Of a stretch of DNA of 64,000 bases, positions 1 to 64,000 are shown piece by piece. Source of the stretch: Rebecca billardiae RCC1528 (taxonomy: Eukaryota > Protista > Haptophyta); NCBI GenBank assembly GCA_965240325.2, contig OZ251243.1, positions 744,001 to 808,000 on the forward strand, given 5' to 3'. A program made the translations under genes and the position numbers. The notes under the pieces are model-generated. The model had not been told where the DNA came from and made no database searches. It saw only the letters and a list, made by a program, of their open reading frames with translations. The number at the start of each line of letters is the position of its first letter. The stretch's first letter is position 1.

Positions 1-2059
1 GGACGGCTCGCCTTGCGGGGCTGGGTATGTACAGTTACATTGTAGTGGCTGCCGGCTGACTCCCATCCCCTGGGTGCTGCTTTACCGTCGTGGCCTTTGC
101 TGCGAGCACAAGGTCAAGGATCGTACCGCGGTCTGCGAGGCAGAGTCGACGGAGTCGTCGCTTGAAGATGGTTGAGAGCGCTCATACGTCTTCCTTGGTG
201 TCGTGCAGCTACTCCAGCACGCAAGGCTCGCGCTTTGGCACGTGTTTGGTGTCCATGGGTGGCACATTGTGCCATTCGGGTGGCTCGGAAGCACGTGCTC
301 GGGTGTCTTCCCCGTTTACGTGCGGTGGGTCAAGTCACCACGCACGGCCAGAGCATGTCATGGCACGCGGAGGGTGCCCATGAACGATCCCCACCCCGGT
401 GGTGGCCGTAGGCGCACTCGAAGCGGTCGCATCGTCACCCGCGGATCACATCAGTCCGCCGTTGAGGCTGTCGGGCGAGCAAGGACGTGCGATCTGACCC
501 TTGGACGAGCAGCTAGAACCGCGATTATGCCTCGTCTAAGGACGCACATGTCGTCGTTGTAGGCAGTACGGATGCCCCAAGTGAAAGGGCGGGCGTGGCA
601 CGCGACTTGACAGCTTGAATGACTCGATGCACGCCGCCATGGACACGCGATCCGGATCCGTTGCGAACCTGCCGTGTGGCTCACGGCGGCGCGCGTTGTG
701 CCGCAGATCGGCCAGTCGCCACGCAGGAGATGGTCTCCAGACCAGGTCCAGCACCTGGCCGACTGCCGCACGCCTGGCCGGGTGGGAGTCCGGCCCTCTT
801 CTTGTCTGCAGGAGTGCGCGGAACGCCAGGCGGAGCCTCGTCCGACCACTGCACCCCGAGCGCCGCACTAATCGTGCAGCCTGGGACAGCTACCCACCTA
901 TGGCGAATATGTAACGACATAGTGACATTTAATTATACAGACTCAGAACGCATATTTATGCGGGTACATTGCCCATACTATGCGGGTACAAATGGGTAAT
1001 ATAGTCGATCTTGCAGTAGTTGAGTACGGCCACTTGCGCACAGACCAGAGCCCATCCTAATGGCCTGTACCAAGGTTCATGCTCGCCTCGACGTACGCCA
1101 ATAAGTAAGTTCGTGCATTTTGGCTCATTTCGGCTAAGTACTTACCCACATTCAGACTGACGATTCTCTATGTGTCCGTAGTTGTCCGCGGCGCGCGCGC
1201 GCACGCTCACGACGGGCCGCGGATGCGATTTTTAGGCCGAAACTTTTGCTCCGCCCGGGCTGGGCCCATTTGCTACGCTGTTTCCGGGTGTGAGCGCGCG
1301 CCTAGGGGCCCGCATTCATTTGGCGATAAAATCCCCGAAAGTGCTCCAGTGCGTTTGGACCAGGCTACCGATACTGCGACTGCAGCAGGCCAATGTCCTG
1401 ATCGATCGTCCACGACGAGTCGTTCTGCGTGTAGAAGCGCAGGACGCGCTGGTCGTGCATGGTGCGCAGCGCGGTGTGCAAGCGCGCGAACGCGCGCTCA
1501 GGCGAGTCCTCCAGCAAGAGCTCGTCCTGCGGCTCGGTGCCCGCAAAGAGCCTTTTCGGCTTTGAGCCTCCGATCGCCCTCGGTCGCTCGGCGACTCGGC
1601 GTGTGCCGGGGCCGCCAAATAACGCTTACGGGTAAGATTCCCTCATTTGGTCATATCACTTATTCGGCCACGCCCGCACGGGGCGCATATCTGGTCGAAG
1701 CGAACCGCCGTTTTTGTAAGTTTGTATAATAAGTTAATCTCATAAATGGTACGGCGAAACGGTGCGAAAACGCGTGCCTAGGCGTTTTTGATTAGGCGAA
1801 GATCTGGCAGCCTGGCAGGGTTCATTTCGCGGGTACCAATGGACAAACGAGCCGCGATGACGAACGTCGTGCCATAATACGTTGATACTGAAACGTTGTT
1901 TTTGAAGTGTGGTTCTCTTCAGAGGAGAAGGATAATAGGAGACGATACTTTACTCTTTGAATTGGAATCAGCAAACCAAAAGTGTATATCAGCAGGAGAA
2001 TCACGAACGGCCCACCATAATTATCAGAAAGATGCAGGCGCCTTTGTCCTATTCGAGTT

Positions 2060-2281
2060 CGATTTCTTCTATTACTTACTATCCAAGGATTAAGGAGCAG
2101 TACAAACGCAATCATGAGCAGCGATATCGAGTCAAATGCGGATTTCACACCTAAATCCACCTACAAAAATCCCCCAAATCCTGCGCGCATCCTCTTTTTT
2201 GATTTTGCGGAGCACGTGCGCCGCCCCCCCCCCCCCCCGGCTTTCGCTCACGCTCAGACCTTTCGGGGGGGCCGTGCGCCA
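2060..2281 (-). mobile_element. End of a repeat family (copy 1; copy 2 at ~55375-55602); minus-strand terminus A|TGGCGCACGG resembles the Helitron2-like family 5' end
   Basis: Near-identical ~220 bp at both loci. Homology stops at the same base (..GCCGTGCGCCA|T) in both copies. Confidence 0.6.
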
Positions 2282-2597
2282 TAATAAAATAAAAGAGAAA
2301 ATATAATCGCCTCGCAAAGAGACGAAGAAAAGCGCTTCGTGGCGCGCGGGGTCGCTTTCGTCCCCAGACCCGGCCCAGACCACTGATTATTGTGATATGA
2401 TTGATCCGACCAATAATTAATAACATTTTCAAACATTTGGCTATAAAACTATAATAACTAGTTACATACGCCGAGTCCCGTCGCCCGTCCCCGGCCGCTC
2501 CGACCAATGACAATAATGTTGACATGCTTATGGCTAAATAAACTACGAGGCTTCGTCTTTATTTTAATATGATGACGTCTATGGCTATAGCTAGTTA

Positions 2598-3929
2598 TGG
2601 CCCGCGGTGCAGGGCGGAGCGCGCAGCGTGGAGCCCGCAGTGCGGGCCCTAACCACGTTTCAAGAAGATCTTTGATCAAAGAAAAAAGGGCCCGGGGCCG
2701 GGGCGATTTTCAGGGAGGTGGAGACCGAGTTTCGATTTTTTGAGACCGCGCATAGACTCACTGATAGAGAGTAGAGACGTTCATTCGGCGAGAAAAGACC
2801 GCGCCCACGATATTCCCTAAGTAAAGTGCGATCTGGACGTGAGCCGGACGTGACGTTAACGTAATAACGGTTCGTTACGAGCGCGAATCGTATTCGTCGT
2901 CCTGGATCGCGTGACGACTGACGTCCGGACTGGGCCACTCATCCGGATCGGAGGTGACGTGCCCCGCACGATGGCGGATGGGACATTGGGACCAACCCCT
3001 CGGGCTGCGAGCGCGCCTGCACGTGCCTCCGGACCCGCCTCCCGCTTGCTGCTCATGCAGTCAGCTGCGACCGTGGCGCATGATCGCAGAAGCAGTGCCG
3101 GCAGTACGGCCTGCATCAGCTAGTGCCGCGCCGTCGTGGCGCGCGCGGTACGGTTGCGTTTGCAATTGCAGCGCTCGCGCTCGGCGACGGCACGCGCGTG
3201 CGGCTCAGGTGTGTCAAATGCGGTCTCGTCGGCGCGCTTTCGCCTGCCACCTCGTGCACCCGTGCCGCCAGCTTCATCGTCTTCATGAGGACTGCTGCTG
3301 CTGTCGCCATCCGCTCTCCATCACCCCGAGTCGCGCGGCGCGCGCGGTCGCTAGCAGGGCGTACGGTCACTCACCCGTGCAACGGGTCAAGTGGCCAGAG
3401 TACGTCTGGTCGTTGGCTGGCACGGGCCGCAGCGCTAAAGCACCCTGCTGTCACACCCGACTCCTTCAGTACTCCGAGCTCCGCGCGGCACGACTCACTT
3501 GGCACGATCGCGGACGGCCGGTCGGACTTCCGAGCTGATCAGCCAGAGTTGGACAGTTTGGCAGCTAGTAATAGTTGTCAGACGGCGTCCGATGCCGATG
3601 GCACGATCGCGGACGGGTCGGATCCGAGCTGATCAGCCAGTTGGTGTTGGACATTTGGCAGCTAGTTGTCAGACGGACGTCCGATTTGACCGGTGCCGGG
3701 TGCGGTCTCAGGTCCGCTGAGATCTGGTCCGCTGCTGTGATTGTGTGAAGTGTGAATGGGTCTCGCGGTCGCAGGCAGGGCGACGGTCGGACTAATAGCT
3801 TCAGTCATCTCAGAACCGACTTCAACTGGCGAACTGCCACTACGGCGGAGAGCCGCGATTGCACGGCCACCGCGGGCCCCCAACTGCGTTGATTCTTTCT
3901 ATGCAGAAAAGGACCGCGGAACGCGGTCA
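2598..3929 (+). mobile_element. Non-autonomous Helitron2/Helentron-like element, complete copy A
   Basis: Starts A|TGGCCCGCGGTGCA. Subterminal inverted copy CACCGCGGGCC at 3868-3878. Terminal hairpin GACCGCG-GAA-CGCGGTC at 3912-3928, then A|T. No TSD. Body shared with 29420-30441 and 8464-8750. Confidence 0.8.
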
Positions 3930-4007
3930 TACCGGCGGACATTCGTGTAGCCTGTTAGTAGCTAGTCGGCCGTAGACGTAGGTATAGGCCACTAGGCAGT
4001 AGGCTGC

Positions 4008-4120
4008 TTTTTTTTTAAATTCCCCTTTATAACGGGCTCCGGGTGATCAGACTGGCGGCCGAAGCCTCCAGCCCTACCCTGGCCAGCCCCCAACCAACCA
4101 CCACCCTCACCCAACCTCAA
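4008..4120 (-). mobile_element. 3' end of a non-LTR retroposon (SINE/LINE-like) with A-rich tail
   Basis: Reverse complement of 8993-9095 and 7186-7233. Poly(T) on the plus strand corresponds to the A tail. Confidence 0.55.
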
Positions 4121-4242
4121 ACCACTGACCGATACACCGAGTGCCTTGACACCACTCCGCTGTGGACAGCCCGCCTCCAGAGGGGGCGGGGGTATGCCAT
4201 TGCCGACAGCATGGCTTGTTCTTACTACGCATCTACTGTACT

Positions 4243-6289
4243 CACAGTAAAGAAATCGATTTTCGGCGTTACCGTAACCCGTCCGCACTTCCGCCCAGTG
4301 GGGATGCGCTGGAATTTTTTTCATGCCCCGTTCGCGGCACTTCGCGCCGCCACAGTGGAGAAAGATCGGGCCGGAAGCCGTTTGAGCATGGTCGGTCGTG
4401 CGCACGCCCATTCGAATCGATGGCGCGCTCCGAGCGGCGGGCGTGCGCGCATGACTGCCGCGAGGGGGGCTGCGAGGCGTCGGCCGGCTTGCCAAGGCGG
4501 TTCCCTGGGGTGGCGTCACCCTCCCCCGCCCCTCCTCGCCCACCCTCGCCCCACGGGCGGCCACACGTGACCTGTTAAGATGAGGTCACGGGGGCCGCGC
4601 GGCACGCGCGCGGAGAGGCGAGGAAGTGGTGTTTCGCGGAAAAACGTTCTATAGCATTGTGCCCAACCCATGTGAGCACCCGCTCCACAAGTTTGCGCGC
4701 CTTCAAACCGCACACAGCGGCCTGAGCAGCTCCCAGACTGAGTTTCGCTCTTGAAGCCTGTTTTTGGGCCTGATCTTGGTGTGGATGTAGCGCGGCGAGG
4801 AGGCGCCGGGCGCGCGCCCGAGCTGCGTGCTGGCACTCGCCATGACCCATAGGCATCGTCCGTCGCGAACGACCCGGCTCGCCTCGACCTCTCCGACCCG
4901 CCGGGCAGCCACGACCGAGCACGGCACGACAATGGCCAAACCGGGAGGCTTCTCAGACCGCGTGGGATGGGCATAGGCGCGAGAGAGGGCGCCCAGCGCG
5001 CTCTTGAGATGCACAGGAGCACGCACTGATGCGTATGGAACCATCCCATCACGATCGCCCCGACCTGGCGCGCCCTATCTGGCCCGTCAGGCTGCCCGCG
5101 CCGCCGCCGCCGCGCCACGCCGCCGCCCAGGGGCGCCGCCGCACCGCGGGCACATGGGTAAGTCCGTATTCAACAAATACAGAATTTTCGGTGCGGCCCT
5201 CTTTTGGGCGGCAAGGTCGGTCTGGTCGACACCTGCCGCGCGGCATGGGCCACGGCGCGGCGAGGTGGCGGCTGGCGCACCGCGGCGTGGGCGGGATGGC
5301 TCGAGGACACCACCGCCCCGCCTCCCACGCCGCGCCGTGCGCGTGCGCCGTGCTCTCGTCGCGTACCGATTTTCCTGCGGCGAGCGACGTCCAACATCGC
5401 GACCATGCCATCGCGCGACGAGGTGCGTTCAGCTCGGCGATTTGTCGTATTTGTTGAATACATGCGGGTACGAATCGACCGCAAGGAGCGGCAAGGACGC
5501 CCTCGACGCACACGTCGAGAGCCACGCGCGCGGCGTGGACTGGCACGCGACGCGGAGATGGCGGGCGCGGTGCCGCGGGCGCGCGACTGGTCTAGAACAT
5601 CCCAATGAAGCGCGGGACGGCGCTGCGCGCCTGTGCTCGCCGCCGTCTCCTCGCAGTCGAAAATATCTGTGCACCCTTCTGTCTGGCTAGTCGACCGGCC
5701 GGCACGCGGCACGCGAGCAGTGTGTGTGGGGAGGAGTGTGACATGGCAGGCTGTGGCGAGGTGGATGGCCGTGCAGGTCTACGCTAGGAAGGGCCGCTCC
5801 CGCGCTCGCGCGGTGCCTCGCGCACGCCTCGTCGAGGACGAGCGTGTTTGAATGGCTCCGGAGAAGGCTTACGATCGCTCGTTGATGGGCAGCGCGCGAC
5901 ACGTGCACACGACGAAGGTGACGACCAGGCACTCCGGCGAGGGCGGCTGTGCTGGTAGCAGACTGCATTCGGAGTAAGATGCGCCATCTTACGCGCCGCT
6001 TCGCCTCGCTGCATCGCCGCACTGAGCAGCAGGGCTCCACGCTCACGAATGGCTCACCACGAGCTGACGTGACCGGCCAGCCGCGTGCAACCCGGCGAGG
6101 CAGAGAGGGGCGGAGGGATGGGGAGGCTGGGTGGGATGTTGCAGTCCCATGCCCGGGGCACTCGCCAGGCGCCTGCGCGACCACCGTAGCGTCGTCTGTG
6201 CGCTCGTGCGGCCCGCGCGAGAAATTCCCCGAAAATCGGCTCGTGTCGGACGGGTTACGGTAACGATAATCCCGTTTTTGTTCACTGTG
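4243..6289. mobile_element. Non-autonomous CAC-ended DNA transposon (CMC/EnSpm-like), 2-bp TSD CT
   Basis: Left end CACAGTAAAG...CGTTACCGTAACCCGTCCG. Right end CGGACGGGTTACGGTAACG...TTCACTGTG. CT flanks both sides. No transposase ORF recognised. Confidence 0.65.
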
Positions 6290-6956
6290 CTACATTGTTC
6301 GTCACATTGTCAAGTCGTATAGTATATTCCACATTCGTAGTCCGACATTACTTACGCGTACTTTATATAGCTCGCGAGCGCCATATGTCATAGTGATATA
6401 TGTATGATGTTTGCTTTCGCCGCGACGAGAGCCTTTCACTTTTAGCGCTGCTATTAGTGCTAAGTCCGAAGTCGCAGCCGCGCGTGCGCTGCGCCGTGCC
6501 GTTGCGCCGGGCTCGCCCGGGGAAGAAGGCGCCGCTGCAGCGCTCCTTCTGCCATCACGCGATCTGCCGGCTGAGAAAGACCTGACTTGCGCCCAATTTT
6601 GACCAAACTGATAACGGGCTCCCTCTATTCAAATAAGCGGGCGCTCGGCCGCGGCGGCATCCGCCGTCGCCGCCGCGTGCCCCACGCCCACGGGCCGAGG
6701 CGGTGCTCTGACATCCCAGCCCCGCTCCCGTAGGCGTAGGGGGGCGGGGCTGCGGGCGGCGCACTGCCTGACCTGGTCGGAACAGGCGCAGACGCATTCT
6801 ATAATATGTGTCTGCTGCACTCTGAGTCTGAGCCTGACGCTTGCCCGTTGCATACCAGTTACCACGTCGTAGATAAAGTATAAGCGGGTAGATTTATTGA
6901 CAATTGACGAATACGGCCCGCGCCAGTGGCTTATCCGGCATGCACTTTTGCTCATA

Positions 6957-7142
6957 CAATTTACTAAGAATAAGAGACGCACACAGCTCAGGCGGGCGAG
7001 ATCGACGCCCGCCAACTGTCACCGCCCATGAAGCCGTCGCCGTGGCTGCGCCGCGACTGGTCTCTCTTCGGAGAGCGTGCGATGAAGGATGGCGCGGCAA
7101 CCTGCCACCGTGAGCCTTACGCACGTTAAAACAAATAAACTG
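6957..7142 (+). mobile_element. Degenerate Tc1/mariner-like MITE (TA|CAGTTTACTA family)
   Basis: Left end TA|CAATTTACTAAGAATAAGAGACGCACACAGCTC matches copies at 12810, 17450 and 36807, and at 51560 (reverse). Degenerate right end GCACGTTAAAACAAATAAACTG. Confidence 0.6.
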
Positions 7143-7157
7143 TCGTATCACTTCTTA

Positions 7158-7266
7158 CAGTTTACTATGTTTCAACGTGCACACTGGAGGCTTCGGCCGC
7201 CAGCCTGATCACCCGGAGCCCGTTATAAAGGGGAATATTATTATAAAACACTTGGTTAAGGCGTGA
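7158..7266 (-). mobile_element. MITE end (TA|CAGTTTACTATG...GTGCACACTTGGTTAAGGCGTGA) interrupted by a retroposon fragment at 7186-7247 with TSD ACACT
   Basis: Uninterrupted paralogues at 54957-54998 and 36728-36769 define the empty site. ACACT occurs at 7181-7185 and 7248-7252. Confidence 0.7.
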
Positions 7267-7387
7267 CGAATTTACTTGCCCGCGGGGCAAAAGCAAAAGC
7301 AAAAGTGCAAAACCCCATCATGGCGCGGCTCCCGATGGAGAGCTGGGCCCGGGGGAAGTCAGGAACGCCCTTGATGAAAGTACGACG

Positions 7388-8359
7388 ATGAAGCGGCGCC
7401 AGCCGAGGCAGGGCGCCCGACATGGCGCTCGGTGGGTTGCTGCGCTCCTGCTCGCAAGTGTCTTCAGGACTCGGAACGAGAGCCATGCATTCCTCGTGGT
7501 CGGCGACCGGGGTTTGCCTTCACACTTTCGTGACCTGCACGTGGTTCCGGCCAGGCCACACGCAGTGATGGCCGACACGCCGTTCATCATGTGCACGGCC
7601 CCAAAGACGGGCTGCACGGGCTGAAAGGCCCTCATATACCGGATCAATTGCCACGCGCAGCCACCCTCCGACGTGGCGATCGACGCAGGCCATGTGCACG
7701 ATGTGACGAACGATGCGAGCAGCAAGCGCTGCATGCTGACAGCGCGCGACGTGACGCGCCGGCATGCGAAAAACCTCGCCAAATTCGACCGTGTCGTCGT
7801 CGCGCGCAACCCGTATGTGCGCTTCCTCTCGTCATACCTGGACTGGCTATCCCGGAACACGCACGAGCCAGCAGCGGCCAACGTAAGTTTCGCCCAGTTT
7901 GCGGCGATGTGGGATACACAGCGCCGCACGCCCAGCCGCTTCAGCTTCCTCGACAACCACGTCCAGCCCGTGGTGACGACGTGCTCGCACGCGGCGATGC
8001 GGTACAACATCGTCCTTCGCCTCGAGCAGCAGGAGCTCTGGTGGCACTCGTTCCTCGAGCGCTTCAACCTCAGCCGCCACGTTCTGGCGATGCCATTTAC
8101 GCTGTACACGCCCCGTCTCACGCCGGACACTGCGCTACGCGAGGTGATGGAGCAGGCGGTGGGCGCGGCGCCATGGACTGGGCTCGTGACGAACATGCAT
8201 CACCACCGGGGCTCCTCCGAGCGGGGGCGCCTCACCAGCATGTACACGCCGGCCGAGGCGAGCATCGTCACGCGCACGCACCTCGACTGGCTCGAGGACT
8301 TTGTTGCGTTCGGCTACCCAGTGTGGGACGGCAGGCCGCACACCTTCCGCTATGTGTAG
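7388..8359 (+). pseudogene. Carbohydrate sulfotransferase (Sulfotransfer_2/CHST-like) with a single in-frame TGA at 7622-7624
   Basis: ORFs 7388-7624 and 7673-8359 are in the same frame. N-terminal hydrophobic anchor, 5'-PAPS motif CTAPKTGCTG*K, 3'-PAPS motif VARNPYVRFLSSYLD, DNHVQP, C-terminal DFVAFGY. Confidence 0.75.
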
Positions 8360-8463
8360 CCCGGCCGAGCGCGCTATACCATGCCCATGGCCCATGAAGG
8401 CGGCGCGCGCAATATATTATTGCATATATATATATATATTATTAACGACTGACACTTATATAA

Positions 8464-8750
8464 TGACCGCGTTCCGCGGTCCTTTTCTACTGCATAGAAT
8501 CAACGCCGATTTCGGGGCGGGCCCGCGGCCGCGGCCTGGCCGTGCAATCGCGGCTCTCCGCCGTAGTGGCAGTTCGCCAGTTGAAGTCGGTTCTGAGATG
8601 ACTGAAGCTATTAGTCGACGACCGTCGCCCTCGGCCCTGCCTAGTGCCTGCGACCGCGAGACTCATTCAGACTTCACACAATCACGACTGCAGCAGCGTC
8701 GGACCTGAGACCGCACCCGGCACCGGTCACTGCTTGATTGGTCGTAACGA
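8464..8750 (-). mobile_element. 3' fragment of an A-type Helitron2-like element
   Basis: Plus strand A|TGACCGCGTTCCGCGGTCC. Matches 3660-3929 in reverse. Confidence 0.75.
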
Positions 8751-8751
8751 C

Positions 8752-9104
8752 ATCCAACACTACTGCACAAAGACACCGCCACAAAACAGACCGGCGCAGG
8801 CAGGTGAGGGGCGCGTTGCCGCACCTCATCGAGGCGGCCATTGCAGCAAGCGGCCGCCCCGCGCTCGGAGGCACGCGCTCGAGAGCGCGCTCTGACACCA
8901 CACGGGGAGGGTGCTGCACCTGGATGGACAACGTTGTACTTTAACTTGTAATTGTATCCCAGCCACGACCTCCGACCTCGAGAGTCGAGAGTGTTGAGGT
9001 TGGGTGAGGGTGGTGGTTGGTTGGGGGCTGGCCAGGGTAGGGCTGGAGGCTTCGGCCGCCAGCCTGATCACCGGAGCCCGTTATAAAGGGGGGGGGGGGG
9101 AAAA
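8752..9104 (+). mobile_element. Dispersed repeat ending in the retroposon 3' end (GGC-TTCG-GCC hairpin, GGAGCCCGTTATAAAGGGG, G/A tail)
   Basis: 8752-8985 matches ~36520-36720 in reverse. 8993-9095 matches 4020-4120 in reverse. Confidence 0.55.
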
Positions 9105-9194
9105 GTGCAGCCGCGCCAAACAGTAATAGTAGTAGTGCCGTCGAAATCGCTTCGCTGCCGCGTCGCATCAGATTTCACGACCGACTGATACGAG

Positions 9195-10697
9195 ATGGAG
9201 CAACCGCGCGCCGAGCTGAGCGGCGACATGGGGATCGCGTTGGCTGTCTCGACCCTCCTGCTGCTCGTGGCACCCGAGGCCGCTTTTCGGCACTCTCGCG
9301 GCGGTGGCGGCGGTGGCACGCTCACCACGACCGCCCTCGACTGCATCGAGTCTCGCGAGCGTGGCCGCGCCCTCGGCAGCCTCGAGCCGATCCTCGCGCA
9401 GATCCCGCACCCGTTCACGCCGTCGAGCGCGAGGCGTGCCACACGAAATCCTGGGTCCCAGAGCGTCAGCCTCGGGCCGCGGCGCGAGCTCATGGCGACG
9501 GCCTACTCGGCTTACCATGAGGACTTCTGTGCTCTCGTCCGCAACGAGACGCTCGCTAGGCTCGCCGCGCACGCGCTGAGCTCGGGCGTGGCCGTGAGCG
9601 AGGCGGGAGTCGACGTGGGCCCGTGGATCCGCAAGCGGATGGACGAGTCGCCCCGCGCCTCGCTGCGCGAGCTGCTTGACGAGCCGCCCCTGCGCGCGCT
9701 GCGGCAGCTCTACTTTGATCACATGGGTCCGATGCGTCCGTTCGCTGAGCGCGTCCACGCGGCCACGCCGGTGCCGGACTCGTGGCTGGGGGACAAGTGC
9801 AACGCCAACATGCCCGGCGCGACGATCCACTCCCGCTTCGTCCACGCCGACTGGCCCGCGCGCTACCGCCCGCGCCACGAGCTCGATGCGATCTTCCGCG
9901 GCGCGGGCGCGGAGCAGGGCCGCGCCATCTTCGAGGCGCTTGACCGAGATGGCGTGGCCCGGATCGAGCACTTCCCCGGACTCCGCATTGACGGGATCGC
10001 CAGATTGCCCATCAAGCGGCTGAAGAGGTCGAAGATCAGTGGCGACCCGGGCAAGCGGCCGCTGGGCCTCAGGGCCAAGCTCGCGCCCATCTTCAAGTGG
10101 CGCGCGCTCCGGCTCGCCGTGGACGCTTACTTGGGCGCGGAGGGCAGCCCGCACGCATGCTCTTTTGGCTGGAAGGCGTCGGCGATCCAGCCGACGGCGA
10201 CGGACGCGAACTTCCCGCCGGCCGCGTGGCACCACGACCAGGCGGGCCGCCGGCTCAAGATCTTCCTCTTCCTGCACGACGTCCACCCGATCACCGGCCG
10301 CGCGACGCGTGTCGCAACGGGCACGCACAACTACCACTGGTTCGCGCAGTCGCGGACGCACGACACGCAGTACGATGGCGACTGGGTGAACGCCAACCAC
10401 AAGGTGGTGGCGCTGGGCGGGCCGAAGGGTGGCGGCTTCATCTTTGACTCGAACGCGTTGCACCGCGCGTCGGGCAGCGGGACTGACCCGCGCTACGTCA
10501 TCGTCTTCGAGCTCGACCGCCCGGGCCGGTCGATGCTCGTCGCCGAGGGCGGCCTGCGCAACACGACGCTCGGGTTTGGCGGCACGCACTTCCAGGCCAT
10601 GTGCCCGAGCATGTACCAGGCGCGCATCGGCAACAACTCGGCCGTCCCGAATTGCCCGCCGCCGCTCGGACGCATCATCCAGGACAGGGACTACTAG
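9195..10697 (+). CDS. Secreted/lumenal PhyH-like 2-oxoglutarate/Fe(II) dioxygenase
   Basis: 500-aa intronless ORF with GC3-biased codons. Signal-like MGIALAVSTLLLLVAPEA. HxD motif in AAWHHDQ, LKIFLFLHDV, GTH, and FDSNALHRAS (distal His). Confidence 0.75.
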   Translation: MEQPRAELSGDMGIALAVSTLLLLVAPEAAFRHSRGGGGGGTLTTTALDCIESRERGRALGSLEPILAQIPHPFTPSSARRATRNPGSQSVSLGPRRELMATAYSAYHEDFCALVRNETLARLAAHALSSGVAVSEAGVDVGPWIRKRMDESPRASLRELLDEPPLRALRQLYFDHMGPMRPFAERVHAATPVPDSWLGDKCNANMPGATIHSRFVHADWPARYRPRHELDAIFRGAGAEQGRAIFEALDRDGVARIEHFPGLRIDGIARLPIKRLKRSKISGDPGKRPLGLRAKLAPIFKWRALRLAVDAYLGAEGSPHACSFGWKASAIQPTATDANFPPAAWHHDQAGRRLKIFLFLHDVHPITGRATRVATGTHNYHWFAQSRTHDTQYDGDWVNANHKVVALGGPKGGGFIFDSNALHRASGSGTDPRYVIVFELDRPGRSMLVAEGGLRNTTLGFGGTHFQAMCPSMYQARIGNNSAVPNCPPPLGRIIQDRDY

Positions 10698-10880
10698 GGT
10701 CATGACACGAGCGCGGCCGTCCCTGACCAATGTGAATGAATAACTAGCCGGTCGGCGCTCACACCGCTATCAATAAGAACTACTGCGCTGCTTATAAATA
10801 TATTTGACCGAGTAGTCAATGAGTCGGAGTTTTTGAATTTTGTAGTAGTATTATAATAACAGTAGATTTGCGGCGGATAC

Positions 10881-10917
<37 letters not shown>

Positions 10918-10920
10918 TTA

Positions 10921-13113
10921 TGGCCCGCGGTGCAGGGCGGAGCGCGCAGCGTGGAGCCCGCACCAGCGGGCCGGAACCACGTTTCAAAAAGATCTTTGAT
11001 CAAGAAAAAGGGACGCGGGGGCCGATTTTTAGGGCTGGCGGAGACCGAGTTTCGAATTTTGAGACCCTCTCTACAGATGCATCACGGAGAAAAAAACCGC
11101 GTCCACGACATTCCCCTAATCAATCGTGGACGGCCGGGCGTGAGAGTTCACTTCTGTGTGAAGTAGGACGGTTACAAGTCCAATACAAGCGTCAGCTTCT
11201 TTGCTGAGGCTATTTTTGCACGTCCTTACGGGATCAGCGAAGTAACCAACCGATATATATTGGCTTCGTCGGGGTCGTATTCACTACTGGAGAACATTTG
11301 CACCGCGCTTCGTATTCATATGTATGGTTCACGCAGGCATAAAATCGCTTCGTCGGGGTCGCCGTCGTATCCACTACTGGAGAACATCATTTGCACCGCT
11401 TCGTTTTCATACATTATAATATATATATGGTTCATGGACTGCTATACGGGGTCGAGCAGAATATCATCGATATTCATCAGGCGCACGTGTGCGTATTCAT
11501 CATCAGCCTTCGGGAATTGGGAGTAGCTATTGGCCTTTGCCCTCTGGCGAGCCAGTTGTGCGCACTTTAAGAGCAGGCCTGAGTCTCAGGCTCGAGGCCA
11601 CTTTTTTGCCGCTCACGTGGACATGATGCCGAGCACGTCTCACGAGGTGCGCGCGGCGAGTGGCGTCTGGAGCGCGCGGCTGTGGTGGGCCCCGACGGCC
11701 GTCGACATCGCGTTCGTGCCCCGCTCACTCTGAACTCCGCGCGCCCCCGCCGCCCTATCGATCGATCATCGATGCCTGCGCGCGGAATCGTGCACCGCGC
11801 GTGCCGCCCGCGACCGGCCGCGGCAGGCCCGAGCCGCCCTTTCGGGCTCTCGCAAGCACGGGGGCAGCGGCGCCTGATGGCGGACTGATCGACATCTGAG
11901 TCTCCGACTTCACCACGCGCCCCCCTCGTCATGCCTTCCCGGGGTCTCCCACGGAAGACGGACTAACCGAGCAGGCGACGGTACTGTCTGTACGCTGCCG
12001 TGACACACGGCGCCTGGGCAGCGGGCAGTGGTGGCGGGGTCCCGCGGACGTCAGTCTTCCCCTCGCGCCCTGCTCACCTCGAGTGCGCCGCCACGCGCCT
12101 CCGCACGCGTGTCCCATCGATGCGCAGAGCGGCATGCTTGCATGAAAGTTGAAATGGCTGGGTCATCAGCCCGCGCCGGCAAGTCTGTCTAGCGCTGGAC
12201 GGACGGACATAGGAGGACGAGCAGCGCGGGCGACGGTGGTGCGCGACGCTCCCAGAGCTGGCCGTGCCTCTGCGACGCGTGCCGAGCCTGACCGAGGTGT
12301 GTCACCCGGTCCACGCGCGGCGCGCGCGAAGGCACCGGTGCTGTGGCTGCTCGGCTCGAATCCGCGGCCTCGCCTCGCACCGCGGCACCGTGCTCCCTGG
12401 CTGTCAGCTCCGCGTGGCCTGGCGTGCACGTAGAGTTGCGCTCATGCGTCGATCACGCCTCGCGCCCGCCTGTCGGCCGTCGCGCAGGCGCTGGTCGAAC
12501 CCTACTCGGACCAGTGCAAATCATCTATCCCGTGGCCGCTGCCGGCGCGCGGTGACGGGACAGCGCGGTCAGCAGCAGGCGCAGCGGCCCGAACGAATCC
12601 GCGGCCCCGCACCGTGCTCCCTGGCTGTCTGCTCCGCGTGGCCTGGCGTGCACGTGGAGTCGCGCTCATGCGTCGATCACGCCTCGTCGCATCCGCCTGT
12701 ACACAATATCGGCGCCGCGGCGGCGGCTGCGACTGGGCCCGCCCGGCCCCGGGCGCCCCGGCGGCCCGGCGCGGCCGAGGCGGCGGCGCGCCGCTGGAGT
12801 CTACTGCTACAGTTTACTAAGGATAAGAGACGCACACAGCTCAGGCAGGCGAGATTGACGCCCGCCAGCTGTCACCGCCCATGAAGCCGTCGCCGATGGT
12901 AGCGCCGCCGGAAAAAAAATCGTTACATCAGTAGTTGTACGGGCATGCCAACCGTGCCATTACTGGTCTCACTCTCAGCCTCAGGTCTGTCCGAATCGGA
13001 CAATACAGTAGTGAAATTGAATAGAGTTAGACGACTGCGCGACGGAGGGTGCACCGCCACCGCGGGCCCCGAACTACGTTCGTTCTACGGAAAAGGACCG
13101 CGGAACGCGGTCA
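10921..13113 (+). mobile_element. Helitron2-like element, complete copy B (different cargo; nested MITE end at 12810-12925)
   Basis: A|TGGCCCGCGGTGCA at 10921, subterminal CACCGCGGGCC at ~13058, GACCGCGGAACGCGGTCA|T at 13113. Lies next to an (AT)n tract. 3' part shared with copy C (27578-27785 reverse). Confidence 0.8.
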
Positions 13114-13417
13114 TATTATATATATTCTACGCGCGGCGGTTGCATGATGATATTACTTATTAGCCCGCACGGTCGGATCCGGCCTGTTACGATCCGACCC
13201 CCGCCGGGCCGGCGTGGCATGTGACCCGGTCCCGTGTTCGGCGGGCCATCGTTAATATCACTTATCAGTCCCGGCGAGACGGCCACACGTGACGACCGTC
13301 GCCAATATATCAATATATATATTGATATATATATATATATATTCTGATGGCGTAGTTCTGCGCGGATTCCGAGGACGAATCGGCATCGAATTCATCCGCG
13401 CGCGCATCAGGTCCAAT

Positions 13418-15181
13418 TCAGTCGGACTCGTCGTCGTCAGAACTGCGTCGGAGTGTCGCCGGTGACCGCGGCACTCCGTGTCGCAAAGGCGACGCGCGCT
13501 GGCAAGCACTGCTTGCCACAGCGGCGCGCGCGCCCGTCGCACGCAGCCGGCTCATCGCGCCCGGCTGCGGCCACTCGCCGAGCTCTGTCTTGCACGCGTC
13601 GGCGTCTGCAGCCTGCACAGCCGCGGTGGCCGCGGCCGCGTCAAAGACAAATTGCCTGGCCGAGCCGCGGCTCCGCCGGCCGAGAGTCGACGCCTCGACG
13701 CTGCGCACAGGCGTGACGGGCTCGGCGAGCGTGTCAGCGCGGCGGCAGCTCGCGCCCAGCGCGAGGCCCTCCGCGAGCACCAGCGCGCCGATCGCCCACA
13801 CGTGCACGCCCACAGCGATCCACGTCACGTGCGGCTGGAGCAGCCAGTGGGCGTATGAGCCGCGCGTGCAGAGCGCGCGCGCCGCCTCCCACGCCGACAC
13901 CCAGAACAGGCTGAGCACGGCGAGCGCGACGCACACGCCGTGGCGCGTGCGCCACCACTCCTCGTCGGCCACCTCGGGCTCGCGAGCCGAGACTTGCCGC
14001 CCGCTCCCGGCAAACACCAGTCTGGGCGGCGTGGCCGGCGGCTGCCACCGTGCCGGCGAGCCCGCAATCTCGATGGTCGAGATCGGCGAGGCGGGAGGGC
14101 CGCGCGCGCGCTTCGCCGAGAGCGGCGGAGGCATCTCGACCCACAGCGGCGCGCGCGGCGCGCCCCGGCTGCTCGGCTCGTGCCCGTCGGAGTGCGGCCG
14201 CGCGAGGCGAGGCGCGTGGCCCGCGCGCTCGCCGATCTCGACCATCGAGATTGCGGGCTCGCCCCAAGCGTTGTGCCCTCGCGAGGTCCGCGGCGAAACT
14301 GCGCGCGCTGCGCGCTCGAGCGCGGCGGGCGAGTGCCGCAGCCGCGAGCACGCGGCAGGCGGCGGCGACGGCGCGCTGCGGCGCGGCGGGGCGGCGAGCG
14401 CGTCGCCGCTCCAGCGCGCTCCGTCGCCGCACGGCGTCAGCACGGCCGGAATCTCAGCGCCTGTTCGTCGCTCGTGCAACCCTGCCGAGGCCGCCCCACG
14501 CGGCGCTCGGCCCAATGCGTCGCGCCGCGGTCGGCGTGCCGGCCATCTCACGTCGTCCGGCGTGACGCGCGCGGCGTCCGACGCCCCCCGTGGCGGCGAC
14601 GCGCCCGCGCCGACCACGTCCGCTCCGCGTCGCAACACGAAGCGCGCACTCGGTGGCAGCGTGAGTGCGCCGAGCGTCGACCGCACCACTCGTCTGCGAT
14701 CGAGTGCGTGCTCGAGGTCGGCGGCGGCGACCGCGTCCTCGAACCAGGGCCCATCGCGAGCACCGATGGGCGATCCGGGGAGCGACGTGTGCACACGCGC
14801 GCGCGCGCTGTGTGCACGGCCGCCGCCAAACAAATGCCATCCCGCTGTCGAGAGCCGCCACGCACGTCCACTGTCGGCGCTCGTTGCGCTGGACGATATT
14901 CTCGGCGGCGTCTCGTAAAGGTGTCTATGCAGCGTGTGCGCGCGGAGTGCGCTCCGCGCGCCGCCGTCCCCTGCCGCCGCCGCCACCGCCGCCGCCGCGA
15001 GCGGCGGTGGCGGCGGTGGCGGCAGCCGGGGTAACAACGGCGGCGGCGGAGGCCGCGGCGGCACGGGTGTGCACGGAGGCGGGAGCAGAGACCGCGCGGT
15101 GCCCGGCGAGGCGGGGCGTGGCCGACGGCCACGCCCCGCGCCGGGCGCCTCGGCGGGCCCCAAACGCTCCAGCTCGTCCAT
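13418..15181 (-). CDS. Hypothetical low-complexity protein with two C-terminal transmembrane helices
   Basis: Long ORF (upstream ATG at 15331 also possible). Hydrophobic GVCVALAVLSLFWVSAW and WIAVGVHVWAIGALVLA. Divergent from the DnaJ gene. Confidence 0.5.
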   Translation of the reverse strand: MDELERLGPAEAPGAGRGRRPRPASPGTARSLLPPPCTPVPPRPPPPPLLPRLPPPPPPPLAAAAVAAAAGDGGARSALRAHTLHRHLYETPPRISSSATSADSGRAWRLSTAGWHLFGGGRAHSARARVHTSLPGSPIGARDGPWFEDAVAAADLEHALDRRRVVRSTLGALTLPPSARFVLRRGADVVGAGASPPRGASDAARVTPDDVRWPARRPRRDALGRAPRGAASAGLHERRTGAEIPAVLTPCGDGARWSGDALAAPPRRSAPSPPPAACSRLRHSPAALERAARAVSPRTSRGHNAWGEPAISMVEIGERAGHAPRLARPHSDGHEPSSRGAPRAPLWVEMPPPLSAKRARGPPASPISTIEIAGSPARWQPPATPPRLVFAGSGRQVSAREPEVADEEWWRTRHGVCVALAVLSLFWVSAWEAARALCTRGSYAHWLLQPHVTWIAVGVHVWAIGALVLAEGLALGASCRRADTLAEPVTPVRSVEASTLGRRSRGSARQFVFDAAAATAAVQAADADACKTELGEWPQPGAMSRLRATGARAAVASSACQRASPLRHGVPRSPATLRRSSDDDESD

Positions 15182-15704
15182 GCGTGCCCTAAGCCACCGA
15201 CCACATCCGGCACACCATCTCCGCCATGTTGGGATTTGGTAGCAGTTGCAGTTGCTGGTGGGAGCTGTTGCGCCGCCGGCGCGTGTGGTGGCCTTGTCCC
15301 ACGCGGGCAACCCAGCGCAACGGCTGCTCATTGATTATTTGCACCCGTGACAGTAGTATGATAGGTGCTTTTTTTAGAACCTGAAAAGGGCCAGCAAGCG
15401 TAACGCCCAGGGCGATATGAGCTTTCCAAGAATCGGCTGAAGAATCTACAGTTGGGCCAGTGGAAGATGCAAGTCGTTGGCCGGGCTTAAACAGGCAGGT
15501 ACGAATTGCGGCGCCAGGAGGATCAAAGTGGGGCTATCAGGTCGTTGATGATTTGATGTCCGACGAAACGGCGCGGTCGTGGCGAAAAAAGAGGGAGCAT
15601 AAATCCAGCCCGGAAAATCAAAAATACGATCGCTGACGTGGCGCGATCGAGACGCGAGCTGCCGCCGGAAGCGGACGGCTGCCACTGCTGGCTGACCAAC
15701 AGCA

Positions 15705-17108
15705 ATGCGCGCGCCGCGACTCGCCGGGTCGCGCGCACGCCCAGTAACGCGCGCGCCGCGACTCGCCGTCGCCGCGCTCCTCCTCTTCAGCCTCGCCACC
15801 GGCTGCGCGGCGCAGCGGCGCCGGGGGTACGGCGCCCCACCCGGCCGCGCGCCCAAGGGAGAGGACTACTACAAGATCCTCGGCGTTCCCCGCGACGCGA
15901 ACGACCGCCAAATCAAGAAGGCGTATCGCAAGCTCGCGCTGAAACACCACCCGGACAAGGCGGCGGAGAGCCAGAAGGAGAAGGCCAAGGAGCGCTTCGT
16001 GAAGATCGCGAACGCGTACGACGTGCTCAGCGACCCCGACAAGCGGCGCACATATGACCAGCTGGGCGAGGAAGGGATCAAGGCGGGCGCGAGCGCGGGC
16101 CCCGGCGGCCCCGGCGCGGGCGGCTTCGGCGGCTTCGGCGGCTTCGGCGGGGGCGGTGGCTTCCAGGGCGCGCAATTCTCGCAGGATGACGCCTTCGACA
16201 TGTTTGAGAACATCTTCGGCCACCGCGGTGGCGCGCGCGCGGGCGGTGGCGGCGGCGGCCCGCGCTTCAACTTCGGAGGGTTTGGCGGCGGCGGCGGTGG
16301 CGGCGGAGGCGCGCCCCCGCAGCCGACGATCGAGCGCGTGCCGCTCGAGCTCGGGCCGGACGGCTCGTACGGGATCTCCGTCTCGCGCACCAACCGGGTC
16401 ACCGTCATCAAGCCCGGCTCCCCCGCCGCGCGCGCCGGCCGGCTGCGCGTGGGCGACGTCATCTATGAGGTCGATGGCAAACCGCTTGGTGACCAGCGCG
16501 CATCGTCCGCGCTCGGCGGCGGGCGGAGGCGGCGGGTGCTCGGCGTGCTGTACGAGCAGCCGGAGCCCGAGCCACTCGCCGTGCGCATCACGAAGGGCGC
16601 CGACGGGCTCGGCATCCGCGTGAGCGCCGAGAATGAAATCACCCAGATCACTAAGGGCGGCCCGGCGGAGAAGCACGGCCGCCTCCGGATCGGCGACCGC
16701 GTGCTCGAGGTGAACGGGCGCTCGACGCGCGGCAAGCGGCTCTCGGCGGTGCTCGGCAACGACGGCGGCGACATCGACCTGGTGGTGATGCCGCGCGTGG
16801 CCGTGCGCCACGGCACGGGCGGCGGAAGGGGCGCCGGCGCCGGCGCGCGAGGCCTTGGCCAGGGCGCGCGGCGCGCCGGCGGCTTCCCCGGGGGTGGTAC
16901 CGGTGGCGGCGGCTTTGCGGGCGCACGGCACGCCGGGACGGGCGGTGGCGGCGGCTTCCCGCAAGGGATGGGCGGGATGGGCGGCGGCATCAACCTCGAG
17001 GACATCATGAGCGGGATGGGCATGGGCGGCGGCGGTGCTGGCACCGGCAGGCGAGGCGGCGGCCGCTCGCAGCAGATGCCCAACATGGGCAGCTTTGGTG
17101 GATTGTGA
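15705..17108 (+). CDS. Signal-peptide J-domain protein with G/F region and two PDZ domains
   Basis: DYYKILGV...[13 protein letters not shown]...AYDVLSD (J domain with HPD). G/F-rich linker. Two PDZ repeats (GSYGI...[21 protein letters not shown]; DGLGI...[21 protein letters not shown]). GM-rich tail. Confidence 0.9.
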
Positions 17109-17449
17109 AATATAAGCAGGTTCCGAGAGACGTTACTTCCGTGTTCACTCGTCACCTGTCGTACCGTAGCAGACTTTTGCGCTGCAACGGTGTGGCTATA
17201 GCTTCAGTACGGAAGTATCAATACTAGAGTAACCGAGTCACAGTAGTCGCTTGCAGCAGTAGCTACCGCGCGCACCGATCGACACATTAACATTAACAAT
17301 TAAACATGCTGAACGAACTTCTCAGGCTAGTCGCGCTTCGACGGTCGTCGCTCGCGAGTTGTGATGTCGACGAAAAAAAACAAACTGGGGTCGGGGACAG
17401 ATCGAGATCGATTCCCGGCTTGTCGGACCAAGGGGCTTACAAATACGTA

Positions 17450-17542
17450 CAGTTTACTAAGAATAAGAGACGCACACAGCTCGGGCAGGCGAGATTGACG
17501 CCCGCCAACTGTCACCGCCCATGAAGCCGTCGCCGATGGTAG
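17450..17542 (+). mobile_element. TA|CAGTTTACTA MITE left end, continuing at 19267-19295 after a nested insertion
   Basis: Matches 12810-12925 when 17543-19273 is removed. Confidence 0.75.
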
Positions 17543-19266
17543 TAGGGGGGCCAAAGTGGCACTGTGACGTGACTGACGGCTACGAGCGCTGGTCCTAGCG
17601 AGTGTTTAGCGCTGAATTGGGGCTGGATCATATGCCCTCTGGAGGGGTCTGGGCCAGCCAAGTAAAAACATCAGGTGTACATACCCTGAATATAGGGCGT
17701 AACGGCTAGCATATTTACTTATTAGAATGAGCCTGAACTTATTGGAAACGGCATGTAACGGCTGTCGTATATGTGACATATAGACCATGTCGACTTCACT
17801 TTGATAGAGCATCTGACATCTCGGCGAGATCGTTCTGAGTCCCCAGCAGCAGCAGGTCCCAACATGCGATATAGGCTGTGTACTGGCAGGCTGTCAAACA
17901 CGTAGTTTCCCGGAAGCCACTGGTCGTTACATACCCACCGTGTATATAGACGCCATGCTGATGAATACAGTCTCGTCTGATCTCGAGCCGCGAGATACGT
18001 TTTCAGACTGTGTATACGGCCATGCGTACGGCGTATTGCAGATATAGTAGACCCGAGGCACCGGCCCCATGTCCTCAGCCCGGGAGTACTCTCGGGCATA
18101 ATCAAGGTTTAAAGTCACTCGAGCCAACCGTCACCGCTCCATGGCCGAGACCTACGAGGCAGGTCAAATCTGTCGTCGTTGCAGTGCGGCACAGTGCCGA
18201 GCATGCGATTCGGCAGCAAACGCCTGCTCCAGGTGGTGGCTGGCGTCTCTGCACCAAACCAGGCCGGATGGGATCGGTCCATATATGTACGCCCTACCCT
18301 TTTCCGCGCTATTTCTGGGCGTTGGGGCGGATATTCGGCCTACAGAGGCTGATCCGGCGCTGTTCGGCGCTCCTGTCTGGCTGCGCGGAGCCGAATGGCA
18401 AGCGCCGGCGTGTGCAAGGTGTCAAGATTGAGACGGTCTCTGACGCTCCCGCCGGTCTTGGGCGCACCAGGGTGCATTGAGGCCCATCTGCGTCTGCTTC
18501 TGCAGGCATGCGCGTCACAGGGGCGCGCTTGTAGGCACGGTCGAGTGCACATCGGACCTAACGAATGAGCCATCCGCTGCCTGCGAGCACGTCCGCGACG
18601 TCCTGAGAGGCGAATGGGAGGCGCCCCGACGCCATCTGGGGGCACGCGTGACCCATACCCAACGTGCTGACCATCGCAAGTGCCACGGCAGGTGCAAACA
18701 CGGGCCCTACGAGCGGAACATGACAGTTGCGGGCTGCGCGGAGGTGTTGCGCGCGAGCTCGCGCCGGTCTGCTGACGGCGATTCCGGCGCAGCAGGGCAG
18801 GTTAGGCGAGCTGGGCATCCACGGATACACATGCACACTTGGGGCGAGCATCGATCTCGCCGGGGCGAGTTGATCTTGAGCCACAAGGAGGGGTAGCGTG
18901 ACGGGCGTACGCAGCGCAGCAATTCAAGCCGGCCGACGCGCGCCGCGCACGGCGCGAGGTGGCCAAGAACCGGGTGGTGAGCCGCTGGTGGCGCAAAGAC
19001 AAGGGTCAGAAGCGCCCACCAGCGTCACGCGCGCGCGCTCCCGAGACCATCTCGGCGTATCATGGGACGCGAGCGCGCGGCGGTCCACTGCCTCCGGCCG
19101 CTCATGCTCGAGCGGAACCGAGCTCTGAGCGTCCGAAGGCGTCGGAGCTCGATTTTCGAGCGGGGTCCGAGAAAAAGGCTCCGCGCCACCCTAAAAGGCC
19201 GAGGGAGGAGCGAAAATGCGCCGCGGCTTTGATTTTCTTTTTTAAATGAGCGGTTTGGCCCCCCTA
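17543..19266. mobile_element. Non-autonomous hAT-like DNA transposon, 13-bp TIR, 7-bp TSD ATGGTAG
   Basis: TAGGGGGGCCAAA ... TTTGGCCCCCCTA. ATGGTAG at 17536-17542 and 19267-19273. Empty site CCG-ATGGTAG-CGCC at 12893-12906. Confidence 0.85.
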
Positions 19267-19648
19267 ATGGTAGCGCCGCCGGAAAAAATTCGTTCAGCCG
19301 TCCGCCTGCGAGGCCTGGACGAGGGCTGCGGCCGCCTCGCGGCGCGCCAGCGCCCGTCGTCCTCGCCCCACCGTCGTCCACAAAACGTCGTCGTCCGAAC
19401 TCGCCGACTGGGCGCCGATGCGACAGCGCGCCGACAGGATGAGGATGTAGTAGGGAATGTAGAGCCCATCATTTTGTAAGCCCCTTGGTCGGACCGCGAC
19501 GACGCTGCTGACCACTGTGCATCCGGACCCAAAAGGGCCGTCTCATCAAGCACTGCCATGCGACGGTTGATGCGAACTGAATTGTTTTCCCTATATGATC
19601 GTGTTGCTCACGAGGGTCGAGGGGATCCACCGGCGCTGTGCCAGCGCG

Positions 19649-21415
19649 ATGCTGCCAGGTCTCAAGACCGGCGTGTGCGCGCTCGTGCTCGCCAGCGCGG
19701 CATGGGCGGTGTCGCCGCCGCACATGTCCACGTCCGAGCGCGCGTCCTACCGCGAGCTCGCCTCGTCCATGTTCTCCGACGCATTCAGCGCGTACATGAC
19801 GCATGCTTTCCCGCACGACGAGCTGCGGCCGCTGAGCGGCACGTGGACCGATAGTCTCATCGAGCTGGGCAACGTGCCGCACCCGAAGCGCGATGGGTAC
19901 ACGGGCGTCGCGATGACGCTCATCGACGGCATGGACACGCTCGCCATCCTCGGCAACCGCACCGCATTTGCTGACGCGGTCACGTGGGTGGGCGCGCACG
20001 TGAGCTTCGATCAGGATGCTGTCGTCAGCGTCTTCGAGACGACGATCCGGCTGCTCGGCGGGCTGCTCTCGGCGCACCTGCTCGCGACAGGCGACCTCCC
20101 GGGCTTCGCGCACATGCGCGTCCCGGGCTACGTGGGCGAGCTCCTCCGCCTCGCGCGCGACCTCGCCGACCGGCTCATGCCGGCATTTGAGAGCGCGCCG
20201 CCGTCCGGTCTGCCGTACGCGTTCGTGCACCTGCAGCAGGGCGTGGTCGCGCAGCCGGTGGAGGAGCAGTGCACGGCGGGGATGGGCACGAACCTCCTCG
20301 AGCTCGCGATGCTGACCAACCTCACCGGCGACGCGCGCTACGCGCGCGCGTCCGTGCGTGCGCTCCGATCGCTCTGGGCTCGGCGCTCGGCGCAGGGGCT
20401 CCTGGGCAACACGATCAACATCCACACGGGCGCGTGGCTTAACTCGTTCGCGGGGATCGGCGCGGGCGTGGACTCGTTCTTCGAGTACCTCGCGAAGGGC
20501 GCCCTCTTCCTCTCCTCCTCCGAGCTGCGCGTCATGTGGGAGCGCGCATACGGCGCAGTCCTGCAGCACCTCAAGTCGGGCCCGCACTACCTGAACGCAG
20601 ACATGCACAACCCGGCGCGCAGGCGCGTGCCCTCGTTCGGCTCGCTGCAGGCGTTCTGGCCCGCGGTGCAGGTGCTCGTGGGCGACGTGGCGCAGGCGGA
20701 CGAGACGCACGACGAGTACATGCGCGTGTGGGACGCTTACGGGGCGATGCCCGAGACGTACGCCGTGCGGAACGGCGCGGTGCTCGCGGGCTCCGTCCCG
20801 TACCCGCTCCGGCCGGAGATGGCGGAGTCGACGCTCGCGCTGTACCGCGCGACGCGCGAGCACAAGCACCTGCACTTCGGCGCGCGTATGCTCGACTCGC
20901 TCAACCGCGTCGCGCGCGCGCCGCACGGCTTCGCCGGGCTCTCCTCCGTCGCGACGGGCGAGCAGGAGGACCACATGGCCTCGTACTTTCTCGCCGAGAC
21001 CCTCAAGTACCTCTACTTGCTCTTCGACGAGGAGAATGCGCTCCACGCGGGCATGGACGCGCGCGCCGTCGTGCTCAACACGGAGGCGCACCCGCTGCCG
21101 GTGCTCGGCGAGGACGGGCTGCCGCACGAGGTGTGGCAGGGCCTCGCGGACGATCGGCGCGAGGCGGAGGCCGCGCAGTTCTGCGCAGCGCTGCCGGAGG
21201 CGCTGCTCGACAGCGACGAGCGATATGACGAGGCCGAGGCCGACGCGGGCGCGGTGGCGGGCATGTGCGGCGGCAGCGGCGGCAGCGCACCTGACGCTGC
21301 GCCAGTGGCGACGGCGGGAGCGGCGGGAGCGGCGGCGGCGGCGGCGGCTGCGGCGGCTGCGGGGGTGGCGGCCGGGAGTGCCACCACGACTGCTACCGGC
21401 ACTCATCAGCAGTGA
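19649..21415 (+). CDS. ER degradation-enhancing alpha-mannosidase-like protein (GH47, EDEM-type)
   Basis: Signal peptide; AYMTHAFPHDELRPLS, TLIDGMDTL, VSVFETTIRLLGGLLSAH, GIGAGVDSFFEYLAK, YPLRPEMAES, MASYFLAETLKYLYLLF, NTEAHPL. Confidence 0.95.
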   Translation: MLPGLKTGVCALVLASAAWAVSPPHMSTSERASYRELASSMFSDAFSAYMTHAFPHDELRPLSGTWTDSLIELGNVPHPKRDGYTGVAMTLIDGMDTLAILGNRTAFADAVTWVGAHVSFDQDAVVSVFETTIRLLGGLLSAHLLATGDLPGFAHMRVPGYVGELLRLARDLADRLMPAFESAPPSGLPYAFVHLQQGVVAQPVEEQCTAGMGTNLLELAMLTNLTGDARYARASVRALRSLWARRSAQGLLGNTINIHTGAWLNSFAGIGAGVDSFFEYLAKGALFLSSSELRVMWERAYGAVLQHLKSGPHYLNADMHNPARRRVPSFGSLQAFWPAVQVLVGDVAQADETHDEYMRVWDAYGAMPETYAVRNGAVLAGSVPYPLRPEMAESTLALYRATREHKHLHFGARMLDSLNRVARAPHGFAGLSSVATGEQEDHMASYFLAETLKYLYLLFDEENALHAGMDARAVVLNTEAHPLPVLGEDGLPHEVWQGLADDRREAEAAQFCAALPEALLDSDERYDEAEADAGAVAGMCGGSGGSAPDAAPVATAGAAGAAAAAAAAAAAGVAAGSATTTATGTHQQ

Positions 21416-22241
21416 CAGACCCCTGGGGTCGGGCGTGGCCCGTGGAACGCCGTGGAATAAGCGCGTTTAATAAAATACTTTACGACTACCCCTGATGAGA
21501 CTGCTGCTGTGTCTTTGCTATCAGTGACGATGCGCGCCGAGCGGCATGTGCGAGTACGCGAAGAAGCCGAAGGCGAGGGCGATCGCACTCGCGCCGACCA
21601 CCTCGCGCAGCACGACCAGCGATCGACGAAGCCCTTCCCTTCCCACCCGTCCGTCCGGTAGCCGCACAGCACGCGGCTCTGCCACTCGCGGTGGCGCGCG
21701 ACGATGGCCGCCGCGATGAGCAGGCGGCCGAGGCCGATCGTGCCCGTGATGTGGGGCAGCGAGATGGCCGCGCCTGGCCAGGCGTAGTCACGTTGCCACG
21801 TAGTGGACGCGGACGCTGCTCGGCTGCAGAGAGGCCAGCAGCAATGCCGACAGGATGACGGCATACAGCGCGCCGAGCGCGCGGTGCAGGCGCTCGCCCA
21901 TCGCGATCGCCGATGGACGGGCAAAGCGTGTGTAGACCAATTCTATGATTTAAAGACACAGGCACGAGGGCGCAGCTCTCCTGATTCGTCTGTCGAAGTA
22001 CTGAATGGAGTTATATCAGTTAATGGAGGATGTCGGAGCGCGTTGTCAATGTCAGCCGCGCGGGTGAGGGAGTCGTCGTAACCGCCGATGCTGATCACAC
22101 GGTCACTGAGGTAGTAGGCGCCCGGGGATGCCAGACCAAGGGTGGCAACGAAGGCCGCCAATAATTCATCATCGACTTTCCGGCTTGCAAACTGTTGTTT
22201 ACCGGTGCCGCCGTCCGTGGCGTCGTCGTCGTCATCACGCG

Positions 22242-24298
22242 TCAAACCGGGCTGGCGGCGCGCGCGTGGATGCGCGCGGCCTGCTGCTCCAGTGCGGCCA
22301 CCTCCCGAAGCAGCTCGAGCGCGCCCTCGGATCCGTCTGCGCCGCCGAGCAGCGGGCTGCGGCGGTGCGCCGAGGCGGCGCGGCCCGGCATCGGCGCGCC
22401 CTCCGCATCGCGCGGCGCGCGCTCGGAGCGCGCGCTCGCGACGCGGCGCGAGCCGGAAGCAGCGGGCAGCGGCCGTTCCTCATCCGAGCTCGTCGTCACC
22501 AGCTGGCCGGCGACCAAGCGCACCTGCCCGCCCGGCCGCGGCGGCGGGACGACACGAGGCTGCGCGGGCTGGCGGCGAGGCAGCGCGAGCACGGGCAAAT
22601 ACGCCTCGCCCGTGGCGGAGGGCGGAGGCTTGAGCTGGTGGTAAGGATTGAAGACCAGGGCCGGAGGCGGCACGCCCGCGCGGAGCACCGGCTTGGGCAC
22701 GGCGAGTGAGCCCGCCGCGTGCGCGAGCGAGCGGCTCGCCGCGGCCGAGCCGTGCCGTGGCGGCCGGCCGCGCGACACGAGAGTGTGCGAGCTGCCCCCT
22801 GGGCCGATGTAGACGAGTGCCCGCGGCAGTGTGGAGGAGAGCGGCACCGGCGGCGGCGGGCTTGACGGGCGCGCGCCGTGCGACGCGCTCAGGGCGCTCG
22901 GCTGTGGCGCGCCATACAGCTACGGCCACCGGCGCGCGCGCGGTGCGTGTGTGTGCGGGGCGCGCGCGCGCGTGAGCGCGCGGGCGGCGCGGCGCGGCGC
23001 GGCGCCGGTGCGCGCGCGCGGCGCGGCGCTGGGAGTGGCAAGACCGCCCGAGCTCCGATCTGGGCCGATCTCGGCGCGCGCGGGCGCGAGCGCGCACCCC
23101 TCCGTCTGCGTGCGGGTGCGCCTGCTCCTGCTCAGCGCGCGCCAGCTGCCCGCGCGGGCCCGCGCCCGCATCGCCGCCGTACTCGGCGCCACCGCCGCCG
23201 TCCGCCGCCCCCCACGCCGCGAGCGGCCTCGCTCCAGCCGCGCGCCCGCGCCCGCCGTCTCCGCCGCGGCGTGAGTCGCGCCGCGCGCGCCGGTAGGCGT
23301 ACGCGTCCGCGCGCTCCTCACCCTCGCCGAGCAGCGAGAGCTCCGCGCGCAGCACGGCCTCGGACTTGTCGTCCGACAGCTGCGAGCCCTCGGCACTGCT
23401 GCCACACCAGCTGCCCGCGCCGCCCGCGCCGCCCGGCGCCGCGCCGCCGTGCGCGCCGCCGCCGCTGTATGCGCGCCGCGCGCGAGCGTACGCGGCGCGA
23501 GAGTTGGCGGCGGCGGCGGGCACGCGGCGGCGGCCCGCGGCGGCCGTGTGCGGGCGCGCGCCCGCGCCGCCGCCGCCGCCTGCTCCGAGCGGCGGCGAGA
23601 AAGCCGACTGCGGCCGCGGCGCGCGCGCGCCGCGCGCCGCCGCGCCGCCCGGCGGCGCGGCCGACGCGGCCGACGCCGGCCGCGTTGACGCTAGTGAGCC
23701 GAGCGCGGCGCTGAGCTGCTCCTCCGAGCTGGCGAAAAAGTGGGCCGGGACAAACGGCAGCGCGCTCGGCAGCGGCGAGTGCGGCACGGCGCGCAGCACC
23801 TCCGCCTCGAGCGCGCGCGGCACCTGCGCGCGCGGCGCACGCGCGCGCGGGCGCGCGGCGCGCGCGGGCGCGCGGCGCGCGCGGGCGCGGCGGCGGCGCG
23901 CGCGGCGGCGGCGCGCGCGGCGGCGGCGCGGTGGCGAGTGGTGACGCGCGGCTGAGCGCGTGGGCGCGCGGGCGCGCTCGCGCGCGGCGCCGCCACTTCC
24001 GGTGGGCGCCCCTGCCACGCTCGCGCCGCCGCCTCCGCCTCCGCGCCGCGCGCGCCGCGCGCCGCACGCACCTGTACAACTGGCTCGCCGCGCGCGTGCA
24101 GCAGCGCGAGCGCGCGCGTCGCGTGCACGTAACCGTTTCCCTCGTTGTAACGGCTTTCTTGGTTGGGCGCGCCGGGCGCAAAGACGAGCAGAGCGCCGGG
24201 GCGCAGGATGAGCGTGTTGCGCACGCGCACGGTGTGCGCCCCCGGGAACGACGTCTCGAGCACCACCGTGCCGCGCGCGAGCGGCAGCCTGCCCGCGT
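22242..24298 (-). CDS. Hypothetical protein, multi-exon or frameshifted, 5' end lost in the gap
   Basis: Protein-like segments in different minus frames (GTVVLETSFPGAHTVRVRNTLILRPGALLVF; ALPFVPAHFFASSEEQL; LVFNPYHQLKPP) separated by GC-repeat, intron-like tracts. Confidence 0.45.
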
Positions 24299-24398
24299 NN
24301 NNNNNNNNNNNNNNNNNNNNNNNNNNNNNNNNNNNNNNNNNNNNNNNNNNNNNNNNNNNNNNNNNNNNNNNNNNNNNNNNNNNNNNNNNNNNNNNNNN
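24299..24398. other. Assembly gap (100 N)
   Basis: Run of exactly 100 N, typical of an unknown-size scaffold gap. Confidence 1.
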
Positions 24399-25480
24399 GT
24401 GCTGGGTACAAGGAGCAGCAGCCGCTGCAGCGCGCGCCGGCGAGGTACCGCCGCCTCGCGAGCCACGTGCACAAGTCGCACACCGGCATGCGGCAGGACC
24501 ACCGTCTCTTCCGCAGCCCCTCGTCCGGGAGCGGGAACGAGGGCTCGGGCCCTTTCTCCGCCGCCTGCCCACCCGCCGGCGCGGCCGGGCCCACGAAGCC
24601 CGCGGCGGCGGGGCTGGGCGGCATGCCCATGCCCGAGGGGCGCAGCCCGCCCAAGGCCAAGGTGGGCTGGCTCGAGAAGGCGGGCGGCAAGGCCGGAATC
24701 CTCCGGATGCAGCGCTTTGCGCGGCGCTACTTTGAGCTGCGCGAGGGCATGCTCATCTGGTACGCATCGAACGAAGACATGACGCTCAACCTGCCCTGCC
24801 CATCGTGCTCGGCGGGGCCACTCAGTCTCACCGACTTCGAGGAGCCGCGCATGCGCGAGGACGGCTTCACCATCTGCCTGACCCCGCGGCCGCGCGCCAC
24901 GCACGGCGGCGCGTCGAGCGGGATCGTCGAGCCAATCCTGCTGCGGCCGGTGCGCAGCGGAGACCTGCGCGCGGCCAACACGTGGCTGCAGATGCTGCGC
25001 GCGCACCACGAGTTCTACACCGAGAGCGCTCGCGTCACGTTCGCCTCGCCAATGCAGCGGGTTGCGCACAGGCTGGCTTGCACCCCAGGCCTAATGAGGC
25101 CGACCGACGGCCTTCCCGGCCGCAGGCACACGCTGCAGGTCCAGTACTCGAGCGAGCCGCACAAGCCCAGGACACCCGCCCACGCGCGCTGGGACATTGT
25201 ACGGGTGGCGTTCGGGCTCGCCAGGAGCACGACGCATCCAAGCCCCGAGCACATCGCCATCGAGGCGCGCGGGAGGCAGCTCAAGCGCGCGGCCTCCGAG
25301 GCGTCCCTCGTCTCCTCGGCTGATGCTACCTCCTTCAGGGGCGCCACACAAATGGCTCAGGGTCGGAATGCGGCATTGACGTTTCGAGACTGCGCTGCCA
25401 ACGATGCTGCGCCAGTGGCACCGGGCACGGCCGGGCATCTGAATCGGCTCAGCGGCGGCTGGGCTGCCACTCTCCACTGA
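24399..25480 (+). CDS. PH-domain protein (frame open back to the gap; first ATG at 24488)
   Basis: KVGWLEKAGGK...RFARRYFELREGMLIWY...NTWLQML matches the PH-domain beta1/beta2 strands and C-terminal helix Trp. Confidence 0.7.
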
Positions 25481-25641
25481 CACAATGACACACATGCACA
25501 TTGTCAACTGACGCGCACAGTGCCGCCCGAGACCTTACTTAGTCCGCGGGAGTGAACCTCTAAGTCAAAGTGATGAGCATTGCCGCTCGCACCTCGGAAC
25601 CTGAGGCGCGGAGCAGACCATCCGATGTAATACTAATAATA

Positions 25642-27577
25642 TGACCGCGTTCCGCGGTCCTTCCGTAGAACCAACGTAGTTAGGGGCCCGCGGTGCACCC
25701 TCCGTCGGCTGCTGTCTCAGTCTGGTCATTGGTCAACATGGCGGGCCGATGAGGACTGTCGCCGCGGGCCCGCGCGAAGAAGTACGGACGGCGGCCGGGG
25801 CAGCGGCGCGCGCGCGCAGGGCGAGCCTGGGCCTTGAGGTGCTCGCGCTGCGCCACGCGCTCGACGACGGGCCGCTGGTCGCTCAGCCGGCGCGCCTCGT
25901 GCCGGCAGAGCGAGAGCGCGCACCACTCTGCTGGCCCCACCCCCAGCGGCCCCAGCCTGAGCTCACGGCGCTGCGCAGCCGCGCACCGAGAGGCGAGACC
26001 GACTACCGAGCGGAGCTCGGGGTGGAACGAGGCGAGCGGCGGGTCGCGCCTGCCGGCCGCGCGTGCGCGCCTGCTCCACCGCGCCACCGTGCTCGCCCGC
26101 CGCCTCCTCCGCCGCGTCGGCCTCGAAGCCACGGCGGCGGCCAGCCAGCCTCCGACCGAGGCGGAGCCCGTGCGTGCTCACTCACCCGGCGCGGTGGCGC
26201 CCTCGAGTCGACGGCCGTCTACTCCACAGCTGGCTGCTCGAGCTGCTGCACGGGGCGTCGCGACGAGGGCGCCGCGCGCGCCCAGCGCGTCCGTCGCCGC
26301 GTCGCGCAGCGCGTCGAGCTCGGCGCCGCGCTTCGCCAGCTCGGCGCCCAGCGCCTCCGTGCGCACTCGTGCTCATTCGATTGTCGTCATCGCGCTCGTC
26401 GGCTCCGTGGCGAGCCCGCGGGGCGGACGAGCGGACTACTGCGCGCCGCAGCAGGAGCAGCGCGCGGCGCGCAGCGCTCCGCGCGCAGCAGGGCCGTCTC
26501 CTCATCCACCGAGTGCACGGCCTGCGCGGCGGCGACGGCGGCGCGCGCCCGGCCGCGGGGGGACGCAAGCGCTGCGGGCCGAGATGAGTCCGGCCGCCGA
26601 GCCGCGGTGGCGGCGTCGGCGTGCGCGCCGGGCGAGGTGGGCGAGCTCACGCGGCCCGGGCTCAGCACGCCCGTGCACAGCGCCGGCCGCGGTGGCGAGC
26701 GCGCACCGCTCGGCCGCGGTGGCAACCGGCTGAGCGGTTGATGTTTCGGATTGTTTGAAGCCGCGAGGTCAGCGACGTCTCCGATGACTCGGCCATGATT
26801 GTGGTCCTCCTTCGCCCACGGGTGCTTTGTCGACCATCCGCTGGAGGCGCGCCAACGTCGGTACGGACAGCGCCTGCTTGAGCGTCGTGATGTGCATCAG
26901 CTCGAGCCGGCCGAAGATGGGCCCGCCGACGGCGATGATCATGATGTGCGCGCTTGCCGCTTGGGCACCCGTCCTCGTCGCGAGACGCTGGCGGGCGGGT
27001 AACCCGTTTTTCTTTCATATTATGGCAAAGGAGGTTCATCCATCGAGGCAGGCGGGTAACTTGGTTTATTCAGCGCTATTCAAAACAATCCCTTCATTAT
27101 GACACTAGGAGGTTCATCCATCGAGGCAGACGGGTAACTTGGTTGGACAGGCGCTATTGAAAAGAATCTCTTTTAATATGACGAGGCGGTTCATCCATCG
27201 AGGCAGGCGGGTAACGTATTTGAACAAGCACTATTCAAAAGAATCTGGCCTCATAGCTGTTTTCGACCCAAAACAATCAAACGTCGCTCGGCAAACTCGT
27301 ACTTCAGCATACAAGAGGGGTAGGAATACTCACTTGTTTCACCCCCGGGGTATCTGATCCCACGTCCGTCCATAGTAGATACAAGAATTGCAGCGGGCGC
27401 GGCCTTTTAAGCTGTGATGGACAGCATACCCCCCTCAAAAAGTCGAAAACTCACCCTCCAACAGCCCTCAAAATCGTCCCCCGTCCCCTTTTCTTTGATC
27501 AAAAGATCTTTTTGACAACGTAGTGAGGGCCCCCGGCGGGGCTCCACGCTACGCGCTCCGCCCTGCACCGCGGGCCA
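25642..27577 (-). mobile_element. Helitron2-like element, complete copy D (third unit of the head-to-tail array), cargo includes ~77-bp tandem repeats and a frameshifted gene-like fragment
   Basis: 5' TGGCCCGCGGTGCA at 27577. 13-bp perfect subterminal inverted repeat at 25685-25697. Terminal hairpin ends at 25642, followed by T. Confidence 0.8.
27030..27245. repeat. Three degenerate ~77-bp tandem units (GGTTCATCCATCGAGGCAG(G/A)CGGGTAAC core)
   Basis: Core seen at ~27033, ~27111 and ~27188. Confidence 0.85.
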
Positions 27578-29419
27578 TGACCGCGTTCCGCGGTCCTTTT
27601 CCGTAGAACGAACGTAGTTCGGGGCCCGCGGTGGCGGTGCACCCTCCGTCGCACCCTCCGTCGCGATCGAGAGTGGGCCCGCCCGGCCGCGAGCCCGGCA
27701 GCGAGTAGACTCCAGCGGCGCGCCGCCGCCCGCCGCGCGGCCGGGCGGGCCCATCGCAGCCGCCGGCGAGGCGCCGATTGTGTACAGTCGAAGTCATGGC
27801 CGACTGAGATCGTCGGCACGCGCTGCTGCTGCGAGATCGTCGGCGTCGGCACGCGCTGCTGCTGCGAGGGCTGCTCGCTCTCCAACTGACCGAGGCACTC
27901 GAGCAAGCCAAGGTATGCGCACGCCTCGTCGCAGCCAGCCAGGGCCTCCACAGTGATTTTGTACAGCACCTCGCACGCGTCCTGCTGCTGCTGCCCAAAC
28001 GCCGTTGTCCACCGACAGACCTCCGCGATCGCGTCGTGGAGCGGCTTGAGCAAGCTACGCGTCGGCCCCACCTCGCTGGGCCACTCGCAGTTGACATGCG
28101 CGAGCGCCAGCGAGCGCGCCATGCTGGACACGATGGGGTAGTGGTGCACTGCTCCGCCGCGGCAGATGTGGCGAGCGAGACGATGGAAGGGCACGCGAGC
28201 AGCGCGGCCAGCAGCGAGCCGAGGTAGCACGTGACGCCTAGGTTGAGCGTGCCCAGCAGGCTGAGCGAGCCGGCCGGGCGCCCCCGCTGCGGTTGTGCTT
28301 GCTCTGCAGCGGGCATTCCCCGCCGAGCGCGGCGAGTGCCTCGAAGCGGCTGCCAGCTGTTGGGCCGGATGAGGAGGAGGGAGGGAGCTGGCCTGCGGGG
28401 CGCGTGGTGAAGTCGGTGATCAACCGCGCAGCGCCACCGCTGCCGAGTGCGCCCTCCGCCGCCAGCACCTTGCGGACCTGGCCAAGGAGCTGCTTGATCG
28501 CTTTTGTTGACACGCCGTACTCGCTCGCGGCGCCGGGGATGGTCTGCTTGTGCCTGGCGACGGAGATGGCGGCAGCGGTGCTCTGGAACGTGGTGTTGTT
28601 CACCCGCGTCACCGTCCTCGAGTCGAGCAGCGCGTTCAATACGCGGCGAACGTAGTCCTGGTCGGCGTCGCCGGTCGAGGTGCTGCTTGCCATCGCCCCC
28701 CACGTGCGATCGGGCCCACCTCTGTTGTTTTGCGTCGGTGACGGGGCCGCGACGACTCGACGCGAGCATCTTCAATAATCTATGATCATCGTCAGGGTTA
28801 CTACGTGAAGCGGTAGAATAGAATTTCATTTACGAGCATTGATACGACGCGGCGCAACGTGAAGCGGTTTTTTTTAAGATTCGACGCGGTCTAATGACCC
28901 ATTGTTCATACATGTACATGAATGGGTCGTCATAAACGGCGGGCGGCTCATTTATGACCAGACCGGGCCCTGGGTGATTGATGATCAGAACCCGCAAAAG
29001 CTAGCGGCAGTCCAGCACACAAGTAATGAATTAATAACAAGCGCAGTCCAGCACACAAGTAATGAACTAATGGCCCGCGGTGCCGGCTGGCTATCTAGAT
29101 ACGTCGTCATCGCTCCTTGATGACCTTACGGCAATCTCATTGGCTGGAAAAAATCGCTTGTAACGGTTCGTTACGTTATGGATCCTAAAGGGCGTGAAGT
29201 TTTTTGGACGGGCGTCACTCCAATATGAACTTGTCGTGGGCGCGACCTTTGTCGCCGGATGGATACCTCTAGTGCGGTCTCAAAATTCGAAACTCGGTCT
29301 CCTCCAGCCCTGAAAATCGTCCCCCGTCCCTTTTTTCTTGATCAAAGATCTTTTTGAAACGTGGTTAGGGCCCACGGAGCGGGCTCCACGCTGCGCGCTC
29401 CGCCCTGCACCGCGGGCCA
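27578..29419 (-). mobile_element. Helitron2-like element, complete copy C (middle unit of the array)
   Basis: Both ends form exact GGTCA|TGGCCC junctions with neighbours (29420/29419 and 27578/27577). Confidence 0.8.
27790..28693 (-). pseudogene. Frameshifted, truncated ubiquitin-specific protease (peptidase C19) fragment carried inside element C
   Basis: Cys box LGTLNLGVTCYLGSLLAAL (~28260-28200) and QQQDACEVL box (~27995-27960) lie in different frames. No His box seen. Confidence 0.65.
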
Positions 29420-30441
29420 TGACCGCGTTCCGCGGTCCTTTTCTGCATAGAATCAACGCAGTTGGGGGCCCGCGGTGGCCGTGCAATCGCGGCTCTCCGC
29501 CGTAGTGGCAGTTCGCCAGTTGAAGTCGGTTCTGAGATGACTGAAGCTATTAGTCCGACCGTCGCCCTGCCTGCGCGACCGCGAGACTCATTCACACTTC
29601 ACACAATCACAGCAGCGGACCTGAGACCGCACCCGGCACCGGTCGTCAAATCGGACGTCCGTCTGACAACTAGCTGCCAAATGTCCAACTGGCTGATCAG
29701 CTCGGATCCGACCCGTCCGCGATCGTGCCATCGGCATCGGAATTACTACTAGTAGCTGCCAAACTGTGTCCAACTCTGGCTGATCAGCTCGGATCCGACC
29801 CGTCCGCGATCGTGCCGAGTGAGTCGTGCCGCGGAGCTCGGAGTACTGAAGGAGTCGGGTGTGACAGCAGGGTGCTTTAGCGCTGCGGCCCGTGCCAGCC
29901 AACGACCAGACGTACTCTGGCCACTTGACCCGTTGCACGGGTGAGTGACCGTACGCCCCGGCTGCCTAGTGCCTACCGCGCGCGCCGCGCGACCGGCGAC
30001 TCGGGGTGATGGAGAGCGGATGGCGACAGCAGCAGCAGTGCTCATGAAGACGATGAAACTGGCGGCACGGGTGCACGAGGTGGCAGGCGAAAGCGCGCCG
30101 ACGAGACCGCATTTGACACACCTGAGCCGCACGCGCGTGCCGTCGCCGAGCGGCGAGCGCTGCAAACGCGTGAACCGTACCGCGCGCGCCACGACGGCGC
30201 GGCACTAGCTGATGCAGGCCGTACTGCCGGCACTGCTTCTGCGATCATGCGCCACGGTCGCAGCTGACTGCGTGAGCAGCAAGCGGGAGGCGGGTCCGGA
30301 GGCACGTGCAGGCGCCGTCCCGCATATCCGCCATCGCCCATCGTGCCGGGGCACGTCACCTCCGACGATCCGGATGTGGCCCAGTCCGGACGTCACGCGA
30401 TCCGGGAAGACGAGTACGATTCGCTCGTAACGAACCGTTAC
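29420..30441 (-). mobile_element. Helitron2-like A-type copy, 5'-truncated at the internal GTAACG-GTT-CGTTAC palindrome
   Basis: Reverse complement of ~2865-3929 with small indels. Confidence 0.85.
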
Positions 30442-31315
30442 ACTAACTAGAGAGTGAGTTGCAGCCGCCGCTGCACGCCGGCGGCAGCTTCACGACCACC
30501 TTCAGACGTTCGCTTGGTTCGTATACCGGTAGCGGTGCGGACAGCGCTGCAGCCTGCGTTGACAACTGCGCAGGGCACGCATCAAGCGCGCGCCCCTACT
30601 GTCTACTGAGCCTCGGACGTGTAAGGCTGGTGGACGGCCGTAAATCGAAACAGCTGCAGGCGAGGCCCGGGGCGCAGATCCAGTCGAGCAACACTGATGT
30701 GCGCGCCGCCGCCGAGAGTTGCAGCAGCAGGGGCAGGCAGCCAGGTGCCAGCCGCGCAGGGCACGGCACGCATCAAAACAGTTGCAGGCGAGGCCCGGTG
30801 CGCAGATCCAGTCGAGCAACGCCGCCGCAACACGGACCGGCGCGCCACTCCGTCCGGAGAGATGTAAAGAGTTGCAACCGCCGGGGGCAGGTGACAACCG
30901 CGCAGGACACGCGTCAAGCGTGCGTGCGCCTCCTGAGCACCGGGCATGAGAGCGGCCGTCATCAGTTGCAGGCGACGCCCGTTGTGCGGATCACTCGATC
31001 ACTCGTCGAGCCGTCGGATCAATCGTCGGGCGTTACAGATCGGTCATCGGCCGCACGGTCGCGAGGTGCAGGCGAGGTGCAGGTGGAGGGCGGCCGTCGA
31101 CAGTTGCAGGCGACAGGGCGTGAGCATCCTGCTCACACATCACCCCGACGGTCCACACCCTCGGTCACAGCCCCGCGGCGCCCGCGGTGGCATCTCGACC
31201 TCCCGTCACTCCGTCAGGGCGGTCAGCCTGGCCCGAGCGGGCCCCCCCCTGACGAGCGAGTATCATCGCTGTTGATTATCAAATAGTGAGCCGCCTAACT
31301 TGAGTCGCGTCGACT

Positions 31316-31345
31316 GTGTGTGCACGTTAAAATCATAGTAAACTG
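31316..31345 (+). mobile_element. TA|CAGTTTACTA MITE right end
   Basis: GTGTGCACGTTAAAATCATAGTAAACTG|TA, as at 36743-36769. Confidence 0.6.
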
Positions 31346-31529
31346 TAATCGATCGACGGACCCTGATTGGCCCTCCATGTTTCGTCGAGAAGAATTTTCC
31401 TTCGGACGAACGGCAACTCGAGCGGAAAACATGTACACATCGCGCAGCCATCACTCGACAAAAGCGTACTCCGAATCTTTTCTTTCGAGGCCACTATGTG
31501 CGAGGACTGTCCCAACTGCAGACATGGTG

Positions 31530-31655
31530 GGTAGAACTCGTCGAAACGATTGTTTGGCGAGTAAAACCCGGCGAACCGATGGTCTTTCGGAGCAACATTC
31601 GTCGAACCGTTGGTCTGACGAGTAAAAACAGCCGAACCGATGGTTTTTTATAGAG
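31530..31655. repeat. Four degenerate ~30-bp tandem units (CGAA(A/C)CG(A/T)T(G/T)GT core), probably TE subterminal repeats
   Basis: Core recurs at ~30-bp spacing. Confidence 0.55.
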
Positions 31656-31742
31656 AAAACTCCGAATTGTGGGCATTTTCGTAACTAACCCGACATCTGT
31701 GCCGCGGATCCACTTTACACGATTAAGTAGAGTAGACTGTAC

Positions 31743-32870
31743 CAAGGGCGGTAAGGGCTGTCAACTCCCAGTGGCGGCGGTGACAGAGGTTGGTTCCCGC
31801 TTCGCTGCTGCGCGGCCTCGCTCCAGCGACTAACTCTCGTGGGCGCCCGCCTCGGGGGGCGAGTGGGGCGCGCACGGCGCGAGCTCCTGCGGCCGTGTAC
31901 GCGCGCGCGGAGGCGGCGCGCGCGGCTGGGCAGGTGCTAGGGAGTGTATGTCGCCCTCCCACGCCGCGCGCCTTGCTCGCCGCCGCTGTCGCCGCGCCTC
32001 AGGCCAGCGCGCACGCGTGCGCCGCCTCCAGAGCCAGCCTCGGGCAATCGGCAGCCGCCCGCGCATGTGTGGTGCGCGGTCTGGTCGGCGCGAGTCGGTC
32101 GGGGCCATCGGGCGAGGTTCGCATACTATAGACGCGCGCTCTGCCGCCGCGCGCCGCCGCGCATGGGCCCGGTACCATCCCGTGAAGCTGTTGAAGGAAG
32201 CTGATCGATGAATGCACGACAAGCAGAAATGAGCTCGAACACGCGACAGTGAGCGCCCATGCGCGTGATAGGCGGCCGCATTGGGTGCGTGTACGGCGTC
32301 CAATGAGTGCATTGCCCCGCTCTCCATCGCCTGCGCTCGTCTGTTGTGCTCTTCAGCGTCTCCATGAGCGTCCAAACATGAGCATTTTCGCATTCGTGCT
32401 GCAGTTTGTGTCAGACCTAAGATGCTTGCGTGTCGACCCATGACAACCGTGCGCGGCGGCGCGCGGCGGCAGAGCGCGCGTCTATAGTATGCGAACCTCG
32501 CCCGATGGCCCCGACCGACTCGCGCCGACCAGACCGCGCACCACACGCGCGCGGCCAGCTGCCGCGGGCCCGAGGCTGGCTCTGGAGGCGGCGCACGCGT
32601 GCGCGCTGGCCTGAGGCGCGGCGACAGCGGCGGCGAGCAAGGCGCGCGGCGTGGGAGGGCGACATACACTCCCTAGCACCTGCCCAGCCGCGCGCGCCGC
32701 CTCCGCGCGCGCGTACACGGCCGCAGGAGCTCGCGCCGTGCGCGCCCCACTCGCCCCCCAGGGCGGGCGCCCACGAGAGTTAGTCGCTGGAGCGAGGCCG
32801 CGCAGCAGCGAAGCGGGAACCAACCTCTGTCACCGCCGCCACTGGGAGTTGACAGCCCTTACCGCCCTTG
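31743..32870. mobile_element. Foldback non-autonomous DNA transposon with ~421-bp TIRs and 7-bp TSD ACTGTAC (P-element-like CAAGG termini)
   Basis: Arms 31743-32163 and 32450-32870 are near-perfect inverted copies. ACTGTAC at 31736-31742 and 32871-32877. Confidence 0.9.
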
Positions 32871-32934
32871 ACTGTACCCGCACAAGGCCGTGGCTCCCGA
32901 AGACTCGGTTTGGCGTGATAATGACCACACATTG

Positions 32935-35174
32935 ATGGCCTTGAGGATGTACTGCCGGCCATCGCGGCGGGCGCTCTTCCTCCTCGCGAGCGGCATGCTG
33001 CCGCTCGCGATCGTCACGCGCGCAGCAACGTCTCCAGGCCACGCGGGGCGCCCCCGCCCGACGAAGAGCCCCACGGAGATGGGCGCAGTGCAGTGGTACG
33101 ATACGCGCTGCGGCGCCGAGCCGCCGACGTGCCGCAGGCGCACGCCGCGCGGTCGACCGCTCTGGATGAGCCCCCCTGCGGTGCTGCGCGCGCTGGTCCT
33201 CGCCTGCATGCGCTGCCCAGGCGCGGCCGCGCACTCCAAGGCAAGTACACGGGCAAGGACGGCGGGGACGCCAGCATCGGTGTCGATGGCGACGACGAGA
33301 CCAACATGTTCACGGGGACAGCCGGCGACGACCTCTTCTACGGAGGCAACGGCGGGTCGATGGCCGGCGCTGGCGTGTACTATCACGGCGGCAACGCCGT
33401 CAACACGTTCAAGGTGCGTGAGACGCCGCCAGCCCCCGCGTCGCTGTGTGTGCCCCGCGCGCAGCCGGAGACAGGCCGCACGGCACGCATCGGCCGTGGG
33501 GGGCGCGCCGCCCGCCCGCCCGCAGACACGCGCGCACCCGCGTGCCATCGGCTCACGCGCGCCTCGGCGCTCCCTGGCTGCGCCCATGCGCACGCTGCGC
33601 CGATCCGCAATGCCGAACCTCGGCGGTTGCCATCACCGCTGCCCCGCCTACGCGCGCGGCGCGCACGCGCGCGTGGCGCACGCACGCAGGGCGGCGCGGG
33701 TGACGACCGCTTCTACGGCGGCTCCGTAACCGGTGGGCTTGGATATAACGGTCACGTGTACAACAACTTCTACGGAGAGGATGGTAACGACTACCTTGCG
33801 TCGGGCACGGCGAGCGGCCAGACTTGGAACACTTTCGATGGTGCGCGGCAGCGGGGCGTGCGCGCGCGCGCGCGGCGTCGATCGATCGGGCGAGCGGCCT
33901 GCCCGCTGCGTGGCCTCAGCCAGGGTCGGGCCCGGAGCAGCGCGGTGCACGGCTGCTGCTGCGGCGGCGGCGGCGGCGGCGTGCACATCCGATGCGATCG
34001 TGCACGCCCCTGTCACCTGCCATCCGCGCGCCCTGCGCACGGCGCAGGCGGAGACGGTGACGACATCCTGCGCCTGGACGGTGCAGGATGGTACTCGGTC
34101 AACGTGCTGACCGGTGAGCGCGCGCGCGGTGCGGTGTACGTGGCGAATAAGCATGGCCATCAAGGAGGAAGGAAGCTAGCAGTGCTGCCGTGATTGCGGC
34201 GCCGCGCATGCACGCTCGCGCCGCGTGCTGCTGCCGCTCGAGCCCCCGGTGCGCGCGCCCGCGCCTGCCCGACCTCGCGCGCAGGGGGGTCCGGCTACGA
34301 CCGCTTCTACGCGAACGCAGAAGGCCATTTTATGGGCAGCACGACCATCTACGCGGCCGATGGCGAGTACGACAAGGTCTACGCGGCCGATGGCTTCTAT
34401 GACAAGATCTACGCGGACGACGGGGACTATGTCGATGCGGACATGATCGATGCGGTCGTTCGAGTGCCCGCACCGCCACCGCAGCCGCCGAGTCCTTTGC
34501 CAGCGCCACCGCCCTCGTCGCCGCCGCCATCATCGCCGCCATCATCGCCACCGCCACCGCCGCCACAGCCGCCACAGCCGCCGCCGCCGCCGCCATCGCC
34601 ACGACGGTCAGCTGCGTGTGGCGCCGTGTGCTTCTTCACGGTGTGCGCGCGTGCCGCGCCCAGCCGTGCGCGCGCGCGCCCGTCTGCTCCGGTGGCGTGC
34701 GATCGCCGGACTTGCGCACGCGCCCCGCGAGAGCGCGCACGCGCATGCGCCCGCCCGCCCCACGCGCCGGGCCGAGTGCGGGCCGCCTGCGGCCGCTCCG
34801 CGCGCGCGCGCGCTCAGCCGCCCCTGCGCCACCTGGGCGTCTGCCCGCCGCGCTGCCCGTCATCCATGCCGCCCACTGCGCCGCAGCTGGTGGCTACTCT
34901 GCCCTCTGTCGCCAAGAGGGTGTTTTGCCTCCTCCTGAACGACTGCGCCGCCAGCGAGCACCACGCTCACGTCATCGGGCCCTCCTCCTCGTCCCGCTCC
35001 CTCCTCGCGCCGGCGGCATCCGATTCTGACGAGGCCGCCGCGCTGGGTACCGCTGCCCTGGTCGTCGCCGGTGCGCTGGCCACGGTGCTCGCGCTCGCGC
35101 TCGTGCGCGTCACTGCTCGCCACCGGCACCGCCGCCTGCCTGCTGCCGCTCCGCGCAGTCCGCCTGACGAGTAG
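32935..35174 (+). CDS. Membrane-anchored RTX-like (GGxGxD Ca-binding repeat) protein with Pro-rich stalk; predicted exons 32935-33137, 33221-33413, 33690-33840, 34048-34113, 34285-34640, 34887-35174
   Basis: Signal-like N-terminus. Repeats GTAGDDLFY, GGAGDDRFY, GEDGNDYLA, GGDGDDILR, GGSGYDRFY. SPPPP stalk and C-terminal TM helix. Splice phases are consistent; intron 1 is GC-AG. Confidence 0.75.
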
Positions 35175-35399
35175 CCTGACGGGTAGCCTGATGGTATAGC
35201 TTAGCAGCAGCCCTGGCTGGTGTGACTGGTGTGACTCGCGAGTCGCGTCGTCCGCCGATCGCGTCGTCCGCCGGCCGGGCCCGGCGGCGTGGGCGGCGGT
35301 CGTGGCGGCCCTCGCACCGGAACGGCACCGGCGCACCGCCCATTTTTCGGGTCGTTCGCGTCCGGGTTGGCCTGGCTGAAGTCCTGCCCTGGCCTGCCG

Positions 35400-36122
35400 A
35401 TGCCGACGGCGGCGGTCGCAATCTCGGCCGGCCTCCTCGCGTGCACGGCCGCCAAGGCCGGGCTCATTCCGCGCACGAGTGTCCCTCGCATCGTCACAAT
35501 GGCGCACCAAGTGGACGCAAACGACGCCGAGTCGGCGGAAGGCGCGTGGCAAACGCTCAGCAGCACTGCCACCATCTCCTCACCGTGGCTGACGGTGCAC
35601 TGCGAACGGCTGCTGGACACCGGCGGCCAAACGTTGGACTACTGGCGCGTCGAGCGTGCGAGCTCCGCCGTCGTACTCACCATCCACCAAGACCACCTCG
35701 TCTTCCCCCGACCGCAGTACCGGCCGGGCGTGGGGCGGGTGACGCTCGACTTTGCGGGTGGCCGCGTACCGCGGGCGGAAGAGGGGACAGACGAGGATGC
35801 GACGGCTGCGGCGTGGGGGATTCTGGAGCGCGAGCTGGGGCTGGCGGACGCGCGCAGCGCCGTGCGCGAGCTCCGCGCCCTGAACAGCCCGGCGTGCGGG
35901 GGCTGGGCGGTGGACAGCTCCTTCTCCTCGCAGCGGCTCTTCGGCTTTGTGGCCACGCTCTCGGACGGCGCGCAGCTCGACGGGGCTCGGCTGCACCCGC
36001 GGAGGTACGACGTGCGCGATGCGGCCCAGATGGAGGCGCTCCTGTGGGGCGGGGAGCTGCGCTGCCTGCAGTGCCGCGCTGTGCTCATGGAGTGGCTCCT
36101 GTCACGGGCAAGTCGGCCGTAG
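35400..36122 (+). CDS. Nudix-fold hydrolase (ADP-ribose pyrophosphatase-like, degenerate Nudix box)
   Basis: SPWLTV..ERL..G..LDYWRVE..VVLT..QYRPGVGRVTLDFAGGRV..ILERELGL. Confidence 0.75.
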   Translation: MPTAAVAISAGLLACTAAKAGLIPRTSVPRIVTMAHQVDANDAESAEGAWQTLSSTATISSPWLTVHCERLLDTGGQTLDYWRVERASSAVVLTIHQDHLVFPRPQYRPGVGRVTLDFAGGRVPRAEEGTDEDATAAAWGILERELGLADARSAVRELRALNSPACGGWAVDSSFSSQRLFGFVATLSDGAQLDGARLHPRRYDVRDAAQMEALLWGGELRCLQCRAVLMEWLLSRASRP

Positions 36123-36727
36123 GCGTACGGTAGTTATGACAGTGGCATGCAAGAACAGTTGTCAGTTGATGATGGCAAGTTGCCCCGAACTCTGACGGTC
36201 TACGCGGTGTCTATTGTACGCGTACTCTACGGGGTAGGTGGGCAGCCAGGGGCTGGCGGCAGCCGAGAGGGGCCGCTTTCCCCCGCCCCCGCAGCTGCGA
36301 AGGCGGTGGGGGTGCGCTGCTTGCCTCCGCGGGCGAGCAGCGCGCCTCAGTTACTGTGAGTCAGTTATTTTATTATAAAACGGTGTACGCCGCGCATGTG
36401 GAATTGTGGACCTGCCCACGACCCTTATTGTCCGCCCGTCTTCCAGTTCTTCCCTTCGGCTGGGGCTCGATCAGTCGACGCGGCGTCGCTCACAGCGCAG
36501 GCAGGTGTTTGGCGTGGCTGCACTCTCGAGGTGGCTGGGATACAACATCCAGGTGCAGCACCCTCCCCGTGTGGTGTCAGAGCGCGCTCTCGAGCGCGTG
36601 CCTCCCGGAGCGCGGGGCGGCCGCTTGCTTTAATGGCCGCCTCGATGAGGTGCGGCAACGCGCCCCTCACCTGCCTGCGCCGGTCTGTTTTGTGGCGGTG
36701 TCTTTGTGCAGTGTTGGATGGCGTCAA

Positions 36728-36840
36728 TCACGCCTTAACCAAGTGTGCACGTTAAATCATAGTAAACTGTACAGTACGGTAGTAGTCAGTCAGTAGAGTA
36801 CAGATACAGTTTACTAAGAATGAGAGTCGCACCCCGCTCA
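36728..36840. mobile_element. Back-to-back MITE ends (right end to 36769, left end from 36807) separated by a TAC/TAG/CAG-rich tract
   Basis: TAGTAAACTG|TA ... TA|CAGTTTACTAAGAAT. Confidence 0.65.
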
Positions 36841-36929
36841 GTCAAAAGTGTAACAAGTGTGACATGTCACATGACCCTTCCGCTTCCGCGGCTGTGCGCA
36901 GCCGCGCCGTCGGGGTGCCGAGCCGCCCG

Positions 36930-38717
36930 ATGCTCGAGGACGGAGCGGCGGCGCATCTGCTCCCGCCGGGGCCGGCGGCCGCGCGCGATGCGCGAAGGTG
37001 GTGGTCGGCACTGCTGCGTCCGATCCGGGTGCCGATCAGCCTCGCCGTGTCGCTCGTCGCACTCACGTGCCTGCTCGCGATCAGCGCGCTCGTGGACCGA
37101 CGCACCGAGCGCATGCGGCAGTTGCCGGTGGCAGCCGGATGGGACTGGCACCCACCGCACACGCTGGAGCTCGGCGTGGACGAGGGCAGCTTCCTCCACA
37201 TCACCGATGTGCATACCGAGCCGTACTACGACGCGACGAGCCCCAACCCGCTCATGAAGGCGTGCAGATCGTACGAGCCGACCGATTGCTCGAGCGCCCT
37301 CTCGATGGCGCAGTATGGCGCGATCCCGAAGGTGGTCGAGTTCAAGTTTGGGAGGCTGATGTGCGACGGCCCGTGGCTGCTGCTCAAGACGGCACTCGAG
37401 GCGGCGAAGCTCGTCCGGCGCGAGCCCGACTTCATCGTGATCACCGGCGATTTTCCGGCTCACCACCTGCTCTGCCGGCGCACGGAGCTGGACGTAATCG
37501 CCAACGTGACGGCAACGGTCGCCGCGGTCTTTCCCAATGCGCTGGTCGTGCCGACCGTGGGGAACAACGACTTCTTCCCCGACTACAACATGACGGTCGC
37601 GCCGGACGGCGAGGTGCACGACCAGCTCGAAGAGCTGTACTCGCTGTGGCGTCCGGCCGGCTGGCTGCCGGCCGGCAGCGAGCGCACATTTGCCCGCGGC
37701 GGCTTCTACAACGTCACGTCGCCCCGCTCGTCACGGCTGAGGCTCCTCGCGCTCAACTCGCTACTGTGGTCGATCAAGCGGCGGCATGGCTCGCCGGCCG
37801 TCGAGGCAGGCTGCCCCGACCAGGCCGGCAGCGGCGGCGGAGGACCAGACCCGGCGGGACAGTTCGCGTGGCTCCGCGCGCAGCTCGAGGATGCGCACTC
37901 GCTTGGGCAGAGAGCCTACCTGTTCGGCCACATCCCGCCGGGCTCGCAGAAAGGCGTCGCGCCCAACTACTGCGCGTACTACCTCGACGAGCTCGTGTCG
38001 CTCGTGAGCCAGCACCGCGAGACGGTCGGCGCGATGATCTTCGGCCACCACCACATGGACCAGTTCCGGGTGATGTGGGATGAGTCGAACGCGAGCGCGC
38101 CCGCTCCGTACTCGGCCGTCCTCATCGCGCCGCCGGTCACGTCCTCCGGGCGGAACAACCCGGCGTTCCGGTACATGGTGTACAACCGCGAGTCCGGCGG
38201 GCTGCTCGATTGGGTGGGCTACCTGCTCTCGCTGCAGCGCGCCAACTACCACGGCTTCTCCGCCGCCGACGCGCCCAGGCTGGCGTGGCGGCAGTTCTAC
38301 AGGCTGCGCGAGGCGTTCGGCAGCGCGGACGCGAGCCCTGCGTCGCTCGCCGGCATCTACCAGAAGATGATCCACTCGGAGGCGCTGATGTCCACGTACA
38401 TCGACCACGCGTACGGGCATTACCTCGGCGAGGAGGACTACGTGGGATACCTGTGCGACATACGGTATGTGCACTATCCGACCAACTCGGAGTGCAAGCG
38501 GCTGGGGCGCGAGGTCCCGGTTCAAGACCACGCGCCCGGGAGCGAGCCGGTGCTGCGCGATCGGCCCGGGGCATCGGGTGCTGATTCCGCCGACGACTCT
38601 AATGCGGGCGGCGCCGGCGTGCCGTCTGCGCCCGGCGGTGGCCTCGAGGACGGCTGGGGCGGCGGCGCGTCGTCATCGGATGACGGCGCCGGCAGCGATT
38701 ATGACGCCACCGCGTAG
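36930..38717 (+). CDS. Acid sphingomyelinase-like metallophosphoesterase (SMPDL3/PPN1-like), type II membrane
   Basis: FLHITDVH, FIVITGDFPAH, PTVGNNDFFP, DPAGQFAWL, GHIPPG, FGHHHMD, NNPAFR; N-terminal TM helix. Confidence 0.9.
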   Translation: MLEDGAAAHLLPPGPAAARDARRWWSALLRPIRVPISLAVSLVALTCLLAISALVDRRTERMRQLPVAAGWDWHPPHTLELGVDEGSFLHITDVHTEPYYDATSPNPLMKACRSYEPTDCSSALSMAQYGAIPKVVEFKFGRLMCDGPWLLLKTALEAAKLVRREPDFIVITGDFPAHHLLCRRTELDVIANVTATVAAVFPNALVVPTVGNNDFFPDYNMTVAPDGEVHDQLEELYSLWRPAGWLPAGSERTFARGGFYNVTSPRSSRLRLLALNSLLWSIKRRHGSPAVEAGCPDQAGSGGGGPDPAGQFAWLRAQLEDAHSLGQRAYLFGHIPPGSQKGVAPNYCAYYLDELVSLVSQHRETVGAMIFGHHHMDQFRVMWDESNASAPAPYSAVLIAPPVTSSGRNNPAFRYMVYNRESGGLLDWVGYLLSLQRANYHGFSAADAPRLAWRQFYRLREAFGSADASPASLAGIYQKMIHSEALMSTYIDHAYGHYLGEEDYVGYLCDIRYVHYPTNSECKRLGREVPVQDHAPGSEPVLRDRPGASGADSADDSNAGGAGVPSAPGGGLEDGWGGGASSSDDGAGSDYDATA

Positions 38718-38750
38718 CGACCGCCGCCATGCCTCATCAGCAGGTGATTA

Positions 38751-38965
38751 TGGCCCGCGGTGCAGCGGGCGGAGCGCGCAGCGTGGAGCCCGCACTGCGG
38801 GCCCGAACCACGTTTCAAAAAGATCTTTGATCAAGAAAACAGGGACGGGGGCGATTCATTAGGGCTGGCGGAGACCCAGTTTCGAGTTTTTGAAATTCAT
38901 TTGAGATCGCATAGAGAGGTCTATTAGGCCGAAAAAGAGCGCGCCCACGATATCCCCTAAGTAAA
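38751..38965 (+). mobile_element. Helitron2-like element 5' end (copy E; 3' end not found)
   Basis: A|TGGCCCGCGGTGCAGCGGGCGGAGCGCGCAGCGTGG... matches 2598-2825. Inserted 33 bp after the ASM-like stop. Confidence 0.75.
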
Positions 38966-39584
38966 TTTCCGCAAGGCGCTCATCACTCGTCATTTGGCGC
39001 TGCTTCAGCAGTGGCCCAAGGCATGGCTCCGGGGCGTAGCCGCAGTGACACGTGCGCGCCGAGCTGGGCCGGGGGGACACCACACCCACCGGGGCTGCAT
39101 GTGCACTCACCTCCGTCCGGCGCTTGGGAGCTCGGCACCTAGCAAGTCTCGGCACCTAGCAAGTGTACGCCTTCGGCAATTCCCTCTACTCAGGGCTTGT
39201 TCCTGACGTCATTCCTGGCAGCTCGTGCGCAGCACACCGGCTGGCGCGCGCATCGCCCGGCATGCCAAACGAAGGCCACGTGGTGCAGCCGGTGTGATCA
39301 CACTTGCGACTTATCACACCACCATGGCAGCCAGCTTATGCGCAGCGCACCGGCTGGCGCGCGTCTCGCCCGGCATGCCGAATGAAGGCCTCTTGGCGGT
39401 GCAGCCGCGTGCCGGCCTACCACTTGAGCTTCACCATGCACGGCCCGCGCGTGGTCCGCGGGAGGCTGGGAGCCTGAACGCAGTGCAACAATCTACCGGA
39501 CTCTTCTGAATTCTGATCAGAACGTTGGCGGTTGGCCAGTGCCCGGCGCTTGCGGCGGCTAGTAGCGCGACTTGCCACCTGCCG

Positions 39585-40366
39585 ATGGACAACCTCGACG
39601 AGACCGCTCTCTCTCGCGCGCACGGCGCGGCGGCCCCTTACGGCTCGCCGCAAGATGGTAAGCACAAGACTGCACGTACGGCCTCGTCCAAGGAGGGTCC
39701 AGCGGACACGCTAGATGTCGACGAGGTGCGTTGTGAGCGAGCATGCATCCCGCGGGTTCTGCGAGCGCACTCTTGACAATAGCCGACCCGTCGCTTTGCG
39801 CAGGTGTTTGCCGCAGCTGTGCATGACCGCGAGACGGTTCCCCAGCAGAGTCAAACGGTATGTTCGTTTTGCGCGTGTGTGCACCCGCGAGGCCGGCAAC
39901 CACTCTCACATCCGCCCTTCCCTCACCTCTCTTTGCCCGCCACATGCAGCAAGATGATGCGAATGGCACGGAAGCTGCAGATGACGGCTGCCCAGCCGAC
40001 GAAGACGTCCCCAAACTGCCTCATGACATAGCGCACGGGTATGCGTGCGTGGAGAGTGCGTTGCAGTCCATGCACGACGCCAAGGACGGATCTGCGAACA
40101 CCTTGGCTCAGCTCGAGGCGGTCAAGGCAAAGGTGCTCTCGACAATCGACCAGAGCATTTCGCAGGTGTCGCTGCGGGAGCGGGCGTGCAAGCGCTCGCT
40201 GGAGAATCCGGAGTATGCGCGTGCTTGGGAGATTTTCAACGCAAAACGCGCAGCTGTGCACCAGATCTCGGATATCCTCACGAACGCTTTCGATGAGGTG
40301 AGCCGAATCGCATCTGATGCCCTTGCCCACGGCGCTGCGTTTGCAGATGAGACGCCGGCGCCGTGA
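39585..40366 (+). CDS. Hypothetical helical protein; predicted exons 39585-39725, 39804-39857, 39950-40366
   Basis: Two phase-0 GT-AG introns join MDNLDE..DVDE | VFAAAV..QSQT | QDDANG..ETPAP*. Confidence 0.55.
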
Positions 40367-40676
40367 CGCCGGGTTCACGAACGTTGACAGTCGTCTGTCG
40401 TTGGCTGTCTGAAGACCCTAGCTGCCACGCGGGATGCATGCACCATTCGACAATATAAACAGGCTATAGCGCTAGCAATATGACATACAGCGCGCGCAGC
40501 TGATGTAAAGACTAAAGATCGACTATACCGATCATACAGCAGATTAATTATTCTGACGAATATTAATTCTGCTGACGATCGATGATGACGCAAAATAATA
40601 ACGGGGCTAACGGCACGTATGCTGATCTGATAAGCGGACGGCATCATCGTCAAGCAGGCTCGTCAGCTGCTATAGG

Positions 40677-41563
40677 GCCGCAGCTGTGCATGACCGCGAG
40701 ACGGTTCCCCAGCAGAGTCAAACGTGAAACGGTATGTTCGTTTTGCGCGTGTGTGCACCCGCGAGGCCGGCAACCACTCTCACATCCGCCCTTCCCTCAC
40801 CTCTCTTTGCCCGCCACATGCAGCAAGATGATGCGAATGGCACGGAAGCTGCAGATGACGGCTGCCCAGCCGACGAAGACGTCCCCAAACTGCCTCATGA
40901 CATAGCGCACGGGTATGCGTGCGTGGAGAGTGCGTTGCAGTCCATGCACGACGCCAAGGACGGATCTGCGAACACCTTGGCTCAGCTCGAGGCGGTCAAG
41001 GCAAAGGTGCTCTCGACAATCGACCAGAGCATTTCGCAGGTGTCGCTGCGGGAGCGGGCGTGCAAGCGCTCGCTGGAGAATCCGGAGTATGCGCGTGCTT
41101 GGGAGATTTTCAACGCAAAGCGCGCAGCTGTGCACCAGATCTCGGATATCCTCACGAACGCTTTCGATGAGGTGAGCCGAATCGCATCTGATGCCCTTGC
41201 CCACGGCGCTGCGTTTGCAGATGAGACGCCGGCGCCGTGACGCCGGGTTCACGAACGTTGACAGTCTGTCGTTGGCTGTCTGAATGAAGACCCTAGCTGC
41301 CACGCGGGATGCATGCACCATTCGACAAATAAACAGGCTAGCGCTAGCAATATGACAGCTGCGCGCGCAGCTGTAAAGACTAAAGATCGACTACCGATCA
41401 TAGAGCAGATTAATTCATTAATTATTCGATCTGAGACTGACGAATACTAATTCTGATCGATGATGCAAATATAATTAAAATAATAACGGGGCTAACCGGG
41501 CACGTATGCTGATCTGATCATCGGACGGCATCATCGTCAAGCAGGCTCGTCAGCTGCTATAGG
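40677..41563 (+). repeat. Tandem partial duplicate of ~39810-40676 (lacks exon 1)
   Basis: Last-exon sequence nearly identical (one synonymous change seen). Downstream DNA differs by many small indels. Confidence 0.95.
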
Positions 41564-41784
41564 TCAGGGTCTGAGCGCGCGTTCACTGGCAGCCGCGTCC
41601 CTGGCGTCTGCGATCCGGATGCGCGGAGCCGACTGCCGACCGTGTCACGGCGCCGCGTCGCATTGATGTCGTCGCAGCGCGGTCGTGATGCAGCTCAGTC
41701 AGTCATTGGGGCCAGTCACGCCCAGGGGCTGCTGGTGACTCGAGGTGGGGAGTCTGCCGACGAGGGGAGCGCGTGGCTGCAAGC

Positions 41785-44068
41785 TTAGTCGTCCAGGTAG
41801 AAGTAGTTGCCCGCCTCCTTCTGCTCCTTGTCTTTGACGGACTCGTGCTTGTTGATCCGTGGCCTGCGCGCGCGGCGCGGGCGACGGACCGCGGCGGTGG
41901 TGTCAGGAGCCGGGGCAGGTGTGGTGCGATCGCCAGCGGCCGCGCCGGGCGTGCGGTGGCATCAGTGCAGTTGGACATGAAAGCTTGTCGCCACAGGCGT
42001 GTACCGACTCGTTGCGGCTCATCCTCTGCCCGGCACGCTGCGCCGCGCGCGCCCACGCGGCGCGCGCGCGCGCGCGCGCATGCGCGCGCGCGCACCTGTA
42101 GTTCTCCGGGTCTCTCCGGAAGGTGATGGACAGGCCCTGGAGGAAGCGGTTCATGCCGGTGAGCAGCGACTGCGGCGTGTTCGCCCTGCACGTGACGCCC
42201 GGTCGGCCGTCGTACACGATCACCTTGTCCGCGAGGTACGTCGCCATGATGAAGTCGTGCTCGACGATGAAGGCGCACTTCTTCGAGTGCATGATGAAGC
42301 GCTTGATCACCTTCGCGGCGACGATGCGCTGCTCCGAGTCGAGGTAGGCGGAGGGCTCGTCGATGAGGTAGATGTCGGCGACGGTGCCGAGCGAGAGCGC
42401 GATCGCCACGCGCTGCAGCTCGCCGCCCGAGAGGTGCATCACGTCCTGGTCGATCAGCGCGTCCATGTTGAGAGGCTTCATCACGTCCGACATGAACTGC
42501 GGGTGAATGTACATGTCCCGGATCTTCTTATGCAGCAGCGCGCGCACCGAGCCGTCGAACTTGGGCGAGATCTTCTGCGGCTTGTACGAGACGTTGAGCT
42601 GCGGCACGCGCGTGCCGTCGTCCGCCTCGAGCAGCCCGGCGAGCATCCGGATGAACGTCGTCTTCCCCGTGCCGTTCTGCCCGAGCAGCACGACGATCTC
42701 CGAGTCTGAGAAGCGGCCCGCCTCGATCTCGAGCTTGAACGTGCCGAGCGTCTTGGTCATGGCCGGGTACTCGTACCGCGCGTGCTTGTCCCCGCCCTGG
42801 TCGCGCTCGTCGGCCTCGGCCACCTTGAACGTGAGCGCCTCCTCGCGGAACCGCAGGTTCTCCGTCGGGATGAACCCCGCGAGGAAGATGTTGATGCCCT
42901 CCCGCACCGAGAAGGGCATCGTCACGACGCCGTACGCGCCCGGCACGCCGTACAGGCAGCACACAAAGTCCGAGAGGTAGTCGAGGACGGAGAGGTCGTG
43001 CTCGACGCAGATCACGTAGGTCTTCGGCTGCAGCAGCGAGCGGATGCACCGCGCCGCGTTCAGCCGCTGCTTCACGTCGAGGTACGAGCTCGGCTCGTCG
43101 AACATGTAGATCTGCGCGTCCTGCACGACGACGACGCCGATCGCAAAGCGCTGCAGCTCGCCGCCCGACAGGTCCTCGACGTTGCGCTCCTGCACGTCCA
43201 CGAGGTCGAGGACCTCGAGGATGGACTCCTGGCCCTCCTTCGCGTCGTACACGTTGCGCTCGTCCTTCTTCCGCAGGATCTCCGCCACCTGCCCCTTCAC
43301 CGCCTTCGGGATGTGGTCCACGTACTGCGGCTTGACGATCGCCTTGAGGTCGTCCTCGAGCACGCGCGTGAAGAAGTTCTGCAGCTCGCTGCCGCGGAAG
43401 TACTTGAGGATCTCCTCCCAGTCGGGCGGGTTGTCGAACTGGCCGAGGTTGGGCTTCTGCTTGCCCGCGAGGATCTTCAGCGCCGTCGACTTGCCGATCC
43501 CGTTCGTGCCCACCAGCCCGAGCACCTGCCCCGGCCGCGGGAGCGGCAGCCGGTGCAGCTTGAACGAGTTGGGGCCGTACCGGTGCGTCGTCGACGTCTC
43601 GAGGTTCTTGGGCAGGTTGATGATGCTAATCGCCTCGAAGGGGCACTTCTTGACGCAGATGCCGCAGCCGATGCACAGCTCCTCCGAGATCCATGCGATC
43701 TTCGAGCTCTTTGCCACCTCGATGCACAGCTTGCCTGCGCGGCACACGGGCGCGGCCGCGCGACGGCGCTCAGCGCCGGCCGCGCCTCGCCTTGCTGGCG
43801 CTGCGCGGGGCGGGGGCGAGAGCGGCCGGGGCAGCGCGCACCCATGCGCACGACGGGGCACCCCTTCTTGCACTCCTGCATGCACTTCTTCGGCTTGCCT
43901 GCACGCACATGCCAGTGCCACCGGGCGGCGCGCGTGAGCGAGCGGCGAGCGACGAGCGGCGCGCCGCGCGCGCGCACTGCGTCGGCGACGGGTGTGCAGG
44001 CGCGCACATTTCTCGGCGTTGACGATGGCGATACGGATCAGCGTCTCCTCCTCCTTCTTCTTGCCCAT
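41785..44068 (-). CDS. ABCE1: ABCE1/Rli1 ribosome recycling ATPase; exons 44068-44008, 43898-43842, 43734-42096, 41863-41785
   Basis: [15 protein letters not shown] and [13 protein letters not shown] Fe-S motifs, [14 protein letters not shown], two ABC cassettes ([26 protein letters not shown]), [20 protein letters not shown]. Canonical GT-AG introns. Confidence 0.98.
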
Positions 44069-44334
44069 GGCGCCCGCGCGCGAGCAGCGCCCGACGGAGA
44101 CGCGACGGTGAGTCCCAGGCCGGGCTTCCGCGTGGCCCGGGTGCGGCCTGCCTCGTGCGCAGGCTGCTGCCAAAATGATTGGCTGCTTGCGGGCTTGCGA
44201 AGCCGCCATCGTGCCCTTGATCGTGCACTCGCGCGGGAGGACTGGGCGGAACGAGCTGGACGTGAGCCTGCGTCGGTCTCGTCAGGGAGAAGGCGTGGCC
44301 CGGTCCGAAGAGCGGCTTCGTGGCGGCGGCCGCC
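44069..44334. promoter_or_regulatory. Probable bidirectional promoter between ABCE1 and eIF6
   Basis: 266 bp between divergent ATGs; contains ATTGG (reverse CCAAT) at ~44178. Confidence 0.5.
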
Positions 44335-45192
44335 ATGTGCACGCGCGCGCAGTTCGAGCACTCGAATGAGATCGGCGTGTTCGCCAAGCTGACGAACAAG
44401 TACTGCTTGGTCGGCGTGGGCGGCTCCGAGAATTTCTACTCGGTCTTTGAGTCTGAGCTCGGCGGCCACATCCCGGTCGTGCACACGTCGATCGCGGGCA
44501 CGCGTATCATCGGCCGAATGTGCTGCGGCAACAAGAACGGTCTGCTTGTGCCGATGACGACTACTGATCAGGAGCTGCTGCACCTGCGGAACGCCCTCCC
44601 CGAGGGCATCGTCATCCAGCGCGTGGAGGAGCGGCTATCGGCCCTCGGCAACGTCATTGCGGCGAACGATCACGTCGCGTTTGTGCACACCGACATTGAC
44701 CGTGAGACGGAGGAGATCGCCGCCGACGTGCTCGGTGCGCCCGCCGGAGCGTCCGCCCAGCGGGCGAGATGATCCCACGCTGTGCTCTCCCCCCCGCGAC
44801 GAGCGCCGCCCACCTCACGCCGCGTACCCTCACGCCCACACGCCGCGCGCGCAGGCGTTGAGGTTTTCCGGCAGACGGTCGCTGGGAACGTGCTTGTGGG
44901 GAGCTACTGCTCGGTCTCGAACCAGGGCGCGCTGGTGCACCCGAAAACGCCCATCGAGGACCAGGACGAGCTCGCGCAGCTGCTCCAGGTCCCCGTCGTC
45001 GCCGGCACCGTCAACCGCGGCTCGGACGTGATTGGCGCTGGGCTGGTGGTGAATGACTGGTGTGCCTTCTGCGGCAACGACACGACGGCGACGGAGGTGC
45101 AGGTGATCGAGTCGGTGTTTAAGCTTGGGGATGCGCAGCCATCCGCGGTGGCCGGCTCGATGCGCGACGTCCTGTTGGACCAGCTCGCATGA
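44335..45192 (+). CDS. EIF6: Eukaryotic translation initiation factor 6; exons 44335-44734, 44855-45192
   Basis: [67 protein letters not shown]. Confidence 0.98.
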
Positions 45193-46206
45193 GCGGCAGG
45201 GCCACAGAAGCTGCGGCGTTGCAGTGCAGCTTAACTCGGCCGGCTCGCACGGCTGCTAATGGGCACGGTCAACGCGTGGCCCTCGCAGGCCCGAACTGAC
45301 ACGCACACACCGCTTAGGTCGGAAGCAGTGTGTAGCCTACTGCACTCGGCATTGCTGAGCTGCGCGCGCGTCTGCTGATGCGATATATGATGAGCCGCTG
45401 ACAGACTAGCGCGACCCTGGCGGATCAGCAGGCTGGGGCCCCGCCGCCGCGCCGCAATAATCGGAATCACTGAGACGCGTAAATCGGCGGCCGATTGCGG
45501 CTCCTGGTAAAGCGCACTACTGCTCAGCCCGTAGCTCGGCCCGACGGGCCGCCGGGACTTCGATGGACCGCGAGGACAGTCTGCGTCGCAGATCTGAGAT
45601 CACGGCCGCCGCGGGCCGCCCGACCGCGCGGGGCGCGCCCGCGCCGCCCCGCTTGCGCTTGCACGCCGGGGCAACTAACTAACGACGTCGGAGAGTGGTC
45701 CGCGACGGTCCGTGCTGAGTGCTGGCAGTGCACAACCGACTCGCGCCGACTGAATCGGGCTGCGCGCCAGACACCTCTCGCCTCAGCGTCCTCCTTCCAC
45801 GGCGTAATTAATGTAGTTATGTAGTCGTCCGCGCGCTGTATTATTTAGTAGTCAGTCTACAGACGTAGTAACACTGTAACCATCAGGATCCGGTCACTGA
45901 CACTAGTATCCGATGGCTGCCGACGATTTTCATTTAGTCACTAATCACTGCTAGACACTATAACTATATGGCCTTATAGGCGCAGAGTTATACGACATGA
46001 TACTCATCGTCTGTCTCATCTGAGCACGGTGCCCCCGCGGCCCGCGGCCCGCGGCGCGGAGTCTCAGGTCTGCCGTGTCCTAGTGATGATATATGGCTAC
46101 TGCTGTTATAATTAAGCGCGCAGTACTATACCGTTATAACGTGCGTATAAAGGCTCACGGTGGCAGGATGCCGCGCCATCCTTCATCGCACGCTACGTGA
46201 CTAGAA

Positions 46207-46992
46207 TTAGTAGATGCCTGGGACGTAGAGCCAGGGCGTTGCCCGCTGGTAGGCAGCGTACGCGCTGCCGTACTTCTTCTGCATGTGCATGACGGTGGTG
46301 GGCACGACGTCACGCACAATGACGCGCGTGGCCGCAATCGGCCCGAACGGGCCGACGAGCTGCACCCACGAGCGCGGGAGCAGCACGTTGACCACGTGGT
46401 CGAGGATGAAGCCAGTGTGATTAATGAAATGCGCGTACGCGAAAAGGCCGCCGGTGTGCAGCTTGCCCAGGTTAGTCGGGTCGCGCTTGAAGATGAAGCG
46501 CTGGAGCTCAGCGCCTTGGCCCAGCACGGCTGAGAGCACGGCGAAGCCGACGACGACGCCGTCGAGCCAGTCGAGCTCCGTGGGCAGTGTCGGGCTGGGC
46601 GACCACCAGGGCTGTGGGCTGATGGCGATGAGGTGGGTGATCGCAAAGGGCAGCGTGTGCATGGCGGGGATGGCGAGGGCGACGGCCCACGAGCCGACGC
46701 CGCTCAGCATTACGATCCCACCGAGCGCCCATTTGGCGCCGTACAGCGCGCACAGCGCGAGATGGAGGCGCGCTCGTGCAGGGGACACGGGTACGGGAGC
46801 GTGGCCAAGCGCGAGGAGGAGCCGCTCCGCAGCACCGCCACTGGGGAACCAGAAGCGGCCGAGCACGACGGGAATCAGGAGATGGCAGATCGCGTACACG
46901 AAGCGCCGAGGCGTGAATGGCGTCGGAAGCACGTGCGCCACGTTGCGCTCGAACGCGTTGCCACCGCGTGTGTCGCCGGCACTGGCCGCCAT
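46207..46992 (-). CDS. DUF1295 / steroid 5-alpha-reductase-like membrane protein
   Basis: Several TM helices; AELQRFIFKRDPTNLGKLHTGGLFAYAHFINHTG..MQKKYG.AYAAYQRATP..VPGIY. Confidence 0.8.
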   Translation of the reverse strand: MAASAGDTRGGNAFERNVAHVLPTPFTPRRFVYAICHLLIPVVLGRFWFPSGGAAERLLLALGHAPVPVSPARARLHLALCALYGAKWALGGIVMLSGVGSWAVALAIPAMHTLPFAITHLIAISPQPWWSPSPTLPTELDWLDGVVVGFAVLSAVLGQGAELQRFIFKRDPTNLGKLHTGGLFAYAHFINHTGFILDHVVNVLLPRSWVQLVGPFGPIAATRVIVRDVVPTTVMHMQKKYGSAYAAYQRATPWLYVPGIY

Positions 46993-47039
46993 CGTGGGGC
47001 ACACACCAAAGGACCATATCCAACGACCACAGCAGCGAC

Positions 47040-48383
47040 ATGTCGCATCCAACCGCCCTTGTCACGACGTGCAGCACCAGCCGGATGACGGCCACCCGAA
47101 CGATCATTCGCCTAGTCGATGCGTGCAAGGCCGGCGATGTCGCGGGCGCGCGCGAGCTCGCTCTCGAACTCGGGGCGGCATCGATCGACGGCGTCGACCC
47201 GCGCTCGGGGACGACACCCCTCTACGCCGCGTGCCGCGCCGGCCGCGGTGACATTGTGCGGCTGCTTCTCGATGTGGGCGCAGACGTCGAGATGCTCACC
47301 ATCGACAGCCACACGCCGCTCCAGTTCGCCTGCCAGCTGGGGCATGCAGCAGCGACGGAGGCCCTCATTGAGCGCCGAGCGTCGGTTAACCGATGCGAGC
47401 CGCTCGCTCCTGACGAGGTGGGCTGGCCGCCGCTCGTGCTCGCCGCCGAGCGCGGACACATCGATGCAGTCGCGACGCTGCTTGCACACGACGCAGACGT
47501 CGCAGCGGCCGGGCCAGCTGGGTGCTCGGCGCTGCACCACGCGAGCGCAGGCGGGCACAGCGACGTGGTCCGCCTCCTGCTCCGCGGCCGCGCGAGCGCG
47601 CACTGCACTGACACCCACGGCCGGACCGCACTCGAGTGCGCGGTTGCGCAGAACCAGCTGCGCTGCGCACAGCTGCTCTGCGCGCACGGCGCAGAGCGCG
47701 AGCGCGGCGGGCGGACGATCAACCAGACGATGGCGTGGTGCGCTCGCACGCGGCTGTGGTCGACCAGGCTGCACCACGTCTCCCTGCTGGACGAGGCCGA
47801 GGCGATCGAGCTCCTCCGCGCTGACGGCACGGATGTGCATGCCATGCAGAGCTCTGCGCTCAGGCGCTCAGCAGCTGGTGCGGCAGGGCATCCGCCCCTG
47901 CCCACCCCGCTCCTTTTGGCTCTGGACACCCTGCAGGTAGACCCAACACACGCGGCGGCGCGGGTCGTCGCCGACGCCGCGCTGCCGTGGTCACCGCGCA
48001 CGCACCACCTCTTCAACACGAGCGCGCGAGAGCGCGCAGTTGCCCTGCTGCTGATCGGATCGCAGCTCACACATCGGCCCGCAGCCAGCACCGGCTGCGA
48101 GTCAGGCGGCGGCTTGATTGGCCCCACGCTGCTCTCGGCAGGGGAGGCAGCTGACAGTGCGGGGCCTCAGCTGCCGAGCAAGCGCTCGCACGGTCAGACC
48201 GGTGCTGCGGGTGCTGCCGTCGCCGGCATTCATGAGGCTGCTGAAACCTCGGAATCGATGTCGGCTGCCGGCCTCAGTGCCACAGGCCAGGGGTCACCGC
48301 CTTCATCGCCGCCGAAGCTGCCCAGCATTGCCATGGACATCTGGCTGGGCTGCGTGATGCCGCACGCGGTGCAGCGAAGCTAA
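47040..48383 (+). CDS. Ankyrin repeat protein
   Basis: GTTPLYAAC..G..DIVRLLL, HTPLQFAC, GWPPLVLAA, GCSALHHAS, GRTALECA. Start codon is 47040 or 47085. Confidence 0.85.
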   Translation: MSHPTALVTTCSTSRMTATRTIIRLVDACKAGDVAGARELALELGAASIDGVDPRSGTTPLYAACRAGRGDIVRLLLDVGADVEMLTIDSHTPLQFACQLGHAAATEALIERRASVNRCEPLAPDEVGWPPLVLAAERGHIDAVATLLAHDADVAAAGPAGCSALHHASAGGHSDVVRLLLRGRASAHCTDTHGRTALECAVAQNQLRCAQLLCAHGAERERGGRTINQTMAWCARTRLWSTRLHHVSLLDEAEAIELLRADGTDVHAMQSSALRRSAAGAAGHPPLPTPLLLALDTLQVDPTHAAARVVADAALPWSPRTHHLFNTSARERAVALLLIGSQLTHRPAASTGCESGGGLIGPTLLSAGEAADSAGPQLPSKRSHGQTGAAGAAVAGIHEAAETSESMSAAGLSATGQGSPPSSPPKLPSIAMDIWLGCVMPHAVQRS

Positions 48384-48574
48384 GCGGTGCTAACCGCAGT
48401 TCGGCGACGTTCCGACGTGTCGTTCCGATGACTCAGACGACAGCATGACAGCATCAGACGAATAAGTTATTTATAATATATTCATCGCGCGCGCTTGATA
48501 ATGATAACCGCCTGACGCGCCGCCGGCGCCTCCGCGAGTATAGTCGGCATAGCAGCAGCAGTAGTGTACATATA

Positions 48575-51207
48575 CACAGTGCCGGAAAACTGCTCAGGGT
48601 GACGTTTTAAGTTGTCCGCACCACTAGTCGAATCATCGGACAATTCTGAAGCGGTGCGCCTAAATTCGGCGCACCATAGGCGCGTCGAATCGTGGCACAG
48701 ACCTTGGTAGCAGGCCACACCTGAGCGCGCTGCGCGCGCCGACGCGCGCTCGGCGCGGGCAAAAAAGCATGCGCCGTTGGCATTACGCAGCCCCGCGCAG
48801 CGCTGTGCTCGAGCTCGGCGGCGGCGAAAGCGGGCGGGCGCACACGGCGGTGCCCGTGCGCGCTGCTCCGAGCGCAGCTGCGGCCACCCCGGCGGCATAC
48901 CGCCGGTCGAGGGCACGAAAACCGATTTTTCGGGAAAATGCAGAGCAGCGGCGCCCGAGCGCGCCCGAGCTCGTCGCAGCACAGTCTCCTGGTGGCTGCG
49001 CCCCGTGAAGCCACGCCACGCGGGGCGCTGGCGTGCGCGTGGCCTGCGCCCACCGTGCGCTGCCCGATCATGGCCGTCGACCGCTCCGAGCGCCTCACCA
49101 CGCGTGCTCGAGCCCACCGATACTGACGCCCGAGCACGGTGCCGGCAGCGCTCGCAGGTGGGCGTCGGAGAAAACACGCCGGCCGAACGAGCTTGAAGCG
49201 TCCGCCGCGATGCCAACGGCAGCGGACGACGTGCGCGCCACCTCGGCGCCAGTCGCCCAGCCCTTGCGCGGCGGTGCGGGCTCGCTCGTTCGCCGCCATC
49301 AGCTGCGCGCGCGCAGCCCGATCACTGCCCGCTGGTTCTGTTGTCGAGCAGCTGCGGCCTGCCACGCGCACTGCCGGACATTGAGCCACAGCGCGAGCAC
49401 GCGCCTCGTCTGGCACGCGCGAGCACTCAGCATCGTGCGTGGCCACCATGACGCGCCCATCTGCGCCAGCAGCGATGAGCACGCCGCCGTTCAGCTCGCA
49501 TCGGGCTCGCTCGCGACGCAGCAACGCGCGGCCGTAGCGGCAGCAGCGGCGCCGTCGAGCACGCGCAGCAAACAAATATGCAGCGCGGGCGAGTCGACGG
49601 TCTGGAAAATGCGCGATCACGCCACAGCAGGCTGGCAGAGCCCGCCCGAGCTGCAGCATGCCGTAGGTGCTGCCCCAAGCTCTCGACTGCCCGTAAGCGG
49701 CGGCATGTGCGGCGGCGCCGGCGGCGGCCATGCTGCCACGCCGTTGCGCGCCGCGGGGCGCCGTCGGCACCTCTGTGGTGAAGCGCACAGAGCTCGAGCC
49801 CACGGGGGCTGGCGACCGTCAAACCGACACCCCATGACGCGGGGCTGCGTGCGCCAGCTGCGCGCACTCCGTGGGCCCACCTAGCCCGCTCGAGCAGCTC
49901 GCCTTGGGTGCGCGCAGCGGCTCGAGCACACTGGTATGGGACGCCTGCCTGCGGTGCCGCCGAGCACATGCGGCCGACGGTCACTCAGCACGGGCGACTC
50001 GACGGCGGCGAGCAGGCGCGACGGCCTCGCCGCGCCGCGGAAAAGCCTGCCCGGGCTGCAGCACGCCGTAGGAGCAGCCCAGCGCCCTCCTCCGCCCTCC
50101 AGCTTCGGCGCGCGCAGCAGGCCCGGCGGCGGCCATGCTGGCGTGCCCAAGCATGAAGATGGGCGCGGCCGGCCGCGCCGTCGCAAAGCGCGCAGAACTC
50201 GAGCTCGGGGGGGCGGACGGCCGCCAAACTGGCGCGGCAGGACGTGGCACTGCGTGCGCCAGCTACGCGCACCCGCTGCGCCCGCGTGGCCCGTGCGAGC
50301 GCCGCGCCTCGAGCACACGCAGCTGCTCGACACAGCCACGGCAGTGTGGCTTGTGCGCGTGCACGTGATCAGTCTCAGCTCTGAGGCGCGCGCTCAGGAG
50401 GGCTGCGGCCGGGCCGAGCGCGATCTGCGCGGACGGTACAGCCTGGCGGCTCATGCCAGCCAGCCCAAAGCCCGCTCCGCCATCCGCGTCATGGCGCTCC
50501 AGCCTCTCGCGTGCTGCGCTGCAGCCGCGCTCGGCAAAGACGTCGCCCAGCCCGCCTTGCACGCGGCTGAGCAGTGGCAGCCAGGCGAAGCGTCGTCGCG
50601 GGCGAGGCTGCGCTGGGTGATGCGGCTCGGGTCGGTGGGCAAGTCGCACCCCGCCGTCGGTCGCCTCCACGCCTCAGGCTCGCTCGAGGTCAAAGACAAC
50701 TGCGCGGCGCGGCGTTTGCGCGGGCGGGCCGCGGGCGTGGCGGGGTGTACGCGTGCAATGTCACAGCCTCCCACACAATTTCAGGAGGGTGAGACGCACC
50801 GCCAGCGGCACCCGCACACAATCCCACCCTGCGCGAGCCACCTGCCGTGTCGACTGAAGCATCAGGCTCGGGCGCAACCGCGGGCGGTGCATGCAAGAAG
50901 CTCGCGAAACGCACCGCGCGCGCCGTGAGGGCGAAAGGAGAGCACCCGTCAGGGCGGCGAGGAACTTGCCCAGCGCCACGCGGAAGACGACCCCAGCCCG
51001 CGTCGACGCATAGTCGGGCCCGCGAGCAGCCTCGTCGGTCTTCGCCGAGTAGATCGCGCCGCGAGCCGAGGCACCGCTCGTTTGAGGCTCCGTCCGCCGC
51101 GAAGTCGCGGCTTCCACCCGAGTTCCACTGTCCGGCCGAGACCGGATTCGCTGACTCGAGCTGCGGACCGTCCGAAGCGTCACGGAAAATTCCAATCCTG
51201 CACTGTG
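48575..51207. mobile_element. Non-autonomous CACAGTG-ended DNA transposon (CMC-like), flanked by TA/TATA; internal degenerate direct repeat (~49640-49880 vs ~50045-50290)
   Basis: Imperfect TIRs CACAGTGC(C/A)GGA...GTGACG(T/C)TT...GTCCGCA at both ends. Confidence 0.65.
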
Positions 51208-51514
51208 TATATATATAGCTATATAGTCAGCCCGTCGGAGCACTGACTCGGTCGGTGACGGAGTGACGACGGTGACCAAGCCAGAAGCGGCCAACGGGCC
51301 GCCCCAACGGGCCTGCCGCAGAGTGCCACTGAGTCTGAACCGGTTCCACGCCGACGATTCAAGCATCATATATCATCGGCCAATCGGATGAGTTATACGT
51401 CGCGTATAATCGCGCCTGGCCCTGAGTGCAGCCTGAGCTGCTGCCTGCTCACGCGTCCCTTATTATATTGTAATATTCTTTGTAAACGGCACTTCTGTTA
51501 TAACTCTAAACTGT

Positions 51515-51603
51515 ATCTCGCCTGCCTGAGCTGTGTGCGTCTCTTATTCTTAGTAAACTGTGCCTGCCGGAGCTGTGTGCGTCTCTTATTCTTACTCAAC
51601 TGT
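51515..51603 (-). mobile_element. Two tandem fragments of the TA|CAGTTTACTA MITE left end
   Basis: GAGCTGTGTGCGTCTCTTATTCTTA repeated twice; reverse complement of the 12810 end. Confidence 0.65.
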
Positions 51604-51908
51604 AGACGCGCCGGCGTAGTGCGCCATGCGATACCGGACGTACGTACGTACACCGTATTCGCAGCTACGTCCAGCCGATTGTCAATCAGCCCGATCAAAG
51701 GAAAACCCGTAGGCCCGATTGTATGTCATGATGGTTTTTCCGCGGCCGCCGCCATCGCGCATTATTTCTCGGCGCCGTCGCGTCGTCGTCACGTTTTCTG
51801 GGGAAATGCTCCGGCCGGTCGTGAAACTCGGAGGCATCGTCGTGTCCACGGGCTTCTCCGCGACCCCGTGCATCGAGCCGTCGCGACGCGTGTGGCGGCG
51901 CGTCGAGC

Positions 51909-52675
51909 ATGAGCACCAATGCGGGTGCCGATCCAAAGAAGCAGAAGAAGAAGCTGATCATTGTCCTCGAGCGCGCCTGCCTCGAGACCGCCAAGGTGGG
52001 CAAGGACTACGTCCTACTTGACTGCGACAACCACAAGAACTTCCTGCTCAAGCACAAGCGCAACCCCGCAGACTACCGGCCGGACATCTTGCACCAGGCA
52101 CGGCGCACTGGCGCGCGATCCCAACGCGCACCGCCTGTGCACGAGTGCCCGCTGACTCGGACTCCCCGTCCCCGATGCGCGCCCTCCGGTTCCGGCAGTG
52201 CCTGCTCACAGTCCTAGACAGCCCATTGAACAAGGCTGGGATGCTGCAGGTGTACGTGCGCTCGCAGAAGGGCGTGCTGATCGAAATAAACCCTCAGATT
52301 CGCATCCCGCGCACATACAAGCGCTTCGCTGGGCTGATGGTGCACCTGCTCCACAAGCTCAGCGTGAGCGCGGTCGACAGCCCAGCCAAGCTGATGCGTG
52401 TGATCAAGAACCCGATCACTGACCACCTGCCGGCCGGCTGCCGCAAGATCTGCACCTCGGTCAAGGGGCGGCTCGTGTCGCTCAAGGACTACGTGCCCAC
52501 GCTGCCCATGGAGCCGCCCACGGTGATCGTTGTCGGCACGATGGCGCACGGCTCGGTGGAGGAGGCGGTCGATTGGACTGAGGAGTGCATCGCTGTCTCC
52601 GAATATCCTCTGAGCGGCGCAGCAGCACTGGGCAGGCTCTGCACCGCCTACGAGAATCATCTCAACGTGCTGTGA
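51909..52675 (+). CDS. EMG1: Nep1/Emg1 18S rRNA pseudouridine methyltransferase; exons 51909-52097, 52199-52675 (GC-AG intron)
   Basis: LIIVLERACLE..LLDCDNH..RPDILHQ|CLLTVLDSPLNKAG..RIPRTYKRFAGLMV.LLHKL..VIKNPITDHLP..YPLSG. Confidence 0.96.
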
Positions 52676-53101
52676 AGCGCGACAGGCTGGAGCTGCTGCG
52701 GTTTTCCCGCAGGTACGCGCGCTTCTCAGTGCAAGCAGTTGCCGAGGATGATGGGCACACGACCAGCCGTCCGCCTCACGCTGTCGTCGAAGAAACGCCT
52801 ACGGCTGCCGCAGCATTGGCAGGTGGAGCAGCTGTGCGGTACGTGCCACGTGGGCCGCCCCGCGCCACGTTCGCAGCAGCTGGCATTGACCGCCTATGGC
52901 GACCGATCCGGGCGGCGGACTCGGGACTGGGCCGTCGGGCCGGTCCCGATCGGCGGTGGCACCGCCGGTCCGATCGAGCCGAATAACCGATGCCGATGGC
53001 CCGATCGGGCAATATCGGCCATCGCCGCCATCATGGATGGGGCCATGAAATCATGATGAATCACCCTGCGAGTACTGCGACGCGGAGTACCCTGGTACTT
53101 A

Positions 53102-53104
<3 letters not shown>

Positions 53105-53178
<74 letters not shown>
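53105..53178. repeat. (AT)n microsatellite
   Basis: Direct observation. Confidence 0.98.
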
Positions 53179-53181
<3 letters not shown>

Positions 53182-54956
53182 GATCGGCTACGCCGATCTT
53201 CGGGTATAGTAAACAACGAAGTTGAGGGCGCACGGCCCTGGTATCTAGTTGTCGCGCGCGTTCTTCACGACTGCTGAATCACGTTGCGCGCGCGCCCCGG
53301 CCCGGCGCGTCGCCGTACACGAGGGCGACTGCGAGCACGGGTTAGACTGAGAGGGGAGCACGGCGTCGCCCGTAGCATATGCCACCTCGCCATCGTCGCA
53401 GACTCGCCGCTCGCAGATCTAAGCCTGTGGCTCGTCTCGTCGGTCAGGCAGTCAGGCATCCGTCGAGTGATGACTGCGTCAGACGACTGCGCGTTGCAGC
53501 CGCAGCCATACCGTACATACATACGCTCGATCAGCGGGACTACGCGCGAGTTGTTCATCTGCCTTCTAACGGTGCCGGCACGTGGCGCGACGATTCTGGC
53601 GTCATTATCACTTGACGACTCGACTGATCACGACGAGTGCCGTCATCGTCTGGCTATCGCGTATAGAACGACCGGCCGTGACGCGCTCTGCACCACGTAC
53701 ATTCGGACGCGGCAATGAGCAGCATGCACCACCGTCCGGCCGTCTCAGGTCGCTGTCGTCGGCAGCCAGCCGGTGCCGGGCACGGTGGCGCCGGGCGCTC
53801 GCAGCTGAAGGACCGCGATCAAGGATTGATTGCCAAGTCGTCAGCCGACGACTGGGAAGTTGAGCCTGATGCTGCCCGCTGCCGGTTCGCGGGACGAATG
53901 ACGAGCAGCCTATGGTCCGTGAACCTGCGTCAGCTCCTAGAACTCTTCCAGACGTGGTGAGGATATCCCTCACTGCGAACTCAGCCCTCTCGCGCTGACG
54001 CAGCGCGTAGACCTTGCGGCCTGCTGCGTGCCGCGAGCTATCGGACAGCGCGGCCCGCCGGCCGCGGGCCTTGGGCGGCGGGTCGACGGCTCCAGGCAGC
54101 TGCGGAGGACGCGGAGGCCGGTCGCATCCCGGCCAATGCGTGGGCATCGGCCCGGCGGTTGGGCCCGTCAGCACGTCGGCAAGCGCTCTGATGCCACTCG
54201 ACTCTCGAGACTGGCTGCCGAGCCGTGTCGCGCAACCGTGCCCGGCAAGACACGTGGGTCCGCGCCGAGCGTTCACCGGCCTCCGAACCCGCGCACGCCT
54301 ACCAGCCCAGGGCCAGGGCACGCGCCGTCGAGCTGCCCAGTCGCAAGCAGCTCGACAGCCCCGCTGTGTGCGCGCGCCCTGCCGGTCCGTCCGCTGCCCG
54401 CTCGAGGGCGAGCACGCGGCGCCTCACCTGTCGACCACGACAGCGCGCCTCGCGTGCACACTCTGACGGCGAGGCCCGGGATCTGGGCATGCGATGGCAC
54501 TACCCGCGCCTCCGCCAAGTCTCGGCCTGGCCGAGGGGTGCAACACCGGCCGAGCCCTCGGCCCGGCGCGCCGCCGCCAGCCTGAATGCGCTGAAAAGCC
54601 CCGAAGCCGTGCGCGGCAGGCCTGCGCGTGCGAGCGGCGATGGGCGTGGGCGGCGTTGCGCGGCGCGAAGTGGGCCAGGGGCATACGTCAGCCTCGACTC
54701 CGCCGCGTCGCGCGCGGCCGAGCGCGCGCTCTGCGCGCGGGGCGCGCGACGCGAGGCGGGCGCTCGCGCACACACACGGCCATCCCATCCGGGAGGCTCC
54801 GCGACGGCTCAAGCCCCGCGCCGCCTCCGCAACCCGACTCACGGCCGCAGGAGCGCCCGGCGCGAGCGGCCCGGCGAAGGTCGGGCCGCCTCCCCTCGTG
54901 AGCAACCCGAGTCTTCGTCAGCCTCTGTGAGCCGAAGCACCCTGAACCCCGTACTA

Positions 54957-54998
54957 CAGTTTACTATGATTTAACGTGCACACTTGGTTAAGGCGTGA
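54957..54998 (-). mobile_element. TA|CAGTTTACTA MITE end (uninterrupted)
   Basis: TA|CAGTTTACTATGATTTAACGTGCACACTTGGTTAAGGCGTGA. Confidence 0.65.
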
Positions 54999-55374
54999 TA
55001 TCTGATGTAGTCATTAGGTGTGTATTGCGTACCCACCTCTTTATGCTTTGCACTTGCATATGTATGTGATTAAGGCGACAATCGTCCAAAAACGGACAGA
55101 GATGAGATAGGCAGAGAGCCCAGAAGTGACGGTTCGTTAGCTCGTACCATTATGAAACTTTACCCCCTTGATAACCGTATGATACTGACCAGGGCGCGCG
55201 GGAACGTCGATTCAAGCTACCCGCGCAATACCATATCGCGTCGCTTTGATGAATCTGAGCAGTGAACAGCTATCCAGAGAATTCGTTCGATATCTCACCT
55301 TTTTATAATCAGTTCAACACACGAATCTTGACTATCAGAAAGGTATCAGAGATGACTTCGTCCTATTTGATTCC

Positions 55375-55602
55375 GATTTCTTCTATTACTTACTATCCGA
55401 GGATTAAGGAGCAGTACAAACGCAATCATGAGCAGCGAAATGGACTCAAATGCTGCCCACGGTTTCACCTAAATCCACCTACAAAAATCCCCCAAATCCT
55501 GCGCGCATCCTCTTTTTTGATTTTGCGGAGCACGTGCGCCGCCCCCCCCCCCCCGGCTTTCGCTCACGCTCAGACCTTTCGGGGGGGGGGGGCCGTGCGC
55601 CA
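55375..55602 (-). mobile_element. Second copy of the 2060-2281 repeat end
   Basis: Near-identical sequence with the same terminal boundary. Confidence 0.6.
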
Positions 55603-55604
55603 TC

Positions 55605-55608
<4 letters not shown>

Positions 55609-55659
<51 letters not shown>

Positions 55660-55701
55660 CACTACTGTACTGTCAGTACTGTGTGTGTGTGTGTGTGTGT
55701 G

Positions 55702-55731
<30 letters not shown>
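55609..55731. repeat. Interrupted (TG)n microsatellite; an oppositely oriented (CA)n lies at ~56485-56540
   Basis: Direct observation. Confidence 0.95.
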
Positions 55732-55734
<3 letters not shown>

Positions 55735-56480
55735 TCCTGCATGAAGAGCGAAGCTGTCTCCAAGTAGCATCGCCTATAGATATGCCGATGATGTATACTC
55801 GAGGTTGGGATTTGTTCCGGGCTGAACGGGATAAGAGCGACTGAGCCGCCGGTGCCACAGCGATTGCATGTGGTGGCAAGAAGAAGCACGACGGGAGGCG
55901 ATGGATCCTCTTTGTGCTTTGCTGCGCGGATGAGCAGGGGGCCCGAGGATGCCCAAGTGGCTCGGCTCGATAGCAGGTCGTAGTTACTAGAAGCGGCCAC
56001 AACGATAATGAGCTTGGGGCTGGCCGCTTGCTTGACGAATGAGAAGCTGCCTGGATGCTGATGGAGAAGCTCCCAAGAGATCAATCTCAGCACATGCTAT
56101 CTCGAGAGCCGCCAAATAAATAGACACGAGCGAGCCGTACCGTATAGAAGAGTTGGACAGGAGGCCATAAGGAGGTGCTGCCATGAGTGGTGATGAAGAA
56201 TGTAATAATAGCACATCACGATGATAGTAAAGATCTTGTCAAACATACTCCCTGGTGTTGTCTGTTGAAGGGTCGGTCGAGATGGTGGAGCAGCAATCAC
56301 TCGGAAACGTGAGCAGCCGGCACCATTGGGTACCAGCAGTCACCACCTGCAGGATCACGAACTCGCGGCAGATGATGGATTAAGCCCTTGGTCGCAAGCG
56401 GCACGCCTGCATCGCCTCCTTCTAGCCTCCGGACACACTCGGTTATAGCTGCGCTATAACGCCACATATACTAGCTTAAC

Positions 56481-56527
<47 letters not shown>

Positions 56528-56810
56528 GCACACATACACAGCTGAACCGGTCCGGTCGTCAGCCGACTCGGACAGAGATACACTCTCTAAATAATAATAA
56601 CTACTGCTGCTGGCGCGCATCCGAGCTTTTGTATATTAATTTTACTATACGCCGCGTCCGCTGTGGGCCGCTGTCGCTGATGCACTCGTCAGAGCCGTCT
56701 CGGGCTGACTGTCCGCAGCTCGGTCGTCCCGGCAGCATCATGGACGAGAGTCGGGCGCCCTCTGCTCAGACGACATACGTCACTCGTAATCTCGCCGGCC
56801 TCGCCCATAT

Positions 56811-58963
<2,153 letters not shown>

Positions 58964-59662
58964 TGGCTCGCTCGGTGCGTCGCGCCGAGACCGCATCACC
59001 GAGTCAGGCTTGATGAAGCCCGTCCTCGAGCTTGCCAGCCACCTTGAGGCGCTTGATGCCGAGCTGGCGCGCGCGGCGGCCGCTCAGCCGCTGCTGGCGC
59101 GGGCGCTTATTCGGAACTAGCTTCGCGCGTCGGGCGGCTTTATTTCGGCCTCGGGCGCTTCGGCGGCTTATTCGCCTTCGGGGGCGCCTATTCGGCGCCG
59201 CGCCGGCGCCGCTGCCGCGCCGCCAAGCAAGCGGCAGCAAGCCCGCCCTGCTAGATTCAGACTTCGTCGGCCGGCGGCCAAATAAATCGATCGCCAATTG
59301 GCCCAACTGACAGACTGTCACAGGGCCCAAGCAGCAGTTGATGATGTTCGTCGTTTGTTGAACTCGAAGCCGCAGCCCACTCAGCCGCGCGGCCTGGCAA
59401 CATCAGTGACAAGTTAGTACGCGATGAGTTGACTATGAGACTACACTAACTAACGCGGTCGCGGCCCGTCGTCGTCGAGCCCGGACGAGCCTGGCCACGG
59501 TCGCTGTGCCCGCGTCGTGCGGCCGTGTTAGTCATGGTGGCAAGCCGGGAGTCTGGCGCATGTTGATATTGCACTACGGCTAGCTTACTCAATACTTACT
59601 CCCGGAGGTCTCGATCAGAGTCTCGTGTCAGATGGTAACACTAGACACTCACGGTTATTAGT

Positions 59663-60150
59663 GGCTCCGGCCCCGGTCCACCCCCCCCCCCCCCCCCAGC
59701 TCCGTTACGTCTTGGCCCCAAGCCGAAGTCAACCAAGCGGACCATGCAGCAGAGTCCCTTCCGAACCCCGATTGATGACTTCAACGAGAAATGTCGCGCA
59801 TCCGACAACCTGAACCTCCCAATAGGTTCAGACTCTATTTTTACTATGCAACTACCCGTCTCTTACTCAGATTTCAGCACAGTCCGGGAGCGTTCCGGGC
59901 ACCTGTATACATATGTGAAAATGATACCCGGGCTGGGTATTTAGTTATTGAAAATAGAGTCTGAACAGACTATACTGGAGGTGTGGCTGATGATCCACCT
60001 GGCCGTAATGTCGTCTAATGGACCGCCTGGGGTGGTCTAGGAGCTATTGTAGATCAACCAGAGGCGGCGATCCCGCTGATTGCAGTGTCAAGATGTCAAC
60101 GCTCAACTACTGACCGGACTGGGGGGGGGCGGTGGACCGAAGCCGGAGCC
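59663..60150. mobile_element. 488-bp MITE with ~40-bp imperfect TIRs and 4-bp TSD TAGT
   Basis: GGCTCCGGCCCCGGTCCACC(C)nAG / CT(G)nCGGTGGACCGAAGCCGGAGCC. TAGT at 59659-59662 and 60151-60154. Internal IR TTCAGACTCTATTTT / AAAATAGAGTCTGAA. Confidence 0.75.
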
Positions 60151-60706
60151 TAGTCACTACCAGCTATACGTGCTCGGTGCATGCCCGAGTGCTCAGCGTG
60201 CCCTCCGCCGCCGTCGGACACTGCCGCTCGGCGCCGCGGTTGCGGGCCCGTAAATCGTAATTGAAGTTGATGGCCGAGCTCGCCGTTCATCGATTCAATA
60301 TTAACGAGATTGAGCTGGCGTCGCCAGCAGCTTGAGCTTATCAGACGGCTAGCTGACGTATTAACGTATACCGTAGTGAGTAACAGACACAGTGATGATG
60401 AGCAGAATAAAAATGAGACTGAGTGGCGGCCGGCGCCACGCGATCCGCTTCGCGGGTTTCCGCGTTTTCGGGCACGTGTATCTGAATAACGGACAATCCG
60501 GCTGCATCCGCGCTGACTATGCTAAGGCCCGGACCGTCGTCAGCGTCAGGCGTCCCTGAGTCGAACCGCCGGCGGGCGCCAAGAGCAGGGGATCCATCGA
60601 TCGACTCGCACACGTCCACGCGGATGCCCCCGGGAGGTGCCCGATGGCGGTGCCTGGCAGCGTGCCGCGTCGCCGTCGAGTAGCCTCGTCACTGAGTCTG
60701 GACTCG

Positions 60707-61681
60707 TCAGACGGCTGAGGGCCCAGGCCCGAGCTCGAAGCTGCGGGGGATGATCGTCTTCGTGAGCATCTCGTACGCCATCCACTGGCGGATGCTCGGG
60801 ATGTCCGCCTGCGAGAAGTCGAGCTTGCGGCCGAAGACCAGGCAGCGCACATACATGCACACGAACACGCCGCAGTCGAAGCCGTTGCCCTGCACGGGCG
60901 CGTCATCGCGCAGCACGCTCGGCCAGTGCGACACGTCGACATGCGCGCCGTACTTGGTGTGCCATTCCTCGGCGAGCCACGGGCGGAGCAGCCGCGCGCA
61001 CGAGGGGTGCCGCGGACGGTACGAGTCGAGGAGCTCGAAGCGCTTCGCCTTCAGGTCGATGGCGGCGAGCACCCAGTGCGCCTGCCCCAGGTTGATCGGC
61101 ACGAGAATGCGCTGGTACCCGCGCAGGTCGACGTCCTTCGTCCAGCGGCGCACGCCGTCGTAGTCGTACGCGGCTGTGTCAGTCGCCCTGGCGAGGCGGG
61201 TGTAGAAGAAGCAGCTCATCACGTGCGCGCGGTGCGCCATCCTCGGCCGCTGCTTGGCATACTCGTCGAGCATGCCCAGGTAGACGTTGATGAGCTCATC
61301 GTTCAGCCACTCGCCCGGTCGCATGCGCGCCATGCACTGCCGGGTGACGTTGTTCCCGCGGAGCGAGACGAGCACCTCGCGGGGACGCTTGAGGCAGATC
61401 GAACGATCGAGCGCGCCGCGTACCGCGCGCGCCTCGTCGCCCCCGACCGACCACGGCGAGCGCTGGGCCCTGGGCCGCTCGAACAGAGGTCTGCGCAGGA
61501 AGCCCCACGCCGATGACCACAGGCGCAGGCGCAGGCGGCCGATTTGGCGCAGGACGCTGAGGGCGTCGATGGCGGAGTTGCGCCGGAGGCCCCGCGCCGG
61601 GCGATGCTCGGCGAACCCGCGACCCGCGGGACGCCACCGAGAGCTGCGGGCCCTACTCGGCCACTGCCACGACGGCGCCAT
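60707..61681 (-). CDS. Ulp1/SENP SUMO protease (peptidase C48)
   Basis: WLNDELINVYL, FFYTRL, GVRRWT, ILVPINLGQAHWVL (His), LLDS (Asp), QGNGFDCGVF (Gln, Cys). Confidence 0.92.
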   Translation of the reverse strand: MAPSWQWPSRARSSRWRPAGRGFAEHRPARGLRRNSAIDALSVLRQIGRLRLRLWSSAWGFLRRPLFERPRAQRSPWSVGGDEARAVRGALDRSICLKRPREVLVSLRGNNVTRQCMARMRPGEWLNDELINVYLGMLDEYAKQRPRMAHRAHVMSCFFYTRLARATDTAAYDYDGVRRWTKDVDLRGYQRILVPINLGQAHWVLAAIDLKAKRFELLDSYRPRHPSCARLLRPWLAEEWHTKYGAHVDVSHWPSVLRDDAPVQGNGFDCGVFVCMYVRCLVFGRKLDFSQADIPSIRQWMAYEMLTKTIIPRSFELGPGPSAV

Positions 61682-62209
61682 CACGACTCAACTGCCTCAG
61701 TCATAGCCTGTCCGGCCCCCCTCCGCTGGCTACACAGCAGTGTAGAGTCGGACAGCCTACCTCAGTCAAGCCCGGCAGGAAGTTTCAAGTTTCAAGTTTC
61801 TCAAGCAGTGGCCCTCACTCCTCAGTGTTCATGGGTGAGCAGCGGCAGCCGGATCCGTTCGGCGTCCGAGTCCGACGCGAGATTCGTCAGATGAGGATAA
61901 GCTACTGTACGCAACCACGGCGCCGCGCGCCGCACGACAACGCCGTGCCGGCGGGGCCGCCCGAGACCGTCGCTGATGATCGTCCGATCACTGATGATGA
62001 CCTCACTGGTCAGGCAGACACTGTCGCGGGCGTGTGGCTCGGTGGCGGCACGGGCCGGCCGCGCCCGGGCCGCATGCGGCACGCCTGGCACGGGTGCCGC
62101 AACGGTTCAAGCGCAGCAGCCGATCAGTGCCATCGAAGGCGCCAGGCAGCCCGATGCGGCCTAGCGGCCGCCCGACCGCGCGCGGCGCGCAGCGCCGGGG
62201 CTCGCGGCC

Positions 62210-64000
62210 TCAGAACGCGTCGAACGTGCCCGACGGGATTTTGATGTGCGCGTAGGCTTCCTTGTCAGCGTCAGACTCGTCGTATCGGTCGTAGTTGGAG
62301 TCGTCTGTGGGGCAGCGGGGTGCGCGCGCCGCCGCGCACAGTGGGCGTGAGCGCACGCCGCGCTCTGCCACCGCCGTCCGCGTCGGCAGCACAGCCCCAC
62401 GGCGCGCGCGCCCGCCCGCGAATGCGCGCGCGCGCCCGGCCGCGGCCGCGCACCGAATGGGTTGCTAATGTTGGGCACGTAGGGCGCCTTGAGCTCTTTC
62501 CTCTCGAGCGCCGCCCAGTCCATGCCCTTGAAGAAGGGGTGGTCCTTCACCTGCGGGGTTTCGGGCAGGGCGGGCGGCGCGCCGGGGCCGGGCCGCCGTG
62601 CGGGCCAGGGCAGGGTGGGCCACGGTGAGCGCGCGCGCGCCCGCCGCACCGTGCGGCCGACGCCGCGGCCGCGCGCGCGCGCCCCCGCTCCGCCACCGCT
62701 GCCACCGCCCACCACGGCCCGCCCCGCCGCCGCCGCCGCCGCCGCCGCCGCGTCGGCGCTCGCTCGCTCGGCCTTGCGCGCGCACCTCCTGCCCGTCCGT
62801 GGACGCGCCGATCCTGATGGCCGGGTTGACCTCGATCAGCTTGCTCATCAGATGCTTCGCATCTTTGGAGATGCGCGCGGGGTACTTCACCTTGCCACGG
62901 ATGATCTTCTGGTAGAGCACCATCGGGTCGCGGTCGGAGAAGGGCGGGTGGCCGGCGATCATCTCGAAGAGCAGCACGCCCACCGTCCACCAGTCCACGC
63001 CGATGTCGTGCGACTTGTTGAGGATGATCTCGGGCGCGAGATATTCGGGTGTGCCGCACAGCGTGAGCGTGCGGTCGAGTACCTGCTTGGCGAAGCCGAA
63101 GTCGACGAGCTTGAGGTAGCCCTTGTCGTCGAAGAGCAGGTTCTCCGGCTTGAGGTCGCGGTACGCGATGCGCCGCTGGTGCATGTACGAGAACGCCGCG
63201 GTCACGCACGACGCGTAAAACTTGGCGTCGGGCTCCGAGAAGGGCCCCGCCGAGTGCATGCGCGAGAAGAGCTCGCCGCCCAGACAGATATCCATGAGCA
63301 TGTAGAGCTTGTCCGCGTCCTGGTACGTGGAGACGAGCTCGATGATGAACGGGTGGTTGCACAGCGCGAGCAGCGACTTCTCCTGCAGGATGTGCTGCTC
63401 CTGCTTCAGGTGCACCACCTGCCGCTTGTCCAGGATCTTGAGCGCGTACGCGCGGCCACTCTTCGTGTCGCGAACGAGCTTGACGCGCCCGAACGTGCCG
63501 ACGCCGAGGGTGCGCCGGTGCTCGAGCTGGGTGAGCGCGATCTTGGCGCGCGAGCCCATGTCGTCGCGCCGCTTGATCTCCGACTCGAACGCGTTGATGA
63601 TCGTCTGCAGCGAGCCGAGCGTCTGGCTGAACACCTTTGACGAAATCGAGTAGCACACGAGCTCGGCCGAGACGCAGCGCACGGTCGCACTCGTCTTCTC
63701 GTGCGTGAGGAGCGAGCGCTCGCCGAAGTAGTCGGAGGGGCCGAGCTTGGCGATCTCCTTGTTCGTGCCGAGCATCCCCTTCCCCTCCGAGAGCACCTGC
63801 ACCGCGCCGCTCTTGATGATGTAGAACGCCTCCCCCGGCCGCCCCTCCTTGATCACGTCGTCGCCCTTCACGTAGCGCACCTCCTTCATCTTGGACGCGA
63901 GGTCGTTGCGCTGCTTGTCGGTGAGCGGGGCGAAGAGGGGCATCGAGTCGATCACCTTGAGCGTGAAGTTGTGCTCCAGCGCCGCCGTGAGCGAGCCGAT
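62210..64000 (-). CDS. Cyclic-nucleotide-dependent protein kinase (PKG-like: cNMP-binding domain fused to AGC kinase), 5' end beyond the window; exons >64000-62786, 62550-62454, 62304-62210
   Basis: cNMP domain (IKEGRPGEAFYIIKSG..YFGERSLL), LGVGTFGRV, YALK, YRDLKPEN, DFGFAK, TLCGTPEYLAPE, AGC tail HPFF..APYVP..DDSNYD. Two GT-AG introns. Confidence 0.93.

Follow-up and report, generated by a model that had tools for sequence, protein, structure and literature searches.

How do three transposable elements with unrelated interiors come to lie head to tail without a single base between them? This question is raised by positions 25642-30441 of a 64,000-nucleotide stretch of DNA from the haptophyte Rebecca billardiae RCC1528 (hereafter the window), for which the original prediction described three such elements joined at exact GGTCA|TGGCCC junctions. 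Reading the minus strand, we found both joints as described: A' (30441-29420), C (29419-27578) and D (27577-25642) are contiguous, all three units have the same orientation, and each joint reads ...CGCGGAACGCGGTCA|TGGCCCGCGGTGCAGGG... with zero intervening bases. The first joint (29414-29424, minus strand; 29420|29419) lies where the 3' terminus of A' meets the 5' terminus of C, the second (27572-27582, minus strand; 27578|27577) where C in turn ends and D starts, and both match GGTCA|TGGCCC exactly. Given that the 19-nt 3' end occurs six times in the window against 0.05 expected, and the 24-nt 5' end four times against 0 expected, these sequences are genuine family termini. BLAST and alignments bore out the further proposal that the units have common ends and unlike interiors, with ~140-190 bp in common at the 5' end, 58-76 bp at the 3' end and unrelated sequence between. 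The A|T core is recreated at each terminus as had been proposed, the 3' end closing in ...TCA and the 5' T of the next element following directly, and the argument that read-through of one element alone cannot yield unlike units likewise stood. At the two outer edges the array is flanked by AT-rich half-sites, in keeping with one initial target patch.

The description of three elements held in full for C and D but not for A', which lacks a 5' terminus. A' (29420-30441, minus strand) is a 5'-truncated copy of the family-1 element A, a solo reference copy of 1332 bp (2598-3929, plus strand; flanks ...GTTA| and |TACC), and has kept only its 3' end: BLAST aligned it to 2865-3929 at 88.4% identity over 1095 columns, and the first 267 bp of element A are missing both from A' and from the sequence upstream of it. 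C (27578-29419, minus strand; 1842 bp) and D (25642-27577, minus strand; 1936 bp) are complete non-autonomous elements, with family 5' ends at 29419 and 27577 and family 3' ends at 27578 and 25642, respectively. The 3' end of D gives way to an AT-rich flank starting TATTATTAG, and D contains three ~77 bp tandem repeats (27019-27249, minus strand) of 82-84% identity.

The interior of C had zero matches elsewhere in the window and is low-copy, with a Logan contig depth of ~4-8 compared to 50-120 over A'. Gene cargo could not be demonstrated in this interior: the only Pfam match, to the ubiquitin-hydrolase Cys box, falls below threshold (E 0.006; 16.7 bits, cut-off 23.9), and the 151-aa ORF of C is an orphan with no real homologue among 1.84 billion proteins, the sole library match being a low-complexity repeat protein. 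The 'cargo' of the units is non-coding or decayed. C itself looks chimeric: its 5' module belongs to one lineage and matches that of the solo element B (10921-13113, plus strand; 2193 bp, within a (TA)n tract) at 87% identity, whereas the final 75-76 bp of its 3' module match B with 100% identity. Inside C lies a 13-mer (29071-29083, plus strand) that reproduces the family 5' terminus exactly in reverse complement, equals a D-type 3' inverted repeat over 12 nt and is followed by AT-rich DNA; this is possibly the relic of an older, bypassed 3' end.

We questioned whether the joints could be an artefact in which the assembler mis-joined family ends. All termini have a 43-nt identical core in common, and none of the Logan contigs of four runs on 25300-30800 (40-530 nt, breaking at the common ends) spans a junction. 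At just 87% identity over 207 bp, the two junction regions do not represent a single collapsed repeat; these differences at 13% of positions, together with an interior peculiar to each unit, speak against mis-joining, from which two perfect zero-base joints would rarely be expected in any case. For junction 2 we used a 62-nt query centred on the joint, which is spanned by 30 of the query's 32 possible 31-mers. Four of these words were sampled, and one of the four was present in each of two runs (X1 and X3), one of them an environmental metagenome from marine sediment. These 31-mer words are weak support, and we regard an assembly artefact as exceedingly improbable. A scan for the 19-nt 3' end across JGI metagenome contigs and IMG/VR returned six loci, and as none of the six has an upstream inverted repeat or an A|T flank, all were taken as chance matches.

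As to the class of these elements, the Helitron2 definition (PMC3627910) calls for a 5' hairpin that contains the terminal inverted repeat, a 3' copy of this repeat upstream of a terminal hairpin, a 5' T and frequent 5' truncation. The 3' end of A' carries the terminal hairpin GACCGCG-GAA-CGCGGTC (29421-29437, minus strand), with equivalents at 27579-27595 in C and 25643-25659 in D, and in all six 3' ends the hairpin has a perfect 7-bp stem and a GAA loop and stands 1 nt before the terminus. Upstream of this hairpin, 41-45 nt from the 3' end, lies the subterminal inverted repeat CACCGCGGGCCCC (29465-29477, minus strand, in A'; copies at 27621-27633 in C and 25683-25695 in D), which is complementary to the 5' terminus TGGCCCGCGGTG; bases 1-13, TGGCCCGCGGTG(C), pair with (G)CACCGCGGGCC in three of three array units and in the solo copies. 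At the opposite terminus the inverted repeat begins at base 1 and takes part in a 5' hairpin (29369-29419, minus strand, in C; 27527-27577 in D), in which the terminal GGCCCGCGG pairs with a partner ~35-40 nt downstream and whose loop and stem differ among copies with the pairing kept (alignment A2). Folded as single-stranded DNA, the first 80 nt reach -20.9 kcal/mol in C and -20.5 kcal/mol in D (z -2.4 and -2.5). The elements begin with a 5' T between flanks of the form TTA|...|T(A/T), no target duplication being visible at these putative boundaries, and 5' truncation affects two of the three A-type copies, the second of which (8464-8729, minus strand) retains only the 3' 265 bp. The 3' repeat lies further in than the ~20-30 nt first described for Helitron2 (PMC3627910), at a distance like that of FoHeli (38-51 bp, PMC5148889).

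A second family in the window provides another instance of this layout. Its element at 53181-55602 (minus strand) has the 5' end TGGCGCACGGCCC, the 3' end GGGCCGTGCGCCC and the hairpin GATCGGC-GTA-GCCGATC, followed by A|T beside a (TA)n tract; its ends are arranged as in family 1, the repeat and stem sequences covary and the 3' hairpin loop is GTA, which we counted in favour of a Helitron2-type explanation. The window also holds a solo family-1 5' end (38751-38965, plus strand) with no recognisable 3' end, and at least nine elements of this kind overall. Collectively, the inverted repeats, the hairpins at both ends, the 5' T and the 5' truncation uphold the predicted Helitron2-type ends, and judged by these terminal structures A', C and D are best explained as non-autonomous rolling-circle transposons of Helitron2 type.

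Other assignments fit less well. A canonical Helitron (Helitron1; 5' TC, 3' CTRR, a single 3' hairpin, an A|T insertion site) was rejected given the TG...TCA ends, two hairpins and inverted repeats, with only the A|T core in common. A DIRS/PAT-like split-direct-repeat reading of C-D, which would call for a single element of layout A1-...-B1A2-...-B2 lacking any monomer and with repeat pairs that start out identical, was set aside since monomers exist (2598-3929 and 10921-13113) and the C/D repeat pairs are only ~86.5% identical. Membership of another HUH class is also conceivable, such as the Replitrons with their single-tyrosine, helicase-free Rep, and the same array logic would then apply. 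Replitrons occur in algae and probably in haptophytes, move by copy-and-paste and carry a right-end hairpin (PMC10288648), and a 6-mer, CGCGGT, lies near both termini here. This 6-mer belongs to a palindromic CCGCGG motif, though, and is the only sequence repeated near both ends, whereas Replitrons are defined by a short terminal direct repeat, and the asymmetric inverted repeats with two hairpins seen here, a Helitron2 signature, are an architecture not described for Replitrons (PMC10288648). We give another HUH class very little credence. A 16-nt match to the 5' terminus within a GH47 gene (20657) was taken as coincidence.

We compared the context of the joints with that of the solo copies. 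The latter have the left flank TTA| (three copies) and the right flank |TA or |TT (four copies, as well as two further copies in another organism's contigs), whereas the joints, TCA|TGG, retain only the A|T core of the solo target TTA|T, and the D flank offers better TTA|T sites within 15 bp. We looked for paralogous empty sites, both for the solo copies and for the flanks of the array, without finding any. Repeated independent insertions into a favoured AT-rich patch, landing on the boundary A|T, would suit a family that clearly favours AT-rich islands and (TA)n tracts and that is present at high density, with the nine or more copies noted above. This coincidence would, however, have been needed twice and in the same orientation both times, with 81 AT-rich islands on offer in the window and with sites a few bases away matching the solo target TTA|T(A/T) better than the joints do. 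In this one window, with its 7-9 elements, two exact end insertions among 7 elements have P ~0.0002-0.004 under A|T or TA|T site models, and P reaches ~0.1 only with a TTA|T model that the joints themselves do not fit. A chance origin of the joints is unlikely, and repeated landing in a favoured patch is in our view highly improbable. That the joint context is poorer than nearby free sites strengthens the reading in which a resident terminus served as the target.

We favour, with about even confidence, a model in which the array was built stepwise by terminus-directed integration of Helitron2-type elements mobilized in trans; the joints keep only A|T despite better sites nearby, and this, together with the uniform orientation, favours integration directed by a terminus. 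Because A' lacks a 5' end, at least its joint to C cannot be the product of A' replicating alone. In this model the transposase, its chemistry and the succession of insertions are all inferred. A RepHel transposase encoded elsewhere in the haptophyte genome would mobilize the units, and the array would grow stepwise at one AT-rich site. The transposase would bind the terminal hairpin and cut after ...TCA at the 3' end or before TGG... at the 5' end, so that the cleavage site of a resident element could serve as its target, and the incoming single strand would be ligated at the resident end in the same orientation. The resulting 3'|5' joint would contain no extra base and be the same as a circle junction, with a fresh A|T at the end of the array. 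An ORF and Pfam search detected no transposase ORF in the window and no RepHel (two-tyrosine HUH plus Pif1-like helicase) with these termini there, and ORFs in and around 25600-31400 gave no recombinase or other significant Pfam match. A Ulp1 protease ORF (60707-61684) was rejected as part of a RepHel, a kinase gene lying directly upstream.

Chimeric circles or recombination via common ends would give identical joints, and two further explanations take up these routes. In the first, the joints were made in a transposition intermediate, that is, a chimeric circle or hetero-concatemer, or A-C-D is a composite that moves by its outermost ends and is present here as a 5'-truncated copy. The joint sequence is that expected of a circle junction, and both composite transposition (PMC4224331) and end-joined circles (PMC5148889) are documented for Helitrons; the chimeric look of C, the 3'-repeat-like relic within it, and the succession of a truncated first unit and full units, a rolling-circle pattern of plant centromeres (cited in PMC5148889), all fit. 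Against this, the window holds no second copy of any joint-bearing composite, the low contig depth of the C interior relative to A' gives no sign of a spreading A-C-D, and trans-joining of two elements is not known from any Helitron. We consider this origin unlikely, and movement of the array as a composite is possible. In the second, Campbell-type explanation, a circular copy was integrated by homologous recombination via the common 5' or 3' module of a resident, which would also yield an exact head-to-tail joint in a single orientation; common modules of the lengths given above flank every unit, and circles are known Helitron intermediates (PMC5148889). The neighbouring modules are, however, only ~86-88% identical over short lengths and thus a poor recombination substrate, and A' lacks any 5' module, leaving this route decidedly improbable.

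Returning to terminus-directed integration, the precision with which unlike elements are joined suggests that a resident terminus is an acceptable target for the enzyme. We more tentatively raise the possibility, which we hold to be rather doubtful, that resident ends are preferred integration sites in this haptophyte Helitron2 lineage, with unlike elements routinely joined, arrays mobilized from their outermost ends, and chimeric families arising mainly in this way. Target choice and termination in Helitron2/Helentron elements are poorly understood. Our literature search found no biochemical study of a Helitron2 transposase and, for haptophytes, only a Tisochrysis annotation pipeline and possible Replitrons, and the locus contributes a Helitron2-type family of clear structure, found in a Pavlovales-like haptophyte. 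If true, resident-terminus targeting would go some way towards accounting for the clustering of Helitrons, for multi-terminus copies and for chimeric families; a preference for resident ends would offer a natural, testable read-out of Helitron2 transposase target choice; and zero-base stitching would be the main route to new families with common ends and unrelated interiors.

The proposed likeness to an integron did not withstand scrutiny beyond its outline. As in integron cassette arrays, unlike units stand in one orientation at one site that each addition recreates. In contrast to them, the array has no integrase, recombinase or transposase gene, no attI-like platform, no attC, no promoter and no intact cassette ORF; its cargo is non-coding or decayed, its first unit is a truncated relic, and its units are transposons with their own two ends.

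The closest counterparts are Helitron2 elements, including FoHeli of Fusarium (PMC3627910, PMC5148889), which have in common with the present family the asymmetric terminal inverted repeats, two hairpins, a 5' T, frequent 5' truncation, no visible target duplication, and non-autonomous derivatives with ~200 bp of common 5' sequence and ~50 bp of common 3' sequence; GAA hairpin loops, and the 3' repeat spacing noted above, are found in FoHeli as well (PMC5148889). They differ in target and host: our family has the target TTA|T(A/T) and TGG...TCA ends and is known here from non-autonomous copies in a Pavlovales-type haptophyte, whereas the target is TTTT|T/C for Chlamydomonas elements and FoHeli1/2 are found downstream of TNAT, the following base being printed as T once and as A elsewhere (PMC5148889). 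Nor is stacking as such novel, as adjoining, tandem and composite Helitrons have been published: directly adjoining, distantly related Helitrons are known in bat and maize (PMC4067079, PMC5148889 and PMC4224331, cited jointly with the tandem and composite reports), and adjacent or tandem copies occur in bat, maize, silkworm and Metarhizium (PMC4067079, PMC5148889). Such tandem arrays have been attributed to terminator bypass or to rolling-circle products, and for three tandem Helitron2-like copies in Metarhizium either 5'-end insertion or rolling-circle replication was proposed (PMC4067079, PMC5148889). The present array differs in its three unlike Helitron2-type units, two zero-base joints and one truncated unit, and the context of its joints points to insertion directed by an end and not to bypass. 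End bypass has also been invoked for composite or chimeric Helitrons (the Feschotte and Wessler and the Tempel models, in PMC4224331), which likewise have common ends and unrelated interiors; C, with its mixed modules, resembles them, and the array could likewise be mobilized from its outermost ends. In those composites host DNA lies between the ends used, whereas nothing lies between the units here and no transposed composite was found in the window. The locus is a neat natural example rather than a new kind of genetic system. More distantly, IS91/ISCR and IS200/IS605 elements share with the proposed model hairpin-adjacent single-strand cleavage, orientation-specific insertion at a short target, one-ended transposition, and recognition of the target by the logic of the element's own cleavage site, but they are prokaryotic, rely on a Y2 Rep without a fused helicase or on Y1 dimers, and use other targets.

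Reading the minus strand over positions 25400-30700, we found three Helitron2-type units, A' (30441 to 29420), C (29419 to 27578) and D (27577 to 25642), all in the same orientation. Both inner boundaries carry the identical sequence ...CGCGGAACGCGGTCA^TGGCCCGCGGTGCAGGG... (^ marks a joint or insertion point) with zero bases between units, bearing out the original prediction that the three are contiguous with exact joints. Its further claim of common ends and unrelated interiors also held: in BLAST searches that compared the region, and then each unit separately, with the window, and in alignments A1 and A2, the ends alone were common to A', C and D, and matches beyond these end modules were confined to GC-rich low-complexity sequence. 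The shared modules measure ~140-190 bp at the 5' end and 58-76 bp at the 3' end, and Campbell-type homologous integration through them is a quite improbable origin of the array. The A'-C and C-D joint regions are only 87% identical and thus represent two distinct sequences; that an assembly error created the joints is scarcely credible. The DNA outside the array is AT-rich on both sides, as though a single target patch had been divided. Upstream, at 31520-31660 (minus strand), lie ~55-bp tandem units with AACGGTTCG-like motifs, which recall the TAACGGTTCGTTAC palindrome at the A' truncation point.

The element ends, TGGCCCGCGGTG...CGCGGTCA, recur across the window (six occurrences of the 19-nt 3' end against 0.05 expected, and four of the 24-nt 5' end against none expected), identifying them as termini of a repeat family, here family 1. 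Its seven copies in the window comprise the complete array members C and D, the 5'-truncated A', the complete solo elements A (2598-3929) and B (10921-13113) on the plus strand, a 265-bp 3' fragment on the minus strand (8464-8729) and a 5' end alone on the plus strand from 38751. A' aligns with positions 268-1332 of A at 88% identity; the first 267 bp of A are absent from A', and a search anywhere upstream of A' did not find them. The 3' 75-76 bp of C are identical to those of B, whereas the 5' modules of C and B share only 87% identity. Within C, at 29071-29083 (plus strand; flank ...CTAA), the 13-nt family 5' terminus recurs as its exact reverse complement; this may be an older 3' inverted repeat that was bypassed, or else the 5' tip of an element inserted on the opposite strand. 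Separately, a GH47 mannosidase ORF (19595-21415), a conserved host coding sequence, contains 16 nt at 20657-20672 (plus strand) that match the family 5' terminus exactly (TGGCCCGCGGTGCAGG); this is probably a coincidence in GC-rich coding DNA, although the match is unexpectedly long.

Complete family-1 copies begin with TGGCCCGCGGTGC, which pairs with a partner ~35-40 nt downstream to form a 5' hairpin. An inverted copy of the same 12-13 nt lies 41-45 nt ahead of the 3' end, and the final A of the copies is preceded by a perfect hairpin, GACCGCG-GAA-CGCGGTC. These ends match the structural definition of Helitron2 by Bao and Jurka (PMC3627910), in which elements start with T, carry two hairpins and asymmetric terminal inverted repeats, and are often truncated at the 5' end; Fusarium FoHeli elements likewise have GAA-loop hairpins, their 3' repeat lying 38-51 bp from the terminus (PMC5148889). 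Membership in the Replitron class is possible, but the short direct terminal repeats that define Replitrons (PMC10288648) are not convincingly present in family-1 ends, and the elements are best read as Helitron2-type. The window contains no Rep, helicase or other transposase ORF, so the elements are non-autonomous and we infer their enzyme.

A second family has the same layout in different sequence. Its 2.4-kb Helitron2-like element (53181-55602, minus strand) has a 5' end, TGGCGCACGGCCC, and a 3' repeat, GGGCCGTGCGCCC, that are mutually complementary, together with a terminal hairpin stem of GATCGGC/GCCGATC; it also ends in ...TCA^T, next to a (TA)n tract. Another family-2 5' end occurs at 2281 (minus strand), within a duplicated block (2042-2286 and 55356-55607). 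This covariation between the two families argues that what is maintained is the architecture rather than the sequence itself.

Genes near the array are largely without introns (GH47 mannosidase, ABCE1 and a DnaJ-PDZ protein), and the protein most similar to the GH47 product, with 66% identity, comes from Diacronema lutheri, which suggests a Pavlovales-type haptophyte as host. At 60707-61684 (minus strand), a free-standing Ulp1/C48 protease ORF (Pfam E 7e-35) follows immediately downstream of a cNMP-binding protein kinase gene (62465-63955) and has no Rep or helicase attached. Another head-to-tail pair, of an unrelated family, occupies 56811-58554 (plus strand), starting CGTGGGGTTATTGG and ending GGCTAGA. 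Its units share 300-bp 5' modules and 194-bp 3' modules that are each 100% identical, differ in interior length (528 bp versus 236 bp) and abut directly at ~57829/57830, with a few bases common to both repeat blocks; a (TA)n tract adjoins the pair, which resembles a split-direct-repeat (DIRS/PAT-like) element more than it does a stack of transposons. A further dispersed repeat, with copies beginning TACAGTTTACTAAG... or TACAGTTTACTATG..., is found at 6949-7054, 12802-12902 (within B), 17442-17542, 36799-36844 and 51515-51605, with related ends at 31326-31345, 36751-36768 and 54958-54975, and one copy sits a short way upstream of the array; the repeat probably marks the terminus of another transposon family.

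Solo family-1 copies have 5' flanks of ...GTTA^, ...ATTA^ and ...ATTA^ and 3' flanks of ^TACC, ^TTAT, ^TATT and ^TATT, which together indicate a preferred site of ~TTA^T(A/T), usually set in an AT-rich island or (TA)n tract; in contigs of another organism, two 3' flanks read ^TATA and ^TTGT. In run X2, from organism B, a loose end at window position 25641 joins a family-1 3' end to the first 17 nt of a 56811-type element at a GTTA^T site, so family-1 elements also insert into other transposons at their usual target. The array joints, TCA^TGG, keep the A^T core and mismatch the preferred site at neighbouring positions, while better-matching sites lie at most 15 bp away in the AT-rich flank just past D. 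The window holds 81 AT-rich islands and 4896 AT, 1040 TAT and 175 TTAT sites, giving P ~0.0002-0.004 for two exact end hits among seven elements; under the TTAT model alone P is ~0.1, but the joints themselves violate that model. Coincidental insertion at the two ends is therefore, by these counts, very improbable.

Cleavage of single-stranded DNA at set positions beside hairpins, followed by rejoining of the ends, is the established chemistry of the HUH transposases of Helitrons, IS91 and IS200/IS605 (see the summaries in PMC5148889 and PMC10288648). The enzyme would cut behind ...TCA at the 3' end and ahead of TGG... at the 5' end. Since these cleavage contexts resemble the target, T-Y-A^T, use of a resident terminus as the next target is the simplest explanation of the zero-base joints. 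The 3'-OH at a resident ...TCA would attack the 5' end of the incoming element, and the old flank would then be joined to that element's 3' end. Under this model the units should all face one way, meet exactly and restore an A^T, as is observed, and we consider the chance that the array arose by such terminus-directed integration to be about even. The joints may instead have been made in an intermediate (chimeric circles or hetero-concatemers), or the array may be a truncated copy of a pre-existing composite. C does look chimeric, with the 3' end of B and a less B-like 5' module, and its internal 13-mer resembles a bypassed older 3' repeat; even so, we regard an intermediate or composite origin as unlikely.

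Logan contigs from four runs were not long enough to reach across the joints. Contig depth nonetheless showed a high-copy family for A' (50-120), multi-copy sequence for part of D (~30) and a low-copy interior for C (4-8). A 62-nt query with the C-D joint at its centre has 32 possible 31-mers, 30 of which cross that joint; one of four sampled words was present in the run of organism A, and one in a marine sediment metagenome, which weakly suggests that independent data contain 3'-5' joint words derived from arrays or circles.

The proposed likeness to an integron array found no support, as the locus has no recombinase, no platform and no intact cassettes; C gave only a sub-threshold match to a ubiquitin-hydrolase Cys-box, and a search for a real homologue of its 151-aa ORF returned none. 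Tandem Helitrons are themselves already known: terminator bypass gives tandem arrays (PMC4067079), and Chellapan et al. list tandem insertion for Myotis, Drosophila, rice and maize, demonstrate joined-end PCR products and, for Metarhizium, describe three copies in tandem that are attributed to insertion into a 5' end or to rolling-circle replication (PMC5148889). To these, the present locus adds a clear-cut haptophyte example of the Helitron2 type, in which the site context is evidence for end-directed insertion.
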